From contig JAQULK010000001.1 of NCBI GenBank assembly GCA_028718635.1, forward strand, positions 88,626-152,625: a DNA stretch of 64,000 nt, written 5' to 3'. The translations under genes were made by a program, and so were the position numbers. Under the pieces are notes generated by a model. That model saw only the letters and a list, made by a program, of their open reading frames with translations, searched no databases and had not been told where the DNA came from. This document shows, piece after piece, positions 1-64,000 of this stretch. Source of the DNA: Minisyncoccota bacterium (lineage in GTDB: Bacteria; Patescibacteriota; Minisyncoccia; Phycocordibacterales; UBA9973). The number at the start of each line of letters is the position of its first letter. Positions within the stretch are counted from its first letter, which is position 1.

Positions 1-157
1 ACAAAAAAATAACCCCTACTGGGGCTTTTATAATAGAAACAGAAATATTATGGACGTCGTTCGGAAAAATATTTGATTTGCTTTCTAGTTGATACATTAG
101 AGGAGATAGTAGCATTTCTGAGAACATATGCAAGCCTAGCCAAAAGTGGAAAACTTT

Positions 158-997
158 TTAGAAAACTTTGTATTTCCTGATCTCATCTCGGAGTTTTTGC
201 GCTTCAATTTTTGGATTTTTAGAAAACATAATGCCTCGAGAAGAATTTATGATAAGCCCCAAGCCTTTGCTATTTAATCCAGCTTTCAAGGTAGCTTTTA
301 AGTCTCCGCCTTGAGCTCCAATACCAGGTACCAAGAATGTCATATCGCCAGCAATTTCGCGAATCTTTTTCATTTCTTTAGGATAAGTTGCACCAACGAC
401 AAGCATGCAATTTTTGTTTTTATTCCATTCATTTGATACTTTCTCTGCCACAACCTGCCAAAGTGGCCGACCTGCCAGGTTGACCATTTTATCTTTAACT
501 TCTAGGTCTTGAAAATCTCTTGCTCCAGGATTTGAAGTGCGACAAAGTAAAATCACTCCTTTATCTTTTCTATCCAAAATTGGTTTTACGGCTTCATATC
601 CTAAATATGGGTACACAGTAAAAGCATCAAAGCCAAGCCAATCGAAAATAGATTGCACATATCCATTATTTGTATTCCCAATATCCCCTCTTTTGGCATC
701 TAATATCGTAAAAATGTCCGGATGATTTTTAATCAAATAATCCATTGTCATTTTTAATTCTCTTATTCCTTTATCTCCCCGAGCTTCATAAAAGGCGCTA
801 TTGGGCTTATAAGCAGCCGCATATTCGTGCGTTTCTTCTATAATCCATTTATTAAATTCAAATTGCGGGAATTTATTTTTCAAAAATCTTTTTGGAATTT
901 TTGCAAAATCCGTGTCCAACCCGACACACAAAAGTGAATCTATCTTTTTAGCTCTTTTATTGTATTTATCGATAATCATTATATTGCTTGTTATCAC
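158..997 (-). CDS. pyrF: orotidine 5'-phosphate decarboxylase (long/type 2 form)
   Basis: 279 aa. Motifs LCVGLDTD and DAKRGDIGNT are typical of type 2 OMP decarboxylase. Lies next to pyrE and pyrD. Confidence 0.75.
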   Translation of the reverse strand: MITSNIMIIDKYNKRAKKIDSLLCVGLDTDFAKIPKRFLKNKFPQFEFNKWIIEETHEYAAAYKPNSAFYEARGDKGIRELKMTMDYLIKNHPDIFTILDAKRGDIGNTNNGYVQSIFDWLGFDAFTVYPYLGYEAVKPILDRKDKGVILLCRTSNPGARDFQDLEVKDKMVNLAGRPLWQVVAEKVSNEWNKNKNCMLVVGATYPKEMKKIREIAGDMTFLVPGIGAQGGDLKATLKAGLNSKGLGLIINSSRGIMFSKNPKIEAQKLRDEIRKYKVF

Positions 998-1025
998 TTT
1001 TACACGGTCGTCAATTTTGATAATA

Positions 1026-1649
1026 TTATTTTTTGGATTCTAAAAATTTCTTACCATGCCCGACTTTTGTATTTATTGGAACTCCGGCCTTGCAAAATGG
1101 GCAATCTTTCTCGTCATAAGTTTTTGCTGGGATTTCGCACAGCCATAAAAAAGGAATGCCTAAGGTTTTACTATTTATTTTTTCTGGAATTCTGTTTGCG
1201 ATAACTCCCATCGCAACAATATTTCCTCCAAAGTTTCGAACAACTTCCAACATTTTATTTACAGAAAAACCAGTAGCGACAGTATCATCAATAATTAAAA
1301 CTTTTTTATTTTTAATTAAATTATCATAACCTCTCTTAAATACCATTGGTCCTTCGTCAGTTTTTTCTGCATATGCGCTCAAAATTTCTTTCCCTTTTAA
1401 ATTAGATAAATGATAAGCAACCAAATGGCCTAAAATTACTCCGCCTGCCACGGGAGCAGCCACTACCTCCACATCCAAATCTTTGCACATTTCGGCTAGT
1501 CTTTTTGTTATCTCAAATGTTTCCTTCGGGTGAGGTAGTAAATTATCTTTATTCACATATATTTCCATATGTCTGCCAGAAGTACCGACAAGATGACTAT
1601 CTGTAATTACGGCTCCGACGCTTTTTAAAATATCAATTGTATCTTGCAT
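1026..1649 (-). CDS. pyrE: phosphoribosyltransferase, probably orotate phosphoribosyltransferase
   Basis: 207 aa. PRPP-binding motif VLIIDDTVATGFSV. Sits between pyrF and pyrD. C-terminal CPFCKAG motif is unusual. Confidence 0.55.
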   Translation of the reverse strand: MQDTIDILKSVGAVITDSHLVGTSGRHMEIYVNKDNLLPHPKETFEITKRLAEMCKDLDVEVVAAPVAGGVILGHLVAYHLSNLKGKEILSAYAEKTDEGPMVFKRGYDNLIKNKKVLIIDDTVATGFSVNKMLEVVRNFGGNIVAMGVIANRIPEKINSKTLGIPFLWLCEIPAKTYDEKDCPFCKAGVPINTKVGHGKKFLESKK

Positions 1650-1682
1650 ATTTTTTATTCTAACCCTCCTTCGCTAAAAAAG

Positions 1683-2759
1683 CTACGGGCGGGCAAGCCT
1701 TTCTTTTATCTCTTGCGCAAGATATGGGTTCCACATTGCGCCCGTCGCCGACATCACGATATCCGCGCCCGCTTTTTGATATTCAAAAAAATCATCCGGA
1801 GTGGTCACCCCGCCGACGCCGATAATAGTAAATTTATATCTCATCTTTTCTCGCAACTTTTTTAACCTTTTAACCATATCCAACCCAGCCCATTTAATGG
1901 CGTGACCACAAACTCCGCTTCTTAGCCTTCCTTCTCCAGGAAGCGCTTGCTCCCCTTTTTCATTCACAATTTCTGCTGGAATGGTGTTTATGGCAGAAAT
2001 ACCATCCACCATGCCCCCAACCTCCTGCACTAAATTTCTTAAAGCTTCTTCGTCTTCAAAATAAGCAATTTTAATAATTAAAGGAATTTCTGCGATAACT
2101 TCTTTTATAGCCTCGACTACTTTTACGCTTCGCTCTGTATCGTAACAAAGCAAATTGTTCGAGCCTTCATTTGGACAACTTAAATTTACCTCCATCACTT
2201 TCACCCCGACATCTTTAAGAAGTTTAGCTGTGATCCGATAATCATTTATATATTCTTCAGCATTCTGCCCTGCCTTTTTTGTTCCTTGAAAACTGCCCAC
2301 AACAATCTGGCCAGGTTTTATATTATTTAATAAATTTTTCAAATCTTTTTGCCAACATTCTGGATCATATGAAGGTACACCAAAAGAGTTTGTAATAGAG
2401 AGAGGCTCATTATAATTTTTATCTGCCACTAATTTATCTTGTGCTTTTTCTAAAGTTAAATCCCCATCTATTTTTATAGACACAACATTCGGCCAAGAAT
2501 GACAGGGATATTTCTCACTGCGGACCGTTTTATAAGTGACAATGTCAAAACCTTTATCTAAAGCCGCTTGCGCAAACTTTCCATTTAAAAGCGGTCCGGC
2601 AGGAATTCCAAAAGGTGAATTTACTTTAAAACCCAGAAAGTCATATTTGGGCTCGCCTTTATTTTCAACAATTTTTCCATCAGCAAAGGCTCCAAAGGGT
2701 CCTTTTTCATAGTTTTCTTCGTAAGATTTTTCAGGGTCGTAGAATGGGGTAAGAAGCAT
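1683..2759 (-). CDS. pyrD: dihydroorotate dehydrogenase
   Basis: 358 aa. Matches the DHODH pattern: [24 protein letters not shown] and [23 protein letters not shown]. Confidence 0.8.
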
Positions 2760-2782
2760 ATCTTGATTCTAATATAAAACAA

Positions 2783-3421
2783 GTGTATTATCAAAGGATG
2801 TTAATCCCTACCGTTATAGAAAAATCACAATTTGGAGAAAGGGCTTATGATATATATTCTCGTCTTTTACGCGAAAGAATTGTTTTTTTGGCAGGGCCAA
2901 TTGATGACAATGTGGCAAATATTGTGATTGCTCAGCTCCTATTTCTCGAATCCGAAGACGCCAAAAAAGATATTTTCCTTTACATAAACTCTCCAGGTGG
3001 ATCAGTCACTTCCACCATGGCTATCGTGGACACGATGAATCATGTACGTCCGGATATTTCCACTTTTTGTGTCGGACTCGCCGCTTCGGGCGCAGCCATA
3101 GTTCTATCAGCGGGGAAAAAAGGCAAGCGTTTTATTTTACCGAATGCCGAAGTCATGATTCATCAGCCGATGGGCGGAGTGGAAGGCCAAGCGACAGACA
3201 TAGCTATCACCGCCAAACACATTTTGAAGACAAGAGACAATCTAAATAAACTTTTGGCAAAAAATACCGGAAAGTCTCTCGCTCAAATAGAAAAAGACGT
3301 GGAACGCGATTTCTTTATGGATGCCGATGAAGCCAAAAAATACGGCATCATTGACGAGATAATCACAAAATCAAAAATTCAAGAGAAAAATCCAGAGAAA
3401 AGTTCAGAGAAAAAATCTTAA
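2783..3421 (+). CDS. clpP: ATP-dependent Clp protease proteolytic subunit
   Basis: 212 aa. ClpP signature [19 protein letters not shown] ... MIHQPMGG. Confidence 0.9.
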
Positions 3422-5307
3422 ATTATTTTGAGCATTCCTCCAATGTTTCCAGCCATAATATATTCGGCAACTTTGTTTTCCACTATCTCCTCCATGGCGC
3501 GCTTGATCGGGCGGGCGCCAAATTCTGGATCAAAACCAGCGCTTGATATTTTCTCTATTAAAGCATCAGTGATTTCTAATCGTATTTTTTTATCTGCAAA
3601 AAGCCTCTCAGAAAATTCATTCAAGAGCAAGGTTGTTATTTTTCTAACTTGGCTCTGATCCAATGGTTTGAAAAGCACTACGTCATTAAATCGATTTAAA
3701 AACTCAGGGGCAAATATCCCTTTTTGAATTAAGCTATTTATTAACGTCTTTTTTTCAATTTGTGGATTAGCGATGATGTCAACACTCCCAGCATTAGAAG
3801 TCGCGATTATTATCGCTTCCTTGAAAGAAGCCTCTCTTCCGGAACTGCGAGTTAAGCGTCCTTCATCCAAAACTTGCAAAAGCAGATTGCGAATCAAGAC
3901 ATTTGATTTCTCCAACTCGTCAAAAAATACCAAGGAAAGCGGAGCTTCTTCTATAGCGCTCGCAAGCCTTTCGGTAAAAGGCGTCACAGAATCAGCTAGA
4001 GAAAATTCACTCATATCAAAACGAATCATGGCATTCTTTCTTCCAAAATAACTTTCGGCTAAAATCTTGGCTGTATAAGTTTTTCCTACGCCAGTCGGAC
4101 CTAAAAACAAAAAACTTCCAGCAGGCTTGGAATGGTCCGCGATACCCGTGCGCAAGCGCTTTAAGGCCTCGGTCACATCTTTCACCGCCTCATCCTGCCC
4201 CACTATCTTCGCTCGCATTTGTGTTTGCAAGTTCGACAATATCTCAATCTCGTTCCCACTCATGTCTCCTATCGGAATATTTGTTTTGTCAGACACTATT
4301 TGTCTTACGTCGGAAATAGCTATCTTTTTAGGAAGTGCTTGAAGCTCCTCCAGAATAGAAAGGGATTTAGTCGGCTCAGCCTGATTGCCGATCAATCGTT
4401 CTGCCAAACGAACTATCTCGAATAATGCGTCTTGTTCTATAGAGATCTTTAATTGCCTCGCGTGACTCATGAGGATGGCGACGGTCTCCTCTTTGTTTGG
4501 TTCTAAAACATCCACTTTTTCAAATCTCGAAAGAAATTCCGGATATTTTTTTAATACCTGATCATAATTTGAGAAATCTGTCGTCGTGATGATTCCCAAA
4601 GATGAAGATTGCAAATAAGGCATCAACCGTTCAAATAAATTTTCATAGGCGTGAATATTCTCAATAACGATTATGACATTGCCCGCTCTCGCCGCTTCTT
4701 CTAAACATTTATCAAAATCTTGCAAACTAATTCCTTCCGCTTGCAATTCCACTACTCGGTGATGAAGAATACCAGGAAAAGAAAGTCCTGATTTTCCTAA
4801 ATGCCCTAAATATGAAATCAAGGTAGACTTGCCTACCCCGGGATCTCCCACCAACAGAACATTGTGGCTATTGCTTTTAGAAAGTCCGCGTTCAACCATT
4901 CGAAGTGTTTTTTCTCTGCCATAAATACCTTGAGAAGGAGACACCGCTACATCTCGGCTGTGCTTGCTGAGAGTATAAGTCTCTCCATAAGAAAGCGAGG
5001 AACCAAAACTGTCTAAATTTTGCAAATATTCTTTGCTAATTTTTATTGGTAAAAGAAAAAAAATAGGAAAGGTTAAAATTACAACAAAAGTAAAAATTAA
5101 TCCGATAATTATTAAAATTACCCGAGCTACAAAACCTAAAATTCTAGAAAAAATATAAAAAACAAATTTCTCAAGTATTCCTGCATGGTCGCCCGCATCT
5201 TTATCCATTTTCCATGGAGAAAAGAGTGTGTTAAAAAGAAGCGGAATCGAAAAAGCATTAAAAGCATATATCACAAGATTTTTCCAAGACTGGATTCCAG
5301 ATTGCAT
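3418..5307 (-). CDS. ClpA/ClpC-family double AAA+ ATPase with N-terminal transmembrane anchor
   Basis: 629 aa. Hydrophobic N-terminus. Two Walker A motifs ([12 protein letters not shown] and [15 protein letters not shown]). 3' end overlaps clpP. Confidence 0.7.
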
Positions 5308-5327
5308 CCTAACATTCTAACACAAAT

Positions 5328-5383
5328 GGATCACGTTAGAGATAGAGGGTCGCTGCGATCCCTCGCGATCTCTAACGTGATGG
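5328..5383. repeat. palindromic element related to family A (CACGTTAGAGAT...ATCTCTAACGTG)
   Basis: Terminal inverted repeats enclose a GC-rich inner palindrome AGAGGGTCGCTGCGATCCCTCGCG. Intergenic, between the ClpA-like gene and rny. Confidence 0.6.
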
Positions 5384-5612
5384 ACAAAATATGGACAGTC
5401 TGTTATACTTAATGTGTTGAATTTTAAAAATTTATTTTGTTTAATTTATAGTTGGTTCACAAGAATATCCATATATTATGAAGTTTTTAAAGAAAAAATT
5501 CCCACGCTCAAGCGGGGCAAGGCAGATTCTTATTAAGGTTTTTTCCAGTTTTCCAGCAAGAAACTAAAACCAAAAATATAATGGTTTTTTCTTGTAAGCT
5601 CGCTCAAAGCTT

Positions 5613-7142
5613 ATGAGTACAACAATAATAATTCTAATAGGAGCCCTGATACTCCTGTTGGGTGTGGGCGTGGGATACTATCTTCGTCTAATCATCGCCT
5701 TAGGAAAAAGAAGGTCTATTGAAATAGATATAAAACAGATGATGGTCGGCGCAAAAGAAGAAGCGCAGAAAATCACCGAAGAAGCAAAAAAGAAGTCTGA
5801 GGAACAACTGGCATATCTGAAAGAAGAAGAAAAAAAGAAAGAAATTGAATTTAAAGAGACAGAAAAAAGACTCATCAAAAAAGACGAGTTTTTGGATGCG
5901 CGACAAGTCGAGGTAAATAAAGAAGTGGAAAATATCAAAGTGAAGGTGGAAGAAATAAAAAAAATTCAAGAAAAAGTATTGAAAATAGAAGCAGAAAAAA
6001 TAGTAGAACTGGAAAGAGTGGCAAAATTAACCGAAATTGAGGCTAAAGATGAACTTTTAAAAGATGTTGAAAAAAAATATGAAGAAGATATTTTAGTTAG
6101 AATCCAAAAACTAGAGAATAGTAATGAGGAAAAGTTGGACCGAAGAGCCAAAGACATCTTGGCAACTTCTATCCAGCGCCTGTCTTCTAGTACTGCCTCT
6201 GAATTGATGACAACCGTAGTTACCATTCCAAACAACGAAATCAAGGGTAAAATAATCGGAAAAGAGGGTAGGAATATACGGGCATTTGAAAGAGCCTCCG
6301 GAGTTGAGCTTATTGTAGACGATACGCCTGGCTCAATAGTCATTTCTTCATTTGATCCAATCAGAAGACAAGTCGCCCGACTTGCTTTAGAAAATCTGAT
6401 ACTAGATGGACGCATTCAACCGGCTAAAATCGAAGAATTGGTAGAAAAGGCAAAAGAAGAAATAAATAAAATCATAAAAGAAAAAGGAGAACAGGCGGTT
6501 TATGAATGCGGTATATTTAATTTTGATCCACGCATCATCGCAATTATTGGCCGACTATATTTCCGTACAAGTTACGGACAAAACGTTCTTCAGCACTCTA
6601 TCGAAATGGCACATATCGCTGGAATGCTCGCAGAAGAATTGGGAGCAGATGTAGCCATCGCCAAAGCCGGAGCCTTGGTGCACGACATCGGTAAAGCCTT
6701 GGATCACGAAGTACAAGGAACGCATGTCGAAATAGGTATGCGTATTTTGCAAAAATTCGGAGCAGATGAACGCATTATTACTGCGATGAAAAGTCATCAC
6801 GAAGATTATCCTTATGAAACTATTGAATCCATCATTGTGCAAACAGCAGACTCTATCTCTGGCGGACGTCCCGGCGCGCGCCGTGATTCAGTGGAAAATT
6901 ATCTAAAGAGACTTCAAGAACTAGAAGCATTAGTAAATGCTTTTCCAGCGGTTGAAAAATCATATGCTTTGCAAGCTGGACGAGAAATCCGCATCTTTGT
7001 AACACCGGAAAAGATTTCTGATGCTGAAGCAAAACTTATGGCACGAGATATTGCTATAAAAATAGAACAAGAACTCAAATATCCGGGAGAAATCAAAGTC
7101 ACAATGATTCGCGAAACACGAATTATTGAGTACGCTCGCTAA
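5613..7142 (+). CDS. rny: ribonuclease Y
   Basis: 509 aa. N-terminal TM segment, Lys/Glu-rich coiled coil, KH domain (GKIIGKEGRNIRAFE) and HD domain (LVHDIGKA). Confidence 0.9.
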   Translation: MSTTIIILIGALILLLGVGVGYYLRLIIALGKRRSIEIDIKQMMVGAKEEAQKITEEAKKKSEEQLAYLKEEEKKKEIEFKETEKRLIKKDEFLDARQVEVNKEVENIKVKVEEIKKIQEKVLKIEAEKIVELERVAKLTEIEAKDELLKDVEKKYEEDILVRIQKLENSNEEKLDRRAKDILATSIQRLSSSTASELMTTVVTIPNNEIKGKIIGKEGRNIRAFERASGVELIVDDTPGSIVISSFDPIRRQVARLALENLILDGRIQPAKIEELVEKAKEEINKIIKEKGEQAVYECGIFNFDPRIIAIIGRLYFRTSYGQNVLQHSIEMAHIAGMLAEELGADVAIAKAGALVHDIGKALDHEVQGTHVEIGMRILQKFGADERIITAMKSHHEDYPYETIESIIVQTADSISGGRPGARRDSVENYLKRLQELEALVNAFPAVEKSYALQAGREIRIFVTPEKISDAEAKLMARDIAIKIEQELKYPGEIKVTMIRETRIIEYAR

Positions 7143-7147
7143 AAATT

Positions 7148-7252
7148 CTTAGAAATATAACTTTTGAAGGGGTTTCGAGCGCGACGGCGCGAGAACTTCA
7201 GGATTTTTTTCACCAGAAAAAAATCCGTACCGAAAAAAGTTTATATTTTAAG
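7148..7252. repeat. ~105-bp inverted-repeat-bounded element (family D, copy 1)
   Basis: Shares core GGGGTTTCGAGCGCGACGGCGCGAGAACTTCAGGA...TCCGTACCG with 18395..18507. Ends are AT-rich inverted repeats. Internal hairpin GGATTTTTTTCACCAGAAAAAAATCC. Confidence 0.6.
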
Positions 7253-7387
7253 AATTTTGTGAAACAACATAAATACTTGCCTAAAAAAACCCTTGATATA
7301 TAATGTAGGGGTATTAAAAATATAGGTTAAATGGCCCTCCAAAGGCGGGCAAGGTCGAAATATTACAAATATCATCTTAAAAAATAT

Positions 7388-7660
7388 ATGAATAAACAAG
7401 CATTAGCTGAATTAGTACATGGAAAGCTTGGCGGTACAAAAGTACAAGCTGAGGAAATAGTTGATTCAATATTTGATGCTATCATCGGAACCTTAAAAAA
7501 GGGAGGTGAAGTTTCAATTGCTGGCTTTGGAATCTTTTCCGTAAAGTCACGCGCAGCCCGCATGGCTCGCAATCCAAAAACTGGAGAGCAAGTAAAAGTG
7601 GCTGCAAAGAAAGTTCCAAAATTCCGACCCGCAAAAGGTTTGAAAGATACTATTGCCTAA
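7388..7660 (+). CDS. hup: HU-family DNA-binding protein
   Basis: HU signature GFGIFSVKSRAARMARNPKTGEQV. Start placed at the internal Met (MNKQALAELV), not at the ORF-track start 7331. Confidence 0.85.
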   Translation: MNKQALAELVHGKLGGTKVQAEEIVDSIFDAIIGTLKKGGEVSIAGFGIFSVKSRAARMARNPKTGEQVKVAAKKVPKFRPAKGLKDTIA

Positions 7661-7704
7661 ATTCCTGCCCGCCTCCGGCGGGTTCTCTCGAGAGAACTGG
7701 AAAC

Positions 7705-7733
7705 AAAAAACACCCAATGGGTGTTTTTTGTTT
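7705..7733. terminator. bidirectional rho-independent terminator
   Basis: Hairpin AAAAACACCCAATGGGTGTTTTTTG has an A-run on one side and a T-run on the other. Could terminate hup (+) and the minus-strand small ORF. Confidence 0.6.
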
Positions 7734-7742
7734 TAGTAATAA

Positions 7743-7943
7743 CTATTTTGTATACGGAGACGGAACTGAATCATCATTTTCATCTCTATCTCCAAAACCT
7801 ACTTTACCCACGCCGTCTTTTTCAGCCTCAGCAAAAGCCTTCATTAAACCTTCCATGTCGTTAGCTTCTCCATTTTTCATCGCCCTGCAAACAGCACAAT
7901 CATCACAATCCTCCCAATCATCTTTTTTGTTATTGTTTTTCAT
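7743..7943 (-). CDS. small acidic CxxC protein, hypothetical
   Basis: About 66 aa from the internal Met. Motif CDDCAVC. Ends at the terminator. Lies downstream of the R-M pair. Confidence 0.3.
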   Translation of the reverse strand: MKNNNKKDDWEDCDDCAVCRAMKNGEANDMEGLMKAFAEAEKDGVGKVGFGDRDENDDSVPSPYTK

Positions 7944-7956
7944 ATAATTACTAATA

Positions 7957-8748
7957 TTATAAATTTTTAGTTTCCTTAACTTTGACTTCAGCAACCTCTT
8001 TAATTTTTTTAATAATTTTTTCTCTATAATTTTTTCCTACAAGATCAAAAACAGCGAGTAAATCTTTATATGTGTTTTTTCCACCAAGAAAATCCCAATA
8101 TTCTTCTCCTATAAGAAAATCATTTTGATAATCCATCATATTTTGAACTGTAAAACGTGTATAGGGTTCTGGAGCATACGGATTATAAGGAAAAGCTAAA
8201 AATACTTTTACCGGTTTTCTTTTTCTGGCTATCCATTCCAACAATTTTGTCTTTGACTTCGTAAAAACATCAATATTAGGCTTCACTGTCTTTATTTCAA
8301 AATAAAACTCTTGTCCACTTCTTAACATATAAAAATCAACTATATTCCCCTCTTTTTGGTATTTACCATTATTAGAAGAAGCTTTTAACACTTCCCTTAT
8401 TTCTTGCTTAATATTAGCCTTTCTCTCTTTATTCCTAAGCTCTGTAATAATAGTTGAAATAATAGATTTTTGATCTTTTGAAAGTACTCCTCCCATACCA
8501 TAATTTCTAAAGCATTCCTTGGCTGTATTTTTTGCAATAATCACTGAAACATCTTCATATATAGACATACCTAGAGTCGTGGCTATTGAATGTACGAAGG
8601 AATAAGCAGCAACTTTTTCACTATCTTGAATTAGGCGGGATAAAAATGGCATAGATGTACTTTCTCTAGCGTATTTCTTTAATTTATTATCTATCTTTTT
8701 TTCTAATAAATGTTGTATTTCTTGTTTTTGTTCTTTAGATAAAGCCAT
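7957..8748 (-). CDS. putative type II restriction endonuclease
   Basis: About 263 aa from Met (MALSKEQ). Start abuts the stop of the upstream methyltransferase. No recognisable housekeeping motif. The call rests on position alone. Confidence 0.45.
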   Translation of the reverse strand: MALSKEQKQEIQHLLEKKIDNKLKKYARESTSMPFLSRLIQDSEKVAAYSFVHSIATTLGMSIYEDVSVIIAKNTAKECFRNYGMGGVLSKDQKSIISTIITELRNKERKANIKQEIREVLKASSNNGKYQKEGNIVDFYMLRSGQEFYFEIKTVKPNIDVFTKSKTKLLEWIARKRKPVKVFLAFPYNPYAPEPYTRFTVQNMMDYQNDFLIGEEYWDFLGGKNTYKDLLAVFDLVGKNYREKIIKKIKEVAEVKVKETKNL

Positions 8749-8752
8749 AAAT

Positions 8753-10327
8753 TTAAATTGATTTAAAATGAAAAATAATTTCTGAATACGGATTTCGATC
8801 ACGTTCCGTACGGTTTAATACTGGTCTCTTAAATTGATTTACTATCTTCATACCTGATTTTTTGGCAATTTCTGGATAAAGATTATATTTATCATTTGCT
8901 ACAAGAAAAATATCAAAATTATCTTTAAGATATTTTTTACAATTATTTAACACAGCTGAAATTCCTTCTACGTAAGATTTGCGGGCTTCTATCCCTTGCC
9001 CCTTAAAAAGCGGACCTATTTCTAAATTATCTTTACGTTTAAATCCAAGTAAATCATATGCGTAAGCATGTTGTTCGTGGTAATCAATTTGACCAACGTA
9101 AGGTGGTGAGCAAAATATTCCTGCTATTTTTTGCTTTTTTAGAATTTTTGAAAATTCTGGATTATTTTTTTCTACTTTTTCAAAAATATTTACTGTTCTT
9201 GAGTCGTTAGCTAATACAGAATAGTGAACTGGTTTACGTAATTTATTGAATTCCTTAATTCTATTTAAGGTATCAAGGGCATAACGATTAAGCATACTTG
9301 CTATTGAAAAAATAGGTTTACAAATTTTTTTATGCTTATAGCAATAATAAGTTGTAAGTTGTGGTTCTTTAAGAGTTGCTAAATCACTATGAGTAGTTGC
9401 ACGGCATGACCTAATTGTTCTACTTAAAATAAGTGCAAGAATTTTTCTAGTTTTAATATCTTTCTCTTTTTTTATTGTTTCAAAAACATGATCAATCTCA
9501 CGACGTACATTTTCTACAAACCACATATCAAGAAAAGAAGATTTTTTATCTTGTTTTATTTTTATTGAATACTTTTTAAGTAATTTTTGATAAATAGGTA
9601 AAAATTCTTTTTCTTTTTCAATAGCAAATTTACTTTCATTAAAGTTTCCTTGATTAACTTTATATTTAAAATCATATCCAGGGAAATTTATTAGATTAAA
9701 TTTAGCAAGTTCAACCAGAAGTTCTTTTTCAAAGTTCTGAACTTTATTATCATGCTCAAAAGAATCAAGAGAAGAAATTAATTTCTTTATAACCTTTGAT
9801 AAATATTCATAGTCATAATTGGTTGCTTTACAACTTGAAATCATACAATTAAACTCTGAAACATCTATCCCGATGGAATGAATACCCATCTCTAATGATT
9901 GAATAATTGTTGTCCCAGAACCCAAAAATGGATCAAGAATAATATCATTAGGCTTGAAATATATTTCTTTTTTAAAATCATCAATATGAGAATCTAAAAA
10001 ATATTCAACTAGTTGAGGAATGTATTTACCTTTATAGGGGTGTAATCGATGAACATGCTTTGTCGTATCTTTCTCACGCAAATTATCAAAAGAAAGTGTC
10101 CAATTTAAATCATTACCTAGATTTTTTTTCCAACTTTCTTCACGTTTGCCATTATATGAGTCATAATATTTTTTCAAATCGTTCAAATCAAGCATAGTTG
10201 ATCCATTCTCTCCATATTTTTTTACTTTTCCATATTGAACAAGATAAGAAATATTTGTTGGTTTAATTTCTTTTTCAAGAAAATCGGATGCCCATTTTGA
10301 TGCTTCTGGTATAGATACTAATGACAT
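8753..10327 (-). CDS. DNA amino-methyltransferase (N6-adenine or N4-cytosine)
   Basis: 524 aa. SAM-binding motif I DPFLGSGTT and catalytic motif IV SPPY, separated by about 280 aa. Confidence 0.75.
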   Translation of the reverse strand: MSLVSIPEASKWASDFLEKEIKPTNISYLVQYGKVKKYGENGSTMLDLNDLKKYYDSYNGKREESWKKNLGNDLNWTLSFDNLREKDTTKHVHRLHPYKGKYIPQLVEYFLDSHIDDFKKEIYFKPNDIILDPFLGSGTTIIQSLEMGIHSIGIDVSEFNCMISSCKATNYDYEYLSKVIKKLISSLDSFEHDNKVQNFEKELLVELAKFNLINFPGYDFKYKVNQGNFNESKFAIEKEKEFLPIYQKLLKKYSIKIKQDKKSSFLDMWFVENVRREIDHVFETIKKEKDIKTRKILALILSRTIRSCRATTHSDLATLKEPQLTTYYCYKHKKICKPIFSIASMLNRYALDTLNRIKEFNKLRKPVHYSVLANDSRTVNIFEKVEKNNPEFSKILKKQKIAGIFCSPPYVGQIDYHEQHAYAYDLLGFKRKDNLEIGPLFKGQGIEARKSYVEGISAVLNNCKKYLKDNFDIFLVANDKYNLYPEIAKKSGMKIVNQFKRPVLNRTERDRNPYSEIIFHFKSI

Positions 10328-10365
10328 GTATTTATTGTAACAAAAAATTTCATAAAAATCCTTTT

Positions 10366-10944
10366 TTAATACTTCCTTATTACCGCTTTCACTACCGCAT
10401 TAATGTTTAGTGAATGTTTCGGATAAATCGGTTTGTAATTTTTATTGGCTGGTTTGAGCCAGACTTTGGCGCCAGCTTTGCGAAAATATTTCATAGTAAA
10501 CTCTCCATCCACTTCAGCAATTATTATTTGTCCATCACGAGCCGTATTTGCTTTCTCCACGAGCACCATATCCCCCGGCTCTATGTGCGCATCGATCATC
10601 GAGTCCCCATCCACTTCGAGCATGTACGTTAGTGGTTTATTTTTTATTAAAAAGTCATCCAAGTTTACTTTATCAGCCAACTCTTCCTCTACCGTCGCCG
10701 GAAATCCAGCAGTGACAAAGCCAAGCATCGGTACACTAGAGATATCCTCTGTGAAAGTTTCAGAAGGGATCAATCTGCCTAAATGATCTTTCGCGACTAC
10801 TCCTGTGTTAATCAACTTTTCCACTACGCGAAACACTGCGTTCTTCGATTTAAAACCGAATAACTTCATCATTTCTGAATACGAAGGCATCCTTTTATTA
10901 TCTTTATAAAAAGATTCAATCTTTTCCTGATACGAATTACGCAT
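10366..10944 (-). CDS. lexA: LexA repressor (S24 peptidase)
   Basis: 192 aa. N-terminal wHTH. C-terminal GDSM with catalytic Ser and downstream Lys (MKYFRK). Confidence 0.85.
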   Translation of the reverse strand: MRNSYQEKIESFYKDNKRMPSYSEMMKLFGFKSKNAVFRVVEKLINTGVVAKDHLGRLIPSETFTEDISSVPMLGFVTAGFPATVEEELADKVNLDDFLIKNKPLTYMLEVDGDSMIDAHIEPGDMVLVEKANTARDGQIIIAEVDGEFTMKYFRKAGAKVWLKPANKNYKPIYPKHSLNINAVVKAVIRKY

Positions 10945-11143
10945 AGATGTTGGTTCTAAAAAATAGAGTAACCAATTTGTTCGTCAAACTTACTCGGGAA
11001 TTATAGCGAACTTTTTTCAAAAGTAATTTATGATTTCTCGCTTCCTTTTTATAATCTTGCCCTTGGAGAATTTTCAAATCAATTTTTTTGTTGATCTTTT
11101 GTATTTCCCTCTCTAACATTTTTAAATATTGTGTTTGTGACAT
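10937..11143 (-). CDS. hypothetical small protein upstream of lexA
   Basis: 68 aa, Lys-rich, coiled-coil-like. Overlaps the lexA start by 8 nt. Confidence 0.3.
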   Translation of the reverse strand: MSQTQYLKMLEREIQKINKKIDLKILQGQDYKKEARNHKLLLKKVRYNSRVSLTNKLVTLFFRTNIYA

Positions 11144-11201
11144 AAAATTTATTTTTTATTTTCTACTAAATTTGCCCCGACTTGGCCATGTAAATAGTAT
11201 A

Positions 11202-11219
11202 AGTGAACGAGCGTTCACT
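11202..11219. promoter_or_regulatory. SOS (LexA/Cheo-type) box AGTGAACGAGCGTTCACT
   Basis: Near-perfect 18-bp palindrome with a GAAC-N4-GTTC core. Lies upstream of the lexA operon. Confidence 0.6.
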
Positions 11220-11343
11220 TGTCAACAAACCACCTGTGGATAACTCATAAAATAAAAATATCTAGAAAAAATTTAAAGCGTCGTGGGTTCCCTGCCCTTA
11301 TGACTCCGAGGGCGAAGGCGCAGAAATTTTTTGCTAGATATTT

Positions 11344-12906
11344 TTATGAATTCACTTTCGGCCTATATTGTATTGCTTCCAAAATATGATGCTCTTCAAC
11401 CTCGGGAGAATTTTCGAGATCGGCTATGGTGCGAGCGATTTTTATCACTCGATGATAGGCGCGAGCGGACAAGCTCAAGCGTTCGGCGCTGTCGTCGAGC
11501 AGATCCCGCACCCTGCCACCCAAAGTCACCATTATGCCTAAATCTTTCACATTCATTTCGCTATTCGTCGTTATTTTTTTCTTTATATCTTTCTGGAATT
11601 TTTCAAATCTATTTTTTTGAATTTCTCGCGCTCTGATTATTCTTTCTTTTATCTTTTCACTCTTCTCTCCACTCCCATCTCCTCCCAATTTTTTATAATC
11701 AACATTCCCGACTGAAACCCAAAGATCGATGCGGTCTACAATCGGCCCGGACAATTTTCTTTTATATCTGTCTAAATCAGACGGTTTGCAAATGCACGCT
11801 TTTTGTTTCGAAGTCGCATTTCCGCAAGGACAAGGATTCATCGCCGCGACTAAAATAAAATTTGAGGGGAAACAAGCATTTCCTTTGGCGCGGGAAATTG
11901 ACACGATGTTATCTTCGAGCGGTTGACGCAAAGATTCGATAACTCTTTTTTCAAATTCTGGAAATTCATCCAAAAACAAAACTCCCCTATGGGCGAGGGT
12001 CACCTCTCCAGGCTTGGGGTAAGTTCCCCCGCCAATGATAGAGACATAAGATGATGTGTGATGCGGAGAACGAAACGGAGGAAAACATACGAGCTCCCCA
12101 TTTGTATTCCCAGCTACCGAATGGATGCCGGTAATTTCCAAAACTTCATCGAGATCCAAGTCCGGCAAAATTTGAGAAAAAGCTCTGGCGAGCATCGTCT
12201 TGCCTGTGCCAGGCGGACCATACATAGCGATATTGTGTCCGCCAGCTGCTGCGATCTCCAAACCTCGCTTGGCGCCTTCTTGTCCTCGGATATCAGAAAA
12301 ATCAATCCGCGATATTTCTTTTTTATAATTTATTCTGGTCTGAGATTGAAGTGTAATTCTTTTTATTTTTTCTTCAATAGTTTTTTTTCTTTCATCTAGA
12401 TGTTCCACCACTTCTTGTAAACTATTCGCTCCAAAAATTTTTATACCTTCCACTAACGCTGCCTCCACTGCATTTTCTTTTGGTAAATATATTTCTTCAA
12501 AACCAAGCCTTTTGGCCTCTTGCGCGAGAGGCAATGCCCCGCGAATTTTTCGCAAAGCGCCGTCGAGTCCCAGCTCTCCTAGGAAAATCTTTTTCTCCGG
12601 ATTGAATTTAACATCGTGGGCGGCGAGCATATATGAAAGAGCAATTCCTAAATCAAAAAAAGGGCCTTCCTTTTTTAAATCGGCAGGCGAAAGTGAAACT
12701 ATTATTTTTTGATTTTTTGCTTTAGGAGATTTAAAACCAGAATTTTTTATGGCTCCGCTTACTCTGTCTTTCGACTCATCTACGGCTTTGTCTGGAAGTC
12801 CCACCAGGCTAAAAGAATGAAGCCCTTTTGAAAGGTCAACTTCGATAGTCACGATAGAACCCTTGAGCAAATTAACTTGTGCCGAGTAAACTTTTGCAAA
12901 AGACAT
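11344..12906 (-). CDS. YifB/ComM-family Mg-chelatase-like AAA+ ATPase
   Basis: 520 aa. N-terminal Lon-like domain. Walker A GPPGTGKTMLA. Layout matches the YifB family. Confidence 0.85.
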   Translation of the reverse strand: MSFAKVYSAQVNLLKGSIVTIEVDLSKGLHSFSLVGLPDKAVDESKDRVSGAIKNSGFKSPKAKNQKIIVSLSPADLKKEGPFFDLGIALSYMLAAHDVKFNPEKKIFLGELGLDGALRKIRGALPLAQEAKRLGFEEIYLPKENAVEAALVEGIKIFGANSLQEVVEHLDERKKTIEEKIKRITLQSQTRINYKKEISRIDFSDIRGQEGAKRGLEIAAAGGHNIAMYGPPGTGKTMLARAFSQILPDLDLDEVLEITGIHSVAGNTNGELVCFPPFRSPHHTSSYVSIIGGGTYPKPGEVTLAHRGVLFLDEFPEFEKRVIESLRQPLEDNIVSISRAKGNACFPSNFILVAAMNPCPCGNATSKQKACICKPSDLDRYKRKLSGPIVDRIDLWVSVGNVDYKKLGGDGSGEKSEKIKERIIRAREIQKNRFEKFQKDIKKKITTNSEMNVKDLGIMVTLGGRVRDLLDDSAERLSLSARAYHRVIKIARTIADLENSPEVEEHHILEAIQYRPKVNS

Positions 12907-12907
12907 A

Positions 12908-13270
12908 TTAGTTTTCTAAATGTTTTTTGCAAGTTTGAGCGGCGGGGTTCACTTCCAGCCTTGCCATTTCGATATATTTTCCGCAAATTTTGCACTTACC
13001 AAAAGACTCTCTATTTACTCCCTTTAATGATTTTAAAATACTATTTAATCTGGGTTCCAGAGTTCTAATCATGGAACTTCTAGCTTCATAATTCTCAAAC
13101 CGATCCGCTTTGTCATTCTCATCAGATTCCGGAAATTCCAATTCCTCCGGAGTCGCTTCCCACTCCCCCGTTTCTTTATTCAACTTGCCCAAATCTTTCA
13201 TTTGCTCAAGCAGAACGTCTCTCTCTTTTTCCAATTTCTCTTTAATTTTTTTCTTGTCTATCATAGGCAA
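12908..13270 (-). CDS. DksA/TraR-family C4 zinc-finger protein
   Basis: 120 aa. C-terminal CKICGKYIE...AQTC zinc finger. Acidic coiled-coil N-terminus. Confidence 0.65.
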   Translation of the reverse strand: MPMIDKKKIKEKLEKERDVLLEQMKDLGKLNKETGEWEATPEELEFPESDENDKADRFENYEARSSMIRTLEPRLNSILKSLKGVNRESFGKCKICGKYIEMARLEVNPAAQTCKKHLEN

Positions 13271-13311
13271 ATGATAACATTTTAATATTTCATAGCAAGT
13301 GTTATACTCAG

Positions 13312-14514
13312 ATGATGTTTTACAAACACTGCAAAAATTATACAGTCGAGAGCGTGACCTCCGGCCACCCGGATAAAATCTGTGATCAAATATCAGATGC
13401 TATTTTAGACGCTTATTTAAAGTTAGACCCGAAAAGCCGAGTGGCTATAGAAACCTTTGGCGGACATGGTCGCCTTGTTATTGGTGGAGAAGTAACATCC
13501 CTCGGGCATAGTCCTACGGGCGAGCCAAAAGGAAAAGTAAATTATGTGCAAATAGCGCGAGATGTTTATAAAAAGATTGGCTACACAGACAAGCTTGAAA
13601 TCTCTGCCAATATAGTCACTCAGTCTCCAGACATTGCTTTAGGAGTAGACACAGGCGGTGCTGGAGACCAAGGCATCATGTATGGATATGCCACTGATGA
13701 AACGCCTGAGTTTCTACCAAAAGGAATAGTGTTGGCGCACAAACTTGCAAAACAATTAGAAGAAATGAGAAAAAGTGGAAAAATAAAATGGCTCAGGCCC
13801 GATGGAAAAACGCAAGTCACTTATACCAATGGGAAATTAAATACTGTACTAGTTAGCACCCAACATTCTCCAAATATTAAACTGGAAGAAATAAAAAAGG
13901 AAATTACAAAAAAAGTGATATTACCCTTACTCTCCAAAGAAGAAAGAAAAAGGGCCTGTCCCGTTAGAGGCCACGAGGGCTCGCAGTGTGTCTCTGCCTC
14001 TAATGGGATAAAAATTTTAGTAAATCCAACGGGTAAATTTACTGCTGGCGGTTTCGAAGCGGACACCGGTCTAACTGGAAGAAAAATAATGATAGATACT
14101 TATGGCGGGCTCGTTCCGCACGGAGGCGGATGTTTCTCTGGGAAAGATGCCACCAAAGTAGACCGCTCTGGCGCTTATATGGCGCGTTTTGTCGCCAAAA
14201 ATCTCGTAGCAAACGGATACGGCAAAGAAGCCTTAGTGTCTGTCGCCTACGCTATCGGAATGGCAGAACCCTTGATGATAGAAGCCATAAATGAAAAAGG
14301 TGAAGATTTGTCAAAAGTAGTCCGAGAGCATTTTGATTTCAAACCGCTTGCCATAATAAAAAAACTTGGTCTTCAAAATCCTATTTATGAGCAAACCGCT
14401 ACCTATGGCCATTTCGGTAAAAAAAATCTCCCGTGGGAAAAGATTTGTCCCGTTAGAGGCCGCGAGGGCTCGCAGCGACCCTCTGCCTCTAACGGGATTG
14501 AAAAAACAAAATAA
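13312..14514 (+). CDS. metK: S-adenosylmethionine synthetase carrying two in-frame family A repeat insertions
   Basis: ESVTSGHPDKICDQISDAILDA, GGGCFSGKD and ATYGHFG motifs. Repeat copies 13959..14008 and 14447..14497 encode CPVRGHEGSQCVSASNG and CPVRGREGSQRPSASNGIEKTK. Confidence 0.85.
   Translation: MMFYKHCKNYTVESVTSGHPDKICDQISDAILDAYLKLDPKSRVAIETFGGHGRLVIGGEVTSLGHSPTGEPKGKVNYVQIARDVYKKIGYTDKLEISANIVTQSPDIALGVDTGGAGDQGIMYGYATDETPEFLPKGIVLAHKLAKQLEEMRKSGKIKWLRPDGKTQVTYTNGKLNTVLVSTQHSPNIKLEEIKKEITKKVILPLLSKEERKRACPVRGHEGSQCVSASNGIKILVNPTGKFTAGGFEADTGLTGRKIMIDTYGGLVPHGGGCFSGKDATKVDRSGAYMARFVAKNLVANGYGKEALVSVAYAIGMAEPLMIEAINEKGEDLSKVVREHFDFKPLAIIKKLGLQNPIYEQTATYGHFGKKNLPWEKICPVRGREGSQRPSASNGIEKTK
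13959..14008. repeat. family A palindromic element (CCCGTTAGAGGC...GCCTCTAATGGG) inside metK
   Basis: Inverted-repeat termini. Internal CACGAGGGCTCGCAG. In-frame within the coding region. Confidence 0.8.
14447..14497. repeat. family A palindromic element at the metK 3' end
   Basis: Near-identical to 62844..62895. Extends the metK C-terminus by about 22 codons. Confidence 0.8.
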
Positions 14515-14533
14515 TTTTACTTTATTAAAAATA

Positions 14534-15427
14534 CTACTGCTTTTTTTGACTAGATGTGAGGCGCAGTATGATTTCGTGCGCGGCACTTTGCGAGTCGGTA
14601 ATGACAACAGAATTGTCATCTGCAAAAACATACATCAAAGCCGGTTGGCCGTCTTTGCCGAAAAGAATTCGCGCATTTTTATTGTCAACAATGCCATCTT
14701 GAAAATCTTTCGTTAAAAGATCGTTTGTATCAGCTGAAAGATTTACTCCAAAAAATCCGTGCAGATCGGAAAACATTTTTCCTTCCCAGGCGCGCATGGC
14801 ATCAAAAATATCAGCAATGGAACGCATTTTAATCAAGATAAAGAAATCCTTATTCGTCGGAGCAGGAGCGGAACCGCTCTCGCTCGTCTCGCTCCCAGGT
14901 TCATTCACAACTCCCATTAAAAAATTATCATCAACTAAAAGTGTATTAGTGCTTGGGGTAAAATTACTCTCAGTCAAGGAAATGAATCTCCTGAGTCCGA
15001 TAATTTGTTTATTTTCTGTCAGATAAATCCCTTCGATGCCTCCAATTTTTACCTTTGTAGTATTAATTTCATTTTGGACAGCCTGTATTATTTCTTCTTT
15101 TTTCAATCCAAAAATTTCTAAAGGAACACTTTGATCGCTAAAAACGATCGGGGTAAACTGCTTTTCGACCACCACCGTGTTGTCTTCTTTCCTAAAGAGA
15201 AAAAAAAATAAAATTATTAAGGCAAAGACTATAAGAAAAAAACTGGCAAGCATAAAAAGCTTATTTTCCTTTGATTCTGGAGAAAAATTTTCTTTCTCCT
15301 TTTCGTGCTCTTCCTCTCCATGAATCATTTTTTTTACCAAGCCTTCTCTGTCATTCTTAAGCACCTCCGCCATGTCTTCGGCATAAGTCTCTACGATTTT
15401 ATTTTCTATTTTTTTATTTTTTTCCAT
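14534..15427 (-). CDS. hypothetical membrane protein
   Basis: 297 aa. Single TM segment (FFLIVFALIILFFFLF) after a charged N-terminus. Confidence 0.45.
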   Translation of the reverse strand: MEKNKKIENKIVETYAEDMAEVLKNDREGLVKKMIHGEEEHEKEKENFSPESKENKLFMLASFFLIVFALIILFFFLFRKEDNTVVVEKQFTPIVFSDQSVPLEIFGLKKEEIIQAVQNEINTTKVKIGGIEGIYLTENKQIIGLRRFISLTESNFTPSTNTLLVDDNFLMGVVNEPGSETSESGSAPAPTNKDFFILIKMRSIADIFDAMRAWEGKMFSDLHGFFGVNLSADTNDLLTKDFQDGIVDNKNARILFGKDGQPALMYVFADDNSVVITDSQSAAHEIILRLTSSQKKQ

Positions 15428-15429
15428 TC

Positions 15430-17556
15430 TTAAGATTTTTTGAAAAAATCTTTATCCGCTTCTTTAATAGACAAACTGATCTTGCCTCTCTCGTTGTCAA
15501 TTTTTATTATTTTTACCGGCACAATCATACCTTCCTTTATTATATCTGATACTCGCTCTACGCGAAATGGAGCCATTTCAGAAATGTGCACCATTCCGTC
15601 AGTAAAAGGATTCAAGGCTACAAAAGCTCCGAAATCAGCAATCTTTACAACTTCGCCTTTCAATATTTCACCAACTTTAAATTCATGCGTCATTTCTTCG
15701 ACAATCTCTTTAGCCTTTTCTGCCGAACCATTTTTCCCAGTCAAATACACTGTTCCATCATCTTCAATAGTTATTTCCGCGCCGGATTTTTCTTTAATTT
15801 CTTTGATCGTTTTTCCTCCCCCGCCAATAACCATTCCTATTTTTTCAGGATTAATTTTGATAATCAAAATTTTTGGCGCATTTGGAGAAATATTTGCGCG
15901 CGGTTTTGGAATTTCTTTTTCAATTCTATCAATGATAGCCACTCGCGCTTTTTTAGACTGCCTCATTGCTTCGCCCAATATTTTTATCGGCACTCCTTCC
16001 ACTTTTACATCGAGCTGAATAGCTGTCACTCCTTCTCTCGATCCCGCAATTTTAAAATCCATATCTCCATGATGATCTTCGGGACCTTGGATGTCAGTCA
16101 AAATTTTATATTTTGCATCTGATTCATACATCAATCCCATCGCAATACCGGCGACAGGAGCCAAGATCGGCACTCCGCCATCCATCAATGCGAGAATCGA
16201 AGCGCAGATCGAAGCTTGAGAAGTAGAACCATTTGAAGCCATTGATTCAGAAACAATTCTCATTGTGTAGGGAAATTCTGAAACTGGGGGCAATACCATC
16301 GCGAGCGCTTTTTCAGCGAGCGCTCCGTGGCCGATTTCTCGGCGATTAGTAAAACCTGTTCTCCCTACTTCTCCCGAAGAATACGGAGGAAAGTTATAAT
16401 GATGCATAAATCTTTTCTCCACTTTCAATTGCAGGCCGTCAACTAAATTTCTATCTTCCGGTCCGCCTAAAGTCAAAACAGAAAGCACGTGGGTTCCTCC
16501 GCGATAAAAAATTCCCGAACCGTGAATGATGCTGGAGAGACCTCCCGCTTGCGCATACAAGTCCCGAAGTTCGTCCATCGCCCGGCCGTCTGCTCGTTTG
16601 TTTTCTTCTATGGCTTTTTTGTGCAAAATTTCATTTTCGGTATCGTCGAACAGATTATCTTCCAGGGAAAAATCAGTTCTATCTCCAAATTTTTCTCGTA
16701 TAAGATTATTCCAAACAGTATGCAGGGCATCTATTTTTTCTTTTCCAGCTCCGGCAAAAAGAGCGCTTTCCATCTTGGGCAAAATATTTTCATTAAATAA
16801 TGCTACAGACTCGGGAGAAATTTTTTCTTTTTCTATTATTCTTTTTTCCTTGCCGATTTCTTTAACAATATTTTTTTGGAAATCTTCCAGTTTTGCTATT
16901 TCTGCACTCGCCACCTTGAGCGCTTCTTCCAATTCTTCTTCTTTACTCTGTCGAGCAGAGGCTTCAATCATATTTATATTTCCATCTTTACCGCAAACGG
17001 TCAGGTCAAATTTGTATTGAGTGTCCTCGTCAATACGCCAACTCTGGGGTGGATTAATTTTCAACTGGTTATTTTCTTTATCGCTATCGTACTTGCCAAT
17101 ACGCACACAACCGATAGGACCATTCCAAGGAATATTGGAAACAGCCAGAGCAAGCGAAGCTGCGTTTACCGCCAAAATTGTCGGATCATTATCATCTACT
17201 GAAAGCACAGTCACAATGATTTGCACTGCATGACGCATTGATTGATCAAAGAGAGGCCGCAGGGTGCGATCTATCACTCGGCAGGCCAATATCGCTTCTT
17301 CAGAAGGCTTCCCTTCTCGGCGAACAAAACGAGAACCTAAAATTTTGCCGGCTGAATAAAATTTCTCTACATAGTCCACAGTCAAATTAAAAAATCCCAA
17401 GCCTTGCTGTTTATCATGAGACATACAAGCAGTGGCTAGGACGATAGTCTCTCCGTATTTTAATATTACCGAACCATGCGCTTGTTCTGCTAAATCACTA
17501 AAAATAGCAGTTAATGTCCTTCCTCCTATCTCTACGCTATATTCTTTTTTTTGCAT
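15430..17556 (-). CDS. pnp: polynucleotide phosphorylase
   Basis: Two RNase PH-like domains, KH (GKTIKEIKEKSGA) and S1 (GEILKGEVVKIADFGAFV). Start at MQKKEYS. Confidence 0.9.
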   Translation of the reverse strand: MQKKEYSVEIGGRTLTAIFSDLAEQAHGSVILKYGETIVLATACMSHDKQQGLGFFNLTVDYVEKFYSAGKILGSRFVRREGKPSEEAILACRVIDRTLRPLFDQSMRHAVQIIVTVLSVDDNDPTILAVNAASLALAVSNIPWNGPIGCVRIGKYDSDKENNQLKINPPQSWRIDEDTQYKFDLTVCGKDGNINMIEASARQSKEEELEEALKVASAEIAKLEDFQKNIVKEIGKEKRIIEKEKISPESVALFNENILPKMESALFAGAGKEKIDALHTVWNNLIREKFGDRTDFSLEDNLFDDTENEILHKKAIEENKRADGRAMDELRDLYAQAGGLSSIIHGSGIFYRGGTHVLSVLTLGGPEDRNLVDGLQLKVEKRFMHHYNFPPYSSGEVGRTGFTNRREIGHGALAEKALAMVLPPVSEFPYTMRIVSESMASNGSTSQASICASILALMDGGVPILAPVAGIAMGLMYESDAKYKILTDIQGPEDHHGDMDFKIAGSREGVTAIQLDVKVEGVPIKILGEAMRQSKKARVAIIDRIEKEIPKPRANISPNAPKILIIKINPEKIGMVIGGGGKTIKEIKEKSGAEITIEDDGTVYLTGKNGSAEKAKEIVEEMTHEFKVGEILKGEVVKIADFGAFVALNPFTDGMVHISEMAPFRVERVSDIIKEGMIVPVKIIKIDNERGKISLSIKEADKDFFKKS

Positions 17557-17736
17557 CTTAAATTTTAAGTTCGTATCCAGACTACAGTGTTGTTTCACAA
17601 CTTAAATTGATAAGTGGAAACACTACTTTGTGTCTAAACGCGAACCCGATTAACTAATAAATATTTGTTTATCCTAACACTTTTAAGTAAAAAAGCAAAA
17701 ACCTGTCCCGTAGTGAGCTTTGCTCTACTACTGGGA

Positions 17737-18246
17737 TTATTTAGCGTTCATCAGATATTTTCTAGGGTTTTCAGACAAGTCCACAAAATCATCCACGACT
17801 TCGCGAAGTTTGCTGGAAGTTGATTTACCAAAAGAAACTACCTCCACTTGCACGCCGATAGTTTGCAAATATTCTACAAGCGGAATAAAATCTCCATCGC
17901 CAGAGACTATCACAACAGAATCAAGACGCGGAGACATTTTAATTGCATCGACAGCGAGCCCCACATCCCAATCCGCTTTCTTTGCGCCGCCGGCAAATAT
18001 TTGCAAATCTTTGGTCTTGGTTTCAATACCGAGTTTGGATAATGCTTCAAAAAAATTCTTTTCGTCTCCAGCTTCTGTGGTGATGACATAAGCCACTGCC
18101 CGCACAAGCTTTCGCCCCGCCACTGCGTCTTTTAAAACCGCGCCAAAATTAACTCGCGCTTGATATAAGTTTCGAGCGCTGTGATATAAATTTTGGGTAT
18201 CAATAAAAACTCCTACTCTCTGTTCTTTGTGTTTTATAACTGTCAT
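17737..18246 (-). CDS. NYN/LabA-like (PIN-fold) domain protein
   Basis: 169 aa. VGVFIDTQNLYHSAR and IVSGDGDFIPLV. Flanked by inverted CCTGTCCCGTAGT / ACTACGGGACAGG hairpin-forming sequences. Confidence 0.7.
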   Translation of the reverse strand: MTVIKHKEQRVGVFIDTQNLYHSARNLYQARVNFGAVLKDAVAGRKLVRAVAYVITTEAGDEKNFFEALSKLGIETKTKDLQIFAGGAKKADWDVGLAVDAIKMSPRLDSVVIVSGDGDFIPLVEYLQTIGVQVEVVSFGKSTSSKLREVVDDFVDLSENPRKYLMNAK

Positions 18247-18394
18247 CCCAGTACTAAAATTTTAAAATTAATAATATTATAAAAAGGACTTATCTCGTAC
18301 GACGTTATATTTTTCTAAACTTTTATATAATAAAAATTTAGTACGGGACAGGTGTATATAGTATAGCAAATTTTTGAAACTTGTCGCAGGCGTT

Positions 18395-18507
18395 AGAAGT
18401 TTGGAAAATAGTTTTCGCAGGGGTTTCGAGCGCGACGGCGCGAGAACTTCAGGAATTTTTAAGCTTCAAAAATTCCGTACCGGAGAAAACTTATTTTCCA
18501 AACTTCT
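18395..18507. repeat. family D element, copy 2
   Basis: 22-bp inverted repeats AGAAGTTTGGAAAATAGTTTTC / GAAAACTTATTTTCCAAACTTCT. Core identical to copy 1. Abuts the rpsO stop codon. Confidence 0.65.
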
Positions 18508-18769
18508 ACGCTAGATCCATTTTCTTCATCAAAGCTGTGTAGCGAGGTTTGCTTTTGCGTTCCAAATATTTTAAATGAGTGCGCCTGTCGGCTACCATCT
18601 TGATCAACCCTCGACGAGAATGATTGTCCTTTTTGTGTTTCTTTAAATGTTTTGCCAGTTCGGAAATCTGAGTAGATAAAATAGCCACTTGCACTTCTGA
18701 AGAGCCTGTATCCTTGTCATGAATTTGATTTTTCTTTATAACTGTTTGCTTTTTCTTTGTATTTAACAT
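18506..18769 (-). CDS. rpsO: 30S ribosomal protein S15
   Basis: 87 aa with the S15 pattern ([20 protein letters not shown]). Confidence 0.9.
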
Positions 18770-18808
18770 ATTTCACAATATTAACACAAAACTGTTATAA
18801 TTGCAACA

Positions 18809-20557
18809 CTAATACACCTCCCCCTGATAACACCTCTCACAATACACAATCTCCTTCCTCTCCGGCGCATAAGAAGTCTCAAACTCTGTGGGGCATTTAC
18901 CTATATGGGTATGGGTAGTCTTCTCACACATGCAAGCTCTATGCCAGAGCTTTAAGGGATTTCTTTGTTTCAGTCTCTGGTAATGTCTGCAGTTAGGACA
19001 GAGATGAGGTAAGGGTAGATTCATTCTTTGGTAGAATTGGAGTTCTGGAGCAATGATTTTGAAGGCTTCGGTGCATTGTTCGTTGCATTTGCCTTGATGT
19101 TCGCATTCAATGACTTTTCCTAGAATAGATTCATCTACCTCTTTGATATTATCAGGAATGTCTTTTGTTTTAATGTCTATTGTATAGTTTCTTTCTTCTG
19201 CATCTTTCCACTTGTAACCTTGTTTAATAGCTTCTTCTTTAGTTAAAGGAAAGTATTCTTGAGCAATGGTTTCGTTGTAACAGAAAGGACTTAATTCTAC
19301 CGGAAAGAACTCTCCGTATTGGTAAATTCTGCCTTTACTATCTATGTAGGGCATATCATTCATGTGCTTGATGATTTTGGGGACCAAGGCTTCGTATTGT
19401 TCTTTGGTGTATTGGTGGTTTAGGATGCAGTAGGATTTGTTGTGTAAGCCAATGCAGCCAAAAAGATTATTGCAATTATCACAATCAATAGAATATGAAA
19501 CGTTAATTAAATTTAATCCATGTAAAGCACTTAAAATATTAGAACTAAAATCAACATTTAGAGATTCATAAGCTAATTCTCCTCCACTAACACCATATAC
19601 ATCACTAGTATCTTTCTGCCCTTTCACAGACCTAATGCTGTATCTAACATTATCAACTTCTGAAGTAAAATGTGACTTTTTAACATTTTTTGAGTTGTTA
19701 ATAAAATTACCGGTAGCATTAACATAATTTTTACCAATCATAAATTTATGAATAGCTGCGCTTTTTACTTTTTTATATTTATCAAATAATTCATTTAATC
19801 CGTCAGGTGATTTAAGGGAATTTAATAATGATTCTTTTGTTTTATTAAATTCTTCTTTTGAAACTACCTTATTTACAATACAAAATTGTTGATTGCGAAG
19901 ATTTGAAGAAAAAAGGCAATTCTGGCAATTTTTACAATCATACACAAACCAACAATCTATACAGTTTGCACAATCTTGAGCGAAAAAGGTTTGATAACAA
20001 TTATCAGAATTTATTAACTGAGAAGATAGTTCACATTTATTTATCCATGAATTATCAATGCAGTTTTTACTTTCCAATACAGTATCTCCGTACTGGCAAT
20101 TTTCTGAGTACCAACTGCCAAAAACCAAGTAGCAGTCTTTCATATCTACGCATATATTACAATAATTACTTCTTACTGGATTAATATTATATAAAGCATA
20201 TTTGGGAACTTTTTTATCAAGAGCATGGAATTGTTCAAAAAAAGATTTATTAAAATCATAATCTACTCCATAGTCTCTCGAATCCCAGTTAGCTTCATTT
20301 ATCCAATATTCTTTATCATAAATAATATAAGGGGATTCCGAAGAATACATACTTATTATTTTTTCTTTTGACTTTGAAGCACTGTTCTCTTTTTTATATA
20401 ATGCTCTTTCATTTCTAAACAACATTCTTCTTATCGTTCTGCACTCTGGGCAAAAAGTCGGCGGAGGGACATTAATTTTTTCATAAAACTTGAAATCATC
20501 CGGCTCTATCGTGAAATCCTTTTTGCAGTTTTGGCAATTTTTTGTTTCTGGCTCCAT
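18809..20557 (-). CDS. large Cys-rich protein with zinc-ribbon-like modules at both termini (paralogue 1)
   Basis: 582 aa. N-terminal CxxCxKxF..FYEK.N.P.P..CP.CR..RR module recurs at the C-terminus. Central CxxC-rich repeats. Paralogue at 22743..24422. Confidence 0.6.
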   Translation of the reverse strand: MEPETKNCQNCKKDFTIEPDDFKFYEKINVPPPTFCPECRTIRRMLFRNERALYKKENSASKSKEKIISMYSSESPYIIYDKEYWINEANWDSRDYGVDYDFNKSFFEQFHALDKKVPKYALYNINPVRSNYCNICVDMKDCYLVFGSWYSENCQYGDTVLESKNCIDNSWINKCELSSQLINSDNCYQTFFAQDCANCIDCWFVYDCKNCQNCLFSSNLRNQQFCIVNKVVSKEEFNKTKESLLNSLKSPDGLNELFDKYKKVKSAAIHKFMIGKNYVNATGNFINNSKNVKKSHFTSEVDNVRYSIRSVKGQKDTSDVYGVSGGELAYESLNVDFSSNILSALHGLNLINVSYSIDCDNCNNLFGCIGLHNKSYCILNHQYTKEQYEALVPKIIKHMNDMPYIDSKGRIYQYGEFFPVELSPFCYNETIAQEYFPLTKEEAIKQGYKWKDAEERNYTIDIKTKDIPDNIKEVDESILGKVIECEHQGKCNEQCTEAFKIIAPELQFYQRMNLPLPHLCPNCRHYQRLKQRNPLKLWHRACMCEKTTHTHIGKCPTEFETSYAPERKEIVYCERCYQGEVY

Positions 20558-20689
20558 AAAAAGATAGTATCACAAATTGCGCATTAAAAAAACTTTTATA
20601 ATTACTTCTGGCTTAGGTTTAAGCAAAGGCTATCCCTGCTAAGTTTTTTTAAAAAAATTAATTTTTAAAAATTATGCTAAAATAAAAAT

Positions 20690-21223
20690 ATGAAAAATAA
20701 AAATTTAGCAATTGTTCCGATTGAGATTATTGAAAATAAAATTTATCTTATAAGAAATGCAAAAGTAATGCTTGATAAAGATTTGGCTTTTTTGTATCAA
20801 GTGAAACCGATAGCTTTACGCCAACAGGTAAGAAGAAACAAAGAAAGATTTCCTAAAGATTTTATGTTTCAGCTTACAAATAAAGAAGTTGATTTCTTGG
20901 TATCACAAAATGTGATACCTTCGAGAAAAGTTTTAGGTGGCGCTCTGCCCTACGCTTTTACAGAACATGGTGTTACGATGCTATCTTCTGTGCTAAAAAG
21001 CAAAAAAGCGATTGAAGTAAATATCGCGATCATTAGAGCTTTTATAAAATTGCGAGAAATGTTGCAATCTCACAAAGATGTTTTGATTGAAATTGAAAAG
21101 ATAAAAAGAAATCAGAAAAAAGATGGTGAAAAAATTTCTGCTATCATAGATGTAATCAATAAACTCATGGAGCCAAAAGCAGACTTAAAAAGGAAATCAA
21201 TCGGTTTTAAAACAGGAAAATAA
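20690..21223 (+). CDS. ORF6N-domain (KilA-N-like) DNA-binding protein
   Basis: VMLDKDLAFLYQV...RFPKDFMFQLT...PYAFTEHGVTMLSSVL matches the ORF6N pattern. Confidence 0.55.
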   Translation: MKNKNLAIVPIEIIENKIYLIRNAKVMLDKDLAFLYQVKPIALRQQVRRNKERFPKDFMFQLTNKEVDFLVSQNVIPSRKVLGGALPYAFTEHGVTMLSSVLKSKKAIEVNIAIIRAFIKLREMLQSHKDVLIEIEKIKRNQKKDGEKISAIIDVINKLMEPKADLKRKSIGFKTGK

Positions 21224-21997
21224 ATGAAAATAATCAGCTGGAATACAAATGGTTTGAGGGCGACGGCAAAACAGGGATTTCTTGCTCCCCTTTTTGAGAA
21301 ATATAAGCCTGATATTTTGTGCTTGCAAGAGACAAAAGCCGAACCGGACCAGCTTCCAGAAGAAGTGCGCAACGTAAAAAATTATTATTCTTACTTTTCA
21401 CATCCAAAAATTAAAAAAGGATATAGCGGTGTGGCTATCTATTCAGCGGTTGAACCGCTGGAGATCTTCTATGGTATGGGAATAGAAAAATTCGACGAAG
21501 AAGGCAGATTGATCGGCGTTAAGTATAAAGATTTTACTTTGATAAATGTATATTTCCCAAACGGAGGCCAAGGACCGCACAGATTAAAATATAAATTAGA
21601 ATTTTATGATGCTTTTTTAAAATTTATTTTGAAACTGCGAAGAGACGGAGAAAATGTAATTTTCTGCGGGGACATAAACACTGCTCACACCGAGATAGAC
21701 CTCGCTCGCCCGAAAGCAAATGAAGAAAATACGGGTTTCCTGCCCATAGAGCGCGCATGGATAGATAAAGTAATAAAGAATAAATTTATCGATATCTTTA
21801 GAAAATTTTATCCAGAAAAAATAGGTGCTTACACGTATTGGGACATCAAAAGTCGCGCCCGAGACCGCAACGTCGGCTGGCGCATAGATTATTTTTTCGT
21901 TGATGAAAAGATGGTATCTAAAATAAAGTCTATTGGAATGCTAACTAATTACATGGGTTCAGATCACTGCCCGATTTGGCTAGAAATTAAGGAATGA
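21224..21997 (+). CDS. xth: exodeoxyribonuclease III
   Basis: 257 aa. WN.NGLRA, LCLQETK and SDHCP motifs. Confidence 0.85.
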   Translation: MKIISWNTNGLRATAKQGFLAPLFEKYKPDILCLQETKAEPDQLPEEVRNVKNYYSYFSHPKIKKGYSGVAIYSAVEPLEIFYGMGIEKFDEEGRLIGVKYKDFTLINVYFPNGGQGPHRLKYKLEFYDAFLKFILKLRRDGENVIFCGDINTAHTEIDLARPKANEENTGFLPIERAWIDKVIKNKFIDIFRKFYPEKIGAYTYWDIKSRARDRNVGWRIDYFFVDEKMVSKIKSIGMLTNYMGSDHCPIWLEIKE

Positions 21998-22120
21998 ATC
22001 CCGTTAGAAGTCTCCTAGTTAAACAAAGTCACAAAGAGTGATATAATAAGTTTGTATTTTTTATAGTCGTTATTAATAAATTAACTAACGGAAATCTAAA
22101 GATTTCCTACTTCTAACGGG
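21998..22120. repeat. family A element (~120 bp, CCCGTTAGAAGTCTCC...TCCTACTTCTAACGGG)
   Basis: Fills exactly the gap between the xth stop and the ATG of the downstream gene. Confidence 0.75.
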
Positions 22121-22738
22121 ATGAAAGCAGCTAGATTAGAAACTCTTGCAGACGGCATTTTTGCCATCGTGATGACAATCTTGGTTTTTCAAATTAGGCC
22201 GCCGGTTTTGGTGGATCCTACGAATGCCAAAGAACTTGCCTTCGCGATAAAACACATGCTCCCGATTTTCCTTAGTTATCTTTTAAGTTTTTCTCTGCTT
22301 TTTTCTTATTGGCGGGCACATCATTTCTTTGTTTCAGTTTATGCGAAAAATATTGACGTCAATCTGACGAATCTTAATGCGATTTTTTTCTTATTCCTCG
22401 CGCTTATTCCTTTTTCCACTTCTCTGCTCGGAGAGTATAGCAACAATCAATTTTCAATAGTTATTTTTGGCATTCATACCGTCATTATGGGTTTTTGTCT
22501 TTTTGCCATTCGCAGTTATGTGTTTAACTCCGATCATATAAAAAATATCGATGTCAGCAGACAAGAAATACGCCGTGGTACTGTCCGAACCTTTGTGCCT
22601 GTGGTTTTCGGTTTATTGGCAATTGTTCTTTCTTTTTTCAACAATTATCTATCTCTCGTTCTCTTTACCCTCGCTGTGATTTTCAACTTTTCTCAAACAA
22701 GTACTGTCTTTATAGATAAATTTATCAAAAATCTATAG
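22121..22738 (+). CDS. DUF1211/TMEM175-like membrane protein
   Basis: RLETLADGIFAIVMTILVFQI matches the RxxxFSDGV motif, followed by further TM helices. Confidence 0.65.
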   Translation: MKAARLETLADGIFAIVMTILVFQIRPPVLVDPTNAKELAFAIKHMLPIFLSYLLSFSLLFSYWRAHHFFVSVYAKNIDVNLTNLNAIFFLFLALIPFSTSLLGEYSNNQFSIVIFGIHTVIMGFCLFAIRSYVFNSDHIKNIDVSRQEIRRGTVRTFVPVVFGLLAIVLSFFNNYLSLVLFTLAVIFNFSQTSTVFIDKFIKNL

Positions 22739-22742
22739 TTAA

Positions 22743-24422
22743 ATGCAAAAAGTTTGTAAAACTTGTAAAAAAGATTTTGAGATACAACAGGACGATTTGA
22801 ATTTTTACGAAAAGATGAAGTCCCCTGCTCCAAGTCACTGTCCGACTTGCCGAATAATGCGCAGGCTTTGTTTTCGTAATGAGAGAACCCTTTACAAAAG
22901 AACTTGTAGTAAAAGTGGCAAACCCATTATTTCTTTATACCCAGAAAACACTCCCTTCCCTGTTTATGATCAACATATTTGGTGGGGTGATGAATGGGAT
23001 GGAATAGATTATGGACAAGATTATGATCCTAGCCGACCTTTTTTTGACCAATTCCTTGAACTTCGAAATAAAGTTCCGCGTATATCTCTTCTAAATATAA
23101 ATAGTATAAATAGCGAATATGGAAATAATATAGAGGATAGTAAAAATTGCTATTTAACATTTGCAGCGCAAAAAAATGAAGATTCAATGTACGGGAGACT
23201 AATATACAGAAGCCGTTTAGTGGTAGATTGTGATTTTACCCAAGATTCAGAACTCTGTTATGAATGCATAGATTGTAGAAAATGTTACCATTGCCTATTC
23301 TCAGATAGTTGTGAAACAAGTACAGATTTGCTTTTTTGTTTCAATTTGCGCGACTGCCAAAATTGCATTTTTTCTACGAATTTAAGGCATAAAAATTATC
23401 ATATTTTCAATCAACCAGTTTCAAAAGAAGAATATGAAAAACAGAAAAAAGAGATTTTTTCTTCGTATTCAAATTTAGAAAAAGCAAAACAAGAATATGA
23501 AAAATTTAAGAAAAAAGCCATTGTAAAATACTCGCATCAAGTGAAATGTAAAAACGCTACTGGAGATTATTTATATAATTCCCATGACACTAAATACGGT
23601 TTTGATGCTGAAAATACTAAAAACTGTAAATATATAGCAGATGCAGAAGGCACTGTTGATTGTTGGGACATGAATAACACTTACTATAAACCAGAACTCA
23701 ACTTAGATATGATGGGAGTTCTTCAAACTTACAATGTTAAACATTCTTTTTATATATTGTATTCCAGTAATATAGAATATTCTGAAAGTTTAAACAATTG
23801 TGAAAGTTGCTTTGGTTGTACCGGATTAAAAAAGAAAAAATATTGTATTTTAAATAAACAATACGAAAGAGAAGAATATGAAAAATTAAAAGAAAAGATT
23901 ATTGAAAACATGAAAAAGGAAGGCATTTATGGAGATTTTATTTCGCCTCAAATGAGTGTTTTTGGATACAACGAAACCTTGGCTCAAGAATATTTCCCAA
24001 TAACAAAACAAGAAGCCGAAGCAGGAGGCTTTAATTGGCAAGATCAGACTACTGGCACTTATGATAAAGAAACAATCAAAGAAGAAAATATGCCGGAAAC
24101 TATTTCTGAAGTTTCAGATGAAATTTTAAAAGAAATTTTGGTATGCCAAGATTGCAAAAAGAATTTTAGGATTACCAAATCTGAATTGGATTTTTATAAA
24201 AGAATGAATATTCCTCTGCCCCACAAAGATTTCGAATGCCGGCACAAAGACCGTATGAAAAAGCGCAATCCGCGGGAGCTTTGGCGCCGTTCTTGCATGT
24301 GCGAACTCAAAAACCACACTCATGGCACAGAAAAATGCGCAGTAGAATTTGAAACATCCTATTCTCCCAACAAACCAGAGACAGTTTATTGCGAACAATG
24401 TTATCAACAAGAAATATACTAG
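22743..24422 (+). CDS. large Cys-rich protein with terminal zinc-ribbon-like modules (paralogue 2)
   Basis: 559 aa. Collinear with 18809..20557. Same N- and C-terminal modules and central CxxC repeats. Confidence 0.6.
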   Translation: MQKVCKTCKKDFEIQQDDLNFYEKMKSPAPSHCPTCRIMRRLCFRNERTLYKRTCSKSGKPIISLYPENTPFPVYDQHIWWGDEWDGIDYGQDYDPSRPFFDQFLELRNKVPRISLLNINSINSEYGNNIEDSKNCYLTFAAQKNEDSMYGRLIYRSRLVVDCDFTQDSELCYECIDCRKCYHCLFSDSCETSTDLLFCFNLRDCQNCIFSTNLRHKNYHIFNQPVSKEEYEKQKKEIFSSYSNLEKAKQEYEKFKKKAIVKYSHQVKCKNATGDYLYNSHDTKYGFDAENTKNCKYIADAEGTVDCWDMNNTYYKPELNLDMMGVLQTYNVKHSFYILYSSNIEYSESLNNCESCFGCTGLKKKKYCILNKQYEREEYEKLKEKIIENMKKEGIYGDFISPQMSVFGYNETLAQEYFPITKQEAEAGGFNWQDQTTGTYDKETIKEENMPETISEVSDEILKEILVCQDCKKNFRITKSELDFYKRMNIPLPHKDFECRHKDRMKKRNPRELWRRSCMCELKNHTHGTEKCAVEFETSYSPNKPETVYCEQCYQQEIY

Positions 24423-24489
24423 TGAAACTCCTGCCCCGTAGGAAGCTTTGCTTTCCTTCGGGGTGCTATCAACAAGAAATTTATTAAAT

Positions 24490-24528
24490 AAAAAAGGCCC
24501 TCGACATACCGTCGAGGGCAACAATCTC
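24490..24528. terminator. bidirectional terminator hairpin GCCCTCGAC...GTCGAGGGC
   Basis: Between the convergent genes 22743..24422 (+) and 24544..25863 (-). Confidence 0.55.
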
Positions 24529-24543
24529 ACTGCTAGGCACTTG

Positions 24544-25863
24544 CTAATATACAACAATATCTAATTCTTTTTTAAGAGATTCATTTATCCATCTGAATTT
24601 TGCCCAGCGTTTGTAAACCTTTTTAGTTATATAGACATATTTTCCATTTTTTTTTCTTTTTCTAATTATGGGGGAATCAGTCTCTTCTATTAATTCATGC
24701 TTAATTTCCTTTATACTTATCCCCGATTTTATATGTGCATCAAAAACAAACTTTTCAAATATATCTTCAGGGCATCCTCCATCTAAGCGAGTGCGAGCAT
24801 TAACAAATTTCTTTACATCATATATGTTATGATCCATTCCTCCTTCTTCATTTTTATTGCTTGGGTCTACGAGTTGCATTTCAAACTGCCCGCCGTGAGA
24901 AGAAGAATGTAATTTGCCTGTTATAAATATTGCTTCAAATTTTTCATCTTTGGGAGCATTTGATATTTTTATTTTCCCAAATAATTTTTTCATTTGTGAT
25001 GTTGAAAAAAAAGACTTGTTTTCAATTTTTATATCAGTCGCCTTCATTGTTTTAGTGAGCCACTCATATAATTCAGGCAATAATTTTACTGCTTGGTCTT
25101 TTTCTATGGTTATTCTTGAAGCTATGCCATCTTTCAATGCAGCTTTCGCGTCTGAATCTGGCCTTGTGAGAAACTTAAGAATTATTTTTTCAAAATCCTT
25201 TGCTCGTGAGTTGATAGAACCTTCTAGATTACTGTCATTAATTGCGCGGAACCCTTGACCCGTTTCATTGTGATATTTACCGGAAAAAACAAGCGGGGTG
25301 TTTATTGTGGTCTCTCCCTCCGAAGGGGAAGAAACGAGAGCCCCCTCAAAATCTTCAGTGATTTTTTTTAACAACTGACTGTCATTTCTTAACGCCTCAT
25401 AGGTCGCTATCGTAGTCTTAACAATACGGCAATATTTTATTGATTGACTCAAACCTTCTTTGTCACCGGTCAACTTTGTTTTTTCTAAAATTTTAAAAAT
25501 ATCTTCTTTGGATTTTATAGAATCTACTCCTAAAAATAATTCTTTTTCAGAATATTTTAATGTGTCTCTTAAAAAATTCTTAGTTTGCTGAAAGGCGTAA
25601 TTTAAAAGAAAATATTTATCGCGAGATTCTGGGGATTTTCCATTGTCTAAAATAATTTTTGGATCAATCCCTGTTTCTTTTCTAATCCATTCGAGCATGC
25701 CTTCTCTTGTCAGACTGGGAGGAATTCCTGGAAAATCAATGGCTGTAGGCACAAATTCCTTGTCGACAGATTCCAGAGACCCATTCATTACGGCTTCCAT
25801 TAAAGCAAATTTCTTTTCTGGATTTTTGTATATTTCTCTTACTGGAATGCCCTCTAATTTCAT
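24544..25863 (-). CDS. hypothetical protein
   Basis: 439 aa. No confidently recognised motif. Contains a GC-rich palindromic insertion around 25300..25345. Confidence 0.45.
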   Translation of the reverse strand: MKLEGIPVREIYKNPEKKFALMEAVMNGSLESVDKEFVPTAIDFPGIPPSLTREGMLEWIRKETGIDPKIILDNGKSPESRDKYFLLNYAFQQTKNFLRDTLKYSEKELFLGVDSIKSKEDIFKILEKTKLTGDKEGLSQSIKYCRIVKTTIATYEALRNDSQLLKKITEDFEGALVSSPSEGETTINTPLVFSGKYHNETGQGFRAINDSNLEGSINSRAKDFEKIILKFLTRPDSDAKAALKDGIASRITIEKDQAVKLLPELYEWLTKTMKATDIKIENKSFFSTSQMKKLFGKIKISNAPKDEKFEAIFITGKLHSSSHGGQFEMQLVDPSNKNEEGGMDHNIYDVKKFVNARTRLDGGCPEDIFEKFVFDAHIKSGISIKEIKHELIEETDSPIIRKRKKNGKYVYITKKVYKRWAKFRWINESLKKELDIVVY

Positions 25864-25911
25864 ATATATTTTATTATAATTTTAATCTCCTAAACTCACA
25901 AGTTTTGTTTT

Positions 25912-27594
25912 TTACTTCACTCCATGTTTCGTGTGTAGTTTTTTTACCTCTTCTTCTTCTAATTCTTCTTTTTTTTCTTTTCCGCGCAGACCGAGAGTTT
26001 TGAGTTCCGCATCCCCAAGCATATTTAAAGATTTTACCAATTCAGACAAATGTTCCACGGTATTTTTCTCCGGGGCATCCAGCACTTCTTCGAGCAACGC
26101 ATGCAAAATCCACCCCATCCGCGGTCCGGAAGTTATTCCGAGTTCTTTTATCATAAATTCTCCGTTGATTTTTAGCTGTCCGACAGAAATCGGATCCCTC
26201 AAAGCCTCCTCGATCATGGCAAAATATTTTCGAAGCCGATACGGGGCTTCTTTCTTTTTCATTCCCACCCTGTCGCACTCACGGACATCCATTAAAAGCC
26301 AAATATTTTCTTTGCCGACTTTTGTAATAATTCTTCGCACTGCCGAAAGTGTGATCAATTCCGTATCGGAAAAAAACATATGATTGCGCACAAGCTTGGA
26401 CACCAATTCAATTTCTTTTTTAGGAAATTTTAATCTCTCCATTATTTTTTTTGCCATTCGCGCCCCGACAACTTCATGCCCGTAAAAAGTAAATTTCTTT
26501 TTAGCTTTTAAAGACGAAGACGGGGAAATAAATTTGCTTTCGCGGGGTGTCTCGCAGGCTGACGAGCCGAGAGGCAGCGCTGTGCGAGCACGCACAGACA
26601 GCGACCCCGAGAAAGCAGAATTTATTTCCCCGTCTTGTTTCCCTGCAAGTCTTCTAGCTCGCGGTTTCCCAATATCATGAAAAAGCGCTGCGAGCCTTAT
26701 TTCTAAAGACCAATTCTTGTTCGCTGCATGTTGCAATGCAAGTAATGAATGATTCCAAACATCATAAATATGCTCCCCCCCTTGTTCACAATCCACGCCT
26801 TCGAGTAATTCAGGAATTATATTTTTTAACAAATTAAATTTCTGAAGCATTAGCACTCCAGAAGAAGCATTGGCACTAGTTGTTATTTTTACAAATTCAT
26901 CTCGGATTCTTTCCTCAGAAATTTTTTTTATTAATTCCGAATTTTTCAAAATACTTTCCGTTGTTTCTTGCGCAATAAAAAAATTAAGTTGGCAAGAGAA
27001 ACGCACCGCGCGCAACATCCGAAGAGCATCTTCGGCAAAGCGGTCATCTGGATCCCCTACCGCTTTTAACGTCTTGTCCTTAATGTCCTTTATGCCGTCA
27101 AACAAATCTACGAGGTGTCCTTTAGGGCTTAAGGCCATTGCATTGACTGTAAAATCACGTCTCTTGAGGTCATCCTCTAACTTATCACTGAATTTTACCT
27201 CATCAGGATGCCGAAAATCGCTGTATTTTGCCTCTGTTCTATATGGAGTAACTTCAATTATGAAATTATGGGATGTTTCACGAATAACGTCTTGTATTTC
27301 CCCCTCTCCTTTACAAGGAGAGGGTTGGGGTGAGGTTCCCAATGTTTCACGGGAAACAACCACTGCGACCGTTCCAAACGTATTTTCATATACAGTCTTC
27401 TCAAAAAGCCCTATTATTTGTTCCGGTTTTGCATTCGTCGTGACATCCCAGTCGTTTGGTATTTTATCCATTAAAAGATCTCGAACACACCCGCCAACTA
27501 AATATGCCTCAAATCCGGCCTTTTCGAGCGTATTTGTTACATGTGAAACTTCTTTGGGGATTTTGGATATTAAGTTTTTAGTTATTGAATCCAC
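25912..27594 (-). CDS. cca: CCA-adding tRNA nucleotidyltransferase with HD domain, carrying two in-frame palindromic insertions
   Basis: GGCVRDLLM and RRDFTVNAMA (polymerase head). HD motif LFHDIGKP. Insertions at about 27296..27345 and 26518..26625. Confidence 0.85.
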   Translation of the reverse strand: MDSITKNLISKIPKEVSHVTNTLEKAGFEAYLVGGCVRDLLMDKIPNDWDVTTNAKPEQIIGLFEKTVYENTFGTVAVVVSRETLGTSPQPSPCKGEGEIQDVIRETSHNFIIEVTPYRTEAKYSDFRHPDEVKFSDKLEDDLKRRDFTVNAMALSPKGHLVDLFDGIKDIKDKTLKAVGDPDDRFAEDALRMLRAVRFSCQLNFFIAQETTESILKNSELIKKISEERIRDEFVKITTSANASSGVLMLQKFNLLKNIIPELLEGVDCEQGGEHIYDVWNHSLLALQHAANKNWSLEIRLAALFHDIGKPRARRLAGKQDGEINSAFSGSLSVRARTALPLGSSACETPRESKFISPSSSLKAKKKFTFYGHEVVGARMAKKIMERLKFPKKEIELVSKLVRNHMFFSDTELITLSAVRRIITKVGKENIWLLMDVRECDRVGMKKKEAPYRLRKYFAMIEEALRDPISVGQLKINGEFMIKELGITSGPRMGWILHALLEEVLDAPEKNTVEHLSELVKSLNMLGDAELKTLGLRGKEKKEELEEEEVKKLHTKHGVK

Positions 27595-27608
27595 TTCTTA
27601 AATATATG

Positions 27609-27679
27609 TGCGGCCAGAGAGAATCGGACTCTCGTCTCATCCTTGGCAAGGATGTGTTCTACCACTGAACCATGACCGC
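27609..27679 (-). tRNA. tRNA-Gly (GCC)
   Basis: Hand-folded cloverleaf GCGGTCA-TG-GTTC..GAAC-A-CATCC-TTGCCAA-GGATG-AGAC-GAGAG-TCCGATT-CTCTC-TGGCCGC-A. Confidence 0.75.
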
Positions 27680-27834
27680 TAATTATTTATGTATAAAGAC
27701 CACCGAATATGACTGCTAATTATTTTTTAATAATCTAATTATATATTATATACAATTTATTGCAATTTGGAATTTAGGCTTATAAAATAAAATGATTTTG
27801 ATTATTTTTTAAATGATGTATAATTATAATCACT

Positions 27835-27906
27835 GCACCCGTAGTGAAATGGATATCACAACAGTCTTCGGAACTGTCGTTGGGGGTTCGAGTCCCTCCG
27901 GGTGCA
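27835..27906 (+). tRNA. tRNA-Arg (TCG)
   Basis: Acceptor GCACCCG/CGGGTGC, D-stem GTGA/TCAC, anticodon stem ACAGT/ACTGT, loop CTTCGGA, T-arm GGGGG-TTCGAGT-CCCTC. Confidence 0.7.
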
Positions 27907-28166
27907 CAAGATTCTGCTTGTCCTTTATTTTTTTTCATAAAGGCTTGCTGTATAAAGATTTTATTAAAAATGTGGATAACTATGTGCGTACTGTTCATAA
28001 AGGACAGAGTTAGAAGTTGTCTCTTATTGCCATCTTTTTCACAATAATGCTTATAAAATAAGGATATTTTTATAAGAGACATAAATATTTCTCAGATTTT
28101 GTCTTTTCGTTTCACGTGAAACCACGTTAATCGTGAAACCTCATATTTTATTGTAAAATAAAGAAG

Positions 28167-28577
28167 ATGCCAAAAGTATTTACATCAATAACTCAAAAAA
28201 CTGGCGAAATTGGAGAAAACATAGCAGTAAGGTTTCTTGTGAAACATAATTTTTTAATATTAAATAGAAATTACACAAAAAAATGGGGAGAAATAGATAT
28301 CGTAGCTGAAAAAGCCAATAAATTATACTTTGTTGAAGTGAAATCTGTGTCAAGGTTCGACCTTGACAAGGTTACACATGAAACAATAGATCAATATCAT
28401 CCTGAGGACAATATGCACCCGTGGAAACTAAAACGTTTATCGCGAACAATTCAAACTTACCTTTTATCCGAAAAAATACCAGATGAAAAAGAATGGCAAG
28501 TGGATTTATTAATCGTGTTCCTTGATATAAAAAATAAAAAGGCAAAAATAAAAGTAGTCAATGATATTATTTTGTGA
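28167..28577 (+). CDS. YraN-family (UPF0102) endonuclease-like protein
   Basis: 136 aa. GEIGENIAVRFL...GEIDIVAE...YFVEVK pattern. Confidence 0.6.
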   Translation: MPKVFTSITQKTGEIGENIAVRFLVKHNFLILNRNYTKKWGEIDIVAEKANKLYFVEVKSVSRFDLDKVTHETIDQYHPEDNMHPWKLKRLSRTIQTYLLSEKIPDEKEWQVDLLIVFLDIKNKKAKIKVVNDIIL

Positions 28578-28633
28578 TATATTATTAAACGTTGAAGTTG
28601 AAACGGGCTTGCCCGCCGAAGCTTTAGCGAAGG

Positions 28634-28704
28634 CGGGCTGTAGTATACCGGTAGTACAAGTGGTTTGGGACCATTTAGACTGGGTTCGATTCCCAGCAGC
28701 CCGA
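28634..28704 (+). tRNA. tRNA-Pro (TGG)
   Basis: Acceptor CGGGCTG/CAGCCCG, anticodon stem AGTGG/CCATT, loop TTTGGGA, T-arm CTGGG-TTCGATT-CCCAG. Confidence 0.65.
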
Positions 28705-28824
28705 AGGGATGGAGTAAGCAAATTTATTTGCTTACGTTGGGAATTGAAAGGCTTTTCTATGTTGAATGAAATGAAACAGAAAAGCACCTGGCTATGTAAT
28801 AGCCGATCCCAGCAGCCCGACATT

Positions 28825-28895
28825 GCGGGATTAGTTTAGTGGTAGAATAAGAGTTTTCCAAACTCTGGGCAGGCGTTCGATTCGCCTATCCCGCA
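28825..28895 (+). tRNA. tRNA-Gly (TCC)
   Basis: Acceptor GCGGGAT/ATCCCGC, anticodon stem AGAGT/ACTCT, loop TTTCCAA, T-arm AGGCG-TTCGATT-CGCCT. Confidence 0.7.
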
Positions 28896-28896
28896 C

Positions 28897-29622
28897 ATGA
28901 TTATTTGGATAAGTATCGCGACATTAATTTCTACTTTTCTAGGTGGAATGTTTGCTTTACGTTTCAAAGATAAATTGCATTTAATTTTAGGCTTCTCAGC
29001 CGGAGCTGTTATTGGCGTGGCCTTTTTTGATTTATTGCCTGAAGCTTTAGAATTAGGAAAAGGAATTTACGATATAAGTTTCCTCACTTCCATTTCTGCT
29101 CTCGGTTTTATAACTTACATGATTTTAGATAGACTTTTCTTTTTTCATTCACATTGCGATCATGATAGTAAAGAATGTAATCAAAACAAAAGGGGATTGC
29201 TCGGGGCAGGAAGTTTGTCTGCACATAGTTTTATAGACGGTGCTGCGATAGGTTTAGCCTTTCAAGTATCAAATGCTGTAGGTATTATCGTGGCTGTCGC
29301 CGTATTAGTTCATGATTTTTCTGACGGAATAAATACTGTAAATATGATTTTGAAAAATTCTGGTACACGCAAACAAGCTTTTAAATGGCTTCTGGTTGAC
29401 GCTATTGCTCCGGTTTTAGGTATAACTTCCACGTTGTTTTTTTCTGTTTCTGAATCAGCTCTAGGAATAATCCTTGCTGTATTTACTGGATTTTTCTTAT
29501 ATATAGGAGCCTCTGATTTATTGCCAGAAAGTCACCATAGCCACCCCACGGCTTGGACTACTTTTTCTACTATTTTAGGTGTTGCAGTTTTATTTGGAGC
29601 AATAAAACTCGCTGGAATATAA
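28897..29622 (+). CDS. ZIP-family metal (zinc) transporter
   Basis: 241 aa, polytopic. His-rich loop HSHCDHD. Signature HSFIDGAAIG...HDFSDG. Confidence 0.8.
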   Translation: MIIWISIATLISTFLGGMFALRFKDKLHLILGFSAGAVIGVAFFDLLPEALELGKGIYDISFLTSISALGFITYMILDRLFFFHSHCDHDSKECNQNKRGLLGAGSLSAHSFIDGAAIGLAFQVSNAVGIIVAVAVLVHDFSDGINTVNMILKNSGTRKQAFKWLLVDAIAPVLGITSTLFFSVSESALGIILAVFTGFFLYIGASDLLPESHHSHPTAWTTFSTILGVAVLFGAIKLAGI

Positions 29623-29625
29623 AAA

Positions 29626-30729
29626 TTATTTTGCCCAAGAATTGTTTATTCCAGGATTAAACGCGCCTTTAACTTCAAAATGAATATGTGGCCCTGTAGA
29701 GTGTCCTGTAGAACCAACGTAGCCTATAACTTCACCCTGAGATACTTGATCTCCTGAGTGAGTCGCTATTTTTGACTGGTGAGCATATAAAGTCTGAGTG
29801 CCATTAGGATGAGAGATAATAACTAAATTACCAAAACCTCCGTTGTATCCAGTCCTAGCAAAAATAACTCTTCCAGCGGCGGCGGCATGGATAGGAGTAC
29901 CTGTGGCTATGGCTAAGTCCACAGCATTTCCGTCGTGACGTCCTTGACTTAAACGATAACCAGGGGCAGGGTTGATAAATCCGGCAAGATTTTGAGCAGG
30001 GTAGGCTTGATAGGTTTGTTTTTTCTTAGTAGTTGAAGTACTACTTTTAACTGATTTATTATTATCTCCAAGGCTAACATCTCCTCCAGGGATTGTAAGC
30101 TCATCTCCCAAGGCAAGGGTAGAGTCCGGTGTAATACCATTACAATAAATAATATCTTTTGCATCAACTTTGTAAAGTTTCGCTATCTGCTGTAAAGTCT
30201 GTCCTTTAGTAACGGTGTGTTCTACGCCAGAGACAGAAGGGATGAAAAGAACATCATCTCTTGTAAGAGTTTTCTTCATATCATTGGCTGCTAAGACTGT
30301 TTTTTCAGAAACATCAAGTAAGTCGGCTATTTTTGCGATAGTGTCTCCCTCTGCCACCACGTAGACATTCGGCTCTCCGCAGGATGAATCTAAAGCGTTT
30401 TGGTCGTCTGATACGCCTGAACCAACATTCGGAGAAAGTGCCTTGTCGTCAGAGATATTGTCAGTATTCGGATCTATGCCGTTAATGGTATCGTTATTTG
30501 AGCCATCTTTGCTGTTTTCCTCTTCTAAAATTGAAACCGAGGAAACATTCGCTTGAAGTGCATAAGCTTGATCACCCACAAAGATAGAAGACAAAGAAGA
30601 AAACAGATCCGCTTTAACTGACCATATGGGCACAAAAAGAACCCCAAAAAGCAAAGAAAGGGCAAAAAATGATTTTATTTTACTAACTGTTTTTTTTGTA
30701 GGTTTTATAAAACAAACTAAATGTCGCAA
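29626..30729 (-). CDS. LysM-domain M23 metallopeptidase
   Basis: Signal anchor, two LysM repeats, C-terminal M23 motifs (HDGNAVD, HxH in GHSTGPHIHFE). Confidence 0.8.
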   Translation of the reverse strand: MRHLVCFIKPTKKTVSKIKSFFALSLLFGVLFVPIWSVKADLFSSLSSIFVGDQAYALQANVSSVSILEEENSKDGSNNDTINGIDPNTDNISDDKALSPNVGSGVSDDQNALDSSCGEPNVYVVAEGDTIAKIADLLDVSEKTVLAANDMKKTLTRDDVLFIPSVSGVEHTVTKGQTLQQIAKLYKVDAKDIIYCNGITPDSTLALGDELTIPGGDVSLGDNNKSVKSSTSTTKKKQTYQAYPAQNLAGFINPAPGYRLSQGRHDGNAVDLAIATGTPIHAAAAGRVIFARTGYNGGFGNLVIISHPNGTQTLYAHQSKIATHSGDQVSQGEVIGYVGSTGHSTGPHIHFEVKGAFNPGINNSWAK

Positions 30730-30918
30730 GATTTCCTTTTCTAGCCTTTTAAAATAAGGGTAGAATCACAGGACGACCAATAGGTTCTGTAAACAAAAGG
30801 TTCTCACGATGTTACTATCTTCTCTGGAATTCAGTCAACTTGTACTATACCTCTCTTCAGAACTATGTTTTAAGGATAGTTCAAAAACAGCCAAAAGTCA
30901 ATTTAATGGAAAATTAAT

Positions 30919-31290
30919 GTGGATAACCCCCACACCTTTTGTTTTATACCTTCAGGTCATATAATGATTATTATGTATTATATATATGTTCTAAAAAGCA
31001 TAAAAGATGATAAATTATATATCGGTTCGACTAATGACCTGAAGCGAAGACTTTCGGAACACAACAATGGATTTAATCGTTCAACAAAAGCTAGGCGACC
31101 ATTTGAACTTCGCTATTATGAAGCTTGTGCCAATGAACATGATGCTAGAACTAGAGAATATAATTTAAAAAAAGATGGAAAAGCGCTTGGGCAACTAAAA
31201 AGAAGGATTTCCGAAAGTCTTAAATAAATCCCCACAACCTATTTGGATAGGTGTGGGGATAAAACGAAAGGTGTGGGGGATAACCCTTTT
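30919..31290. mobile_element. GIY-YIG gene bounded by inverted repeats (family B: TGTGGATAACCCCCACACCTTT / AAAGGTGTGGGGGATAACC)
   Basis: Inverted repeats at 30921..30942 and 31270..31290 enclose one small GIY-YIG ORF. A solo derivative lies at 61068..61216. Confidence 0.6.
30964..31227 (+). CDS. small GIY-YIG nuclease-family protein
   Basis: YYIYVLKS...KLYIGSTNDLKRRLSEHN pattern. Start placed after the inverted repeat. Confidence 0.65.
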   Translation: MIIMYYIYVLKSIKDDKLYIGSTNDLKRRLSEHNNGFNRSTKARRPFELRYYEACANEHDARTREYNLKKDGKALGQLKRRISESLK

Positions 31291-31337
31291 TACCTTAATT
31301 TGGTATTAAAAGTTAAAAACTATATAATGTAAACACC

Positions 31338-33713
31338 ATGGAACCAAAAGAACCAAAAATACACCGAAAACCAACAAAAAGAATAAATCTAATGCCTATT
31401 GAAAAATCAATATCTGAAATTGAAGAAGAAAGAAAAGATCTAGTAATTCCTGAGGAAGAAGCTGGAATCGAAAAAGAAATAGAGAATCTTCCACCAGAAG
31501 ATAAAGAAAAAATGGGGCGCTGGTATAATAATTTAGGCTTTAAGGCTGAAAAAGCAAAAAATGATATTTTTGCTAGTGTTTTTAATAAAGCACTGAAACT
31601 AAAAAATATTGACCCCAAAGGAACTACTGGAAAATTTTGCAAAGAAGCACTAGATGGTTTTGTACGTAATGCAAAAATTGCTGAAAAAAAAGCCAATGAC
31701 CCATCAGCGTTTAGTGATATTAAGAAAGGAGTATATATTAAAGGTAAAAAAAGAGGCATAACTATTAGCGCTGGAAAACAAAAATTTGCATCAAATGTCG
31801 GAGCTTTTTCTGGAAACGCTTTAAAATATCTCAGATTAATAGCTGACGCAACCGGACTCACGGTGGGTGCTGCTCATCGTGTGGTTATGGCAGCTGGTAT
31901 GGCGACTACTTGGTTGGCTGAAACTAGCAAAGAAACACGTTTTAAAAATGAAAAGTTGATTGCAAAAACTAGAATTGGTAAAGATATAACTCGAGAATCA
32001 AGCGCGGAAGAAGTAATGCAATTTTTGAAAGACAATGAAAAAGATATTGAAAAAGCTGAGGAAGAAGCTTGGAATATATACGAAAAAGCTGGAGGAACAT
32101 TTGAGAATGATAGTAAAGGGAATCGTATTTGGAAGGCAAATGATCTTTCCGCAGAAGATCTTAAAAATAAATATCTGATAGAAATACCAAAAGATTTGCA
32201 GAAAAGATTACAAAATCCAAGCTTAGCAAGTAATTTTATTCTGAGATTTGCTCAAAGAGCATTAAGAAGAGAGCTTCTTGGGTATAAGATAGAAGATCAC
32301 ATTCTTTTTGAAGGTTCAATATCAAGATTGAATAAAAAAATAGAAGAATTAGAAAATAGTAAAAGACTTACTCCTGAACAAAAAAAATATGAAATAGAAA
32401 AACTCATCACAAAACAAAAGAAAAATCTGGAAGATTATGATCGCATGATTACTCAATATGGCATTATCGATGGAACTGCTATGTTGCTGAAATATGCTCA
32501 AACAGCTGGAAAAGCCACAGTGGCAGTGTTGCAGGTAGAAACATTGGCTTTATCTGTAAACAAAATGTTTGAGGGAATCTCGCATCTTTTAACCTCGCAT
32601 AATATTCATCCAATTGAAGGAACTGGAAAATCTATAAAAGATATACTCCAAAAAGAAAAAACAGCAGAAGAACCAAGAATGCCTGAAGAAACAACTGCAC
32701 CTGAACATCCCGTTAAGCCAGAAATAAAACCAGAAGTAAAACCAGCTGAGACACCGGATCATAAAATAGAAGATAGTGTGGAAAAAGAAAATATAGTCAA
32801 ACCGCCAGAATCCGAAACTACTGAAACCTCCAAACCACCAGAGCCCGAAGCTGGAAATAAATCCACCGAAGCTACTTCAGAATCTAAAGTTGGGGCAGAA
32901 CAAGCACAAGCCGTAGAAAAAGAAGAGACAGAAACCGAAACAAAAACGGAAACAGAATCAAAAACAGCGCCTGCACCCGAAACACCTCCAGCAGAACCAG
33001 CACAGAAAACAGAGTTGGAATCATTAGTATTTAAAAAACCGATTACTCCTGAGGAATTAACTAAAACAATACAAGACCAATTAACTGCCAAAGAGCCTCC
33101 TGGAACTGTGCATATGGGAACACAATATAATACTGGGACACCATATGAAGTTGGAACATCATATAATACTGGTGAAATAAGAGGGACGGGCGGTGGAGGG
33201 TACGCAGAAAATTATTACGGAAACCAGCCAATAGTATTTGGAGGAAATAGATACTATCCTGACTCAGAAGGCCAGTATCATGATTTTCTTGGTAGACCAT
33301 ATTTTCCAAATCTTTCCCCCGAAGATAATTCTATTTTGCAACAACACCCGGAATTTGCAGAAAATCCTTACAACCTGCCTGAAACAAAATTGGTGCAAAT
33401 CTATGAAAACAGCCAAAAAGATTTGAGTTATATATTTAGAGATGAGCCATCGGGTTGGGATAAATACTTATCAAACTCCTTAAAGGAAGGAGCAAATAAA
33501 GTTTTAGAATACCAACAAAACCCAAGCGATGATCCAGCAGGCAACTATTTATCAGGTTATTTGAATATGCTTAAAAATCACGCAAATCTTAAACCAAAAG
33601 GAGGTTTCCTCGGGATGGGAGCTGAAAAAAGTGATCATTTTATTGCTCGCTGTTTACAAAAATTAGCATCAACTGGAGAGTTAGAAGTTTTTGAAGCAAA
33701 TCTAAGAAAATAA
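31338..33713 (+). CDS. large hypothetical protein (Lys/Glu-rich N-terminal half, Pro/Glu/Thr-rich linker, Tyr/Gly/Asn-rich C-terminal region)
   Basis: 791 aa uninterrupted ORF. Low-complexity linker PEHPVKPEIKPEVKPAETPDHK. Confidence 0.5.
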   Translation: MEPKEPKIHRKPTKRINLMPIEKSISEIEEERKDLVIPEEEAGIEKEIENLPPEDKEKMGRWYNNLGFKAEKAKNDIFASVFNKALKLKNIDPKGTTGKFCKEALDGFVRNAKIAEKKANDPSAFSDIKKGVYIKGKKRGITISAGKQKFASNVGAFSGNALKYLRLIADATGLTVGAAHRVVMAAGMATTWLAETSKETRFKNEKLIAKTRIGKDITRESSAEEVMQFLKDNEKDIEKAEEEAWNIYEKAGGTFENDSKGNRIWKANDLSAEDLKNKYLIEIPKDLQKRLQNPSLASNFILRFAQRALRRELLGYKIEDHILFEGSISRLNKKIEELENSKRLTPEQKKYEIEKLITKQKKNLEDYDRMITQYGIIDGTAMLLKYAQTAGKATVAVLQVETLALSVNKMFEGISHLLTSHNIHPIEGTGKSIKDILQKEKTAEEPRMPEETTAPEHPVKPEIKPEVKPAETPDHKIEDSVEKENIVKPPESETTETSKPPEPEAGNKSTEATSESKVGAEQAQAVEKEETETETKTETESKTAPAPETPPAEPAQKTELESLVFKKPITPEELTKTIQDQLTAKEPPGTVHMGTQYNTGTPYEVGTSYNTGEIRGTGGGGYAENYYGNQPIVFGGNRYYPDSEGQYHDFLGRPYFPNLSPEDNSILQQHPEFAENPYNLPETKLVQIYENSQKDLSYIFRDEPSGWDKYLSNSLKEGANKVLEYQQNPSDDPAGNYLSGYLNMLKNHANLKPKGGFLGMGAEKSDHFIARCLQKLASTGELEVFEANLRK

Positions 33714-33733
33714 ATTCATGCTATATTAGATGC

Positions 33734-35809
33734 GTGGATATAGAAGAAAAACATCTAAAAGGTCTAAATAGTGAGCAAAAAGAAGCGGCGCTTCATATGA
33801 AGGGACCGCTTTTGATTATTGCCGGAGCGGGAGCTGGGAAAACAAAAACGATTACGCACAGAATTGTAAATCTTATAAAAAACGGCGTGTCTCCCGATAA
33901 AATTTTGGCAGTGACCTTCACTAATAAGGCCGCTAAAGAAATGCGAGAGAGAATTATTTTAGAAATTAATAAAAACGCAAAAGGTCAAGAAAAAATTCCT
34001 TTCGTTTCCACTTTTCATTCTCTGGGAGTTTATATAATAAAAGAAAACGCCCGACTGCTCGGACTGACGAGATATTTTACTATTTTAGACGAAGGAGACG
34101 CGACCACTCTTATAAAAAATATTTTAAAAGAGCTTAGCATAGACCCGAAGCAATATGATCCAAAAAAAATAAAAAATATAATCTCGCGGGAAAAAGGAAA
34201 ATTTACAAATCTAACGGATTATATGGAGAAAGCCCTCTCCTTCGGGGAGGGTTGGGAGGGGTCTCTGGGTAAAATTACAGCTCAAGTTTGGAATTTGTAT
34301 GAAAAACAAAAAATGAAAGAGAATTCTTTAGACTTCGATGATCTGCTCTTAAAAGCGGTAAAACTACTGAAAGAAAACGAGGAAATTAGAAAAATATATC
34401 AAGAAAAATGGGAATATATCCACATTGATGAATATCAGGACACGAACGAAGCGCAATATTTGATGTCTAAATTACTTTCCGAAAAAAGTGGAAATATTTG
34501 CGTAGTCGGGGATGCCGATCAAAATATATATTCTTGGCGCGGAGCAAATTTGAAAAACATTCTGAATTTTGAAAAAGATTACCCGAATACAAAAATAATT
34601 TTGTTGGAACAAAATTACAGGTCTACAAAAAATATTCTAGAGGCGGCAAATGAAGTAATTAAGAAAAATAAATATAGGCCGGATAAAAATTTGTTTACGA
34701 AAAACATTGAAGGCGAAAAAATAGGCTTCTATGAAGCCCTAGACGAAACCGATGAAGCTGAATTCGTCGCCACAAAGATTATGGAGATACTAGACAGCGG
34801 GGCAGACTTGCTTTTTCGGGGTGTCTCGCAGGCTGACGAGCCGAGAGGCAGCGCTGTGCGAGCACGCACAGACAGCGACCCCGCAAAAGCAGAGTCTGCC
34901 CCGCTGTCTGAAATAGCCGTTTTGTATCGCGCAAATTTTCAATCGCGGGCGCTCGAAGAAGCGATGCTTCGGTACAATATTCCTTACCAAGTTTTAGGGG
35001 TTAAATTTTTTGAAAGAAAGGAAATAAAAGACACTCTCGTTTATTTGCGTGCAGCTCTCAATCCCGATAGCCTGTCTGATATAAAAAGGATCATTAATTT
35101 CCCATCGAGAGGCATTGGAAAAGTAACCTTGATGAAAATCTTTGCCGGCCAAAGAGAAACCCTGCCGGTAAAAATGCAAATAAAAATTAATAGTTTCTAT
35201 GAAACATTGGAAGAGATAAAGGAGAAAATAAATGATTTAAAAACAAGCGATCTCATAAAATTCGTAATAAAAAAGTCCGGAATTGAAACAGAACTTTCCT
35301 CTGGCACTGAAGAAGATATGGAAAGATTAGAAAACATCAAAGAGCTCGCCACCCTTGCGCTCAAATATGACAATCTAAAAAATGGAGCGGGTATAGAAAA
35401 ACTTTTAGAAGATGCCTCGCTTGCTTCAGATCAAGACTCTTTAATAATAAATCAAGAAAAGAAAGAAATAAAAAATGCGGTAAAATTAATGACAGTACAT
35501 GCTTCAAAAGGCCTTGAATTTGAATATGTTTTTGTTGTTGGATTAGAAGACGGGCTTTTTCCGCACGAGAGAATGGGAGACAGCCCAGCCTCCGCACAAG
35601 GCTTCGGCGAGACGCAGGAGGAAGAAAGAAGGCTTTTTTATGTGGCACTTACCCGCGCAAGGAGAAAATTATTTTTATCATTTGCGAATTTCCGCACTAT
35701 TTTCGGTTCGCGCAACATCAACGCTCCTTCAGAATTTATTTCTGATATTCCAGCAGATTTATTTGAAAGGGAAGGCGAAGATAGCGGGATAAAAACAATT
35801 TATTTATAA
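33734..35809 (+). CDS. uvrD: UvrD/PcrA-family ATP-dependent DNA helicase with two in-frame palindromic insertions
   Basis: Motif I AGAGAGKTKTITHR, DEYQDTN, and motifs V/VI. Insertions at about 34228..34268 and 34800..34905. Confidence 0.85.
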   Translation: MDIEEKHLKGLNSEQKEAALHMKGPLLIIAGAGAGKTKTITHRIVNLIKNGVSPDKILAVTFTNKAAKEMRERIILEINKNAKGQEKIPFVSTFHSLGVYIIKENARLLGLTRYFTILDEGDATTLIKNILKELSIDPKQYDPKKIKNIISREKGKFTNLTDYMEKALSFGEGWEGSLGKITAQVWNLYEKQKMKENSLDFDDLLLKAVKLLKENEEIRKIYQEKWEYIHIDEYQDTNEAQYLMSKLLSEKSGNICVVGDADQNIYSWRGANLKNILNFEKDYPNTKIILLEQNYRSTKNILEAANEVIKKNKYRPDKNLFTKNIEGEKIGFYEALDETDEAEFVATKIMEILDSGADLLFRGVSQADEPRGSAVRARTDSDPAKAESAPLSEIAVLYRANFQSRALEEAMLRYNIPYQVLGVKFFERKEIKDTLVYLRAALNPDSLSDIKRIINFPSRGIGKVTLMKIFAGQRETLPVKMQIKINSFYETLEEIKEKINDLKTSDLIKFVIKKSGIETELSSGTEEDMERLENIKELATLALKYDNLKNGAGIEKLLEDASLASDQDSLIINQEKKEIKNAVKLMTVHASKGLEFEYVFVVGLEDGLFPHERMGDSPASAQGFGETQEEERRLFYVALTRARRKLFLSFANFRTIFGSRNINAPSEFISDIPADLFEREGEDSGIKTIYL
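34800..34905. repeat. ~100-bp GC-rich palindromic element shared with cca (26518..26625)
   Basis: Core GGGGTGTCTCGCAGGCTGACGAGCCGAGAGGCAGCGCTGTGCGAGCACGCACAGACAGCGACCCC is identical at both loci. Short inverted flanks. In-frame in both host genes. Confidence 0.8.
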
Positions 35810-35813
35810 ATAT

Positions 35814-36695
35814 ATGATACACAAAGCAAAAAAATCCCTAGGGCAAAACTTTTTAAAATCTGAAATGGCCTTAAAAAAAATTGTTGAAGCCGGGGAAGTA
35901 AAAAAGAGCGATATAGTTTTAGAAATAGGACCAGGCAAAGGAGCGCTCACGTCTAAACTTTTAGAAAAAGCAAAAACTGTAATTGCGGTAGAGAAGGACC
36001 GCGAACTTTTTGAATTTTTAAAAGAAAAATTTAAAAAAGAAATAAAATCAAAATCTCTCCTCTTGATACAGGGAGATATTTTGGAGTTCGACCCCCTCTT
36101 AATCTCCCCCTTGGCAGGGGGAGAGGGAACAATTAACTACAAAATTATCGCCAACATTCCTTACAATATTACTGGTGCAATTTTGAAAAAGTTTTTGACG
36201 GCAAAAAATCAACCGGAGAGGATGATTTTAATGGTCCAGCACGAAGTGGCTAAACGCATAATGGCTCGCGACCCACGCCACGGCGGGGCAGGTGGCAAAG
36301 AAAGCATTCTTTCAATTTCGGTCAAAGCTTACGGTGAACCAAAGATGATTATGAAGGTGAATAAAAGATATTTTTCTCCTGCACCAAAAGTTGACTCAGC
36401 TATAATTGCGATAAAAAATATTTCTAGGGAAAGATTCACCTTATCCCAAAATTCACCTCACCCCAACCCTCTCCTTATTAAGGAGAGGGAGACATTTGAA
36501 GAAAAATTCTGGGAAATAGTAAAGACTGGTTTTGCACATAAAAGGAAAAAACTCTCCAGCAATCTAAAGAATGTTTGCCAAAGTGTTTGCCAAAGCAAGG
36601 CTTTGGCAAACTTGGGAAATAAAAGAGCTGAGGATTTAACTCTTAACGACTGGATTATGCTGACTAAAGGGGAGATGAGCCGACCATCGGAGTAA
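35814..36695 (+). CDS. rsmA: 16S rRNA (adenine1518/1519-N6)-dimethyltransferase
   Basis: LGQNFL and EIGPGKGALT motifs. Two in-frame GC-rich palindromic insertions encoding DPLLISPLAGGEGT and NSPHPNPLLIKERET. Confidence 0.85.
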   Translation: MIHKAKKSLGQNFLKSEMALKKIVEAGEVKKSDIVLEIGPGKGALTSKLLEKAKTVIAVEKDRELFEFLKEKFKKEIKSKSLLLIQGDILEFDPLLISPLAGGEGTINYKIIANIPYNITGAILKKFLTAKNQPERMILMVQHEVAKRIMARDPRHGGAGGKESILSISVKAYGEPKMIMKVNKRYFSPAPKVDSAIIAIKNISRERFTLSQNSPHPNPLLIKERETFEEKFWEIVKTGFAHKRKKLSSNLKNVCQSVCQSKALANLGNKRAEDLTLNDWIMLTKGEMSRPSE

Positions 36696-37641
36696 TCGTA
36701 CCTTCGGTAGGGATAATAATAACAGGATCGCCAGGTATCGCACAAACACCAGGCACTACATAAGCTCCGAGTAAATAATTGGTAAAAGGAATATTGTAAC
36801 TTGCGAATCCTTGAGTCCCAGGATAATAAGAAAGAAGCGTTACATAAGTTGGCGGAAGAGGTGAAATAGTTATCATCCAACTAGAATTAGCCGCGCAAAA
36901 AAAAGGAAAAATTAAAGCACCACCAAACGGTATGCCAGTCGCAGCTTGGGCTACAGGAGGAGTAATTCCTAAAAAGGAAAGGGCCTTTGAGACAGCTTTA
37001 TCAAAGAATCCCAGAAACGGATGCTCGTTCAAATCAAGACTTAATTTGCTTTCATTTATAAGTAATTCCTTAAATTTTTTACTATAGTCAATATTGCTAT
37101 TTGAGACCTCTTTCCTAAGAGTGTCTGCTATAACGCTGAGTTCTTTTTCACTCTTGCCGTTTTTTCTATTTACTTCTACAACTGTTTTAATAAATTGATC
37201 AAGGTTTGTATTGTTGGCGAAGGGGTTAGAGGTAGGAACAGGGTTTGAAGCTTTATTTACAACGTCGTTTGCAGTACCATCGCATTTGACACCAGTGGTT
37301 GGGCTATACCCGACAGCAGAAAGACAACCTGCTGGGTAGGTGGCATTCGTCTTAACGCTATTGAGCACCCCGCGAGTGATGGCTCCAACTATTCCATCAG
37401 CCACCAATCTATTATTTGACTGAAAAACGGAAACAGCAGCTTTAGTCAAAGGTCCGAAACTCCCATCTGCCGCTACTCCTATTTTTCTTTGTAGACACTG
37501 CACTTCAACACCCTTGAAACCCACTCTTAATGTAGAAGTAATTCTACAGTCATCTGGAACTGAAGCAGAAACTGCAAAAACTACCTGAGAAGAAAAGAAA
37601 AAAGTTAAAACAAAAAATAAATAAAAATATAACGGTCTCAT
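36664..37641 (-). CDS. secreted protein with peptidoglycan-binding (PG_binding_1-like) domain
   Basis: Signal peptide. LQRKIGVAADGSFGPLTKAAVSVFQ resembles PG-binding repeats. Confidence 0.5.
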   Translation of the reverse strand: MRPLYFYLFFVLTFFFSSQVVFAVSASVPDDCRITSTLRVGFKGVEVQCLQRKIGVAADGSFGPLTKAAVSVFQSNNRLVADGIVGAITRGVLNSVKTNATYPAGCLSAVGYSPTTGVKCDGTANDVVNKASNPVPTSNPFANNTNLDQFIKTVVEVNRKNGKSEKELSVIADTLRKEVSNSNIDYSKKFKELLINESKLSLDLNEHPFLGFFDKAVSKALSFLGITPPVAQAATGIPFGGALIFPFFCAANSSWMITISPLPPTYVTLLSYYPGTQGFASYNIPFTNYLLGAYVVPGVCAIPGDPVIIIPTEGTITPMVGSSPL

Positions 37642-37666
37642 TGAGCTAATTATATCACAAATTCAT

Positions 37667-38632
37667 TTGCTTGTGCTCCTCACTTATTGTTATAATTATA
37701 TTGTTATCAAAACATTTTTAGTAAAATACAAAAAGATACTTTTAGTCATCTTGGCGGTGCTCTTTTTGGTTGTACTTTTTCTAATAAAAAATAAAATAAT
37801 TTTCAAAAATACACTCAACCTCAATCAAAACAGACAGGGAAACGGACTCGTTTATGATGAAAATGCGACCATAGAAGACCTAGTAAACAAAGACACCGAC
37901 GGCGATGGAATACCGGATTGGCAAGAAGGTTTATATGGACTTGATCCAACAAAAAAAGAAACTACTCCAGGAATACCAGACAGCTCAGCGATAGAGAACT
38001 TGAGAGCAGCACAAGGAATCAATACAGAAACAATAAACGGAGGAAGTTCCTCCACAGGGACAGAAAATTTAACTCAAACTGAAAAATTCTCTAGAGAACT
38101 TTTTGCGACAGTTGCCGCCTTAAATCAAAATGGTCAAGTTGACCAGGCAACCATAGACGCGCTCAGTAATTCTCTAGCAGAAAAAGTAGAAAATTCTACT
38201 CAAAGAAAAGTCTACACGATTTCTGATATTAAAATAATAAACATTGACACAAAACAAGCTATACAAAAATACAGCGATGCTTTAAACGCTATTTATTTAA
38301 AACAACATATTAAAAAAAGTGTACCCATGGTCTTGCAAGAATTTATAGCAGATGAAACGAATTTAGATAAATTACTAGAACTTGATCCTATTATTAGTCA
38401 AGCAAATCAAACAATCAATGAATCATTAAAAATACAAGTGCCGCAATCTCTCTCAGCCTTGCATTTAGATTTAATAAATAATTTTCAAAGAATTGAAGAA
38501 AATGTAAGTGATATAAAACTTTTTGACAGCGACCCAATAGTGGCAATAGGTGCCATAACTCAATATGGAAACAATGCCATTGCTTTAGCAAAATCCGCTA
38601 AAAACTTAACAGATGCTATTAAGCAAAATTGA
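37667..38632 (+). CDS. hypothetical membrane-anchored protein
   Basis: N-terminal TM segment. Calcium-binding-like motif DTDGDGIPDWQEG. Confidence 0.45.
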   Translation: MLVLLTYCYNYIVIKTFLVKYKKILLVILAVLFLVVLFLIKNKIIFKNTLNLNQNRQGNGLVYDENATIEDLVNKDTDGDGIPDWQEGLYGLDPTKKETTPGIPDSSAIENLRAAQGINTETINGGSSSTGTENLTQTEKFSRELFATVAALNQNGQVDQATIDALSNSLAEKVENSTQRKVYTISDIKIINIDTKQAIQKYSDALNAIYLKQHIKKSVPMVLQEFIADETNLDKLLELDPIISQANQTINESLKIQVPQSLSALHLDLINNFQRIEENVSDIKLFDSDPIVAIGAITQYGNNAIALAKSAKNLTDAIKQN

Positions 38633-38669
38633 ACAACTAGGTAAAAAATTATATAATAAAAACAATAAA

Positions 38670-40712
38670 ATGATAACTAAAAATATGATAGTAAAAAAAT
38701 TTATCTCCGCTCTTTTAATTATTTTAATAGTTACACCGGCTGTTTTATTTTCTAGACCAAAAAAAGCAGATGCTATTGCTTGTGTTCCCGCAGACATTAC
38801 TGCAGTTGTAGGGACTGTAACTAGTGTGCCAGTTAATAGTACTATAGCTAATGCATATCTTGGTGATATTTGCGTATCTACAACCACAATGGCTCCATCA
38901 ACTCTAACTAATACTGCAACTACTGTAAAAGGGTGGTTACAATTAATAGCAGAACAAGCGCTTAGAGCAGTCGAAAGAAAACTCTTAGCACAAATGACTC
39001 AAGCCACCATAAATTGGATAAACTCTGATTTTCATGGACAGCCACTTTTCTTAACAAATCCTGGCTCTTTCTTTAACGACATAGCAAAATCAGAATTAAA
39101 AAATATAGTAAATAGGTACGGCTATGATCTCCGGATGTTTCCTTTTGGCAAACAGTTTGCTTTAAATGCAATAAATAGTTATAAAAGACAACTCGACGAC
39201 AATATGGGATACACTTTGAGCAAAGTGATGAATTCTGCGCAACAAGACAACTTTAGAAATAATTTCAATGTCGGCGGATGGAATGGGTTTTTAATAAATA
39301 CGCAATACCCCCAAAATAATTATTTGGGATTTCAAATGCTTGCAACCGATGAACTCGCTCGCCAACTTCAAGGCACCACCCAAAATGCTGCCCAGAAAGT
39401 ACAAACTGCTCTACAACAAGGCATGGGTTTTCTTTCTCCACAAACTTGTCCGTCTAACCCTAGTTACAACAATGGTGTAAATGAATTCCAAAAACCAAGT
39501 TTTGATTCATCGTCAGTGACATATAATTGCCCTGATGGTTGTGGCGTATCAGGAGCATTCCCGGAAGGAATGGAAATGATATGTAGTTCCTGCAATAGTA
39601 ACTATGAACAAGCCCTTGCCTCAGCCAAAGCAAAATGGGCAAAGACAAATACTTGTCCAGGCGGTTTAGTAAACACTACCCCGGGTTCTGTAGCGGCCAA
39701 TCAAATATTTGAAGCGTTGAATGTTCCAATAAAAGAAAAAACACTCACTGCGGCAATAGGGAAAGATGTAATGGATAGTATGGCTGCTATTATTGACGCT
39801 CTCTTAGGTCATTTTATAGATAAAGGCTTAAGTGCATTATCTGATACCATCAGCGGTACTCCTCCGCAAGATAACTGGAGCTATAATGGGGTCACTTTGG
39901 GAGGTGGAGAAAGTGGAGGAGGTGGCACAGCTGGAACTTTGAATATCCCCCAAAATGTTTCAGTTACTGTCGGACAAACAACCAGTACGACAATATCAGG
40001 CGGCTCAGGAACTTATAACGTTCAACCCCAATCAAGCACATCCTTGGCGATAGCGGTCGCTACGATTGACATTTCTGGTTCTCTTCCAAAACTCACAATA
40101 ACAGCAGGTACTACTCCGGGGACAACAACAATTGTTGTTCAAGATTCATCTAGCCCAGCTAAAACTGTCACTGTCACTATCACGGTAAGCGCTGCCGGAG
40201 CCATAGTGGTTACCCCGGCAAATATTTCGACCACGGTAGGCGGAGGAGGACAAGTCATCGCCACTATCTCTGGCGGAACAGAACCTTACTCTATTCAAAC
40301 AGGCCCCAATGAAACAATTGCGGTGGCTATTCTCTCTGGCACAAATTTAATCGTATCTAGTCTCACAACGAGTGGCACTACTTTTGTAGACATAAAAGAT
40401 TCTTCAAGCCCAGCTAAAACTGTTCGTGTCAATATAATAGTTAGCCCTACTAATTTGACCATCACTCCAGCAAGCATTTCAGTCAAAGTCGGCGAAGTAA
40501 ATAGCAATATGTCTATCTCAGGTGGCACACCACCCTACGTCATCACAAATCAACAAAATGTAACTATAGCAAACGCTGAAATTCTACCCACCACCCCTAC
40601 CACCCTCACCGTCACCGGCCGAGCATTAGGAGAAAGCACAGTAACAGTAACGATCAAAGATTCCTCAAATCCGGCAAAAACCGGCACCGCAAATATCGTA
40701 GTCACCCCGTAG
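38670..40712 (+). CDS. secreted surface protein with C-terminal tandem Ig-like (Big-type) repeats
   Basis: Signal peptide from the internal Met. At least three ~70-aa repeats each ending ...KDSSSPAKTV.V.I.VS. Confidence 0.55.
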   Translation: MITKNMIVKKFISALLIILIVTPAVLFSRPKKADAIACVPADITAVVGTVTSVPVNSTIANAYLGDICVSTTTMAPSTLTNTATTVKGWLQLIAEQALRAVERKLLAQMTQATINWINSDFHGQPLFLTNPGSFFNDIAKSELKNIVNRYGYDLRMFPFGKQFALNAINSYKRQLDDNMGYTLSKVMNSAQQDNFRNNFNVGGWNGFLINTQYPQNNYLGFQMLATDELARQLQGTTQNAAQKVQTALQQGMGFLSPQTCPSNPSYNNGVNEFQKPSFDSSSVTYNCPDGCGVSGAFPEGMEMICSSCNSNYEQALASAKAKWAKTNTCPGGLVNTTPGSVAANQIFEALNVPIKEKTLTAAIGKDVMDSMAAIIDALLGHFIDKGLSALSDTISGTPPQDNWSYNGVTLGGGESGGGGTAGTLNIPQNVSVTVGQTTSTTISGGSGTYNVQPQSSTSLAIAVATIDISGSLPKLTITAGTTPGTTTIVVQDSSSPAKTVTVTITVSAAGAIVVTPANISTTVGGGGQVIATISGGTEPYSIQTGPNETIAVAILSGTNLIVSSLTTSGTTFVDIKDSSSPAKTVRVNIIVSPTNLTITPASISVKVGEVNSNMSISGGTPPYVITNQQNVTIANAEILPTTPTTLTVTGRALGESTVTVTIKDSSNPAKTGTANIVVTP

Positions 40713-40925
40713 GGAATTTTATAAAATTTCTGTGTTACGTTGCAGAATGAATTTTGCGCGACCAGTGTTATAATTAAGAATGTTTATAAAAGGGGGAGCG
40801 GAATGCGTATCGCACTACGAACATTCTGCGGTCTGGGTAACAGCAAAAAAATAGTGTGCGTGAGGACTGACCCATTAAGGACTAAACAGATTTATCTGCT
40901 TCCCCTTTTGCAAACACCAATAATT

Positions 40926-41435
40926 ATGAAAAAAAATTCTACAGCTTACATAGATGCTTCTAATCTGAAGTTTGGAGTTCAGCAAAGCAGTTGGGAGTTG
41001 GATTACAAAGCTTTTAGATCTTGGCTTCGTGATAAATTTGGTGTTTCTAAGGCCATACTTTTTATGGGACTTATTCCTTCAAATTTTGAACTTTACAACT
41101 ATCTTCAAAGTATTGGTTATGATATTGTTTTCAAGCCAACAATTACAAATAAGGATGGCAAGACAAAAGGTAATGTAGATGGAGAATTAATTTTGCGTAT
41201 TGCGAAAGACTTTTATGAAAATGATCTGAATAGTGTTGTGTTAGTGGCTGGCGATGGTGATTATCACTGTATTGTTGAATTTCTGAAGGAAAAAAAAGTT
41301 TCTACCTGTATTGTTTCTCCAAATAAAAAATATTTATCTTTTTTGTTAAAACGCATTAATGTGCCAATTATTATTTTAGATGATTTTATTGAAAAATTAA
41401 AGATTAAAACGAAAAAGCCCCCGAATATGCCGTAA
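40926..41435 (+). CDS. NYN/LabA-like domain protein (second copy)
   Basis: AYIDASNL, LVAGDGDYHCIV. Start at internal Met MKKNS. Upstream 40786..40915 forms a long-range stem. Confidence 0.65.
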   Translation: MKKNSTAYIDASNLKFGVQQSSWELDYKAFRSWLRDKFGVSKAILFMGLIPSNFELYNYLQSIGYDIVFKPTITNKDGKTKGNVDGELILRIAKDFYENDLNSVVLVAGDGDYHCIVEFLKEKKVSTCIVSPNKKYLSFLLKRINVPIIILDDFIEKLKIKTKKPPNMP

Positions 41436-41569
41436 CATATCAAGGGTCTTTTTCTTATTTATGAATATATTGTATCAAAAAGAAAATGTAAATGTCAATA
41501 GGAATGAAAAATTGCGATAAAAGAATAAAATTAATGCTAAAATAAAAGGAGTTAAAAAAGTTTATAAAG

Positions 41570-43789
41570 ATGCCTAGAAAAATTAAAAAAATAATCCCTT
41601 ACTTTCTCATACTACTTTTTTTTGTAGTTGTGGGAATTTTTAGTCCGATGGTAAAAGTGCATGCATCTGCGGCAGATCCTAACGAGGCTTGTACTAAAAA
41701 TGCAGATGGAAATTTTAATAATCTTCCTTGTAAGACAACGGTAATTAATGACGCAACTAATGAAACGGTAACAACATACTTTGGCGAGGATGGAAAAATA
41801 ATACCTGGTGCTGCTACTGTCACACCTCCAAAACCTGTAGAAAAATCAGAGTTTGAAAACTGGGCAAAAGAAGAATCTTGTGGAATCATAGGTAGCAGTT
41901 CTGTTGCTGGATGCACAAAAGCACTTTTTTATTATATTGTATATACTCCATCTTCTGTTTTTCTTACCATAGCAGCAAAATTCTTTAACGCTTTAATAAA
42001 AATAGCTTTGGACAGTGAAATGATCTCTGGTTCTACTTTTATTTCTACTGCATGGGGAGTCGTCCGTGACCTTTCAAACATCTTCTTCATCCTTATTTTA
42101 CTTTATATAGCTATCAAATTAATTTTAGGACTAGGAGGATCCGAAGTTAAAAAAATGATAGCAAATGTCATAATAATGGCTCTCCTCATAAACTTTTCTA
42201 TGTTTTTTACGAAAGTGATTATTGATACTTCCAACATCTTAGCTTTAATTTTTTACAACAAACTTGATGTTACCTATAAAGATCCAAACACCGGACAGCC
42301 AGCAACTAGACCCGATACCCCAACAACACCTGGAGAAAAAGAAATCTCAGGTGCTATGTATGGTTCTTTTGACGTAACTACAAAATTAAATAATTCAGTT
42401 TTTTGGGAAGATGTTAGAGGAGGAACAGATCATGTCCCTGTAGGAACAATGATTGGCATTATTTGCATTGCCGCTGGCATTATGCTTTTTGCGGCTTATG
42501 CTTTTTTTGTGTCTGGAGTAGCTTTTGTGGCCCGACTAATTGAACTATGGATTTTAATAATCTTTTCTCCTTTCGCTTTTATGTCTTTCACGGTGCCAAA
42601 ACTAGCTGGTACTGATTACATAGGATGGGATGGTTGGTTTAAGCGTTTATTGAAGGTGTCTTTTATGGCACCGATTTTTATGTTCTTTATATATTTAATA
42701 TTTTTATTATTAGAACCCCCAGGATTATTCGGCAATATAACAGCGCAAGCAAAAGCAAGTCAAACATGGGTACAAACTCTTCTGTTTACTCTTATCCCAG
42801 CAATGGTGATTATGGTTCTTCTTCTAAGAGCAACCAAGTATGCCAAAGAAGGCTCGGGAGCAATAGGAGAAATGGTCTTCAAGGGTGCAAAGATTGTGGG
42901 TGGTTTGGCTTTGGGAGGCGCAATAGGTGGAGCAGCGTTTGCTGGCAGAAATGTTATTGGTGGAGGTGGAGGATATCTTGCTAATAAGGCTGCGTCAGGA
43001 ATGAATAAACTTGGAGGTAAATTAGAAAACAAATATGGAAGAAGCTTTGGAATTAACAAGGTTGCTAGCGGACTAACAAGTGTTGGCACACGTGCACAAA
43101 AGGGTAGTTTTGATTTGCGTGGAATCCCTGGAGCAAGTAAAGCTATAGGAATGGCTGGACTAACTGCGGGTGTTGGTATTGGTAGCACCCTTGTTGGTAG
43201 TAGTAAAATAAAGACAGGAGGAATTGCACAGACACGAAAAGAAAAAGTGGAAAAGAGAATGAAGAGGGCGGATATGCTAAAGGTTAGAGAAGATGAAGGA
43301 TTGAAACAGAAATTAAATAAATCAGAAATTGACTTACAAACAATGTTGAATAAGGTTGCAAAAGATTTTGAAAAAATAGATAAAGGATTAGAAGGACAAA
43401 GACAAGCAAAAAATGACGCCGCAAAAGATTCAATAGAAGAAAAGAGTGCAATCGCAAATATCGCAGAACTTAAGGCACAAAAAGCAGCTCTAGTAACAGG
43501 AGCATTGCATACTGGTCAAATGTTAAAACCTGACGGAAGCGTCGAAAAAACCACTAGCGTTGACGGCTCGATCCTAAAGGTATCATCTGGTGACAATGTT
43601 GGAAAAACTATAAAACAACTACAAACTGAAGTAATTCCAGATCAAAAAAATGCGATACTCACAGAAAGCAGAAGGAGAACAACTGCCTTTGCTAACAGAA
43701 AGGGTAGTTGGGGACCATTAAGTAGCACGGCTAATAAAGAGGCAAGATATAAAATAATTATGGAATCAAAAATAGAAAGTAAAGCTTAA
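41570..43789 (+). CDS. polytopic membrane protein, VirB6/TrbL-like candidate
   Basis: 739 aa. Signal sequence. At least six hydrophobic helices centrally. Gly-rich segment. Charged coiled-coil C-terminal tail. First gene of the T4SS-like block. Confidence 0.45.
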   Translation: MPRKIKKIIPYFLILLFFVVVGIFSPMVKVHASAADPNEACTKNADGNFNNLPCKTTVINDATNETVTTYFGEDGKIIPGAATVTPPKPVEKSEFENWAKEESCGIIGSSSVAGCTKALFYYIVYTPSSVFLTIAAKFFNALIKIALDSEMISGSTFISTAWGVVRDLSNIFFILILLYIAIKLILGLGGSEVKKMIANVIIMALLINFSMFFTKVIIDTSNILALIFYNKLDVTYKDPNTGQPATRPDTPTTPGEKEISGAMYGSFDVTTKLNNSVFWEDVRGGTDHVPVGTMIGIICIAAGIMLFAAYAFFVSGVAFVARLIELWILIIFSPFAFMSFTVPKLAGTDYIGWDGWFKRLLKVSFMAPIFMFFIYLIFLLLEPPGLFGNITAQAKASQTWVQTLLFTLIPAMVIMVLLLRATKYAKEGSGAIGEMVFKGAKIVGGLALGGAIGGAAFAGRNVIGGGGGYLANKAASGMNKLGGKLENKYGRSFGINKVASGLTSVGTRAQKGSFDLRGIPGASKAIGMAGLTAGVGIGSTLVGSSKIKTGGIAQTRKEKVEKRMKRADMLKVREDEGLKQKLNKSEIDLQTMLNKVAKDFEKIDKGLEGQRQAKNDAAKDSIEEKSAIANIAELKAQKAALVTGALHTGQMLKPDGSVEKTTSVDGSILKVSSGDNVGKTIKQLQTEVIPDQKNAILTESRRRTTAFANRKGSWGPLSSTANKEARYKIIMESKIESKA

Positions 43790-43803
43790 GTAATTTAGAA
43801 AAA

Positions 43804-44346
43804 ATGACTGAAAAATCAAAAAAATTAATACAAGAGGAAATGTTGAATCTGCCAAAAGAAGCGCAAGATGCCATCAATGCTTCAAATTGGGAAAAACAAT
43901 CTGAAGAAATTGGAAAAAAATACTTACTGAATGAGGATGAAATTTATACTTTTCAACTAGAAACAGCTTGTTTTTTACTTGGTCTTATTGATGAAGATCA
44001 ATACCAAAAAAATATCGAAGATGGCATAGGCACCAGTAAAGCTGAAGCAGAAAAAATATCTGAAGAAGTAATACAGAAAATACTTATTCCTATCAATGAT
44101 CTTTTTGTAAAAAATATTAAAAAAAGCGATAAGGTAAAAAACGCAACGGCTGAGCAAAATCTTAATTTTATTTTATCCGGCGGGGATTATACGGCGTTTT
44201 TGGATGTTCCTCCTCTCGTTGATAAGGAGGGGAATGAGGGGAGGTTCTTAACTAATTCAAATTCACCTCACCCCGACCCTCTCCTTAGTAAGGAGAGGGG
44301 GAATACTGAAGAAACAGTCTTACCAGCCTTTTTTATTAAAAAATAA
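43804..44346 (+). CDS. hypothetical protein (paralogue of the next gene)
   Basis: 180 aa. N-terminus similar to 44364..44957. Carries an in-frame palindromic insertion encoding SNSPHPDPLLSKERGN. Confidence 0.45.
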   Translation: MTEKSKKLIQEEMLNLPKEAQDAINASNWEKQSEEIGKKYLLNEDEIYTFQLETACFLLGLIDEDQYQKNIEDGIGTSKAEAEKISEEVIQKILIPINDLFVKNIKKSDKVKNATAEQNLNFILSGGDYTAFLDVPPLVDKEGNEGRFLTNSNSPHPDPLLSKERGNTEETVLPAFFIKK

Positions 44347-44363
44347 TATATTAGAATAATTTT

Positions 44364-44957
44364 ATGGATAATAATACAGACAACACAACAGATTTATTAC
44401 AAATAAAAATTGACGAGGCAAAAGCGCAATTGCCGGAAGAAACCCGAAACGCGATCAATGCTGTTGACTATAAAGCGGTTATCTTGGAAATGAGAAAAAC
44501 AAAAGGTTACACTTTTGAACAACTGGGAGACTTGGAGACCGAAACAGAATTATTACTTTCTGGACTGACAAGTCCAGAGAATTATTCAAAAGAGCTAGAA
44601 AATAGAATGCATCTCTCAAAAGTTGAGGTCAATGAATTGATAAAAGAAATGAATGACCGCGTTTTTGCAAAAATAAAAGAAAACTTGATAAAAAGCAGTG
44701 AAGGAAAAAATGATATGAAAATATTAAATTCCGCGGGCATTGAAATAATATCCACCCCGTCTAGCAAGCTAGGCACCCCTCAAGAGGGGAATAACACTCC
44801 TCCGATTTTGGCGCAGAAATTATCCGGTTCTTTTCAAGTTCCCGTAGTGAAAACAGAACATTCTTTAGAGAATATTACCAAGACAATTGCGCCCACTCCG
44901 ATAAATGCCATTCCAAGCAAACCAGCCGTAGATCCATACCGAGAGATCCCTGAGTAA
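44364..44957 (+). CDS. hypothetical protein
   Basis: 197 aa. N-terminal region similar to 43804..44346 (LPEETRNAINAVDYK versus LPKEAQDAINASNWEK). Confidence 0.45.
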   Translation: MDNNTDNTTDLLQIKIDEAKAQLPEETRNAINAVDYKAVILEMRKTKGYTFEQLGDLETETELLLSGLTSPENYSKELENRMHLSKVEVNELIKEMNDRVFAKIKENLIKSSEGKNDMKILNSAGIEIISTPSSKLGTPQEGNNTPPILAQKLSGSFQVPVVKTEHSLENITKTIAPTPINAIPSKPAVDPYREIPE

Positions 44958-44978
44958 AAAATTCTTAATGGATATGCA

Positions 44979-45258
44979 ATCCCGTTAGAGATCACTTATG
45001 TTTTATTACACATATATTTTAAAAAGTAAGAAGGACGGTAAAATTTACACTGGATATACGCAAGACCTACGGAAGCGCCTGAATCAGCATAATAAAGGTT
45101 TATCTACATATACGAAAGGACGAGGCCCATTTATTTTGATATACTATGAAGGGTGTCTATTAGAAAGTAAAGCGAAGTCGAGAGAATTATTTTTAAAATC
45201 GGGAATGGGCAAGCGTTATCTAAAAAATAGATTAGGCGCTTCCTATCTCTAACGGGAT
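44979..45258. mobile_element. GIY-YIG gene bounded by perfect 14-bp inverted repeats ATCCCGTTAGAGAT / ATCTCTAACGGGAT (family A archetype)
   Basis: The inverted repeats directly flank the 84-aa GIY-YIG ORF. Termini match the solo family A repeats. Confidence 0.7.
44998..45252 (+). CDS. small GIY-YIG nuclease-family protein
   Basis: YYTYILKSKKDGKIYTGYTQDLRKRLNQHN. Confidence 0.7.
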   Translation: MFYYTYILKSKKDGKIYTGYTQDLRKRLNQHNKGLSTYTKGRGPFILIYYEGCLLESKAKSRELFLKSGMGKRYLKNRLGASYL

Positions 45259-45721
45259 GCAATTCAAAGTTCCACAATTTTTAGACATTGAAGATAAAAT
45301 ATTCGGCCCTTTTACTTTTAGGGAATTTGTTTATTTAGCCGGCGGGGCAGGCTTGTGTTTTATTCTTTATAAATTGCTGGGTCTTATTTTAGGAATAATA
45401 CCCATTTTAGCTGTCGCGGGATTTTCGCTCGCTCTTACTTTTTACAAACCAAATAATAAACCATTTATTAATATAATAGAATCAGGTTTTAAGTATTTTA
45501 CCCAAAATAAACTTTATATTTGGAAGAAAAAAGCAAATAAAACCACCTCTTCCCCCGCCTTCTCCAAAGGAGAAGGAGCCCTCTCCTTCGGGGAGGGTTT
45601 GGGAGGGGTAAACAAAATTCAAATGATGCATCCAGGCAGTTCCCCGTTGAGTGGGAGCAAGTTACGAGACTTGGCTTGGAGTTTAGATGTGCTGGACTTG
45701 AGTAAGCAACAATCCCGTTAG
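45257..45721 (+). CDS. PrgI-family (VirB3-analogue) membrane protein
   Basis: MQFKVPQFLDIEDKIFGPFTFREFVYLAGGAG followed by two TM helices. Lies immediately upstream of VirB4. In-frame palindromic insertion near the C-terminus. Confidence 0.55.
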   Translation: MQFKVPQFLDIEDKIFGPFTFREFVYLAGGAGLCFILYKLLGLILGIIPILAVAGFSLALTFYKPNNKPFINIIESGFKYFTQNKLYIWKKKANKTTSSPAFSKGEGALSFGEGLGGVNKIQMMHPGSSPLSGSKLRDLAWSLDVLDLSKQQSR

Positions 45722-45833
45722 AAGCCGCGGTCGCAGTTTAAAAAATATAAATATGTTAAATAGAAAAATAAAAATTAATAGAATAACAAAGCATAATCAC
45801 GGTCTGTTGACCGCGACCTGCTTCTAACGGGAT
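45711..45833. repeat. family A element (GAAGC subtype)
   Basis: Left inverted repeat contains the TAG stop of the PrgI-like gene. Right inverted repeat ends ...TAACGGGATG, giving the ATG of the next ORF. Inverse-orientation copy at 61725..61805. Confidence 0.75.
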
Positions 45834-46470
45834 GGCCTTAAACGCAAAAGCAACTCAAGAATTTGTCCCGATCAAGGAAGTCCGCGATGGAATCGTTGTA
45901 TTAAAAAACGACGAACTGCGAGCTATTGTCCTAGCCAATTCTGTCAACTTAGCCTTAAAATCTTCCGACGAACAACAGGCAACAATAATGCAATTCCAAA
46001 ATTTTCTTAACACTTTGGATTTTTCTGTGCAAATATCGATTCAATCAAGAAGACTGGACATTAGACCGTATCTTTTGCTTTTGGAAAACAGAATCAAGGT
46101 GCAAAATGAGCCTCTTTTAAAATTACAAACCAAAGAATATATAGACTTCATCAGAAATTTTACTGACTCAGTGGCAATAATGACCAAAAACTTTTTTGTA
46201 GTAGTGCCTTACACTCACACTGCCTTAAAATCAGACTCTGGAATCTTGGATAAAATATTTTCTAGAAAAAATAAAGAAGAAATAAAAGCTGCCAAACAAA
46301 TAGCCTTTGAAGAAAAAAGATCCCAATTGGAAGAAAGAGTGGCGGTCATTCAGCAAGGACTCTCTAGTTGCGGTATAAATTCAGCGCAGCTCGGCACCGA
46401 AGAAGTAGTGGAAGTATTTTATAAGGTTTTCAATCCGGGAGAGATAGAAGGGAAGATTAAAGTAGAATAG
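45832..46470 (+). CDS. VirB4/TraE-type ATPase, N-terminal segment
   Basis: FVPIKEVRDGIVVLKND...NLALKSSDEQQATIMQFQNFLNTLDFSVQISIQ resembles Gram-positive VirB4 N-termini. Confidence 0.5.
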   Translation: MALNAKATQEFVPIKEVRDGIVVLKNDELRAIVLANSVNLALKSSDEQQATIMQFQNFLNTLDFSVQISIQSRRLDIRPYLLLLENRIKVQNEPLLKLQTKEYIDFIRNFTDSVAIMTKNFFVVVPYTHTALKSDSGILDKIFSRKNKEEIKAAKQIAFEEKRSQLEERVAVIQQGLSSCGINSAQLGTEEVVEVFYKVFNPGEIEGKIKVE

Positions 46471-46509
46471 CATCGAGCGCCTTAGGCTCTCTGAGAGCCT
46501 AAGGCGCTA

Positions 46510-48369
46510 ATGCAAAATAAAATGAGTATCTTAGAAAACATTAAAAAATTATTTGGAAAAGAAAAAAGAGACGATAATGAAGAAACACAAGCTTCTGTTT
46601 TGGCCGTCTTGCCGGAAAAGATCTATGAGTCTGCCAATCTTGAACTTCAAGATGTCATAGCGCCGTCAGCCTTAAAAATTGACCCGAAATCCATAAATTT
46701 AGGAAACAAAATCGCCCGTACTTTTTTTATAATATCTTATCCGAGATATTTAACAGATAATTGGTTTTCTCCGATAATCAATTTGGATAAAATTTTTGAT
46801 ATTTCAATATTCATCCACCCCATAGACACTTCTCTCATGTTGCGGCAATTCCAGAAAAAAGTGGCTGAAGTTCAAAGCCAGATAAGCGTCCGAGAAGCAA
46901 AAGGGATGGTACGCGACCCGATGCTGGACACTGCTTATGAAGATTTGGAAGGGCTTCGCAATAATCTGATCCAAGCGCAAGAAAAGATGTTCGATGTGGG
47001 AGTTTACATTACGATTTATGCAGATAATGAATTAGAGCTATTTAAAATTGAAAATGAAATAAAATCAATGCTCGAATCGAAGCTCATATACATCAAGCCG
47101 GCGCTTTTCCAGCAAGAAGAGGGTTTTAAAAGCGTTATTCCAATAGAAACAGACTTATTGAACATCCATCAAAAATTAAACTCTGAGCCTCTTTCTAGTG
47201 TTTTTCCATTTATTTCCTCTGATCTTACTTCCGACAAAGGAATACTTTACGGTATCAACAGAAATAACTCGTCCCTCGTTATTTTCGACCGGTTCAGCTT
47301 AGAGAATTATAACTCCGTGACCTTTGCTAAATCAGGTTCTGGAAAATCTTATGCGGCAAAATTAGAAATTTTAAGATCATTAATGTTTGACACTGATGTC
47401 ATCGTAATAGATCCAGAAAGAGAGTACGAATTTTTAGCTGAAACTGTCGGCGGACGCTATTTTAATATTTCACTTTCCTCAGATCACCATTTAAATCCCT
47501 TTGATTTGCCAATACCTCGTGAAGATGAAACAGTGGAGGATGTATTGCGTTCAAATATTATAAACTTAGTGGGGCTTTTCAGGCTGATGCTAGGCGGACT
47601 CACCCCGGAAGAAGATTCAATGGTGGACCGAGCTATTTCAGAAACTTATGCTATGAAAGACATCACCCCGGAATCAGATTTTTCAAACATCGAACCTCCT
47701 CTTCTTTCAGATTTCGAAATGGTGCTCTCTGGGATGGAAGGAAGCGATTCGGTCATCGCCAGACTGGCAAAATACACCCGAGGCTCTTGGTCAACCTTCT
47801 TAAATAGACCGTCTAATGTAGATATCAACAAAAAATTCGTGGTTTTTTCTGTCCGTGATATGGAAGACGAATTAAAACCGGTAGCCATGTATATCATAAT
47901 GCATTACATTTGGAATGCGATAAGAAAGAATCTTAAAAAAAGACTTCTCGTAGTGGACGAAGCCTGGTGGATGATGAAATCTGAAGATACGGCTTCATTT
48001 CTTTATTCAATCGCAAAAAGAGGCAGAAAATATTATTTAGGTCTTTCCACTATTACCCAAGACGCAGCTGACTTTATGAAATCTCCATATGGCGTACCAA
48101 TAATCACCAACTCTTCCATTCAACTTCTCTTGAAACAATCGCCTACCACTATTGATATTCTGCAAAAAACCTTCAACCTCACTGATGAGGAAAAATATTT
48201 GCTTCTAGAATCCGGACTAGGGGAGGGTATATTTTTCGCAGGATTAAAGCACGTCGCTATAAAAATAGTTTCTTCTTATACTGAGGACCAGATCATTACC
48301 TCTGATCCTTCGCAAATATTATTAAACAAAAAAGCCAGAGAGGAGCAGGAGGCGAAGGATATGGTATAA
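46510..48369 (+). CDS. VirB4/TraE-type type IV secretion ATPase (central and ATPase domains)
   Basis: YPRYLTDNWF...ISIFIHPID. Walker A AKSGSGKSY. Walker B LLVVDEAWWM. Confidence 0.8.
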   Translation: MQNKMSILENIKKLFGKEKRDDNEETQASVLAVLPEKIYESANLELQDVIAPSALKIDPKSINLGNKIARTFFIISYPRYLTDNWFSPIINLDKIFDISIFIHPIDTSLMLRQFQKKVAEVQSQISVREAKGMVRDPMLDTAYEDLEGLRNNLIQAQEKMFDVGVYITIYADNELELFKIENEIKSMLESKLIYIKPALFQQEEGFKSVIPIETDLLNIHQKLNSEPLSSVFPFISSDLTSDKGILYGINRNNSSLVIFDRFSLENYNSVTFAKSGSGKSYAAKLEILRSLMFDTDVIVIDPEREYEFLAETVGGRYFNISLSSDHHLNPFDLPIPREDETVEDVLRSNIINLVGLFRLMLGGLTPEEDSMVDRAISETYAMKDITPESDFSNIEPPLLSDFEMVLSGMEGSDSVIARLAKYTRGSWSTFLNRPSNVDINKKFVVFSVRDMEDELKPVAMYIIMHYIWNAIRKNLKKRLLVVDEAWWMMKSEDTASFLYSIAKRGRKYYLGLSTITQDAADFMKSPYGVPIITNSSIQLLLKQSPTTIDILQKTFNLTDEEKYLLLESGLGEGIFFAGLKHVAIKIVSSYTEDQIITSDPSQILLNKKAREEQEAKDMV

Positions 48370-48376
48370 TAAAACT

Positions 48377-49363
48377 ATGAGACTTAGGTTTTTAACATTA
48401 AATTTTCTTATAACAATCGCGATACTAGGAACTTTTTTACCGCTCGCCGCAAAAGCAGTTTCGTCGGATGATGTTTTAGTTAATGTGTCACCAGAAAATC
48501 CAGCCCCTGGTGAAAACGTAAATATTTCTTTAAAAAGCTATGTTAATAATTTAGACATAGTTTTAATATCTTGGTCAGTAAATGGCAAGAATGTTTCCTC
48601 TGGGATTGGCAAGAAATCTTTTTCTCTTAATGCACCAAGCGCTGGAGGGGAAACAAGCGTCATCGCCACTGCTTCCTTGCCAGATGGCGCAGTAGATACA
48701 AAGGTAATAATAAGACCCTCGGCAATGGTGTTGCTTTCCGAAGCATTGGATTCTTATACACCTCCGTTTTATAAAGGCAAAGCATTACCTTCGCCTGATA
48801 GTTTAGTAAAAGTAGTTGCCTTACCAGAAATAAAATCTGGCTCTAATTTTATAAATCCTAAAAATCTGACTTACGCCTGGCAAAAAGATTACACCAGCAA
48901 CCAAGATGGTTCCGGTTATGGAAAAAATACTTTTACTTATGTAAATGATTATCTTGAAAACTCAAACAACATCGGAGTGACAGCCGGAACCACTGATCAG
49001 AAATTTTCCTCAACAGTAAATATAGACGTAAGAATGAAAGAACCAAAAATTATTTTTTACAAAAATGACGCCAAGCTGGGAACGATTTGGGAACAAGCAC
49101 TCGCTGATGGATATAAAATTCTCGGAAATGAAATCATTGAGGCAGCGCCGTATTTTTTCTCACCTCGCGACATCAGAGTTCCATTAGTCACTTTTGATTG
49201 GTTTATAAATAGCCAAACAATAAATGTGCCTAGTTATAGGAAAAATATACTGCCACTTCAAGCACAAGTGGGAACTTCCGGAACTTCTAAAATAAGATTA
49301 GAAATTAATAATGCCGATAAAATTTTTGAAAGCGCCGTTAAGGAAATCAATGTAAATTTTTAA
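48377..49363 (+). CDS. secreted hypothetical protein of the T4SS-like cluster
   Basis: 328 aa with signal peptide. No recognised motif. Confidence 0.45.
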   Translation: MRLRFLTLNFLITIAILGTFLPLAAKAVSSDDVLVNVSPENPAPGENVNISLKSYVNNLDIVLISWSVNGKNVSSGIGKKSFSLNAPSAGGETSVIATASLPDGAVDTKVIIRPSAMVLLSEALDSYTPPFYKGKALPSPDSLVKVVALPEIKSGSNFINPKNLTYAWQKDYTSNQDGSGYGKNTFTYVNDYLENSNNIGVTAGTTDQKFSSTVNIDVRMKEPKIIFYKNDAKLGTIWEQALADGYKILGNEIIEAAPYFFSPRDIRVPLVTFDWFINSQTINVPSYRKNILPLQAQVGTSGTSKIRLEINNADKIFESAVKEINVNF

Positions 49364-50299
49364 ATGATGAAGAAAGATATATTTAAAAAAATAATAGCCT
49401 TAACATATCTAACATTTTTATTATTTGGATTTCTTACTCCTGCTCGCCATATTTTCGCAGAAGATACTCCCAAAGATGCAACCTATCAACTTTTAGCTCC
49501 GCTTCCTGATCCAGAAGGAGGAAATGATATTGAGATTAATGATCCTACACATCCTGAAGCCCTAAGTGATTATTTAAACGTAATGATAAAGCTCATTATA
49601 GGCATCTGCGCTGTCTTGGCAGTGGTAATGATCGTAATGGGTGGCATTGAATATATGACGAGCGAATTGATTTCAAGTAAAGCAGCGGGTAAAGACAGAA
49701 TTATGCATGCAATTTTTGGTCTTATTTTAGCCCTTGGCGCTTGGACGATTCTCAATACCATAAATCCTAAATTACTCGATAGTAGTTTATCGAGTTTAAA
49801 AAATGTGACAGTGGAGGTAACTGCACAAAATTTTGCACTCTCTCCTTCAACGTATATTGTTCCCCTCGGTGGAAAAGGACAAGCAAGTGGTACAAACTGT
49901 GATGAAAATGCAGTTGCTGCGGCAAACGCCGGTCTTAGTAATGCTCAAATACATACACTCGCTTGCATAGGTGGAATAGAAAGCGGTTGTAAATCAGTCA
50001 AAAACTACGCTTGGGGGAATGGGTCCTCTGCGTATGGACCTTTCCAGATAACATTACAAGGGAATGCTGGATGTTTTACAAGCCAGGTTTGCCGCGACGC
50101 CGGAGCACCGCCTTATCCGCCTGGTTGTGCCGCCGGATTCCAAAATGGTAATCCTAAACCTGGTTCTCCGATTGTGGAACAATGCAAGAACGCTGCTAAT
50201 AATTTTAATTGCAGTGTCTCGGCTGCCGCATGTTTAATAAAAAAGAGACCGAACTATGGCGACTGGAACGCGAACAGCAATCTTTCAAAGTGCCTATAA
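49364..50299 (+). CDS. pilin-like two-helix membrane segment (VirB2-like) fused to a Cys-rich lytic-transglycosylase-like domain
   Basis: Signal sequence. Hydrophobic hairpin IIGICAVLAVVMIVMGG...IFGLILALGAWTILN. C-terminal IESG...AYGPFQI resembles the SLT ES...GLMQ motifs. Confidence 0.4.
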   Translation: MMKKDIFKKIIALTYLTFLLFGFLTPARHIFAEDTPKDATYQLLAPLPDPEGGNDIEINDPTHPEALSDYLNVMIKLIIGICAVLAVVMIVMGGIEYMTSELISSKAAGKDRIMHAIFGLILALGAWTILNTINPKLLDSSLSSLKNVTVEVTAQNFALSPSTYIVPLGGKGQASGTNCDENAVAAANAGLSNAQIHTLACIGGIESGCKSVKNYAWGNGSSAYGPFQITLQGNAGCFTSQVCRDAGAPPYPPGCAAGFQNGNPKPGSPIVEQCKNAANNFNCSVSAAACLIKKRPNYGDWNANSNLSKCL

Positions 50300-50314
50300 T
50301 TTAACCACATTTTT

Positions 50315-51715
50315 ATGTCAAAAAGAAATTTTATACTTTTAATAATAGTTGTAATAATAGGAATAATTGCATTATTCGGATATTTTTATTTCAACCCAGG
50401 AACCAACACGCCAGGGGAGGACAACACGGGCACAAATTTTATTTCACAATTTAACCCATTTGGAAAAAACACCACAAAACCTCCTGCCGACACAACAACC
50501 CCAATTGATATTTCTGGAGATCAACCAAATACCACCTCTGCAGATATAGATGCAAAATTGAAAAAAGTTTCAAGCATGCCAATTGCAGGGTTTACTGTAT
50601 TTTCTAAAGAAAGATTAAAGGATGTGACTGTTCCTCCCCTCCTTTCGGAGGAGGGGGCAGGGGGTGGTGATAACTCTGCACCACCTCGCCCTTCGGGCTC
50701 TCCTCCTTCAAAAGGAGGAGAGAGAACCAAACCAACTCCGCCCCAAACTGAATTTATGCCAGCTTTGAGGTATGTGGAAAGAGCCACAGGAAATATTTAC
50801 CAAACCTTTGCAGACAAAATAGAAGAGAAGCAATTTTCGACAACAATGATACCTCAAGTGTATGAAGCATTTTTTGGAAACAAAGGAAACTCAGTAATCA
50901 TGAGATACTTGAAACCGGATGGCAGAACAATCATAACTTTTGTGGGAACTTTGCCAAAAGAGGTTCTTGGCGCAGATAGCACCGTTGGTAATGAAATAAA
51001 AGGAGTATTTCTTCCAGAAAATACAAAGGATGTGAGTTTGTCAAGCGATTCCAAAAGTCTCTTTTATATGTTTTTAAGTGGAAAAACTCAAGCAGATGGA
51101 GTAACTGGCGCTACTTTTAATTTATTAAATAATAAAAAGATTCAAGTTTTTAATTCTCCTTTCACAGAATGGTTGTCCTCATTCCTAACCAGCAAGATGA
51201 TTACTTTTACCACTAAACCTTCTGCTCAAATTCCGGGATATATGTACGTTATGGATCCGACAAATAAAAATTATAATTTTCATAAAATATTGGGCGGCAT
51301 AAATGGGCTTACCACCCTCATTAGCCCTAATGGAAAACTGGCTCTTTATAGCGATAACAATTTATCTCTTAATATTTTTCACTCGAACACAAAGGTTTCC
51401 GATACGTTGGGAGTAAAAACATTGGCGGAAAAATGTGTTTGGAATAAAACTAGTGAAGTTATTTATTGCGGAGTGCCAAAATCTTATGGAAACGGTCAAT
51501 ACCCGGACAGTTGGTATCAAGGAGAAGTTTCTTTTTCGGATCAAATTTGGAAAATAGATGTTAAAACTGGAAATGCGACTATGATTGCGGATCCAGCCGA
51601 CATAAACGGCGGAGAAGATATTGATAGCACTAAATTAGCGCTGGACGATGGAGAAAACTATTTATTTTTTGTAAACAAAAAGGATTCTTTCCTATGGGAG
51701 TTGAATTTAAAATAA
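50315..51715 (+). CDS. membrane-anchored hypothetical protein (Pro/Thr-rich linker, beta-rich C-terminal domain)
   Basis: 466 aa. N-terminal TM segment. In-frame palindromic insertion encoding PPLLSEEGAGGGD. Confidence 0.45.
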   Translation: MSKRNFILLIIVVIIGIIALFGYFYFNPGTNTPGEDNTGTNFISQFNPFGKNTTKPPADTTTPIDISGDQPNTTSADIDAKLKKVSSMPIAGFTVFSKERLKDVTVPPLLSEEGAGGGDNSAPPRPSGSPPSKGGERTKPTPPQTEFMPALRYVERATGNIYQTFADKIEEKQFSTTMIPQVYEAFFGNKGNSVIMRYLKPDGRTIITFVGTLPKEVLGADSTVGNEIKGVFLPENTKDVSLSSDSKSLFYMFLSGKTQADGVTGATFNLLNNKKIQVFNSPFTEWLSSFLTSKMITFTTKPSAQIPGYMYVMDPTNKNYNFHKILGGINGLTTLISPNGKLALYSDNNLSLNIFHSNTKVSDTLGVKTLAEKCVWNKTSEVIYCGVPKSYGNGQYPDSWYQGEVSFSDQIWKIDVKTGNATMIADPADINGGEDIDSTKLALDDGENYLFFVNKKDSFLWELNLK

Positions 51716-51740
51716 AATATAAAATTTAGAAAGGGTTTCG

Positions 51741-51832
51741 TATTTCCTCTCCCCCTTAATAAGGGGGAGACTGTGAGGGGGTTCTTAATTAATTCACCTC
51801 ACCCCAGCCCTCTCCTTATTAAGGAGAGGGGG
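51741..51832. repeat. compound GC-rich palindromic element (family C)
   Basis: CTCCCCCTTAATAAGGGGGAG, TTCACCTCACCCC and CCCTCTCCTTATTAAGGAGAGGG. Same compound as the insertion in 43804..44346. Ends at the jag stop codon. Confidence 0.7.
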
Positions 51833-52357
51833 CTAAATTCCACCCACGTATTTGATCACCACTCGGCGATCGCGCCCGAAACCTATGGATTCGGTTTTAA
51901 GGTCATTTGATTCAGATAAAAATTCATGAACGATTCTGCGTTCGAAGGCTGACATTGGGTCAACTTCTATATTAGACTTAAAATATCTCGCTCTTTCAGA
52001 CATCATATGGGCTATTGCACGGATATTCTCAACATGTTTTTTTTGAAAACCGTTTATATCTATAATAACAGACCCTCCCCCAACCCCTCCCTTGGCAGGG
52101 AGGGGGGTCCCTTCTCCCCCTGCTAAGGGGGAGTGCCCGAAGGGCGGGGGGGTCTTAGCTTCTATTATTCTATGAACAAGGTGGCTTAACGCGTGCAAAC
52201 CCTCACCATCACGCCCAATAAAGAAATGTGGCTCGACAACCTCTATGGAAACCCATACATTTTTATGCCCATCATCAACTATTGAAATTCCATTTAGTTT
52301 TACTGTAGTTTTTTCAATTAAGTCTTTTATTAAATTTTGAATCTCTTCTTTTTCCAT
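51833..52357 (-). CDS. jag: Jag/KhpB (KH + R3H) RNA-binding protein
   Basis: R3H motif ERRIVHEFL. In-frame double-palindrome insertion encoding PPPFGHSPLAGGEGTPLPAKGGVGGGS. Confidence 0.8.
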   Translation of the reverse strand: MEKEEIQNLIKDLIEKTTVKLNGISIVDDGHKNVWVSIEVVEPHFFIGRDGEGLHALSHLVHRIIEAKTPPPFGHSPLAGGEGTPLPAKGGVGGGSVIIDINGFQKKHVENIRAIAHMMSERARYFKSNIEVDPMSAFERRIVHEFLSESNDLKTESIGFGRDRRVVIKYVGGI

Positions 52358-52477
52358 CCCGTTAGAAGCAGATCGCGATCAACTCGCGTATCTGCCATAT
52401 TAAGTTATTAATTTTATTAATATTTGATTTCATGTTTTGTTTGTTTTTAAATTGCGATCGCGGCTTCTAACGGGATC
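52356..52477. repeat. family A element (GAAGC subtype)
   Basis: Fills the yidC-jag spacer. One end supplies the jag ATG (CTAACGGGATG on the minus strand). The other ends 5 nt before the yidC stop. Confidence 0.75.
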
Positions 52478-52482
52478 CATTC

Positions 52483-53211
52483 CTATCGGATCACAATTTT
52501 GAAATTTTTCTCTCTTTTTACATAAATCTGCTGGCCTACCATAAAAAGATTGCTGGTAATCCAATAAAGCGCTACTGCTCCAGAAATACTATAAGCGACT
52601 AAAGCAATAATGAACGGAAAAACGTATTTCATTTGCACGCTCATGCTTTTAGCAAAACTATCAGAAAAAGAAGCTTTGTCATTTCCTGAAGAAAGAACAG
52701 GTTTAGGCATAAAGTGCGCTTGTAAATATTGAGAAACACCAGCTAAAATTGCTAAAACTAAACTTTTTTTAGTTATATCAAGGAAACCAAGAAAAATCAT
52801 ATTTATATGAGTGGGAACTTTAACAAAAGAATAAAGCAATCCGCTTTCAAAGTTTATACCTTTGAAAAAGACGTAATATAAGGCAAAAATAACTGGAATT
52901 TGGATCAAAACCAAAAGACACCCTGAAAAAGGATTAGTATTGTGTTTTTTGTATAATTCGAATGTTTGTTTTGCTTGTTCTTCTTTGGAAGCGCCACTGG
53001 CTTTTATTTTATTAATCTCGGGAGTTAAAATGCTCATTTCTGCCTGACTTTCAATGGATTTCTGGGATAAAGGAAAGAGAATAATTTTAACAAGAATGGT
53101 AAGAACTATAACTGCCACCCCCACGTCTCCGCCAGGGACAACAGACACCAAAAAAGCCAAAGCGTTTAAAAGTGGTTGATATAAAACGGTATTCCAAATA
53201 TTTGTAAGCAT
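52483..53211 (-). CDS. yidC: membrane protein insertase YidC (short form)
   Basis: 242 aa. Five TM helices. ILFPLSQKS and LIQIPVIFALYYVF motifs. Confidence 0.85.
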   Translation of the reverse strand: MLTNIWNTVLYQPLLNALAFLVSVVPGGDVGVAVIVLTILVKIILFPLSQKSIESQAEMSILTPEINKIKASGASKEEQAKQTFELYKKHNTNPFSGCLLVLIQIPVIFALYYVFFKGINFESGLLYSFVKVPTHINMIFLGFLDITKKSLVLAILAGVSQYLQAHFMPKPVLSSGNDKASFSDSFAKSMSVQMKYVFPFIIALVAYSISGAVALYWITSNLFMVGQQIYVKREKNFKIVIR

Positions 53212-53250
53212 TCGTCCATTCTACCCCGAAGTAAAATTTTTAGCAAAATT

Positions 53251-53544
53251 TTACTTCACAGAATCAATGTGATTTTTTTGCCAAGGATGGCAACGCAGAA
53301 TGCGTTTCAACCCTAAATAAATTCCTTTCCATGCGCCATATTTTTCTATCGCTTGTTTGGTGTATTCAGAACAAGATGGATAAAAAACACAAGTGTTCGC
53401 TTTCAAAAAAATTGAAATGTTTTTTTGATAAAAATTAATCCCGTTAGAAGCCGCCCTCGCTAGTAAGCGAGTGCTACAGTCACCCTGGGGCGACTTGCTT
53501 CTAACGGGATTAATTAAGTTTTGAAAGAATTGTTTTAATTTCAT
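53251..53544 (-). CDS. yidD: membrane protein insertion efficiency factor YidD with in-frame family A repeat
   Basis: C.FYPSCSEY...RILRCHPW signature. N-terminal residues [24 protein letters not shown] are encoded by repeat 53438..53512. Confidence 0.7.
53438..53512. repeat. family A element inside the yidD 5' region
   Basis: CCCGTTAGAAGCCGCCCTCGC...GCGACTTGCTTCTAACGGGAT. Right end abuts the rnpA stop codon. Confidence 0.75.
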
Positions 53545-53860
53545 TTTCTATAGCAGAGATATCGTCCCTCGGCTGTAGCCCTACGGGCGAAGCTTGATAT
53601 TTTTTAAAAACAAAGACTCCCATGATTCCGAGAGGGAACTGGTCTATGTATTTAGATAAAGCTGTATAGCCTCGACGTCGCAGTAAATTTCTCTTAACAG
53701 CGAGTTTGGCTACACTTTTTGGCGCAATAAAGGAAATTTTTACTTCTTTATTGGGGTTTTGGGTGTATTTAAAAGTAAAACTGGGAGAAATAAGAAATCT
53801 TCCTTCTTTAAAGATTTTATCGACTTCTTTAGTGCTTACTCTATTCTTTTTAGGTAGCAT
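53510..53860 (-). CDS. rnpA: ribonuclease P protein component
   Basis: 116 aa, basic. Sits between rpmH and yid[12 protein letters not shown]. Confidence 0.8.
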
Positions 53861-53871
53861 ATAAAACCAAC

Positions 53872-54006
53872 TTAAACACTGAGTTTTTTTCTGCCCTTTT
53901 GACGTCTTCTTTTTAAGACCTTCTTTCCTGTTTTTATTCTAGATCTAACCAAGAACCCGTGAGCTCTGGCTCTTTTTCTTTTTTTAGGTTGGTATGTAAC
54001 TGACAT
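53872..54006 (-). CDS. rpmH: 50S ribosomal protein L34
   Basis: Not in the ORF track. Hand-translated as [44 protein letters not shown]. Confidence 0.85.
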
Positions 54007-54117
54007 TACTAGAGTCTATAATAAAAATTATAAAAATACAACCCCCTAATCCCCCTTATCAAGGGGACTTACAAAATTTTTCCTCCCTTGACAAGGGGAG
54101 GTCAGGAGGGGTTGAGT

Positions 54118-54137
54118 TTTATCCACAGTTTATCAAC
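54118..54137. promoter_or_regulatory. two tandem DnaA boxes (TTATCCACA then TTATCAACA)
   Basis: Perfect consensus 9-mer plus a 1-mismatch copy 2 bp downstream. Sits between rpmH and dnaA beside a GC-rich compound palindrome at 54035..54112. Confidence 0.6.
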
Positions 54138-54194
54138 AGAGTTAATAAGCTTTCAAAGATGTCTTCTATTTTAGAAATAGTATAATATGGAACT

Positions 54195-55532
54195 ATGAAC
54201 ACAAATCAATTGTGGAAAAGCTGTTTGCTAAAAATTGAGTCTGATATGTCTAAGGCAAATTTTAGCACTTGGTTTAAAAATACCTCTATTGCAAAAGAAG
54301 AAAACGGGATTGTTTATATAGGAGTGCCAAATGAATTTGTTCGTGATTGGCTTATAAATAAATATCATAAGCTTATAACCAAAACCATAGCTGAAAATTA
54401 TGAAAATATGCGCGCGGTGGAATATGTAATTACAAAAATAGAAAATTCTAAACAAGAAACAATAACAAGCGAAACTATAGAAAAAGAACTACCTTTGAGA
54501 GATTTATATATTAATCCGGAGAATAATCTAAATCCTCGCTACCATTTCAACTCTTTCATCGTGGGAACTTTCAATGAACTCGCCTATGCGGCAGCTCAGG
54601 CAATCATAGAGTCTCCGGGGACTAAATATAATCCATTTTTTATTTACGGCGGTACTGGTCTCGGAAAAACTCACTTAATTCAAGCTGTAGGAAATTCAGT
54701 AAAAGACAAATATCCCCATAAGAAAGTGCATTATATGACTCTGGAAAAATTCGCGACAGATTTTATAAACTCCCTTCAGAGTAATAAGGCAAATTCTTTC
54801 AAAGAAAAATACCGCAAATATGATCTTTTGATCATAGATGATATTCAATTTATCGGTAAAATGGAAAAAATTCAAGAAGAACTTTTCCACACATTTAATA
54901 CTTTTTATGAAAACAATAAGCAAATTATTTTTTCCTCTGATAAGCACCCTAATTACATTCCAGAACTAGCAGATCGTTTAAAATCACGTTTTGCTGCAGG
55001 AATGATAGTAGATGTCACTGAGCCGGAATACGAGTCTCGCCTTGCGATTATAAAAGTAAGGCTTCGTGAATTTAATATAGTCTTAGATGAAGATGTAATT
55101 GAATATGTCGCGTCATCTATCCAAGGGAATATCCGTGAACTTGAAGGGATCCTGAATCTTATTATTTGCCAATATCGCCTTAAAAATAAGGCTCCGGCAC
55201 TGCCTGAAGTCAAAAATTTGTTGAAAAATAGTATGAAACCAAAAAAGAATATAGCAATAAAAGATGTCGTAAAAATTGTGGCTGAGTATTATAAACTAGA
55301 AGAAATGTCTATATATGAAAAAACTAGAAAAAAAGAAATCGTAAAAACTAGACAAGTTATAATGTATCTGCTTCGAGAAGATTTCAGTGTCTCTTATCCA
55401 CTCATAGGGCAAAAATTAGGTGGAAAAGATCATACTACAGTGATGCATTCGTGTGTAAAAATAAAAGAAGATTTAAAAAATGATCCGCAATTAATACAAG
55501 AATTGGAACAAATAAGAATTTTGTTTAAATAA
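54195..55532 (+). CDS. dnaA: chromosomal replication initiator protein DnaA
   Basis: GGTGLGKTHL, LLIIDDIQF and C-terminal DNA-binding domain. TATAAT at 54181..54186 lies only about 8 nt before the ATG, possibly a leaderless transcript. Confidence 0.9.
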   Translation: MNTNQLWKSCLLKIESDMSKANFSTWFKNTSIAKEENGIVYIGVPNEFVRDWLINKYHKLITKTIAENYENMRAVEYVITKIENSKQETITSETIEKELPLRDLYINPENNLNPRYHFNSFIVGTFNELAYAAAQAIIESPGTKYNPFFIYGGTGLGKTHLIQAVGNSVKDKYPHKKVHYMTLEKFATDFINSLQSNKANSFKEKYRKYDLLIIDDIQFIGKMEKIQEELFHTFNTFYENNKQIIFSSDKHPNYIPELADRLKSRFAAGMIVDVTEPEYESRLAIIKVRLREFNIVLDEDVIEYVASSIQGNIRELEGILNLIICQYRLKNKAPALPEVKNLLKNSMKPKKNIAIKDVVKIVAEYYKLEEMSIYEKTRKKEIVKTRQVIMYLLREDFSVSYPLIGQKLGGKDHTTVMHSCVKIKEDLKNDPQLIQELEQIRILFK

Positions 55533-55677
55533 TTTAAAATAGTTATTAGAAAGTTATTAGACTTAAATTAAAAAAATAAATTTTAAAAATCATAATATTA
55601 ACCAATATAAAACATATTTATACACTTATTAACATCATTAATATTACTAATAAATTAAATATATAAAATATAAACAT
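55533..55677. promoter_or_regulatory. AT-rich dnaA-dnaN spacer, candidate DNA-unwinding element of oriC
   Basis: 145 bp, almost entirely A/T. Contains the DnaA-box-like TTATACACT. Confidence 0.45.
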
Positions 55678-56775
55678 ATGAAACTAGAATGCGGAGTGGA
55701 AAAAATTAAAAACGCAATTTCTCAAGTAGAAAGAATTACTGGAAAAAATTTAACTTTGCCGATCCTGAGTTCGATTTTACTAATTGCTTCCAAAAATTCA
55801 CTAAAACTAAGATCCACAAATTTAAATCTTGGAATTGAAGTCGAAATTCCTGTAAAAATAGAAAAAGAAGGTACTTTAGCCATTTCTGGTTCTATATTAA
55901 ACGCTGTTTTTTCTAATGTTTCTCAAAATGAAAATGTGTTTTTTGAAGATATAGACGGGAATTTATTGATTAAAACCAAAAAAAGCCAAATAAAACTAAA
56001 AAGCCAGCCTTGTGAAGATTTTCCAACAATTCCAAAAGTCACCGGGAATAGTTTTGAAATAGAATCAAGCAAATTGATCGATGGTATAAAAGCAGTTTAT
56101 TATAGTTCTTCTGTTTCAGATATAAAACCTGAGATTTCAAGTGTTTATATATATACCAATGAGGATAATTTAATTTTTGTTTCCACAGATTCTTTTAGAT
56201 TAGCTGAGAAGAAAGTAAAAGTAAAAGGTCTAGACGAAATTAGCGGAATTATTCTACCGTATAAAAACATAGGAGAAATATTAAAAGTTTTTGGAGAAAT
56301 TAAGGGTAATATAAAAGTGTGTTTTAATAAAAATCAAATTTCTTTTTCATCCGATAGGGTATATTTAACATCTAGAATAATTGACGGTATTTTTCCTGAT
56401 TATAGGCAGATTATCCCCAAAGATTCTATTACAGAGGTAGTGGTATTAAAACAGGATTTATTGAATGCTTTAAAACTTTCTAATGTTTTTTCAGATAAAT
56501 TTAATCAAGTAAACCTTAAAGTCGCACCAAAAGAAAAAGTTTTTGAACTTTCTTCCGCTAATAATGATATTGGAGAAAATAAAACATATTTAGATGCAGT
56601 AATAAAAGGAGAAAACGCCGAACTTAGTTTTAATTACAAATATTTTCTAGACTGTTTCCAATCAATAAACACTGATAGTGTTTCTATAAAATTGTCCGGA
56701 CATTCTCGTGCCATGGTTATCTCTCCTGTTTCTGATCCATCTTTTACTTATCTTATAATGCCAATGAATAGATGA
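55678..56775 (+). CDS. dnaN: DNA polymerase III beta sliding clamp
   Basis: 365 aa. Three-domain layout. Follows dnaA. Confidence 0.9.
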   Translation: MKLECGVEKIKNAISQVERITGKNLTLPILSSILLIASKNSLKLRSTNLNLGIEVEIPVKIEKEGTLAISGSILNAVFSNVSQNENVFFEDIDGNLLIKTKKSQIKLKSQPCEDFPTIPKVTGNSFEIESSKLIDGIKAVYYSSSVSDIKPEISSVYIYTNEDNLIFVSTDSFRLAEKKVKVKGLDEISGIILPYKNIGEILKVFGEIKGNIKVCFNKNQISFSSDRVYLTSRIIDGIFPDYRQIIPKDSITEVVVLKQDLLNALKLSNVFSDKFNQVNLKVAPKEKVFELSSANNDIGENKTYLDAVIKGENAELSFNYKYFLDCFQSINTDSVSIKLSGHSRAMVISPVSDPSFTYLIMPMNR

Positions 56776-56779
56776 TAAA

Positions 56780-57037
56780 ATGATTGAAATCAAGGACTTA
56801 TTAATCAGATTCAATAATATTCTTCTAGGAGAAGAAATTAAAAAAGAAATTATTAGAAAAACTATTTCTGAAATAATTAAAACAGAAATAAAATCAGAAG
56901 ATATACAGGTAAAAAATAATATAATTTATTTGAACATCAAACCAATTTATAAAAATGAAATTTTTATAAAAAAAGACAAAATTTTTTCAAAACTTGAGGA
57001 ATCTTTCGGTAAAAGAACTCCTACAGGCTTACTTTAA
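56780..57037 (+). CDS. small hypothetical protein downstream of dnaN (position typical of DUF721/recF-region proteins)
   Basis: 85 aa, Lys/Ile-rich. Position only. Confidence 0.3.
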   Translation: MIEIKDLLIRFNNILLGEEIKKEIIRKTISEIIKTEIKSEDIQVKNNIIYLNIKPIYKNEIFIKKDKIFSKLEESFGKRTPTGLL

Positions 57038-59549
57038 AGGTCAAATTAGTTTCATTGCTATTTGAAACAGTATCATAAGAAATCAATTTCAATTCATTAT
57101 CACCTTGCACGGCTTCCAATTCATTTGGTATGAAGGAAAAATTAAAAGGAGATTTTATGGTTTCTAAATAAACTCCATTTATAAAAACATCTATCCTTTG
57201 TAAAGGATAAACTCCAGAACTTGAAATTTTTAAATTTATTTTTTGATCCGGTGAATAATTTGTCGTATCATTTGGTTCCAAAATCAAAACTTTTGGTTTT
57301 GATGAGAGAGTGTGCACATTATCAGATGCAGTTGGTTTTTCACCCCAAGTTGTTATTGGATATTTCCCTTTATTTTGGGCCCACCAATTCTGTATTGGTA
57401 TTTCCCAATGGCTGAATTGGTAATCATTATTTGGATTCGATGGCGATGGCCCTAAAATGTTATTTCGATCCACCCAATATAAAATTGAATGTACATTTGT
57501 TATTACTTTTTCCTGCATAGTTTCTTTTGGGGTATTAGGAGTGGCTAAAAGACCAGAAATTTTATCTATAAAAAAGTTTTCATTTCCGAGCCATTGTCCT
57601 CGGAGAACAGGTTTTACTTTAGTCGGGTCGGTACTAAGATCTGGTTTTTCAAACGTTTCATTTGGAAGTGTTGCGAGGGCGGTGGTCATAAATTTATTCC
57701 AAATCGGCCCTGCCACTGCCGCGCCTCCCTTTTTCATTGGCTTATTGTCATTATTTCCAGCCCAAACACCCACCACAATAGACGGGGAATACCCAATAGT
57801 CCAGGCGTCCTTGTTGTTATTTGTAGTTCCAGTTTTAACTGCTACATCTCTGTTGGGAATATACAAAACAGAATGTACTCCAAAAGTCGGTTGGCGAGCT
57901 TTTTCATCTGAAAGAATATTTGAAATAGTTAAAGCGGTATTTTTGGGTAAAATTTCTTGGGTTTTAGGTTGAAATTCTTCTAAGACTTTGCCATGAGAAT
58001 CTTCAACCTTCAATATCCCAGTGTATGAATTTTTTATGCCGTTGTTTGCAAATACCCCATAAGCTGAGGTCATATCTAAAAGCGAAACTTCCCCGCCTCC
58101 AATAACAAGAGTAAGACCATACTGATTTATATCTTTTAAAGTACCGATACCCATATTTTCTGCTGTTTTTAGAGAATCAGAAAGTCCAGCTAAGTAGAAA
58201 AGTTTTACCGCGATAATGTTGATTGATTGGGCCAATGCATCTCGCAGACTCATTGGTCCGCGAAATTTTCCATCATAATTGTCTGGCATATAACAATCAC
58301 TTTGATTGTGTCCTGGGAGAGCTTTTCCATAAGCGTTACAGGTTGATTGAAATTCTGTTGGCAGGTCAAACAACACAGTGTTCGGAGTAAAGCCCTTATT
58401 GAAGGCCGTAGCATAAATAAAAGGCTTAAAAGACGATCCAGGCTGTCGAGTGGCAGTCGTTATGTTGAAATTTCCATCTATGTTTTTATCAAAATAATCT
58501 CTAGAGCCTACCATTGCTAAAATTTGTCCTGTTTTTGGGTCTTCCGCTACCAGTCCCGCATTGCTCCCATTCCAATCTTTTTCGTTTTGTAATGCTCCAT
58601 CTTTTACAATTTGTTCTGCCTTGTCTTGTAAATCCGCATTTAGGGTGGTAGTAACTTTCAGTCCGCCATTTTCCACTACATCAGTCCCGTATTTTTGCTC
58701 CAAATAATCCTTGATCCAAAAAACAAAATGCGGCGCTCTGATACCCATAATAGCTTGCGGAGCAAAAGTCACCACTTCGCTCTTTGCTTGGTCGTATTCT
58801 TCTTTTGTAATAAACCCAAGTTCTAATTCTCTAGAGAGCACTAAATTTTTTCGAGCATCCAGACTGGCCCTGTTTTTTCCATACGGAGAAAGTTTCGATG
58901 GAGAATTTGGAATAGATGCCAAATAAGCAGCTTCCGCTATCGTTAAATCAACTGCGTTTTTATTGAAATAAGTTTTACTGGCGGTTTGTATGCCATAAAC
59001 AGTTCCCCCATAGGGAATTTCATTTAAATAAGCCTCGAGGATTTTATCCTTTGGCATAGAGTTATCTATCTTGATTGCCAAAACCCATTCTTTTATTTTT
59101 CGGATATAGCTTCGATTTGTTGTTAAAAGAGTATTTTTTACCAATTGCTGAGTTATAGTCGAACCGCCTCCGCCTATCCCAATGTGAAAGATGTTGGAAA
59201 AAAGAGCTCTAATCGTGGAAGTTATCTTAACCCCGCCATGAGTGTAAAATTGGGCATCTTCTATAGCAACTGTTGCATTTTTTATATTTGAACCCATTTG
59301 TTCAAAAGGTATTTCAGTTCTTTTTATATCTTGGTGGATGTCATAAAGTAAAATTTCTCCTGTGCGATCGTATATCTGGGTAGAATTCATAATTTTTCTT
59401 GCTTCAAAAGCATGGAAATCAGGGATTCTCAAAGAAGATAGTAAAATAACAAGTATTCCAAATAAAAAAATAAAAAGACCGCCGCTCAACAGTAGTATAT
59501 TTCTGAACAATCTTTTGTTTTTATACAACTTTTTCAATTTCCTCCACAT
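57021..59549 (-). CDS. class A penicillin-binding protein (transglycosylase + transpeptidase)
   Basis: GT51 motifs EDAQFYTHGG and GGSTITQQLVKN. Transpeptidase SSFKP, SIN and KTGT. Start set at MWRKLKK to avoid overlap with tyrS. Confidence 0.85.
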   Translation of the reverse strand: MWRKLKKLYKNKRLFRNILLLSGGLFIFLFGILVILLSSLRIPDFHAFEARKIMNSTQIYDRTGEILLYDIHQDIKRTEIPFEQMGSNIKNATVAIEDAQFYTHGGVKITSTIRALFSNIFHIGIGGGGSTITQQLVKNTLLTTNRSYIRKIKEWVLAIKIDNSMPKDKILEAYLNEIPYGGTVYGIQTASKTYFNKNAVDLTIAEAAYLASIPNSPSKLSPYGKNRASLDARKNLVLSRELELGFITKEEYDQAKSEVVTFAPQAIMGIRAPHFVFWIKDYLEQKYGTDVVENGGLKVTTTLNADLQDKAEQIVKDGALQNEKDWNGSNAGLVAEDPKTGQILAMVGSRDYFDKNIDGNFNITTATRQPGSSFKPFIYATAFNKGFTPNTVLFDLPTEFQSTCNAYGKALPGHNQSDCYMPDNYDGKFRGPMSLRDALAQSINIIAVKLFYLAGLSDSLKTAENMGIGTLKDINQYGLTLVIGGGEVSLLDMTSAYGVFANNGIKNSYTGILKVEDSHGKVLEEFQPKTQEILPKNTALTISNILSDEKARQPTFGVHSVLYIPNRDVAVKTGTTNNNKDAWTIGYSPSIVVGVWAGNNDNKPMKKGGAAVAGPIWNKFMTTALATLPNETFEKPDLSTDPTKVKPVLRGQWLGNENFFIDKISGLLATPNTPKETMQEKVITNVHSILYWVDRNNILGPSPSNPNNDYQFSHWEIPIQNWWAQNKGKYPITTWGEKPTASDNVHTLSSKPKVLILEPNDTTNYSPDQKINLKISSSGVYPLQRIDVFINGVYLETIKSPFNFSFIPNELEAVQGDNELKLISYDTVSNSNETNLTFKVSL

Positions 59550-59589
59550 TGGTCGAATTATAGCAGAAAATGTGTTAGAATCCAGAAAC

Positions 59590-60786
59590 ATGAAGATAAT
59601 TACAGATGAAAAAAAAATAGATGAAATTTTAACACGAGGGGTGGAAGATGTTTTTGTAAAAGAAGATTTAAGAAAAAAACTTCTTTCTGGAAAACGATTA
59701 AGAATTAAGCTTGGGATTGATCCAACTAGTCCTTTTATTCATCTCGGCAGAGCGGTAACACTTCTCAAACTTAAGGCTTTTCAAGACTTAGGTCATCATA
59801 TCGTTCTCATTATCGGTGATTTTACTGCAAAAATTGGAGACCCTTCAGATAAATTAGAAAAAAGACCAATGCTAACTGATAAACAAATAAAAAGCAATTT
59901 AAAAAAATATCTAGAACAAATTTCTCTCATCTTGGATATGAAAAATGTGGAAGTCAGATATAACTCAGAATGGTTGAAAGGAATGAGTATACCGGAAATA
60001 GGTCAACTTTTGGAATGTTTTACTGTTCAGCAAATGACAAAAAGAAGAAATTTCAAAAAAAGATTAGATGCAGGTGAAGATGTTTTTATGGTTGAGTTTA
60101 TGTATCCTGCTTTACAGGGCTACGATAGCGTAGCTGTTAAAGCAGATGTTGAAATTGGCGGATTTGATCAGCTTTTCAATTTAAAAGCTGGAAGAATAGT
60201 TCAAAGAAGATACGGCCAAAAAGAACAAGATATTATGGTTCTCTCAATGCTTGAAGGAACAGACGGGCGCAAAATGTCTTCGTCTTGGGGAAATATAATT
60301 TCTGTTATTGATTCTCCGGACGAAATGTTTGGGAAAATTATGTCTTTAAAAGATGAACTTATTACTAAATATTTTTTACTTACAACAGATATGAGTTTAG
60401 AAGAGATAAATAAAGTAGAAGATTCTTTAAAAAACGGAGAAAATCCGATGAAGTTCAAAAAAATACTAGCAAAAAAAATTATTTCTTTTTATCATTCTAA
60501 AAAAGATGCTGAAAAAGCCGAAGAGAATTTTGTGAATACTTTTCAGAAAAAGGAGATTCCAGAGGAAATGGAAGAAATAAAATGCGAAAAGGGAGATTTT
60601 TTGAGCGAGGTTTTGGTGAAAAATAAAATTTTAGCTTCCAAAGGAGAATGGCGAAGGCTTGTAGAAGGGAATGCAATTCATGATTTAACCAAACACAGCA
60701 ATATCACTGATCAAAATATAAAAATATCAGAAAATCTAACACTTAAAATTGGAAAGAAAAGATTTGTAAAAATAGTTCTTAAATAA
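59590..60786 (+). CDS. tyrS: tyrosyl-tRNA synthetase
   Basis: GIDPTSPFIHLG (HIGH region) and KMSSS (KMSKS). Start at internal Met MKIITDEK. Confidence 0.85.
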   Translation: MKIITDEKKIDEILTRGVEDVFVKEDLRKKLLSGKRLRIKLGIDPTSPFIHLGRAVTLLKLKAFQDLGHHIVLIIGDFTAKIGDPSDKLEKRPMLTDKQIKSNLKKYLEQISLILDMKNVEVRYNSEWLKGMSIPEIGQLLECFTVQQMTKRRNFKKRLDAGEDVFMVEFMYPALQGYDSVAVKADVEIGGFDQLFNLKAGRIVQRRYGQKEQDIMVLSMLEGTDGRKMSSSWGNIISVIDSPDEMFGKIMSLKDELITKYFLLTTDMSLEEINKVEDSLKNGENPMKFKKILAKKIISFYHSKKDAEKAEENFVNTFQKKEIPEEMEEIKCEKGDFLSEVLVKNKILASKGEWRRLVEGNAIHDLTKHSNITDQNIKISENLTLKIGKKRFVKIVLK

Positions 60787-60790
60787 AAAA

Positions 60791-60823
60791 CAACTAGGTC
60801 TGACCTAGTTGTTTTTTTTGTAT
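60791..60823 (+). terminator. rho-independent terminator
   Basis: CAACTAGGTC-TGA-CCTAGTTG followed by TTTTTTTT. Confidence 0.7.
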
Positions 60824-61067
60824 TATACTTTATCTATCCCTGTCCGGATCCTCTTCATCCAGTCCGAAATCACTTATATCATCATCAAGCATATCTAGCG
60901 GTTCGTCTTCGTCTGCTCCAAACTTGAAGTTATCTCTTATTTCTTCATCCTCATCGTACATAAAAATTTATTTTCTTGTCCCGTAGTGAATTTATTCTAC
61001 TACTGGGATTATTATTACCTGCTAATGCCTACTTTGTATCAAAATATAAAAAGCTTGGCAATAGCAA

Positions 61068-61216
61068 ATGTGGATAACCCCCACACCTTTCTTGATATCA
61101 CTTTTTATTCTTTAAATAAAACGTTAAGCAGGATAGTTTTTTAAGAGAAAATATTAATAAAATAATATTTTTACTGAAAAAGTAGAATAATATCAAGAAA
61201 GGTGTGGGGGATAACT
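61068..61216. repeat. solo family B element with 21-bp perfect inverted repeats CCCCCACACCTTTCTTGATAT
   Basis: Termini match the GIY-YIG element at 30919..31290. No ORF inside. Abuts the ruvC stop. Confidence 0.7.
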
Positions 61217-61724
61217 AAAACTTTATGTGTGCAAAGGCTGTCAGAGCTATAGCGATAGCATCCAATTCATCATCAGATGTTTTTATTTTATCTATATCCA
61301 CCAAAATTTTTACCATTTTTATTATTTGTTCTTTGTTGGCTTTTCCATAGCCAGTAGTGGCAATTTTTATTTGGGGAGGAGAAGCTTCAAATATTTTTAG
61401 TCCTGCACAGGAGGCTTCGTATATCACTACTCCGCGCGCTTCAGCGACCTTCATCACTGTCTTATGATTAGTATTTAAAAATAAAGTTTCAATAGCTAAA
61501 ATTTCTGGTTTGTATTTGCTAATTACTTTATTGACCTCTGTGCCTATTAAATGTAAACGCTCACTAAATTCTAATTTAGCCGGAGTCTTAAAACATTTGG
61601 AAAAAATTACTTTTTCCTTACCCTGAAGTCCCCGCCTGCCGGATGGGCAGGTTGCCTCAGTGGTTCGTTCTAGCACTGCTATTCCCAATCGCTCATATCC
61701 TGGATCTATCCCTAAAATCATCAT
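61215..61724 (-). CDS. ruvC: crossover junction endodeoxyribonuclease RuvC with in-frame palindromic insertion
   Basis: ILGIDPG...AIETLF...DELDAIAIALT. Extra segment TTEATCPSGRRGLQGKEK is encoded by palindrome CCTGCCGGATGGGCAGG. Confidence 0.8.
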   Translation of the reverse strand: MMILGIDPGYERLGIAVLERTTEATCPSGRRGLQGKEKVIFSKCFKTPAKLEFSERLHLIGTEVNKVISKYKPEILAIETLFLNTNHKTVMKVAEARGVVIYEASCAGLKIFEASPPQIKIATTGYGKANKEQIIKMVKILVDIDKIKTSDDELDAIAIALTAFAHIKF

Positions 61725-61805
61725 CCCGTTAGAAGCAGGTCGCGGTCAGACCGTGACTACTTAAATTAATATTATTAAAATTGCGACCGCGGCTTCTAAC
61801 GGGAA
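61725..61805. repeat. family A element (inverse copy of 45711..45833)
   Basis: Occupies exactly the 81 bp between the ruvB stop (TGA 61806..61808) and the ruvC ATG. Confidence 0.8.
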
Positions 61806-62828
61806 TCATAATAATTTTTCTTGATTTTTCTTAACATCAAAATCCAAATGCTCATAAGCTTTATTTGTGGCTATTCTTCCGCGGGCGGTGCGCTCTAGTA
61901 AACCTAGCTGGATTAGATATGGCTCGATGACTTCTTCTACGGTCGCTTCTTCTTCCGACATTGCCGCAGCAATAGTTTTCAACCCCACTGGTCCGCCATT
62001 AAATTTCTCAATTAATATTTCTAAAAATTTTCTATCAGAAGAATTCAAGCCGATATCATCAATGGCGAGCATATTTAGCGCATCTCTCACGGTTTTCTGG
62101 TTCAAAAGTTTTTTATTATTCTTCTCATATACCTGAGCAAAATCCCGACAGCGTTTCAAAAAGTAATTTGCTGTGCGGGGAGTAAATCTGCTTCTCTTGG
62201 CTATTTCTTTTAGAGCATCTTCATCTAAAACTATTTTTAAAAGATTGCTTGATCTTTTTACTATTTCTCCAATTTCTTCATTGGAATAAAATTCCAATCT
62301 AAAAACTCCGCCGGAGAAACGGGAACGAAGCGGAGAAGAAACCATTGCTACTCTGGTAGTCGCCGCGATCAAAGTAAAAGGTGGCAAGTCGAGCTGGATG
62401 GTGCGCGCCGAAGGACCTTTGCCGATGATAATATCTAAAACCCCGGACTCCATCGCAGGGTAAAGTATTTCCTCAACCATTTTATTGAGCCGATGAATTT
62501 CGTCGATAAAAAGAATATCGCCAGACGCTAAATTTGTCAGGATGGAAGCCAAGTCGCCAACTTTTTCAATTGCCGGACCAGAAGTGATTTTCATCTGTCT
62601 GCCTGTCTCTTTGGCAATTAAATGCGCTAAGGTAGTTTTTCCCAATCCTGGAGGTCCGTAAAAAAGAATGTGTTCGGGGGTGTGTCCGCGTTCAAGAGCC
62701 GCCCGCAACAAGATTTTTACATTGTCTTTTATGTGTTTTTGGCCGATATATTCATTCCACTTCGTGGGGCGGAGAGTCTGATCTAGAAAAGAGTCATCTG
62801 TTGTTTCTTTTTTTATGTCTTTATTCAT
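61806..62828 (-). CDS. ruvB: Holliday junction branch migration helicase RuvB
   Basis: GPPGLGKTTLA, DILFIDEIHRL. Winged-helix C-terminus. Confidence 0.9.
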   Translation of the reverse strand: MNKDIKKETTDDSFLDQTLRPTKWNEYIGQKHIKDNVKILLRAALERGHTPEHILFYGPPGLGKTTLAHLIAKETGRQMKITSGPAIEKVGDLASILTNLASGDILFIDEIHRLNKMVEEILYPAMESGVLDIIIGKGPSARTIQLDLPPFTLIAATTRVAMVSSPLRSRFSGGVFRLEFYSNEEIGEIVKRSSNLLKIVLDEDALKEIAKRSRFTPRTANYFLKRCRDFAQVYEKNNKKLLNQKTVRDALNMLAIDDIGLNSSDRKFLEILIEKFNGGPVGLKTIAAAMSEEEATVEEVIEPYLIQLGLLERTARGRIATNKAYEHLDFDVKKNQEKLL

Positions 62829-62843
62829 ATGGGTTTTTGGTTG

Positions 62844-62895
62844 ATCCCGTTAGAGGCCGCGAGGGCTCGCAGCGACCCTCTGCCTCTAACGGGAT
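62844..62895. repeat. family A element (GAGGC subtype)
   Basis: Near-identical to 14447..14497. Lies 16 bp upstream of the ruvB ATG. Confidence 0.8.
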
Positions 62896-63194
62896 TGACA
62901 TTGATTTTATTATATGCTATATTGTGAGCGTAGTACATTTATCAACAGGGTATCAACATAGCTATCAACATTATAGCATTTGCTTGATTAAGCATATAGT
63001 ATAATTACAAAAGAGAAAGTTTTTGTTGATATTTAAATAAGGCATTAATCTCTAAGCAATCAGCCATAGGTTATATGAATTTGCGTAGGACGTTTTGGGG
63101 CTTTAATTAGTTTCTGGAGCTATCCTATAATATTTTATTACTTTCGGAGCTCAGCTCTGAAAGGATTGTTTAGAGATTAATGCTTTTTTTGTTC

Positions 63195-63860
63195 TTATTT
63201 TTCTTTTTTATTCGCTTCTCTGTGCAATAGAGAGAACAAAGCGACAGTCTGCCCGAAATCTTTTTCGGCAACGATAAAAATTAATTCAGTAGGCGTGGAA
63301 ACTAGTTCTTCCAAATTGATCCGGGCGCGAGCAGTGACGGAAAGAAGCGAGAAGAAAACATTTGGCATTTCAAAAACTTCCGGACCGTACGAAACTCCAA
63401 TAGCAGCCAGATTGTGATTGATAATTTTTGGTTTCACTTTAAAATGCTTCAAAATTTTATTTTCTAAATTGGAGGAGCATATAATATCAACCTCGGCAGT
63501 ACCGATAGTGGTGGTAAAAAAATCTTCCTGAGATACGGATATATTTTTGTGAAGCGATTCGAGTTCTTCTATAAGCTTGAGAGTGTTCTCGTAGATTATC
63601 TCCGACAAGGGGAGCTTTGTAGTAATATTTTTTATTGGAACATCCCAAATAAGAGGATGTTCTTTTTTTAATTCTTTTCGAATGCGTGATAAAGAAACAA
63701 CCAAACTGGTAATAGTTACTTGTTTTTTAGTAAGTGCTTCGACTCTCGGACGGATGCGGTGCGCATAACTGCTCATGTTCATATAACCATTCGAAAGAGC
63801 GATGGAAGCTTCCAGCTCTTTTAGTACAATATCTTGCACAATGGGTTGTATTTTGATCAT
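63195..63860 (-). CDS. hypothetical protein, possibly with tandem ACT-like regulatory domains
   Basis: 221 aa. Two beta-alpha-beta-beta-alpha-beta-like segments. Weak call. Confidence 0.35.
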   Translation of the reverse strand: MIKIQPIVQDIVLKELEASIALSNGYMNMSSYAHRIRPRVEALTKKQVTITSLVVSLSRIRKELKKEHPLIWDVPIKNITTKLPLSEIIYENTLKLIEELESLHKNISVSQEDFFTTTIGTAEVDIICSSNLENKILKHFKVKPKIINHNLAAIGVSYGPEVFEMPNVFFSLLSVTARARINLEELVSTPTELIFIVAEKDFGQTVALFSLLHREANKKEK

Positions 63861-64000
63861 ATTTATAATTCTAACAGATTTTACAAAAAGTCAAAATCTT
63901 TAAGTAAATGTTAAAAAATTTAGTGTTATTAAACTAAGCTGTCATTATATTAATGTAATAGGAAGTATTTATGTATAAAAAGATAGTTAAAAAAATAGTC

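Follow-up and report, generated by a model that had tools for sequence, protein, structure and literature searches.

The 64,000-nucleotide stretch of Minisyncoccota DNA analyzed here (the window) carries on its plus strand, at 44980-45257, a 278 bp unit in which a terminal inverted repeat (TIR), 5 nt of spacer, a GIY-YIG ORF and a second TIR follow one another; this is the gene-bearing unit of a dispersed family that we call family A. The left TIR (TCCCGTTAGAGAT, 44980-44992) is 13 bp long and has its counterpart in the right TIR (ATCTCTAACGGGA, 45245-45257), and the ORF between them (44998-45252, plus strand) codes for a predicted minimal nuclease of 84 residues of the Slx1/UPF0213 type. The unit is bracketed by a target-site duplication (TSD), TGCAA, whose upstream copy (44975-44979) directly follows the original A of the host ATG at 44974 and whose downstream copy occupies 45258-45262. 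The final A of the right TIR, at 45257, opens the host start codon, such that the regenerated ATG lies at 45257-45259, where the PrgI-like gene (45257-45721) begins. An earlier reading of this DNA, made from the sequence alone (the sequence-only reading), had described perfect 14-bp inverted repeats. The 14-mer ATCCCGTTAGAGAT is indeed present at 44979-44992, with its perfect reverse complement at 45245-45258, but the true repeat is 13 bp and the outermost A/T belongs to the target TGCAA. The spacers of 19 and 6 bp reported there are likewise counted from the outer ends of the repeats, and the last codons of the ORF (Y and L) and its TAA stop (45250-45252) actually fall inside the right repeat. 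In the window, the 14-mer occurs nine times with up to two mismatches as against 0.40 expected, a count reached in none of 100 shuffles, and the core 9-mer CCCGTTAGA has 17 exact matches, or 23 when one mismatch is allowed (8.0 expected for the latter). Ten family A copies lie within these 64 kb.

All nine gene-less copies (solos) that the sequence-only reading listed were recovered in the window as arm pairs. Several sit on start codons. The 123 nt copy at 21999-22121 (plus strand; TSD TGAA) fills the entire gap between two genes of an operon, sits on the start codon of ORF 22121-22738 and has a gene-proximal hairpin, GGAAATCTAAAGATTTCC. That at 45713-45832 (120 nt, plus strand, without a clean TSD) provides from its left arm the TAG stop of the PrgI-like ORF (45257-45721) and stands at the start codon of a TraC-like gene (45832-46470). 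On the minus strand, a 119 nt copy (52357-52475; TSD TGGA) lies at the start of an R3H gene (51833-52357), and an 81 nt copy (61724-61804; TSD TGAT on the gene strand) at the start of ORF 61215-61724. A covarying hairpin adjoins the gene-proximal arm of such start-codon solos. Three others are in frame within genes and not intergenic: two plus-strand copies of 50 nt in MetK, namely 13959-14008, which is translated as PVRGHEGSQCVSASNG and constitutes an additional loop relative to the solved MetK structures, and 14448-14497 at the 3' end of the gene (PVRGREGSQRPSASNG); and a GC-rich minus-strand copy of 71 nt in YidD (53439-53509; TSD TTAA), whose TSD provides the stop codon of rnpA. The remaining 50 nt copies comprise one in a divergent intergenic region (5331-5380; arms TCACGTTAGAGAT; TSD TGGA) and one 17 nt upstream of the start of ORF 61806-62828 (62845-62894; TSD TTGA), the core of the former being inverted relative to that of the latter. 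Folded as single-stranded DNA, the copy at 62845-62894 has a z-score of -5.8, and the hairpins of the elements span z-scores of -5.5 to -6.7.

To place the family in a wider context we compared 80 related loci from many CPR lineages (labelled L###; 1.25 Mb, about 70 genomes). The same repeats bound the family A gene in about 78 fetched loci, with several copies of the nuclease gene per genome, and 53 solos with family A termini are scattered over the 1.25 Mb; the termini are thus by no means peculiar to one site. Over their 13 bp the arms are complementary in 92-100% of 108 distinct copies. As positions 2-10 of the TIR were fixed by the search pattern, covariation was testable in these copies at positions 1 and 11-13: position 1 covaries, with T:A in 86 copies and C:G in 17, which yield ATG and GTG, respectively, and positions 11-13 covary between the left and right arms. 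The solos form size classes of about 50, 70, 80 and 120 bp. Most of them differ from the gene-bearing unit at positions 11-13 (AGAAGC, AGAAGT and AGAGGC, which are rare among gene-bearing copies), and similarity between the two forms is confined to about 13-20 nt at each end. Their derivation from the gene-bearing unit by deletion was rejected, as only one of the solos tested has any internal match to it, of 17 nt. They resemble MITEs in being noncoding, multi-copy and possessed of the termini and TSD of a gene-bearing element, but not in a deletion origin. No larger element with the family A arms (TCCCGTTAGA) occurs in the 1.25 Mb from about 70 genomes, and a larger master element sharing these arms was accordingly discarded for this set; the orphan arms in it (7 + 8) are attributed, from reading the list, to indels, mismatched partners or contig ends. 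Short GC-rich solos are in frame within genes at five further places in other loci besides the two in MetK and the one in YidD. These copies (45-69 nt, with 71 nt for that in YidD) are free of stops in one frame, in which they read PVR...SNG, and together with the TSD they come to 51, 54, 72 or 75 nt, each divisible by three. Tandem arrays of elements also occur. An Rfam scan of the window returned only four tRNAs and no intron, ribozyme or other known structured RNA, and a search for carriage of family A by viruses or phages found none.

Alignment of the copies reveals a target preference with the consensus A|TGRA, mostly at start codons, as in the empty target ...GGGATGAAA... Insertion usually parts the A of a host start codon from its TG and is co-directional with the gene: the right junction is ATG or GTG in 65 of 75 cases, 59 of which open an ORF of at least 50 codons, all co-directional, and more than 40 different host genes have been hit. 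The TSD is typically 4 bp (range 3-6) and is detectable in 52 of the 78 gene-bearing and 34 of the 53 solo copies. Polymorphism between filled and empty sites, on which the sequence-only reading had made its proposal depend, is abundant. The pair L041 and L044, with flanks about 97% identical, defines a 4-bp TSD, as does the filled site at 53439 of the window against its empty counterpart in L001, AAAAG[TTAA]TTAAT. Orthologous starts that are filled in some genomes and empty in others include those of PrgI, dnaA and the TraC-like and R3H genes. Among the orthologous loci compared, the PrgI-like start is empty in L022, L035, L042 and L049, and independent insertions at it have the TSDs TGC, TGCA and TGCAA; the TraC-like site (45713) is filled in L008 and empty in L005 (93% amino acid identity), L037 and L048; and the R3H start is filled in L001 and empty in L005, L008 and L048. 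The dnaA start was invaded independently in L008, where the solo has 77 nt and the TSD TGAA, and in L035, where it has 117 nt and TGGA. A census of ATGRA indicates that at most 34% of insertions would be expected at starts even if every coding insertion had been purged; the 5-nt target alone cannot account for the start-codon specificity. At true gene starts we also encountered footprints of the form A-TSD-NN-TSD, in which NN is TA in five of six (background 11.7%), the dnaA of L001 among them; the enrichment of TA between duplicated TSDs is restricted to true gene starts and is not seen genome-wide. These suggest excision, with the count being a small one of five cases. Alternative delimitations of the element (a duplication of 2 bp, 'AT', or of 6 bp, or a CCCG...CGGG element) were dropped for T/C...A/G ends with a 4-bp TSD because of L010 (CTAA), the window copy at 62845 (TTGA after a G), the L041/L044 pair and the covariation at position 1. 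A sticky-end 'restriction-ligation' scheme, under which the TSD is inherited with the element, is unsupported since copies in the same genome have different TSDs (L006, L009, L013).

The sequence-only reading correctly placed a GIY-YIG ORF of 84 codons between the repeats: its product matches the Pfam GIY-YIG superfamily profile PF01541 with 64.8 bits (cut-off 22.6; E = 8.8e-18). The residues characteristic of the superfamily are all present, i.e. the tyrosine of 'GIY', the Tyr-x-Gly of 'YIG', the central arginine, the histidine and the C-terminal glutamate, and Y4, Y6, Y17, G19, R27, H31 and E63 are invariant in 26 sequences including those of family B and conserved across 40 coding sequences as well. 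Searches against PDB sequences recovered 1zg2 (E = 2.7e-9) and 1ywl (E = 1e-5). An AlphaFold2 model of the protein (pLDDT 92.7) forms a single domain, with which Foldseek finds 1zg2 best and then Slx1 entries (TM 0.64-0.72), I-TevI appearing only at an E-value of about 0.4. By sequence and model, therefore, the protein is a predicted nuclease of the Slx1/UPF0213 lineage, closer to it than to UvrC or I-TevI, and it shares with YhbQ, BH0048 and EF2693 the minimal beta-beta-alpha-beta-alpha-alpha domain. It has 1,153 close homologues, and 760 clusters are found at E-values up to 1e-10. Two observations on the protein and its kin are among those that count against the nuclease as mobilizer: neither Pfam nor the model reveals a recognizable DNA-binding domain within the 84 residues, and a small GIY-YIG protein with 56% identity, L163, lacks the repeats. 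The latter also precludes extending our interpretation to every small GIY-YIG gene. The GIY-YIG gene is the sole ORF of the unit, without a Pfam match to a DDE, HUH, serine or tyrosine transposase or to Y1_Tnp.

The ORF is under strong purifying selection. Far from being disrupted in all copies, it has a median dN/dS of 0.107 over 40 intact copies, with the catalytic-motif columns invariant, and the 10 substitutions between the copies of the window and L001 are all synonymous (10/10). These two copies are 96% identical in nucleotide sequence between flanks of only about 70% identity. Synonymous divergence (dS) of the element is 0.2-1.2, and that of adjacent host genes ranges from 1 to saturation in most of 28 tabulated pairs; the element is, judging by these values, younger than its host neighbors. 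At the PrgI site, pS is 0.19-0.67 in the element ORF, and the initial 30 codons of the host gene reach 0.46-1.05. A co-conversion gradient is not seen there, the value jumping at the element boundary.

A second family, B, repeats this organization with distinct components. Its gene-bearing unit in the window (30927-31279, plus strand; TSD ATAA) is bounded by repeats of about 20 bp (CCCCCACACCTTT.../...AAAGGTGTGGGGG), has its own TATAAT box and contains a GIY-YIG ORF (30973-31227) with 49% identity to that of family A; a family B solo lies at 61078-61210 (TSD ATAA). The same layout recurs in most of 76 loci inspected, a 4-bp TSD is present in 50 of 86 copies, and the family has its own TIRs, its own solos and a separate GIY-YIG clade.

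Taking these lines together, we consider it probable from the comparative sequence evidence that family A consists of very small mobile DNA elements of the CPR/Patescibacteria, which are most likely mobilized by the nuclease they encode. The nuclease, probably as a dimer, would bind the conserved 10-bp tip and/or the stem formed by the arms, and would cut at both ends of the element as well as at A|TGRA targets; host ligation or repair could then complete a cut-and-paste or copy event. A staggered cut at A|TGRA would duplicate 4 bp upon insertion and thus leave most of the long forms directly behind the A of a start codon, with the last base of the element (A, or G in the C...G variant) restoring ATG or GTG. 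The gene-bearing form, seemingly without a promoter of its own, would be read from the initiation signals of the host gene. In it, a short ORF beginning at the old ATG stops within 25 nt of the nuclease start, and the UAA of the nuclease lies 4 nt ahead of the rebuilt host AUG, a layout that suggests a relay of termination and re-initiation keeping the host gene expressed. This coupling layout is confined to the gene-bearing form: for the 77-121-nt solos we rejected read-through of the upstream ORF to the TAA of the right arm, as most of these ORFs stop far upstream. The nuclease may act in trans on the solos, and the short GC-rich ones persist in genes when they are stop-free (PVR...SNG) and, with the TSD, divisible by three in length. 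The sequence-only reading had proposed that the GIY-YIG protein moves both itself and its shorter derivatives. Mobility, the shared termini and the parallel in family B support this, the mobilizing enzyme being the part that we infer, and none of the three outcomes that the reading had named as refuting was encountered. Its analogy to the relation between homing endonucleases and MITEs calls for adjustment: the family behaves in the manner of transposons, with TIRs, a 4-bp TSD, many targets and no co-conversion, and the solos have nothing but the termini in common with the gene-bearing unit.

The first alternative to consider is that a MITE family is moved by an unlinked transposase, with the GIY-YIG gene a selfish endonuclease or cargo in the loop of one MITE lineage, much as homing endonuclease genes colonize introns. 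As the solos and the gene-bearing unit have termini alone in common and mostly differ at TIR positions 11-13, where the solo variants are rare in gene-bearing copies, a separate, unsampled enzyme could move both. GIY-YIG enzymes are to our knowledge hydrolases, for none of which strand transfer or DNA joining is known, and we know of none that acts as a transposase; the related small GIY-YIG protein without TIRs points the same way. Nevertheless, these arms enclose no other ORF anywhere in the 1.25 Mb (about 70 genomes). Moreover, almost no copy of the GIY-YIG clade lies outside the repeats, whose right arm contains the stop of the gene; the duplication is again 4 bp in a second GIY-YIG clade, equipped with repeats and solos of its own; and strong purifying selection acts on the ORF of a multi-copy, horizontally moving element. 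We hence regard a passenger role for the gene as unlikely.

Classical homing, in which the nuclease cuts empty alleles and is copied by homologous repair with the repeats serving only RNA structure or expression, appears very improbable. The GIY-YIG domain is the classic fold of homing endonucleases, the PHROG matches of the family A protein are homing endonucleases (E about 1e-5), and, like I-TevI and the T4 Seg proteins, it is the sole product of a selfish intergenic insert that is younger than its flanks, as seen at the shared PrgI start. However, the homing enzymes have long DNA-binding domains, recognize one long site and leave co-conversion tracts, and they lack TIRs, TSDs and MITE-like derivatives. 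The family A protein is a bare catalytic domain nearer in fold to Slx1 than to I-TevI and without a DNA-binding domain suited to a long target; the targets comprise over 40 different host genes, TIRs and 4-bp duplications are present, synonymous divergence jumps at the boundary without a long co-conversion tract, and the solos are left unaccounted for.

Less probable still is that the hairpins have been domesticated for a regulatory or structural role at gene starts, such as mRNA processing, stability or translation control, and that the nuclease is a housekeeping Slx1-like enzyme, with negligible mobility at present. Even solos keep a fixed orientation with respect to the gene, a covarying hairpin lies beside the gene-proximal arm, the R3H-start solo is kept in two genomes about 70% identical, and prokaryotic Slx1/UPF0213 proteins are regarded as housekeeping or repair factors that are inherited vertically and in single copy (PMC1564403). 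Slx1 itself cleaves DNA with branches or hairpin-like structures, close to the branch point (PMC6902002). In contrast to those proteins, the family A clade is repeat-bounded, multi-copy and mobile. There are multiple nuclease copies per genome and tandem arrays, filled/empty polymorphism between flanks about 97% identical, footprints, element dS values far below those of the host, and in-frame insertions inside conserved enzymes, all of which speak against domestication.

Removal at the RNA level, with the arms pairing in the mRNA and the element being excised like an intron or bypassed while its DNA position is neutral, is scarcely credible, for although the arms exactly flank the element, the start codon is duplicated on either side, the hairpins are very stable and phage T4 offers a loose precedent in the bypass of gene 60 and its link to a mobile endonuclease cassette, the in-ORF elements are all stop-free in one frame with length plus TSD of 51, 54, 72 or 75 nt, as expected under translation and not removal, no Rfam intron or ribozyme matches, and no RNA step explains the target duplications.

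Mobilization by the encoded nuclease, our preferred interpretation, sets family A among several known systems without equating it to any. With TIR transposons, insertion sequences and MITEs it shares TIRs, a short TSD, filled/empty polymorphism, multiple copies, excision footprints, and a gene-bearing form accompanied by shorter gene-less forms with only the termini in common. It differs from them in that its sole gene codes for an 84-residue GIY-YIG protein and not a DDE, HUH, serine or tyrosine transposase, and in being a 278 bp unit without its own promoter, aimed at start codons and rebuilding the codon with its last base. RAYT/REPIN systems likewise combine a small nuclease gene flanked by inverted palindromic repeats with dispersed gene-less hairpins, presumably moved in trans; but RAYTs are single-copy, vertically inherited HUH/Y1 enzymes and REPINs are extragenic and lack target duplications (PMC3116915, PMC3337134), whereas family A is a multi-copy, horizontally spreading GIY-YIG system that has a 4-bp TSD and resides on start codons or in frame in genes. 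Penelope-like retroelements, too, combine a GIY-YIG nuclease with short target duplications in a mobile element; they are eukaryotic and depend on a reverse transcriptase, for which family A has neither a gene nor the space. Finally, the short solos alone recall the Rickettsia palindromic elements (RPEs), which are short palindromic repeats in frame in protein genes and apparently translated. RPEs are about 100-150 bp long and restricted to Rickettsia, and we know of no enzyme associated with them; the in-frame copies of family A are 45-69 nt, lie in a different host phylum and have a gene-bearing relative. Our literature search found no description of a TIR-bounded GIY-YIG unit or of a CPR MITE, though papers beyond the searched set may exist.

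Evenly balanced, in our estimation, is the stronger proposition that the 84-residue Slx1-like protein by itself mobilizes a new class of prokaryotic transposable element. The enzyme would then be structure-specific, recognizing the stem or tip made by the ends of its own element, and the element would be adapted to start codons, drawing on the initiation signals of the host gene and returning translation to it through the ATG or GTG restored by its last base; the short forms would be the CPR counterpart of RPEs. If the nuclease does move the elements, GIY-YIG enzymes would become a further catalytic class in prokaryotic DNA transposition besides the DDE, HUH, serine, tyrosine and Cas1 enzymes, and self-contained mobile elements would be known to reach sizes below 300 bp; the smallest such elements and insertion sequences that we know of are about 700 bp (IS200). 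The start codon would then constitute a transposon niche, of which we know no prior description, where the promoter, the ribosome entry site and the codon itself are borrowed and then given back. Thousands of CPR annotations as 'GIY-YIG nuclease family protein' would in that case read differently, and an N-terminal extension of a CPR protein, or a PVR...SNG insert within it, would be flagged as element-derived. There might also be here a lead on where in-frame palindromic repeats of the RPE kind, long without explanation, come from, with a candidate enzyme class for them, and on a very small and possibly programmable structure-directed nuclease. The density of these copies further indicates that even streamlined CPR genomes put up with a dense load of repeats.

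Family A junctions in the window read ...ATGCAA, then TCCCGTTAGAGAT-CACTT-ATG (84 codons) TAT CTC TAA CGGGA, then TGCAATTC, for a unit at 44980-45257 (278 bp; ORF 44998-45252). Pfam assigns the ORF to the GIY-YIG domain (E 8.8e-18), and the window, with a G+C content of 36.4%, holds only one other GIY-YIG ORF of this kind (30973-31227). The sequence-only reading, which had described this gene as bounded by perfect 14-bp inverted repeats and accompanied by dispersed solos, is confirmed as an observation: the 14-mer and its reverse complement match perfectly around the ORF and all nine solos are where it had placed them, although the 14th pair is in fact part of the duplicated target, here TGCAA. 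Allowing up to two mismatches, the window contains 9 matches to the 14-mer where 0.40 would be expected, a count that no shuffle reached, and the 9-mer core CCCGTTAGA has 17 exact occurrences, all in pairs that face each other at a distance of 48-276 nt. In 108 distinct copies the arms are complementary over 13 positions; while positions 2-10 (CCCGTTAGA) were held constant by the design of the search, position 1 (T:A in 86, C:G in 17) and positions 11-13 covary between the arms. Hence, we define the element as T/C-CCCGTTAGA-NNN ... NNN-TCTAACGGG-A/G.

These termini recur well beyond the one site. The identical 84-aa protein is encoded on L001, a 191-kb JGI contig syntenic with 33.7-55 kb of the window at ~70-75% nucleotide identity, by an ORF 96% identical to the window copy (10/10 differences synonymous) with arms and spacer 100% identical. 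A protein search recovered 1,153 homologues; the best 120 of these are 81-100% identical, their named sources being Nomurabacteria, Paceibacterota, Woesebacteria and Minisyncoccia. In nearly all of 80 loci retrieved by a genome scan (one genome per species), the nuclease ORF lies between family A arms with its TAA within the right arm, and single genomes hold several copies. In 1.25 Mb we found 133 arm pairs. Of these, 78 carry the gene (273-285 nt) and 53 are solos, which fall into size classes of ~46-48, 66-69, 77-79 and 107-121 nt. Only 7 + 8 arms are unpaired, and on reading them we attribute these to indels, to partners with mismatches or to contig ends. Relatives with C...G termini also occur on contigs assigned to bacteria outside the CPR and to a Woesearchaeota bin (L074, labelled Desulfobacteraceae, L075, L078, L065, L052); L074 carries gas-vesicle genes and is therefore probably no mis-binned CPR contig, and the range of family A may extend beyond the CPR.

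Comparison of related genomes revealed both filled and empty sites, evidence that the element moves. In the best pair, with flanks ~97% identical, TACAAA[TGAG]CCAAAG in L044 corresponds to TACAAA[TCAG]-TCCCG...CGAGA-[TGAG]CCAAAG in L041, that is, a 4-bp duplication with one later change. Likewise, the window solo at 53439-53509 is missing in L001 (AAAAG[TTAA]TTAAT against AAAAA[TTAA]-element-[TTAA]TTAAG); the start of a PrgI-like gene is occupied in 8 genomes and empty in 4; that of dnaA carries a solo in both L008 and L035, the two differing in kind and in duplication, and is empty elsewhere; and the 45713 site is empty in L005, where the downstream protein is 93% identical. At six true gene starts we also observed the pattern A-TSD-NN-TSD. 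In 5/6, including dnaA of L001, NN is TA, the two bases with which the element begins and ends (TA background 11.7%; binomial probability about 1e-4 by our own arithmetic). We read the A-TSD-TA-TSD cases as excision footprints. Tandem or nested arrays are present at L031 10253, L052 5531, L040 9533/9987, L041 and L044 9987-10377, and L076 9984-10382. Between tandem neighbours lies a single 4-bp spacer (TGAA) that both share, which would follow if the resident right junction CGGGA|TGAA were a preferred target. A different MITE-like family (AATTACGAAT ... ATTCGTAATT) also lies on gene starts in related genomes (L001 10680-10815; L035 about 8750 and 9290), one of its sites being that of the family A solo at 45713 in the window.

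Alignment of copies uncovered a marked target preference. The right junction of gene-bearing copies is ATG in 61/75 and GTG in 4/75, and in 59 of these the codon opens a reading frame of 50 aa or more that runs, without exception, in the direction of the nuclease gene; among solos of at least 77 nt, 24/31 likewise sit on co-directional gene starts, with a fixed internal orientation. Insertion cuts between the A and TG of the start codon, leaving the old A upstream, and the element's last base restores the codon, the C...G variant yielding GTG. The 61 reconstructed targets give the consensus A|TGRA with G enriched at -3 to -1; GG at -3/-2 is found in 23% of targets versus 4% of ordinary starts, a feature in common with the right end of the element itself, CGGGA|TG. 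The census of ATGRA (5,620 in coding DNA, 889 in other non-coding DNA, 456 at ORF starts) predicts that purging of coding insertions alone would leave at most 34% at starts, as against the observed 59/75 (79%); start-codon targeting exceeds what such purging explains. A TANNNT box just upstream marks 56% of targets versus 33% of ordinary starts, TATAAT-box starts thereby being over-represented among insertion sites. A TATAAT-like box precedes the ATG of many genes by 6-9 nt (e.g. dnaA, window 54195), suggesting that these genomes make frequent use of leaderless or near-leaderless mRNAs.

The nuclease gene is under purifying constraint rather than decaying: 40 intact CDS have a median dN/dS of 0.107, and the catalytic-motif residues are invariant in family A as well as in its sister, family B. 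Eight genomes have a PrgI-start insertion in common. In most of their 28 pairs, the nuclease gene has a much lower dS (0.22-1.65) than its neighbours, the PrgI, TraC-like and VirB4-like genes (1 to saturated), although it reaches the low end of the host-gene range in a few of the most divergent pairs. Synonymous differences amount to a proportion of 0.19-0.67 for the ORF and 0.46-1.05 for the first 30 host codons, where the value is higher in every pair, and no long co-conversion tract is evident. These results, and the occurrence of TSDs of 3, 4 and 5 bp at one and the same start codon, point to repeated insertion and not to homing by homologous repair.

Family B provides the strongest comparative argument. 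Its gene-bearing unit in the window (30927-31279, ORF 30973-31227) encodes a protein 49% identical to that of family A, between repeats of ~20 bp (CCCCCACACCTTT.../...AAAGGTGTGGGGG); the unit has a TATAAT box of its own and the TSD ATAA, and a solo with the same arms and TSD lies at 61078-61210. This architecture holds in most of 76 metagenome loci inspected, and we found 87 distinct elements, including solos of 28-140 nt, with TSDs of 4 bp in 50/86 and 5 bp in 8/86. That each of two clades has repeats and solos of its own, and that both duplicate the same length of target, suggests that the nuclease is the cognate enzyme. The repeat link is clade-specific, a 56%-identical GIY-YIG protein (L163) having no such repeats around it. 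Family B elements are not on start codons; both window copies are in TGTGG|ATAA|C, and 25/86 elsewhere (L083-L162) adjoin TTATCCAC(A), similar to the DnaA-box consensus; this adjoining sequence may reflect a target preference or belong to the element itself.

The AF2 model of the family A protein (pLDDT 92.7) has GIY-YIG topology, its closest solved structures being UPF0213 BH0048/EF2693 and the Slx1 nuclease domain (TM up to 0.72, rmsd 1.4 A), with a far weaker match to I-TevI. Slx1 cleaves branched DNA close to the branch point (PMC6902002), and the elements form strong hairpins (z -5.5 to -6.7), so the nuclease may plausibly recognise the paired arms by their structure. The proposal that the GIY-YIG protein mobilises both itself and the solos is supported by recurrence, filled and empty sites and selection, with the nuclease's role being what we infer; on balance, we consider family A a TIR mobile element with non-autonomous solos, probably moved by its nuclease. 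The main rival, a passenger gene within a MITE moved by an unseen transposase, appears unlikely: the element's only gene is indeed outside known transposase classes, but no larger element with these arms and another gene was evident in the 1.25 Mb. If the nuclease acts alone, family A would represent a new class of element. It works like TIR transposons with their MITEs; its layout resembles RAYT/REPIN, although enzyme, copy number, duplication and location differ; it has the fold of homing endonucleases but differs from them in domain structure, target and genetics; and its short forms behave like RPEs. We found no Rfam, virus or phage match, and no description of a TIR-bounded GIY-YIG element in the literature searched. 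A 2006 GIY-YIG survey treated prokaryotic Slx1-like proteins as vertically inherited (PMC1564403), a 2025 study does no more than name a GIY-YIG protein in a list of genes transferred from Patescibacteria, and the term 'GIY-YIG' does not appear in a 2024 review of prokaryotic MITEs.

Unlike family B, the gene-bearing family A unit has no promoter-like box of its own. An ORF from the old ATG ends 22 nt past the nuclease ATG with a 4-bp TSD and 12 nt short of it with a 5-bp TSD, and is fused in frame in a few copies, accounting for the 92-aa database variants; the nuclease UAA in turn lies 4 nt upstream of the rebuilt host AUG. This layout suggests serial termination and re-initiation from the old-ATG ORF through the nuclease to the host gene. 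It is absent in the long solos, which have a covarying hairpin (GGAAATCTAAAGATTTCC, GGTCGTCTAAAGACGACC, GATAATGTAAACATTATC) just before the gene-proximal arm.

GC-rich solos of 45-69 nt are mostly away from starts. Eight short solos lie within long ORFs, always in the sole stop-free frame (CCC GTT AGA ... TCT AAC GGG, PVR...SNG), with length plus T, A and TSD of 51, 54, 72 or 75 nt; these constraints of frame and length argue that they are translated, not spliced. MetK in the window has two, one forming an extra loop relative to solved MetK structures. In YidD, the 71-nt solo at 53439-53509 (minus strand) adds 25 residues while its duplicated TTAA provides the rnpA stop codon, one insertion thereby reshaping two overlapping genes. 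Further short GC-rich palindromes occur in or beside AT-rich ORFs (window 44775-44790, 45553-45608, 51750-51830); one, CACCCCTCAAGAGGGG, is also present twice in L001, and a ~56-nt GC-rich block in the window's PrgI-like ORF is missing from L001. In-frame palindromic inserts of several kinds seem to be scattered throughout the genome. A third GC-rich repeat family of ~66-77 nt (GGGGTGTCTCGCAGGCTGACGAGCCGAGAGGCAGCGCTGTGCGAGCACGCACAGACAGCGACCCC; window 26545-26610 and 34818-34885; L001 212-317) sits within longer local inverted repeats, with no gene seen alongside. Finally, an inverted repeat at 63035-63190 has arms (...TAATCTCTAAGC... / ...GTTTAGAGATTA...), 102 nt apart, that look like degenerate family A arms.

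What the first reader, a model, noticed from the sequence alone, without database searches (positions are those of the whole stretch)
45832..48369. VirB4 apparently split into two ORFs by a 39-bp gap containing a perfect 16-bp-stem palindrome
ORF 45832..46470 looks like a VirB4 N-terminal region. ORF 46510..48369 carries the YPR motif region and the ATPase. Together they total about 830 aa, the size of an intact Gram-positive VirB4. The gap holds AGCGCCTTAGGCTCTC-T-GAGAGCCTAAGGCGCT (46476..46508), a perfect palindrome, followed directly by the ATG of the second ORF. This is either a genuine two-gene arrangement with an internal attenuator, or a palindromic element that inserted with its own stop and start signals.
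Basis: partly seen in the sequence, partly recalled or inferred. Interest (0 to 1): 0.55.

Follow-up and report, generated by a model that had tools for sequence, protein, structure and literature searches.

The report
Natural TrsD–VirB4 gene pair, palindrome inserted
The "split VirB4" is the normal, already published two-gene layout (TrsD-like protein plus VirB4 ATPase) of the type IV secretion system in Patescibacteria, and the perfect palindrome between the genes is a recent, dispensable insertion of a small palindromic DNA element, not a broken gene or a conserved regulator.

Summary
A 212-aa ORF and a 619-aa ORF are separated by 39 nt that hold a perfect 16+1+16 palindrome.

The split is not a disruption. 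All 80 related Paceibacteria/Nomurabacteria genomes I fetched have the same two genes cut at the same point. Thousands of homologues are standalone proteins of about 212 aa. The small protein has the fold of the VirB4 N-terminal subdomain and belongs to the TrsD / "TraC-like" family. A 2025 paper already reports TrsD next to virB4 as the commonest type IV secretion component in Patescibacteria.

The palindrome is not conserved. Half of the relatives have a 1–7 nt spacer. The others carry unrelated hairpin elements of at least four families, and the 97%-identical relative carries a different one. The neighbouring gene junction is colonised just as often.

The identical palindrome also occurs in two other species, in frame inside the coding sequence of the gene downstream of virB4. 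It has no T-run, matches no Rfam family, and has no second copy in the window.

The best reading is a small, low-copy, probably mobile palindromic element in a tolerant spacer. At most it has side effects on mRNA stability or on translational coupling of the two genes. Interest is low to moderate.

The parts
45257..45721 (+). PrgI / VirB3-like membrane protein gene, the first gene of the conserved PrgI - TrsD-like - VirB4 block.
   Evidence: Pfam PF12666 PrgI, E 7e-8. The same gene order is seen in L084.
45712..45833 (.). A 122-nt inverted-repeat element (ATCCCGTTAGAAGC ... GCTTCTAACGGGAT) that fills the PrgI/TrsD spacer. Its left arm supplies the TAG stop of PrgI and its right arm abuts or creates the ATG of the 212-aa ORF.
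   Evidence: There are 16 terminal motifs in the window against 0.5 expected. The same element sits in the TrsD/VirB4 gap of L019 and L070.
45832..46470 (+). TrsD-like / 'TraC-like' protein of 212 aa: a free-standing homologue of the first subdomain of the VirB4 N-terminal domain.
   Evidence: At least 8000 homologues were found, and the best 120 are all 210-216 aa. NCBIfam hits fall on conju_CD1110 positions 2-167 of 752 and TrsD positions 14-200 of 201. The AlphaFold model has pLDDT 87, and the top 14 PDB fold matches are all TrwK/VirB4.
46471..46521 (+). Intercistronic spacer: 39 nt up to ATG 46510, or 51 nt up to the conserved ATG 46522. It holds in-frame stops at 46483 and 46492 in addition to the stop at 46468.
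46476..46508 (.). Perfect 33-nt palindrome (16-nt arms, 1-nt centre). An imperfect extension GCAT/ATGC makes it 46470..46513.
   Evidence: There is no second copy in the window. Identical arms occur in L054, L035 and L081-L083 at a different site.
46522..48369 (+). VirB4-family T4SS ATPase. The start conserved in relatives is 46522. An in-frame ATG at 46510 would add 4 residues. Walker A (GSGKS) begins at 47335.
   Evidence: NCBIfam conju_CD1110 scores 364 bits against a cutoff of 325, covering profile positions 182-733. Pfam P-loop_TraG, E 8e-25. PDB 4AG5 VirB4, E 4e-41. The start codon assignment comes from the alignments.
48824..48850 (+). Site in the downstream 328-aa gene (PEIKSGSNF loop) that corresponds to where the identical palindrome sits in frame in L054 and L035. 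It is uninserted in the window.

Best explanation
The two ORFs are the normal gene pair of the Patescibacteria (monoderm-type, MPF-FATA-like) type IV secretion system. One is a free-standing TrsD-like protein with the fold of the first part of the VirB4 N-terminal domain. The other is the VirB4 ATPase proper. The split is ancient and fixed.

Ancestrally the two cistrons are 1-7 nt apart in a genome with almost no Shine-Dalgarno sequences. The ATPase gene is therefore probably translated by termination-reinitiation coupling (inferred).

In the window's lineage a small palindromic DNA element of 33-44 nt has been inserted into, or has remodelled, this spacer. It is one of many hairpin elements that turn over rapidly in the intercistronic spacers of this operon in Paceibacteria. 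The same palindrome sits in frame inside a coding gene in two other species, so it is not a device tailored to the VirB4 junction.

As RNA it would form a stem-loop of -29 to -35 kcal/mol without a U-tract. Its likely effects are incidental (inferred, not shown). It adds back-up stop codons. It could act as a 3'-exonuclease barrier that favours the upstream TrsD segment. It lengthens and structures the path to the ATPase start codon, and a ribosome terminating 5 nt upstream of the stem would be expected to melt the stem.
For: - The split is conserved. All 80 genome loci at 75-95% amino-acid identity have the stop at the same place and the ATPase ORF starting just after. The best 120 of at least 8000 homologues are 210-216 aa. 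Of the 150 best 50%-identity cluster representatives, only one is fused.
- The pair is colinear with fused VirB4. P0256 residues 1-218 align to the N ORF and residues 230-789 align to C ORF residues 46-604, with an 11-aa linker. NCBIfam conju_CD1110 positions 2-167 and 182-733 match the two ORFs respectively.
- The fold is VirB4-like. The top 14 PDB matches are all TrwK/VirB4, and the next match has probability 0.30.
- It is published. TrsD is described as a remote homologue of the VirB4 N-terminus, with 2,272 homologues in Patescibacteria, 1,664 of them beside virB4 (PMC12102498).
- The palindrome is not conserved. Forty of 81 spacers are at most 7 nt. The rest carry at least four unrelated element families. 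The closest relative (97%) has a different 79-nt element, and L001 (95%) has only 4 nt.
- The junction is not special. Spacers of at least 12 nt occur in 37 of 80 PrgI/TrsD junctions against 41 of 81 TrsD/VirB4 junctions. Strong hairpins occur in 18 against 16.
- The same palindrome lies elsewhere. It is in frame in the downstream gene of L054 and L035, and in three metagenome contigs of the same two species. It is 33/34 identical between those two species, while the surrounding gene is 71-73% identical (P about 1e-4).
- It is not a terminator and matches no Rfam family.
- Shine-Dalgarno-like motifs precede only 5 of 50 long ORFs.
Against: - Mobility is inferred, not shown. Only two insertion sites are known, and both lie in the same operon.
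- There is no second copy in the 64-kb window.
- Only 3 exact hits were found in the metagenome collection.
- No target-site duplication and no mobilising enzyme were identified.
- The palindrome's near-perfect conservation against 71-75% identical host genes could mean selection for a function rather than recent spread.
- The relation to the TAGGC-heptad element family found at this site in the closest relatives rests only on shared short motifs.
- Nothing about RNA-level effects has been measured.
Confidence: 0.8

Rival explanations
1. The hairpin is a selected intercistronic RNA element. It could be an attenuator, an mRNA-stability barrier or a processing site that sets the TrsD:VirB4 ratio or gates ATPase translation in a genome that lacks Shine-Dalgarno sequences. 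On this view hairpins have been recruited to this spacer repeatedly and convergently.
For: The stem is very stable (-29 to -35 kcal/mol, z = -5.3). It begins 5 nt after the stop codon and ends 1 or 13 nt before candidate start codons. Sixteen of 81 species have a strong hairpin (MFE of -15 kcal/mol or lower) in exactly this spacer, drawn from several unrelated sequence families. The genome is nearly free of Shine-Dalgarno sequences, so internal cistrons need some other means of initiation.
Against: Half of the species, including a 95% relative, manage with a 1-7 nt spacer and no hairpin. The neighbouring PrgI/TrsD spacer shows the same frequency of hairpins, so nothing is specific to this junction. 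There is no U-tract. The identical palindrome sits inside a coding sequence in two species, where an intercistronic role is impossible.
Confidence: 0.1
2. The palindrome is a DNA-level cis site tied to the T4SS operon. It could be an operator for a dimeric regulator, or a recognition or nicking site, whose position within the operon is flexible.
For: Every occurrence found lies inside the same operon: the window, L054, L035, and the three hits of an unbiased metagenome scan. It appears to be about single-copy per genome, with one copy in the 64-kb window and one in the 1,795 bases held of a 124-kb contig. It is a perfect 16-bp dyad. It is much better conserved than the host genes.
Against: It is absent from the operon in 78 of 80 relatives. 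In L054 and L035 it replaces a protein loop in frame, which is an odd place for an operator. No candidate binding protein or relaxase was identified. The sampling is biased, because the 80 loci are this operon only.
Confidence: 0.07
3. A palindromic element recently interrupted an intact VirB4 gene and supplied stop and start signals. This gives a pseudogene, or a gene newly split by insertion.
For: The two ORFs are in the same reading frame. The element carries TAG and TGA stops and an ATG. A fused 797-aa homologue exists.
Against: The same split, at the same residue, is present in all 80 relatives, including 40 with no insertion at all. Both ORFs are under strong conservation, at 75-97% and 86-96% amino-acid identity. 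Spacer lengths fall in all three frames (40/21/20), so there is no fused or recoded product. TrsD is a recognised separate protein.
Confidence: 0.01
4. The palindrome is an assembly artefact of the source contig.
For: There is no independent assembly of the window's genome. The window's 212-aa protein is not on record in the collection, and the exact palindrome with a 1-nt centre is absent from the metagenome collection.
Against: The flanks continue colinearly with relatives on both sides. The same 15-16-nt arms are reproduced in five independent assemblies of two other species. Inverted chimeras do not produce a 33-nt hairpin embedded in normal sequence.
Confidence: 0.02

Closest known systems
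TrsD/TraD + TrsE/TraE (VirB4) of Gram-positive conjugative plasmids (pGO1/pSK41 prototype), and TrsD-VirB4 of Patescibacteria T4SS (PMC12102498)
   Same: A small free-standing protein homologous to the VirB4 N-terminus is encoded immediately upstream of the VirB4 ATPase, and PrgI/VirB3 lies upstream of both. The N ORF hits the TrsD model over its whole length, positions 14-200 of 201. The paper reports the same arrangement across Patescibacteria.
   Different: The TrsD hit is weak (27.6 bits against a curated cutoff of 200), so this is a distant relative of the staphylococcal prototype. The window has an extra palindrome between the two genes.
Fused VirB4 of the CD1110 / Mbov_0397 families, and P0256 (797 aa)
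   Same: They are colinear. N ORF plus C ORF cover profile positions 2-167 and 182-733 of 752. P0256 joins both parts through an 11-aa linker.
   Different: Here the product is two polypeptides. The first ~45 residues of the ATPase ORF form a variable leader with no counterpart in the fused protein.
Rickettsia palindromic elements (RPE; selfish palindromic DNA inserted in frame into genes) - from my own knowledge
   Same: It is a palindromic element found both between genes and in frame inside a protein-coding gene, where it is read as SALGSPESLRRS in L054 and L035. The window also has a separate 75-nt in-frame palindromic insertion in ORF 43804..44346.
   Different: It is much shorter (33-34 nt against roughly 100-150 nt), is apparently low-copy, and occurs in an unrelated phylum. 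No sequence similarity was tested or is expected.
REP/BIME and other intercistronic palindromes in bacterial operons - from my own knowledge
   Same: It is a GC-rich extragenic palindrome between two cistrons of one operon. It is capable of forming a stable RNA stem-loop without a U-tract, and such stems can protect upstream mRNA from 3' exonucleases.
   Different: REPs occur in hundreds of copies and are linked to RAYT transposases. Here there is one copy in 64 kb, and no RAYT was looked for or found. This sequence also occurs inside a coding region.
Intrinsic (Rho-independent) terminator or attenuator
   Same: It has a stable GC-rich hairpin within an operon.
   Different: No T-run follows the stem on either strand, and the consensus scan did not flag it. 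It is not conserved in relatives.

Membership tests
VirB4-family T4SS ATPase (C ORF) | P-loop NTPase domain with a Walker A motif and family-level profile similarity above the curated cutoff. | tested here: met
   NCBIfam conju_CD1110 scores 364.4 bits against a cutoff of 325. Pfam P-loop_TraG scores 87.8 bits against a cutoff of 25.8. GSGKS is at residue 276. PDB 4AG5 VirB4 matches at E 4e-41.
VirB4-family T4SS ATPase (C ORF) | Encoded in a T4SS gene cluster with VirB3/PrgI and a pilin or VirB2-like gene. | tested here: met
   PrgI is at 45257..45721 and a T4SS_pilin-domain protein is at 49364..50299.
TrsD / 'TraC-like' (PF26593) VirB4-N-terminal-like proteins (N ORF) | Sequence membership in the family profile. 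| tested here: inconclusive
   NCBIfam TrsD gives E 2e-6 over the full model length, but only 27.6 bits against a cutoff of 200. The local Pfam copy gave no hit. However, all 120 close homologues listed, including the 97% one, carry a precomputed PF26593 'TraC-like' hit.
TrsD / 'TraC-like' (PF26593) VirB4-N-terminal-like proteins (N ORF) | Fold of the VirB4 N-terminal region. | tested here: met
   The AlphaFold model has pLDDT 87.2. The top 14 Foldseek PDB matches are all TrwK/VirB4 chains, with probability 1.00 and TM-score (query-normalised) 0.37-0.62 (0.54-0.62 in 12 of the 14). The next match has probability 0.30.
TrsD / 'TraC-like' (PF26593) VirB4-N-terminal-like proteins (N ORF) | Free-standing gene immediately upstream of virB4. 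| tested here: met
   This holds in 81 of 81 loci and in the literature.
Intrinsic terminator / attenuator | GC-rich stem followed by a U/T-run. | tested here: not met
   The stem is followed by AATGCAAAATAAA, and by CGATGCTATTC on the reverse strand. The scan did not list it.
REP / BIME-type repetitive extragenic palindromes | Many dispersed copies per genome, strictly extragenic. | tested here: not met
   There is one copy in the 64-kb window at up to 3 mismatches. In two other species the sequence is intragenic. The whole source genome was not available.
REP / BIME-type repetitive extragenic palindromes | Associated RAYT (Y1 transposase). | not tested
   The window ORFs outside the T4SS block were not scanned for transposases.
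MITE | Terminal inverted repeats plus a target-site duplication, with multiple copies. | tested here: not met
   The flanks at the three sites (CATCG/AATGC, GAGATT/CTTTGG, GAAATT/CTATGA) show no duplication. The sequence is single-copy in the window.
RPE-like in-frame palindromic elements | The same palindromic element is found in frame within intact protein-coding genes as well as between genes. | tested here: met
   In L054 (339-aa ORF) and L035 (324-aa ORF) the gene remains intact with the palindrome read as SALGSPESLRRS or SALGSSESLRRS. Of the 72 related loci aligned with the window, only these two have it.
RPE-like in-frame palindromic elements | Homology to Rickettsia RPE families. | not tested
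   No RPE sequences were at hand. Homology is not expected, given the length and the phylum.
Known RNA families (Rfam 15) | A covariance-model match at or above the gathering score. | tested here: not met
   Only a sub-threshold hairpin-type miRNA match was found (24.9 bits against 83; E 0.44).

The most novel reading that the evidence does not exclude
Paceibacteria genomes like this one may host a previously undescribed set of small palindromic and inverted-repeat elements. These elements colonise intercistronic spacers precisely at stop/start codon boundaries, and they also insert in frame into genes.

One family (ATCCCGTTAGA...TCTAACGGGAT) appears to derive from a mobile 84-aa GIY-YIG nuclease cassette and regenerates the downstream ATG.

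In this reading the VirB4-junction palindrome would be a minimal member of that set. In these Shine-Dalgarno-less genomes the hairpins could have been co-opted as intercistronic RNA processing or stability modules that tune the stoichiometry of T4SS subunits.
Probability: 0.15. Interest if true: 0.6.

Novelty: new member of a known kind. Interest (0 to 1): 0.28.

Why it matters
For annotation, the practical value is a warning. The 212-aa protein upstream of virB4 in Patescibacteria is a real, conserved TrsD-like subunit. It should not be merged with VirB4 or flagged as a pseudogene fragment. A striking palindrome in the spacer does not imply regulation.

Biologically, the modest interest lies in the comparative picture. 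The tight, probably translationally coupled junctions of an essential T4SS operon tolerate rapid turnover of unrelated hairpin elements. One and the same 33-nt palindrome can sit between genes in one species and be translated as a protein loop in another. If followed up genome-wide, this could document "selfish DNA in genes", of the kind known from Rickettsia, in ultra-small CPR genomes that are generally regarded as streamlined.

Tried and rejected
- Other copies in the window. A search with up to 3 mismatches found none. The motif units TTAGGC and GCCTAA occur at chance frequency (my estimate).
- Exact palindrome with a 1-nt centre in metagenome contigs. Zero hits. Relaxing the loop to 1-8 nt gave only 3 hits, all from the L054 and L035 species.
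- 15-mer arm in viral contigs. Fifteen single-strand hits and none palindromic. I estimate this to be the chance level for a 15-mer, so it is uninformative.
- Sequence searches of the N ORF against PDB, as a single sequence and as a 50-sequence profile. Nothing was found. Only the fold comparison showed the VirB4 relationship.
- The local Pfam copy gave no hit for the N ORF. The family name came from precomputed hits.
- Rfam at a permissive E-value gave only sub-threshold miRNA-like hairpin matches.
- The terminator scan was negative for the palindrome.
- Read-through or frameshift fusion of the two ORFs was rejected. There are three in-frame stops, and the spacer lengths of relatives fall in all three frames.
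- Look-up of the window's own protein found nothing on record, so the source contig could not be extended.
- A literature search for palindromic elements in CPR/Patescibacteria found nothing relevant.
- One script call was an empty stub.
Full report
**Observation.**
- ORF 45832..46470 encodes 212 aa and ends in TAG.
- A perfect palindrome, AGCGCCTTAGGCTCTC-T-GAGAGCCTAAGGCGCT, lies at 46476..46508.
- One base later an ATG at 46510 opens a 619-aa ORF that ends at 48369.
- A 16-bp GC-rich perfect stem is far beyond chance. Shuffled windows give 0-2 stems of at least 10 bp.
- The RNA fold of 46440-46560 is -34.7 kcal/mol with z = -5.3.
- That fold also shows the stem continues as GCAU/AUGC, so the ATG at 46510 is the mirror image of CAT at 46471-73.

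**What the two ORFs are.**
- The 619-aa ORF is a VirB4-family ATPase. It scores 364 bits against NCBIfam conju_CD1110 (cutoff 325, profile positions 182-733 of 752). It hits Pfam P-loop_TraG, carries a GSGKS Walker A motif, and matches PDB 4AG5 VirB4 at E 4e-41.
- The 212-aa ORF has no PDB sequence relative. It does hit the N-terminal parts of fused VirB4 models (conju_CD1110 positions 2-167; VirB4_plasma positions 102-234). It also hits the stand-alone TrsD/TraD model over its whole length.
- Its close homologues carry Pfam PF26593 'TraC-like'.
- An AlphaFold model built on 50 homologues has pLDDT 87.2. It matches only TrwK/VirB4 chains of the R388 system in the PDB. These are the top 14 hits, with probability 1.00 and TM 0.37-0.62 (0.54-0.62 in 12 of them). 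The next hit has probability 0.30.
- A rare fused homologue, P0256 (797 aa), aligns to the 212-aa ORF end to end (residues 1-218). After an 11-residue linker it aligns to residues 46-604 of the ATPase ORF.
- The pair is therefore colinear with an intact VirB4 and nothing conserved is missing. The first ~45 residues of the ATPase ORF are a variable leader.
- PrgI/VirB3 lies upstream and a T4SS pilin-domain gene lies downstream.

**The split is natural and already known.**
- The 212-aa protein has at least 8000 homologues, and the best 120 (83-97% identical) are all 210-216 aa.
- Among the 150 best representatives of 50%-identity clusters, almost all are stand-alone proteins. Some carry low-complexity tails. 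Only one is fused.
- In all 80 genome loci fetched (Paceibacterota, Nomurabacteria and other Patescibacteria MAGs) the first ORF stops at the same place and the ATPase ORF starts just after.
- Spacer lengths fall in all three frames (40/21/20). The window has three in-frame stops between the ORFs. No read-through or frameshift product is therefore plausible.
[quoted passage not shown] It describes TrsD as the most abundant T4SS component in Patescibacteria, with 1,664 of 2,272 homologues encoded beside virB4 and an essential copy in Southlakia epibionticum.

**The spacer in relatives.**
- Forty of 81 loci have a spacer of at most 7 nt (one is an 8-nt overlap). In 39 of those 40 the stop codon is TAA.
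- The other 41 carry 12-130 nt of inserted sequence from several unrelated families. One is a CTAGGCAAGACCT...AGGTCTTGCCTAG hairpin. Another is a long hairpin built from TAGGCNN heptads. Others are AT-rich ATAAAGTT repeats, and a ~116-nt element bounded by CCCGTTAGAAGC/GCTTCTAACGGG.
- With insertions, TAG stops rise to 17 of 41. In the heptad family the TAG stop is the first TAGGC unit of the element.
- Within the window's own clade (at least 92% amino-acid identity) the spacer has four different states. L001 has 4 nt. L002, L003 and L004 have a 28-nt non-hairpin. L084, L005 and L006 have a 79-81-nt heptad element. The window has the palindrome.
- As a control, the adjacent PrgI/TrsD junction is colonised just as often. 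Spacers of at least 12 nt occur in 37 of 80 against 41 of 81 loci. Spacers with MFE of -15 kcal/mol or lower occur in 18 against 16 loci. The TrsD/VirB4 junction is therefore not special.
- In relatives the ATPase gene begins ATG AGT ATT TTA GAA, which aligns to the window ATG at 46522.
- The palindrome is thus followed by a 13-nt A-rich tail, like the tails after the other hairpin families.

**The same palindrome elsewhere.**
- A hairpin scan of the 80 loci found identical arms in L054 (16-nt stem, 2-nt loop) and L035 (15-nt stem, 4-nt loop). Both lie about 2.4 kb downstream of the junction.
- There the palindrome lies in frame inside the intact gene that follows virB4, the homologue of window ORF 48377..49363. 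It is read as SALGSPESLRRS or SALGSSESLRRS and replaces the usual KSGS... loop after a conserved MPEI.
- In an alignment of the window with 72 related loci, only these two have it.
- A metagenome-wide scan for perfect 15-nt arms with a 1-8-nt loop found three contigs, all from these same two species.
- Between L054 and L035 the palindrome is 33/34 identical, while the surrounding gene is 71-73% identical (P about 1e-4).
- The sequence is therefore a discrete entity. Either it is much younger than the host genes, or it is strongly constrained, and it can sit in two quite different contexts.
- It is, however, low-copy. There is one copy in the 64-kb window, and one in the 1,795 bases held of a 124-kb metagenome contig. 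No target-site duplication is visible.

**How it most likely works.**
- Shown: the split is ancestral, and the palindrome is lineage-specific and dispensable for the operon in relatives. It is not a canonical terminator and not a known RNA family.
- Inferred: only 5 of 50 long ORFs have a Shine-Dalgarno-like motif, and the ancestral spacer is 1-7 nt. The ATPase cistron is therefore probably translated by coupling to TrsD termination.
- Inferred: the inserted stem begins 5 nt after the stop codon. A terminating ribosome should melt its 5' arm, which could keep the downstream start accessible. That would explain why such insertions are tolerated.
- Inferred: the stem could also act as a 3'-exonuclease barrier and supplies extra stop codons.
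- I consider these to be side effects of a selfish or neutral insertion rather than a selected function (confidence about 0.8 for the whole picture).

**Rivals.**
- A selected intercistronic RNA module (0.10). Hairpins do recur at this spot in 16 of 81 species. But they recur equally at the neighbouring junction, half the species lack them, and the same sequence is intragenic elsewhere.
- An operon-linked DNA site such as an operator (0.07). This is suggested by the fact that all known copies lie in this operon and by the low copy number. Against it are the absence from 78 of 80 relatives and the in-frame coding location.
- Gene disruption by the element (0.01). This is refuted.
- Assembly artefact (0.02). 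This is unlikely, given colinear flanks and independent assemblies of the same arms in other species.

**Comparison with known systems.**
- The gene pair is a member of the TrsD + VirB4 arrangement of monoderm-type T4SS, as described for Patescibacteria. Membership in the curated TrsD model is only weakly supported by score, but fold, synteny and Pfam PF26593 agree.
- The palindrome behaves like small palindromic repeats. It resembles REP-like elements between cistrons, and RPE-like elements in its ability to sit in frame in a gene. It fails the defining copy-number and target-duplication criteria of REP and MITE families, at least within the sequence available.
- I therefore call it a new, minor member of a known kind, and I call the split itself already known.

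**Seen in passing.**
- The window contains about eight copies of an inverted-repeat element with termini ATCCCGTTAGA.../...TCTAACGGGAT. There are 16 terminal motifs against 0.5 expected.
- One pair brackets a complete 84-aa GIY-YIG gene at 44979..45258. The others are 54-122-nt copies in intergenic gaps.
- The right terminus repeatedly ends exactly at the downstream gene's ATG.
- The GIY-YIG cassette is 95-96% identical in L004 and L063, although those hosts are only 80-92% related. It is absent from the 97% relative L084.
- A separate GC-rich palindromic element is inserted in frame (25 codons) in window ORF 43804..44346 relative to L084.
- These observations support the view that this lineage is rich in small mobile palindromic DNA. 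They are arguably more interesting than the finding itself.

Noticed in passing
window 44979..45258 (also L004:~2270-2550, L063:~2180-2460): An 84-aa GIY-YIG nuclease gene (44998..45252) is bracketed by a perfect 14-bp inverted repeat, ATCCCGTTAGAGAT / ATCTCTAACGGGAT. The right end runs straight into the ATG of the PrgI gene. The cassette is 95-96% identical in two genomes whose host genes are only 80-92% related, and it is absent at this site in the 97% relative L084. It looks like a mobile or homing cassette.
   Followed up: partly
window 21997-22123, 45712-45833, 52355-52477, 53437-53511, 61722-61803, 62843-62896 (solo 14489): A dispersed inverted-repeat element of 54-122 nt has the same kind of termini as the GIY-YIG cassette (CCCGTTAGAAGC...GCTTCTAACGGG). 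The motif CTAACGGGAT(G) occurs 16 times against 0.5 expected. The copies sit in intergenic gaps. The left arm gives a TAG stop, and the right arm ends exactly at the downstream ATG (22121, 45832, 51833-, 61215-). The same element fills the TrsD/VirB4 gap in L019 and L070. These are possibly non-autonomous derivatives of the GIY-YIG cassette.
   Followed up: partly
window ~44235..44309 inside ORF 43804..44346; related palindromes at 27302, 36467, 50698 (inside ORF 50315..51715), 51748, 51808: There is a 75-nt in-frame insertion (25 codons, EGRFLTNSNSPHPDPLLSKERGNT) made of nested GC-rich palindromes (CCTCACCCC.. CCCTCTCCTTAGTAAGGAGAGGG) relative to the 97% relative L084. The same element family fills the VirB4/next-gene spacer in L014, L021, L044 and L063. 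This is RPE-like 'selfish DNA in coding genes' behaviour.
   Followed up: partly
whole window (50 ORFs of at least 150 aa): Almost no Shine-Dalgarno motifs are present (5 of 50). Many genes have a TATAAT/TAGAAT-like box ending 6-10 nt before the ATG. This suggests leaderless or very short-leader mRNAs and reliance on coupling within operons.
   Followed up: no
L054:5990-6023, L035:6030-6063 (window equivalent 48824..48850): In L035 the in-frame palindrome replaces 11 codons of the loop with 12. In L054 it replaces about 5 codons with 12. The event is therefore not a simple insertion, and the loop after MPEI appears to be a tolerant surface region of this secreted 328-aa protein.
   Followed up: partly
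VirB4/next-gene spacers of the related loci (e.g. L015, L033, L043, L063): Most relatives have a 40-100-nt spacer after virB4 that ends in a conserved GTATAATTAAATT-like box just before the next gene. This looks like an internal promoter. The window instead has only 7 nt (48370..48376) there.
   Followed up: no
window 30970..31218: A second GIY-YIG paralogue is present, 48% identical to the cassette protein, and it lacks the CCCGTTAG/CTAACGGG termini.
   Followed up: no

Follow-up and report, generated by a model that had tools for sequence, protein, structure and literature searches.

The ruvB and ruvC genes of a Minisyncoccota bacterium are separated by a short repeated element that reaches exactly from the stop codon of one gene to the start codon of the other. 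What this element is, and how it came to occupy such a position, is examined here in the 64,000-nucleotide stretch of contig JAQULK010000001.1 that contains it (the window) and in other genomes. A sequence-only reading of the window had assigned the 81 bp separating these codons to one such element, which is real, with coordinates 61724-61804, 1 bp away from those first given.

Insertion at the ruvB/ruvC junction

On the minus strand, the ruvB stop TGA occupies 61808-61806 and the ruvC ATG 61724-61722. The element (copy E10 of what we call family A) makes up the whole gap between them, is set in their ATGA stop-start overlap, and is flanked by a 4-bp direct repeat (Table 1). In a relative (L219), found via its RuvC homologue P0123, the ruvB/ruvC ATGA overlap is uninterrupted and constitutes an empty site for E10. 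The empty junction reads ..AAATTATTATGAGAATTCTGGG.., and the filled junction in the window reads ..AAATTATTATGAT[81 bp]TGATGATTTTAGGG... Subtracting E10 and one TGAT from the window yields the L219 junction exactly. E10 therefore contributes a single base of the ruvC start codon, its A, while the TG derives from the 4-bp target-site duplication, and the ruvB stop is its own. The closest RuvC relative (P0121, in L216-L218) was discarded as an empty site, as its ruvB/ruvC junction holds an unrelated 360-nt insert. Exact-protein look-up with the window RuvC and RuvB returned no matches.

A second empty site was found at rnpA/yidD, where a species about 80% identical (L014) reads GATAAAAGTTAATTAATTTTTG and the window reads GATAAAAATTAA[71 bp]TTAATTAAG. 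The two empty sites prove insertion with target duplication at ruvB/ruvC and at rnpA/yidD, and they bear out the proposal that the element inserts while leaving operons intact. E10 itself aligns to the 120-bp copy at 45713-45832 as a deletion derivative.

Table 1. Family A and second-lineage features in the window (position 1 is the first nucleotide of the window)
Feature	Position	Strand	Remarks
E1, variant copy, 50 bp	5331..5380	.	TCACGTTAGAGAT..ATCTCTAACGTGA; divergent clpB-like/rny intergenic region; duplication TGGA
E2, degenerate copy, 50 bp	13959..14008	+	inside metK, in frame
E3, copy, 50 bp	14448..14497	+	in frame near metK C-terminus (CPVRGREGSQRPSASNG); identical to E11
E5, non-autonomous copy, 123 bp	21999..22121	+	Exo_endo_phos gene/DUF1211/TMEM175 ATGA overlap; duplication TGAA
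Second-lineage full element	30923..31283	+	different inverted ends, ATAACCCCCACACCTTT / AAAGGTGTGGGGGATAA, around 84-aa GIY-YIG ORF 30973-31227
E6, full-length (autonomous-type) element, 278 bp	44980..45257	+	13-bp inverted ends TCCCGTTAGAGAT / ATCTCTAACGGGA; flanking duplication TGCAA
E6 nuclease ORF, 84-aa GIY-YIG (YhbQ/UPF0213/Slx1 type)	44998..45252	+	stop TAA in right inverted repeat
E7, non-autonomous copy, 120 bp	45713..45832	+	between prgI and TraC-like ORF; without target duplication
E7 mini-ORF	45753..45827	+	MLNRKIKINRITKHNHGLLTATCF; stops at right-repeat TAA
E8, non-autonomous copy, 119 bp	52357..52475	-	jag start codon, downstream of yidC; duplication TGGA (minus); orthologous copy in L014
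E8 mini-ORF	52362..52433	-	MKSNINKINNLIWQIRELIAICF; stops at right-repeat TAA; ORF kept in L014
E9, copy, 71 bp	53439..53509	.	rnpA/yidD overlap; duplication TTAA; empty site in L014
Second-lineage copy without ORF	61074..61214	.	CCCCCACACCTTT ends; adjoins ruvC stop codon 61215-61217
E10 downstream duplication copy	61720..61723	-	TGAT on minus (ATCA on plus); with E10 terminal A (61724) rebuilds ruvC ATG
E10, focal non-autonomous copy, 81 bp (T..A)	61724..61804	-	sequence; empty site in L219; RNA hairpin
E10 mini-ORF, 26 codons	61729..61809	-	MIPVRSRGRNFNNINLSSHGLTATCF; from original ATG through all of E10 to right-repeat TAA, 4 nt before ruvC ATG
E10 upstream duplication copy	61805..61808	-	TGAT on minus (ATCA on plus); holds ruvB TGA; original ATG with 61809
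E11, copy, 50 bp	62845..62894	.	16 nt upstream of ruvB ATG; duplication TTGA

Family A copies and their insertion sites

Family A ends follow the pattern T-CCCGTTAGA(A/G)G...C(T/C)TCTAACGGG-A. The 12-mer CCCGTTAGAAGC, allowing at most one mismatch, was located at 15 positions of the window (0.19 expected), and ten clear copies were delineated in these 64 kb, the short forms spanning 50-123 bp. Their terminal inverted repeats of 13-14 bp are perfect, and variant copies alter both arms together; E1 carries such a compensating change in both arms, and the ATG formed there opens just 10 codons. A possible divergent relative of the family occurs at 18391-18511 (CGTTAGAAGTTTGG...CCAAACTTCTACG).

The elements had been described as sitting precisely at gene boundaries, which holds for the five of the ten window copies that adjoin a real start codon but not for three that lie in frame within coding sequence (metK twice, yidD). 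With one copy of its 4-bp duplication, E9 constitutes an in-frame 25-codon insertion in YidD, as judged from the translations, and E2 likewise accounts for 18 metK codons (CPVRGHEGSQCVSASNG plus a flanking split codon). A TAACGGG-ATG junction is formed at ruvC and at four further window genes, namely those encoding DUF1211/TMEM175 (22121), PrgI (45257), a TraC-like protein (45832), and Jag (52357, minus strand); three of these junctions (22121, 45257, and 52357) had already been recognized and were recovered as such. The jag and prgI insertions are also present in L014. Copies 45713 and 61724, which had been called the same element in opposite orientation, do lie on opposite DNA strands, but they share one orientation relative to the genes that they precede.

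What the elements contribute to neighboring genes is less than the sequence-only reading supposed. The start codon is not brought by the element, which supplies only its terminal A, the TG being duplicated target. The same applies to E7 (originally delimited as 45711..45833): the VirB4 N-terminal (TraC-like) ORF starts at 45832 with the final base of the element as its A, so the ATG is not supplied whole, whereas the PrgI-like ORF does end, as claimed, at a TAG (45719-45721) within the left repeat. PrgI, whose native stop is lost, is the only gene that ends at a left-repeat TAG. Upstream stops are otherwise the genes' own: ruvB and the Exo_endo_phos gene retain their TGA in the left duplicate, and yidC retains its TAG 8 nt upstream of E8.

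Spacing was surveyed in a pool of 201 unique elements from public genomes and metagenomes. An ATG lies across one end, at distance 0, in 159 of the 201, which agrees with the proposed placement at start codons, and the ATG-forming elements always have the same orientation relative to the gene. An exact 4-bp duplication is present in 109 of the 201, with a left-flank consensus of A-T-G-R-A; the duplicated target is usually T-N-N-A, with TTAA and CTAA as minority classes. Within 80 loci of other genomes, we identified 73 nuclease-sized elements with family A inverted ends, about 267-290 bp in length plus two of 393 bp. Their right end reads A+TG in 59 cases, and in 54 of these the ATG begins an ORF that either spans 60 codons or more or continues past the edge of the locus. 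An orientation-specific scan for small elements (CTGCTTCTAACGGGA), in which the flank was left unconstrained, retrieved 55 elements. TG comes next in 48 of them, and the duplications are mostly TGAA, TGGA, or TGAG with A before. Non-autonomous forms fall into size classes of about 50, 71-81, and 115-123 bp. The presence or absence of copies varies between close relatives, and one locus (L055) shows a tandem insertion into a regenerated ATGAA.

Persisting copies thus overwhelmingly split start codons as A|TGNA and share one orientation. On the left side, the duplicate retains the original host ATG, plus the TGA of the upstream gene where an ATGA overlap existed, and the last A of the element together with the right duplicate forms the rebuilt host ATG.

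A GIY-YIG nuclease gene between the ends and a mini-ORF in the shorter forms

All copies had been taken to be solo elements, but the one before prgI (E6) carries a nuclease gene, and the prgI ATG takes its A from the end of this copy. The small forms share their ends with this 278-bp element, whose sole gene encodes a GIY-YIG nuclease and not a recognized transposase class. The protein matches PF01541 at 8.8e-18 (64.8 bits versus a Pfam cut-off of 22.6), and among PDB entries its sequence matches 1ZG2 (E 8e-6) and 1YWL. The AF2 model (pLDDT 89.9) has an Slx1 fold, with TM scores of 0.63-0.71 against Slx1 structures 7CQ2, 7CQ3, and 6SEI (rmsd of 1.5 A over 71 columns for 7CQ3) versus only 0.42 against I-TevI; UPF0213 and Slx1 are the closest folds. 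Residues Y6, Y17, R27, H31, E63, and N77 are invariant in 14 nuclease sequences, and by I-TevI we take these positions to be catalytic. The nuclease is under strong purifying selection (dN/dS ~0.09 at dS ~0.9). The protein is a single domain, 84 aa in total, with no evident DNA-binding module, and its ORF is not in frame with the upstream ATG in the common 278-bp form. The left repeat (GTTAGAGAT) was considered as a -10 box of the nuclease gene and rejected, since the conserved final T is missing.

Nuclease proteins from CPR bacteria are multi-copy, 81-100% identical between distant lineages, and always located within lineage-specific inverted ends, with several copies at different sites in one genome (e.g., L018, L021, and L025). 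IMG/VR viral contigs contained no nuclease copies and thus give no evidence of phage carriage. The second-lineage nuclease in the window is 48% identical to the first and matches PF01541 at 68.2 bits. Its CCCCCACACCTTT ends also flank second-lineage homologues elsewhere, in unrelated contexts. A second lineage with its own ends and its own ORF-less copy is what would be expected if enzyme and ends co-evolve.

The right-repeat TAA, previously read as a host stop codon, instead terminates the element's own frame, which is that of the nuclease or of a 15-40-codon mini-ORF and stops 4 nt before the host ATG. An ATG-initiated ORF of at least 15 codons runs to this TAA in 34 of 62 mid-size elements (4 and 4 in the other two frames; 4.8 +/- 2.2, maximum 12, in an interior-shuffle control), counts that do not represent independent events because related copies share ancestry. 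About a third of mid-size copies, including the window copy 21999-22121, have no ATG mini-ORF. Between E8 and its orthologue in L014, the mini-ORF has undergone 8 amino-acid changes, and indels occur only outside it. Of 86 mid-size copies, 43 have a length divisible by 3, and in four of four short elements with L = 0 mod 3, a mini-ORF extends from the original ATG to the right TAA.

In the mRNA, the ends are predicted to pair as a 13-14-bp stem closing the element, and the window copies form predicted hairpins of -36 to -51 kcal/mol (z -4.9 to -8.8), with E10 at -36.4 kcal/mol (z -5.9) and E9 at -50.8 kcal/mol (z -8.8). Upstream of 49 window ORFs there is hardly any Shine-Dalgarno (SD) sequence; the ATG is instead preceded by a -10 box at 6-8 nt or directly abutted by a stop codon. 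This scarcity speaks against the SD-like role suggested for the ACGGGA end, and a mini-ORF stop at a TAA 4 nt before the host ATG points to translational coupling rather than SD function.

Identity, mechanism, and alternatives

We assign a probability of about 70% to the reading that family A comprises very small DNA transposable elements of CPR/Patescibacteria, consisting of a 278-bp GIY-YIG form and MITE-like derivatives that insert at start codons, couple translation to the host gene, and owe their mobility to the nuclease. The GIY-YIG protein would be the mobility enzyme, probably structure-selective for the hairpin or cruciform of its own ends, and would probably make a 4-nt staggered cut in the target. 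Known GIY-YIG enzymes leave 1-2-nt 3' overhangs, not a 4-nt stagger, and we know of no GIY-YIG protein that acts as a DNA transposase. These genomes, in which SD sites are mostly lacking, presumably initiate translation in leaderless fashion or by stop-start reinitiation. A ribosome reading the element ORF would then melt the stem, stop at TAA-CGGG-ATG, and pass on to the host gene. Such coupling would explain why this single position and orientation is tolerated. A copy whose length, with 4 added, is divisible by 3 may also survive inside a gene as an in-frame peptide. The start-codon precision could reflect selection among T-N-N-A insertions or specificity of the enzyme.

A more far-reaching version, to which we give even odds, is that these elements form a new class of prokaryotic DNA transposon whose sole protein, an 84-residue Slx1/YhbQ-type nuclease, recognizes the hairpin or cruciform of its own ends. 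The 278-bp form would then be the smallest autonomous element known, a start-codon specialist whose built-in coupling cassette maintains expression of the host gene, in at least two nuclease/end lineages, found across CPR bacteria and occasionally in DPANN archaea and other phyla. A full-text search of the openly accessible literature found no account of family A or of its end sequence, nor any CPR element that pairs GIY-YIG with TIRs, and the family is apparently undescribed. Should the nuclease prove to drive mobility, GIY-YIG would be added to the chemistries of prokaryotic DNA transposons (DDE, HUH, serine, tyrosine, DEDD, and Cas1), the lower size limit for autonomous mobile elements would be reset, and the widespread, uncharacterized YhbQ/UPF0213 family would gain a first functional context.

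All 73 ORF-bearing elements are nuclease-sized, leaving no space for another gene, and this sits poorly with a scheme in which a conventional (e.g., DDE) transposase encoded elsewhere mobilizes the small elements as ordinary MITEs, with the GIY-YIG gene as passenger or as a selfish, homing-type invader of the multi-copy palindromes. We regard that scheme as unlikely, although it has attractions: the T-N-N-A duplication of 4 bp, with its TTAA/CTAA minority, resembles DDE staggered cuts such as those of the IS5 group (whose target is YTAR), a GIY-YIG DNA transposase is not known, and an 84-aa protein is a bare catalytic domain. A conventional transposase may act in trans from elsewhere in these genomes, given that inspection of this genome covered 64 kb of about 670 kb. 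The strong purifying selection on the nuclease, the nuclease stop codon built into the right end, and the second nuclease lineage, which has distinct ends at unrelated loci and an ORF-less copy, all favor the nuclease as the mobilizing enzyme instead. Host-beneficial RNA structures, for example, RNase III processing or stabilizing hairpins that generate or shield cistron 5' ends, retained for regulation and with mobility incidental or extinct, would account for very stable stems that end exactly at AUG, for the fixed orientation relative to the gene, and for the retention of both the jag and the prgI insertion in L014; as leaderless starts are used, processing close to the AUG could leave a translatable 5' end. 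We nevertheless consider this improbable. Presence/absence differences among close relatives, the 100% identity of the 14448 and 62845 copies within one genome, the tandem insertion in L055, the copies within essential genes, and the conserved nuclease gene of the full form instead indicate a selfish mobile element. Likewise, no copy matched an Rfam 15 covariance model at gathering score or E <= 0.5, so no curated RNA family or ribozyme was recovered. An RNA role may coexist with mobility, yet it leaves the spread of the elements unexplained. Intrinsic terminators were also rejected, given that an ATG and coding sequence directly follow the stem and there is no U run.

The imperfect palindromes, with GTTAGA...TCTAAC packed against ORF ends, also recall the integron attC core (GTTRRRY / RYYYAAC) or REP-type, RAYT-mobilized palindromes. 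However, GTTAGA comes first and TCTAAC last on both strands, the reverse of attC (RYYYAAC...GTTRRRY); the neighbors are housekeeping genes (ruvBC, yidC, jag, and metK) rather than cassettes; and target duplications are present, whereas attC and REP have none. The associated gene encodes a GIY-YIG protein, not an integrase or an HUH RAYT, and no integrase was found in the portion of the window ORFs that was scanned. An attC or REP identity is accordingly very improbable.

Read as nuclease-driven elements, family A retains clear likenesses to known systems. Prokaryotic MITEs (Correia/NEMIS, IS630-/IS5-derived) are similarly short, with terminal inverted repeats, target duplication, and many copies; they too are tolerated in operons, form RNA hairpins, and have ends in common with a longer ORF-bearing form. 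In contrast to MITEs, the ORF-bearing form of family A is only 278 bp, with a GIY-YIG rather than a DDE, serine, tyrosine, or HUH enzyme, and the elements stand at distance 0 from start codons in fixed orientation, with a mini-ORF that ends 4 nt before the host ATG. Neither GIY-YIG nor CPR comes up in a 2024 review of prokaryotic MITEs (PMC10969869). Rickettsia palindromic elements persist within essential genes as inserted peptides read in frame (PMC10969869), as do the in-frame palindromes in metK (twice) and yidD. The two have no sequence relation, however, and in family A, in-frame copies are a minority, start codons are preferred, and an ORF-bearing parent exists. Free-standing GIY-YIG homing genes (T4 seg/mob, I-TevI family) are likewise selfish nucleases wedged among co-transcribed host genes. 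The family A nuclease differs from I-TevI/Seg homing endonucleases in having no C-terminal DNA-binding domain and a fold nearer Slx1/UPF0213, and the elements differ from homing genes in having inverted repeats, 4-bp duplications, non-autonomous derivatives, and many unrelated genes as targets instead of one cognate site.

The Pfam domain and fold of the family A nuclease are shared with the YhbQ/YazA/UPF0213 proteins and the eukaryotic Slx1 structure-selective nucleases. Slx1, YhbQ, and YazA are related as one family (PMC7017083). Unlike the multi-copy CPR proteins, Escherichia coli yhbQ is without bracketing repeats; no family A inverted ends were found when it was checked for them. Penelope-like retroelements of eukaryotes are the other transposable elements known to use a GIY-YIG nuclease for insertion. 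They encode a reverse transcriptase and span several kilobases, whereas family A has no reverse transcriptase; inverted ends with a fixed duplication of 4 bp point to a DNA element.

For extremely compact genomes, family A illustrates how a selfish element can persist, the start codon being the one harmless position, at which the ATG is rebuilt and translation would be coupled. The layout of mini-ORF and stem provides a testable model of SD-independent reinitiation in CPR bacteria. The copies also affect CPR annotation, where they yield false N-terminal extensions (e.g., 92-aa "MDPVRDHL..." nuclease calls), misplaced starts, and peptide insertions in MetK and YidD.

Insertion of family A at start codons

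Family A, a set of short elements with inverted ends (T-CCCGTTAGA(A/G)G ... C(T/C)TCTAACGGG-A in the window), is almost certainly a mobile element that inserts at start codons, and we put the probability of our explanation as a whole at about 70%. The window contains 15 matches to the 12-mer CCCGTTAGAAGC at no more than one mismatch, versus 0.19 expected by chance, and these matches delimit ten clear copies.

Coordinates of the features discussed (window positions unless a locus is named)
Feature	Position	Strand	Length	Remark
E1	5331-5380		50 bp	
E2	13959-14008		50 bp	
E3	14448-14497		50 bp	
E5	21999-22121		123 bp	
E6	44980-45257		278 bp	
E7	45713-45832		120 bp	mini-ORF MLNRKIKINRITKHNHGLLTATCF, then stop
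E8	52357-52475		119 bp	mini-ORF MKSNINKINNLIWQIRELIAICF, then stop
E9	53439-53509		71 bp	
E10	61724-61804		81 bp	mini-ORF MIPVRSRGRNFNNINLSSHGLTATCF, then stop; begins at original ATG
E11	62845-62894		50 bp	
RuvB	61806-62828	minus		Pfam
RuvC	61215-61724	minus		Pfam
Second-lineage full element	30923-31283			inverted ends ATAACCCCCACACCTTT / AAAGGTGTGGGGGATAA
Second-lineage ORF-less copy	61074-61214			same ends; abuts ruvC stop
Hairpin repeat family	27296-27336, 34231-34261, 36449-36510, 44259-44320, 45577-45607, 51790-51851			
Loci beyond CPR	L055 2984-3385; L073, L078, L089, L090, L095			

The sequence-only reading placed these elements exactly at gene boundaries, supplying stop and start codons, and all the junctions it cited are present in the window. 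E10 separates the ruvB TGA from the ruvC ATG, a TAG within the left repeat of E7 terminates the PrgI ORF, and five genes begin at a TAACGGG-ATG junction: those at 22121, 45257, 45832, 52357 (minus) and 61724 (minus). Its interpretation holds for insertion at start codons, but the ATG is rebuilt, not imported by the element. Of 201 unique elements pooled across our surveys, 159 form an ATG across one end; in the window, E2, E3, and E9 lie inside genes. Other neighboring genes were assigned by Pfam as YidC, Jag/R3H, PrgI, TMEM175/DUF1211, and an Exo_endo_phos protein; the ORF at 45832 has no Pfam match in the window sequence itself, and its orthologues carry a TraC-like match.

The rebuilding is visible at an empty site in L219, the locus of P0123 (a RuvC homologue, 86% identical), where ruvB and ruvC overlap by ATGA. 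The junction there reads ..AAATTATTATGAGAATTCTGGGAATAGATCC, and the window junction (minus strand) reads ..AAATTATTATGAT[TCCCG..81 nt..CGGGA]TGATGATTTTAGGGATAGATCC. Taking out E10 and one TGAT restores exact colinearity (MRILGID vs MMILGID); therefore, insertion duplicated 4 bp. The left TGAT copy preserves the TGA of ruvB together with the original ATG, while the ruvC ATG is rebuilt from the terminal A of E10 and the right TGAT copy. A syntenic contig from a related species (L014, coding DNA about 80% identical) provides the empty site of E9, reading GATAAAAGTTAATTAATTTTTG where the window has GATAAAAATTAA[71 bp]TTAATTAAG, with TTAA duplicated. Further 4-bp duplications in the window are TGAA (E5), TGGA (E8 and E1), and TTGA (E11); that of E6 is 5 bp, TGCAA. 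The window flanks of E7 show no target duplication, and PrgI has lost its native stop there, ending ..KKQK in L014 and ..SKQQSR in the window via the element's TAG. Family A junctions of the window hold other inserts in relatives: an inverted-repeat element, AATTACGAATTACGAAT...ATTCGTAATTCGTAATT, between prgI and traC (L014, 10680-10813), and, between ruvB and ruvC, an unrelated 360-nt insert (L217, 2141-2500) or yebC (L220, 1936-2472).

Using an alignment of the nuclease encoded by the full form as the query, we scanned one genome per species and obtained 80 loci, nearly all with the nuclease ORF bracketed by TCCCGTTAGAG...CTCTAACGGGA. These yielded 73 full-size and 28 small elements, with a modal length of 278 bp and a modal duplication of 4 bp. 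Among the full-size elements, 59 of 73 have A+TG at the right end, and in 54 of these 59 the ATG begins an ORF that spans at least 60 codons or extends past the edge of the locus. A metagenome scan queried with the orientation-specific right arm CTGCTTCTAACGGGA, leaving the following sequence unconstrained, gave 55 small elements with a left end; TG comes next in 48, and most ATGs open ORFs of >100 codons. The 201 pooled elements include 109 with an exact 4-bp duplication; their left flank is A-T-G-R-A, and the duplications include TGAA (82), TGGA (31), TGCA (10), and TGAG (9). Given that a minority lie at TTAA, CTAA, TAAA, or TTGA, the general target looks like T-N-N-A.

Several copies occupy different genes of one genome in L018, L021, and L025, and L055 holds a tandem insertion into a regenerated ATGAA. 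The latter, a full copy plus a mini copy, comes from a Woesearchaeota (DPANN archaeon) MAG; a few non-CPR MAGs, labelled Clostridia, Desulfobacteraceae, Scalinduaceae, and Omnitrophica, also carry the element, there with termini of C...G in place of T...A. Such copies point to transfer between phyla and domains or else to contamination during binning. IMG/VR yielded no copy, and E. coli yhbQ has no family A-type ends around it.

The copies inside genes are read in frame. E2 lies within metK (..KRA[CPVRGHEGSQCVSASNG]IKILVNPTGKF) and E3 close to the MetK C-terminus (..PWEKI[CPVRGREGSQRPSASNG]IEKTK, then stop), each adding 18 codons. E9 adds 25 codons to yidD, giving 12 residues, the 25-residue insert, and FYQK; the insertion is absent from L014, which reads MKLRLYLQKLINFYQK. 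These counts each include one 4-bp duplication copy, and length + 4 is a multiple of 3 for all three elements. In being read in frame within essential genes, they resemble Rickettsia palindromic elements (PMC10969869).

The nuclease and its second lineage

E6, the full form, lies before prgI and contains an 84-codon ORF (44998-45252, TAA inside the right repeat) that the sequence-only reading passed over. The product is a GIY-YIG domain (PF01541, 8.8e-18) whose sequence matches UPF0213 structures 1ZG2 and 1YWL. The nearest folds to its AlphaFold model (pLDDT 89.9) are UPF0213 and the Slx1 nuclease domain (rmsd 1.5 Å over 71 columns and 30% identity with Slx1 7CQ3), both far nearer than I-TevI. 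Slx1, YhbQ, and YazA have been viewed as a single family (PMC7017083). A protein search retrieved >1,150 relatives, of which the best 120 are all 83-92 aa, 81-100% identical, and derived from Paceibacterota, Nomurabacteria, Woesebacteria, and Minisyncoccia. Residues Y6, Y17, R27, H31, E63, and N77 are invariant across 14 sequences, and dN/dS is about 0.09 at dS about 0.9 (33 intact copies). Given this domain, fold, residue invariance, and low dN/dS, the E6 nuclease is, judging from sequence, a functional protein.

Copies of 279 bp (e.g., L021, 2982-3260) put the host's original ATG in frame with the nuclease ORF. The 92-aa database versions starting MDPVRDHL (e.g., P0012) arise from that ATG, the extension being the target duplicate and left inverted repeat, translated. 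VirB4 is split in the window and relatives into a TraC-like N-terminal ORF (45832-46470) and a P-loop ORF (46510-48369); in L010, a full GIY-YIG element (1501-1752) sits exactly between the halves, at the second half's start codon.

The window encodes a second 84-aa GIY-YIG protein (30973-31227; Pfam 7.6e-19), 48% identical to the E6 nuclease, in an element with different inverted ends. Its ORF-less copy and E10 flank ruvC with mini copies from two different families. Homologues of this lineage in unrelated contexts, such as beside YafQ/RelB in L223 and upstream of rplJ in L231, again have ends CCCCCACACCTTTCGTTTT...AAAACAAAAGGTGTGGGGG. Lineage-specific ends accompanied by their own mini derivatives look like transposase/end co-evolution. 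The strongest point for the nuclease as the mobility enzyme is this co-variation of each lineage with its own ends, which would be hard to explain if the gene were random cargo; from this association, the nuclease probably acts as a transposase. Counting against such a role, we know of no GIY-YIG DNA transposase, the protein has no DNA-binding domain, and a conventional transposase, elsewhere and unseen, may move the elements. Such an arrangement would reduce the nuclease to cargo, a poor fit to a second lineage with its own ends and ORF-less copy.

Start-codon context and translation

Shine-Dalgarno motifs are almost absent from window genes; in many of these, the ATG follows 6-8 nt after the end of a TAnAAT box, often TTAGAAT (e.g., starts at 1649, 2759, 5307, 44364, and 63860). 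A -10 box at this distance is the arrangement expected for leaderless mRNAs and suggests that these are widespread. At operon-internal genes, the preceding stop abuts or overlaps the ATG. A -10 box precedes the upstream ATG copy in 38 of 92 clean ATG-type insertions.

The family A right end is always ...TAA-CGGG-A followed by TG, the TAA being the nuclease stop in the full form. An ATG-initiated ORF of at least 15 codons ends at this TAA in 34 of 62 small forms, compared with 4 and 4 in the other two frames and 4.8 ± 2.2 (maximum, 12) in interior shuffles. Mid-size copies show an excess of lengths that bring the upstream ATG into frame with the TAA (43 of 86). In L014, the orthologue of E8 retains a 23-codon ORF despite 8 amino acid changes, with indels solely outside the ORF, which argues that what is selected is translation itself rather than the peptide.

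Every copy forms a hairpin closed by a 13-14-bp terminal stem (-36 to -51 kcal/mol, z -4.9 to -8.8), the last pair of which includes the A of AUG. Copies of the 115-123-nt class share a conserved, polar architecture, with the 4-nt-bulge arm always toward the gene. We lean toward a translational-coupling mechanism in which ribosomes on the element ORF would melt the terminal stem, terminate at UAA, and start again 4 nt further on at the host AUG, the mechanism these genomes would already use between adjacent genes.

Known systems and nearby repeats

The full and mini forms work like an IS/MITE pair; to our knowledge, no IS family relies on an enzyme of the GIY-YIG class. A homing endonuclease was ruled out by the single domain, target duplications, and many unrelated sites, and attC by the reversed core order and housekeeping context; tests for REP/RAYT and terminators were negative for family A. 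Its copies match no Rfam family, full-text literature queries that included the end sequence itself returned no description, and a 2024 review of prokaryotic MITEs (PMC10969869) does not mention it. The chance that family A is a truly new transposon class is about even.

Other repeats occur nearby. An 86-nt GC-rich repeat (26534-26619 and 34808-34893, 95% identical) with CTGACGAG...GAAA-like motifs lies inside two long ORFs, one a UvrD-like helicase, and also occurs in L014; this repeat possibly represents a further intragenic family. A hairpin repeat family has the form CCCTCTCC...GGAGAGGG(T)TGGGG(T)GAGGT, one copy of which falls within the C-terminal portion of the PrgI-like ORF; the L014 counterpart of this ORF is 15 aa shorter. 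A 61-nt repeat (7149-7209 and 18400-18460, 87% identical) has its second copy bracketed by CGTTAGAAGTTTGG...CCAAACTTCTACG (18391-18511), and this bracketed segment may be a divergent family A relative. Adjoining E11 are 300 gene-free nucleotides (62895-63194) that match no Rfam family. They hold a near-consensus plus-strand promoter (TTGACA-17-TATATT), in whose -35 box the TTGA is the E11 target duplication, and three or four DnaA-box-like TATCAACA repeats (62940-63030).
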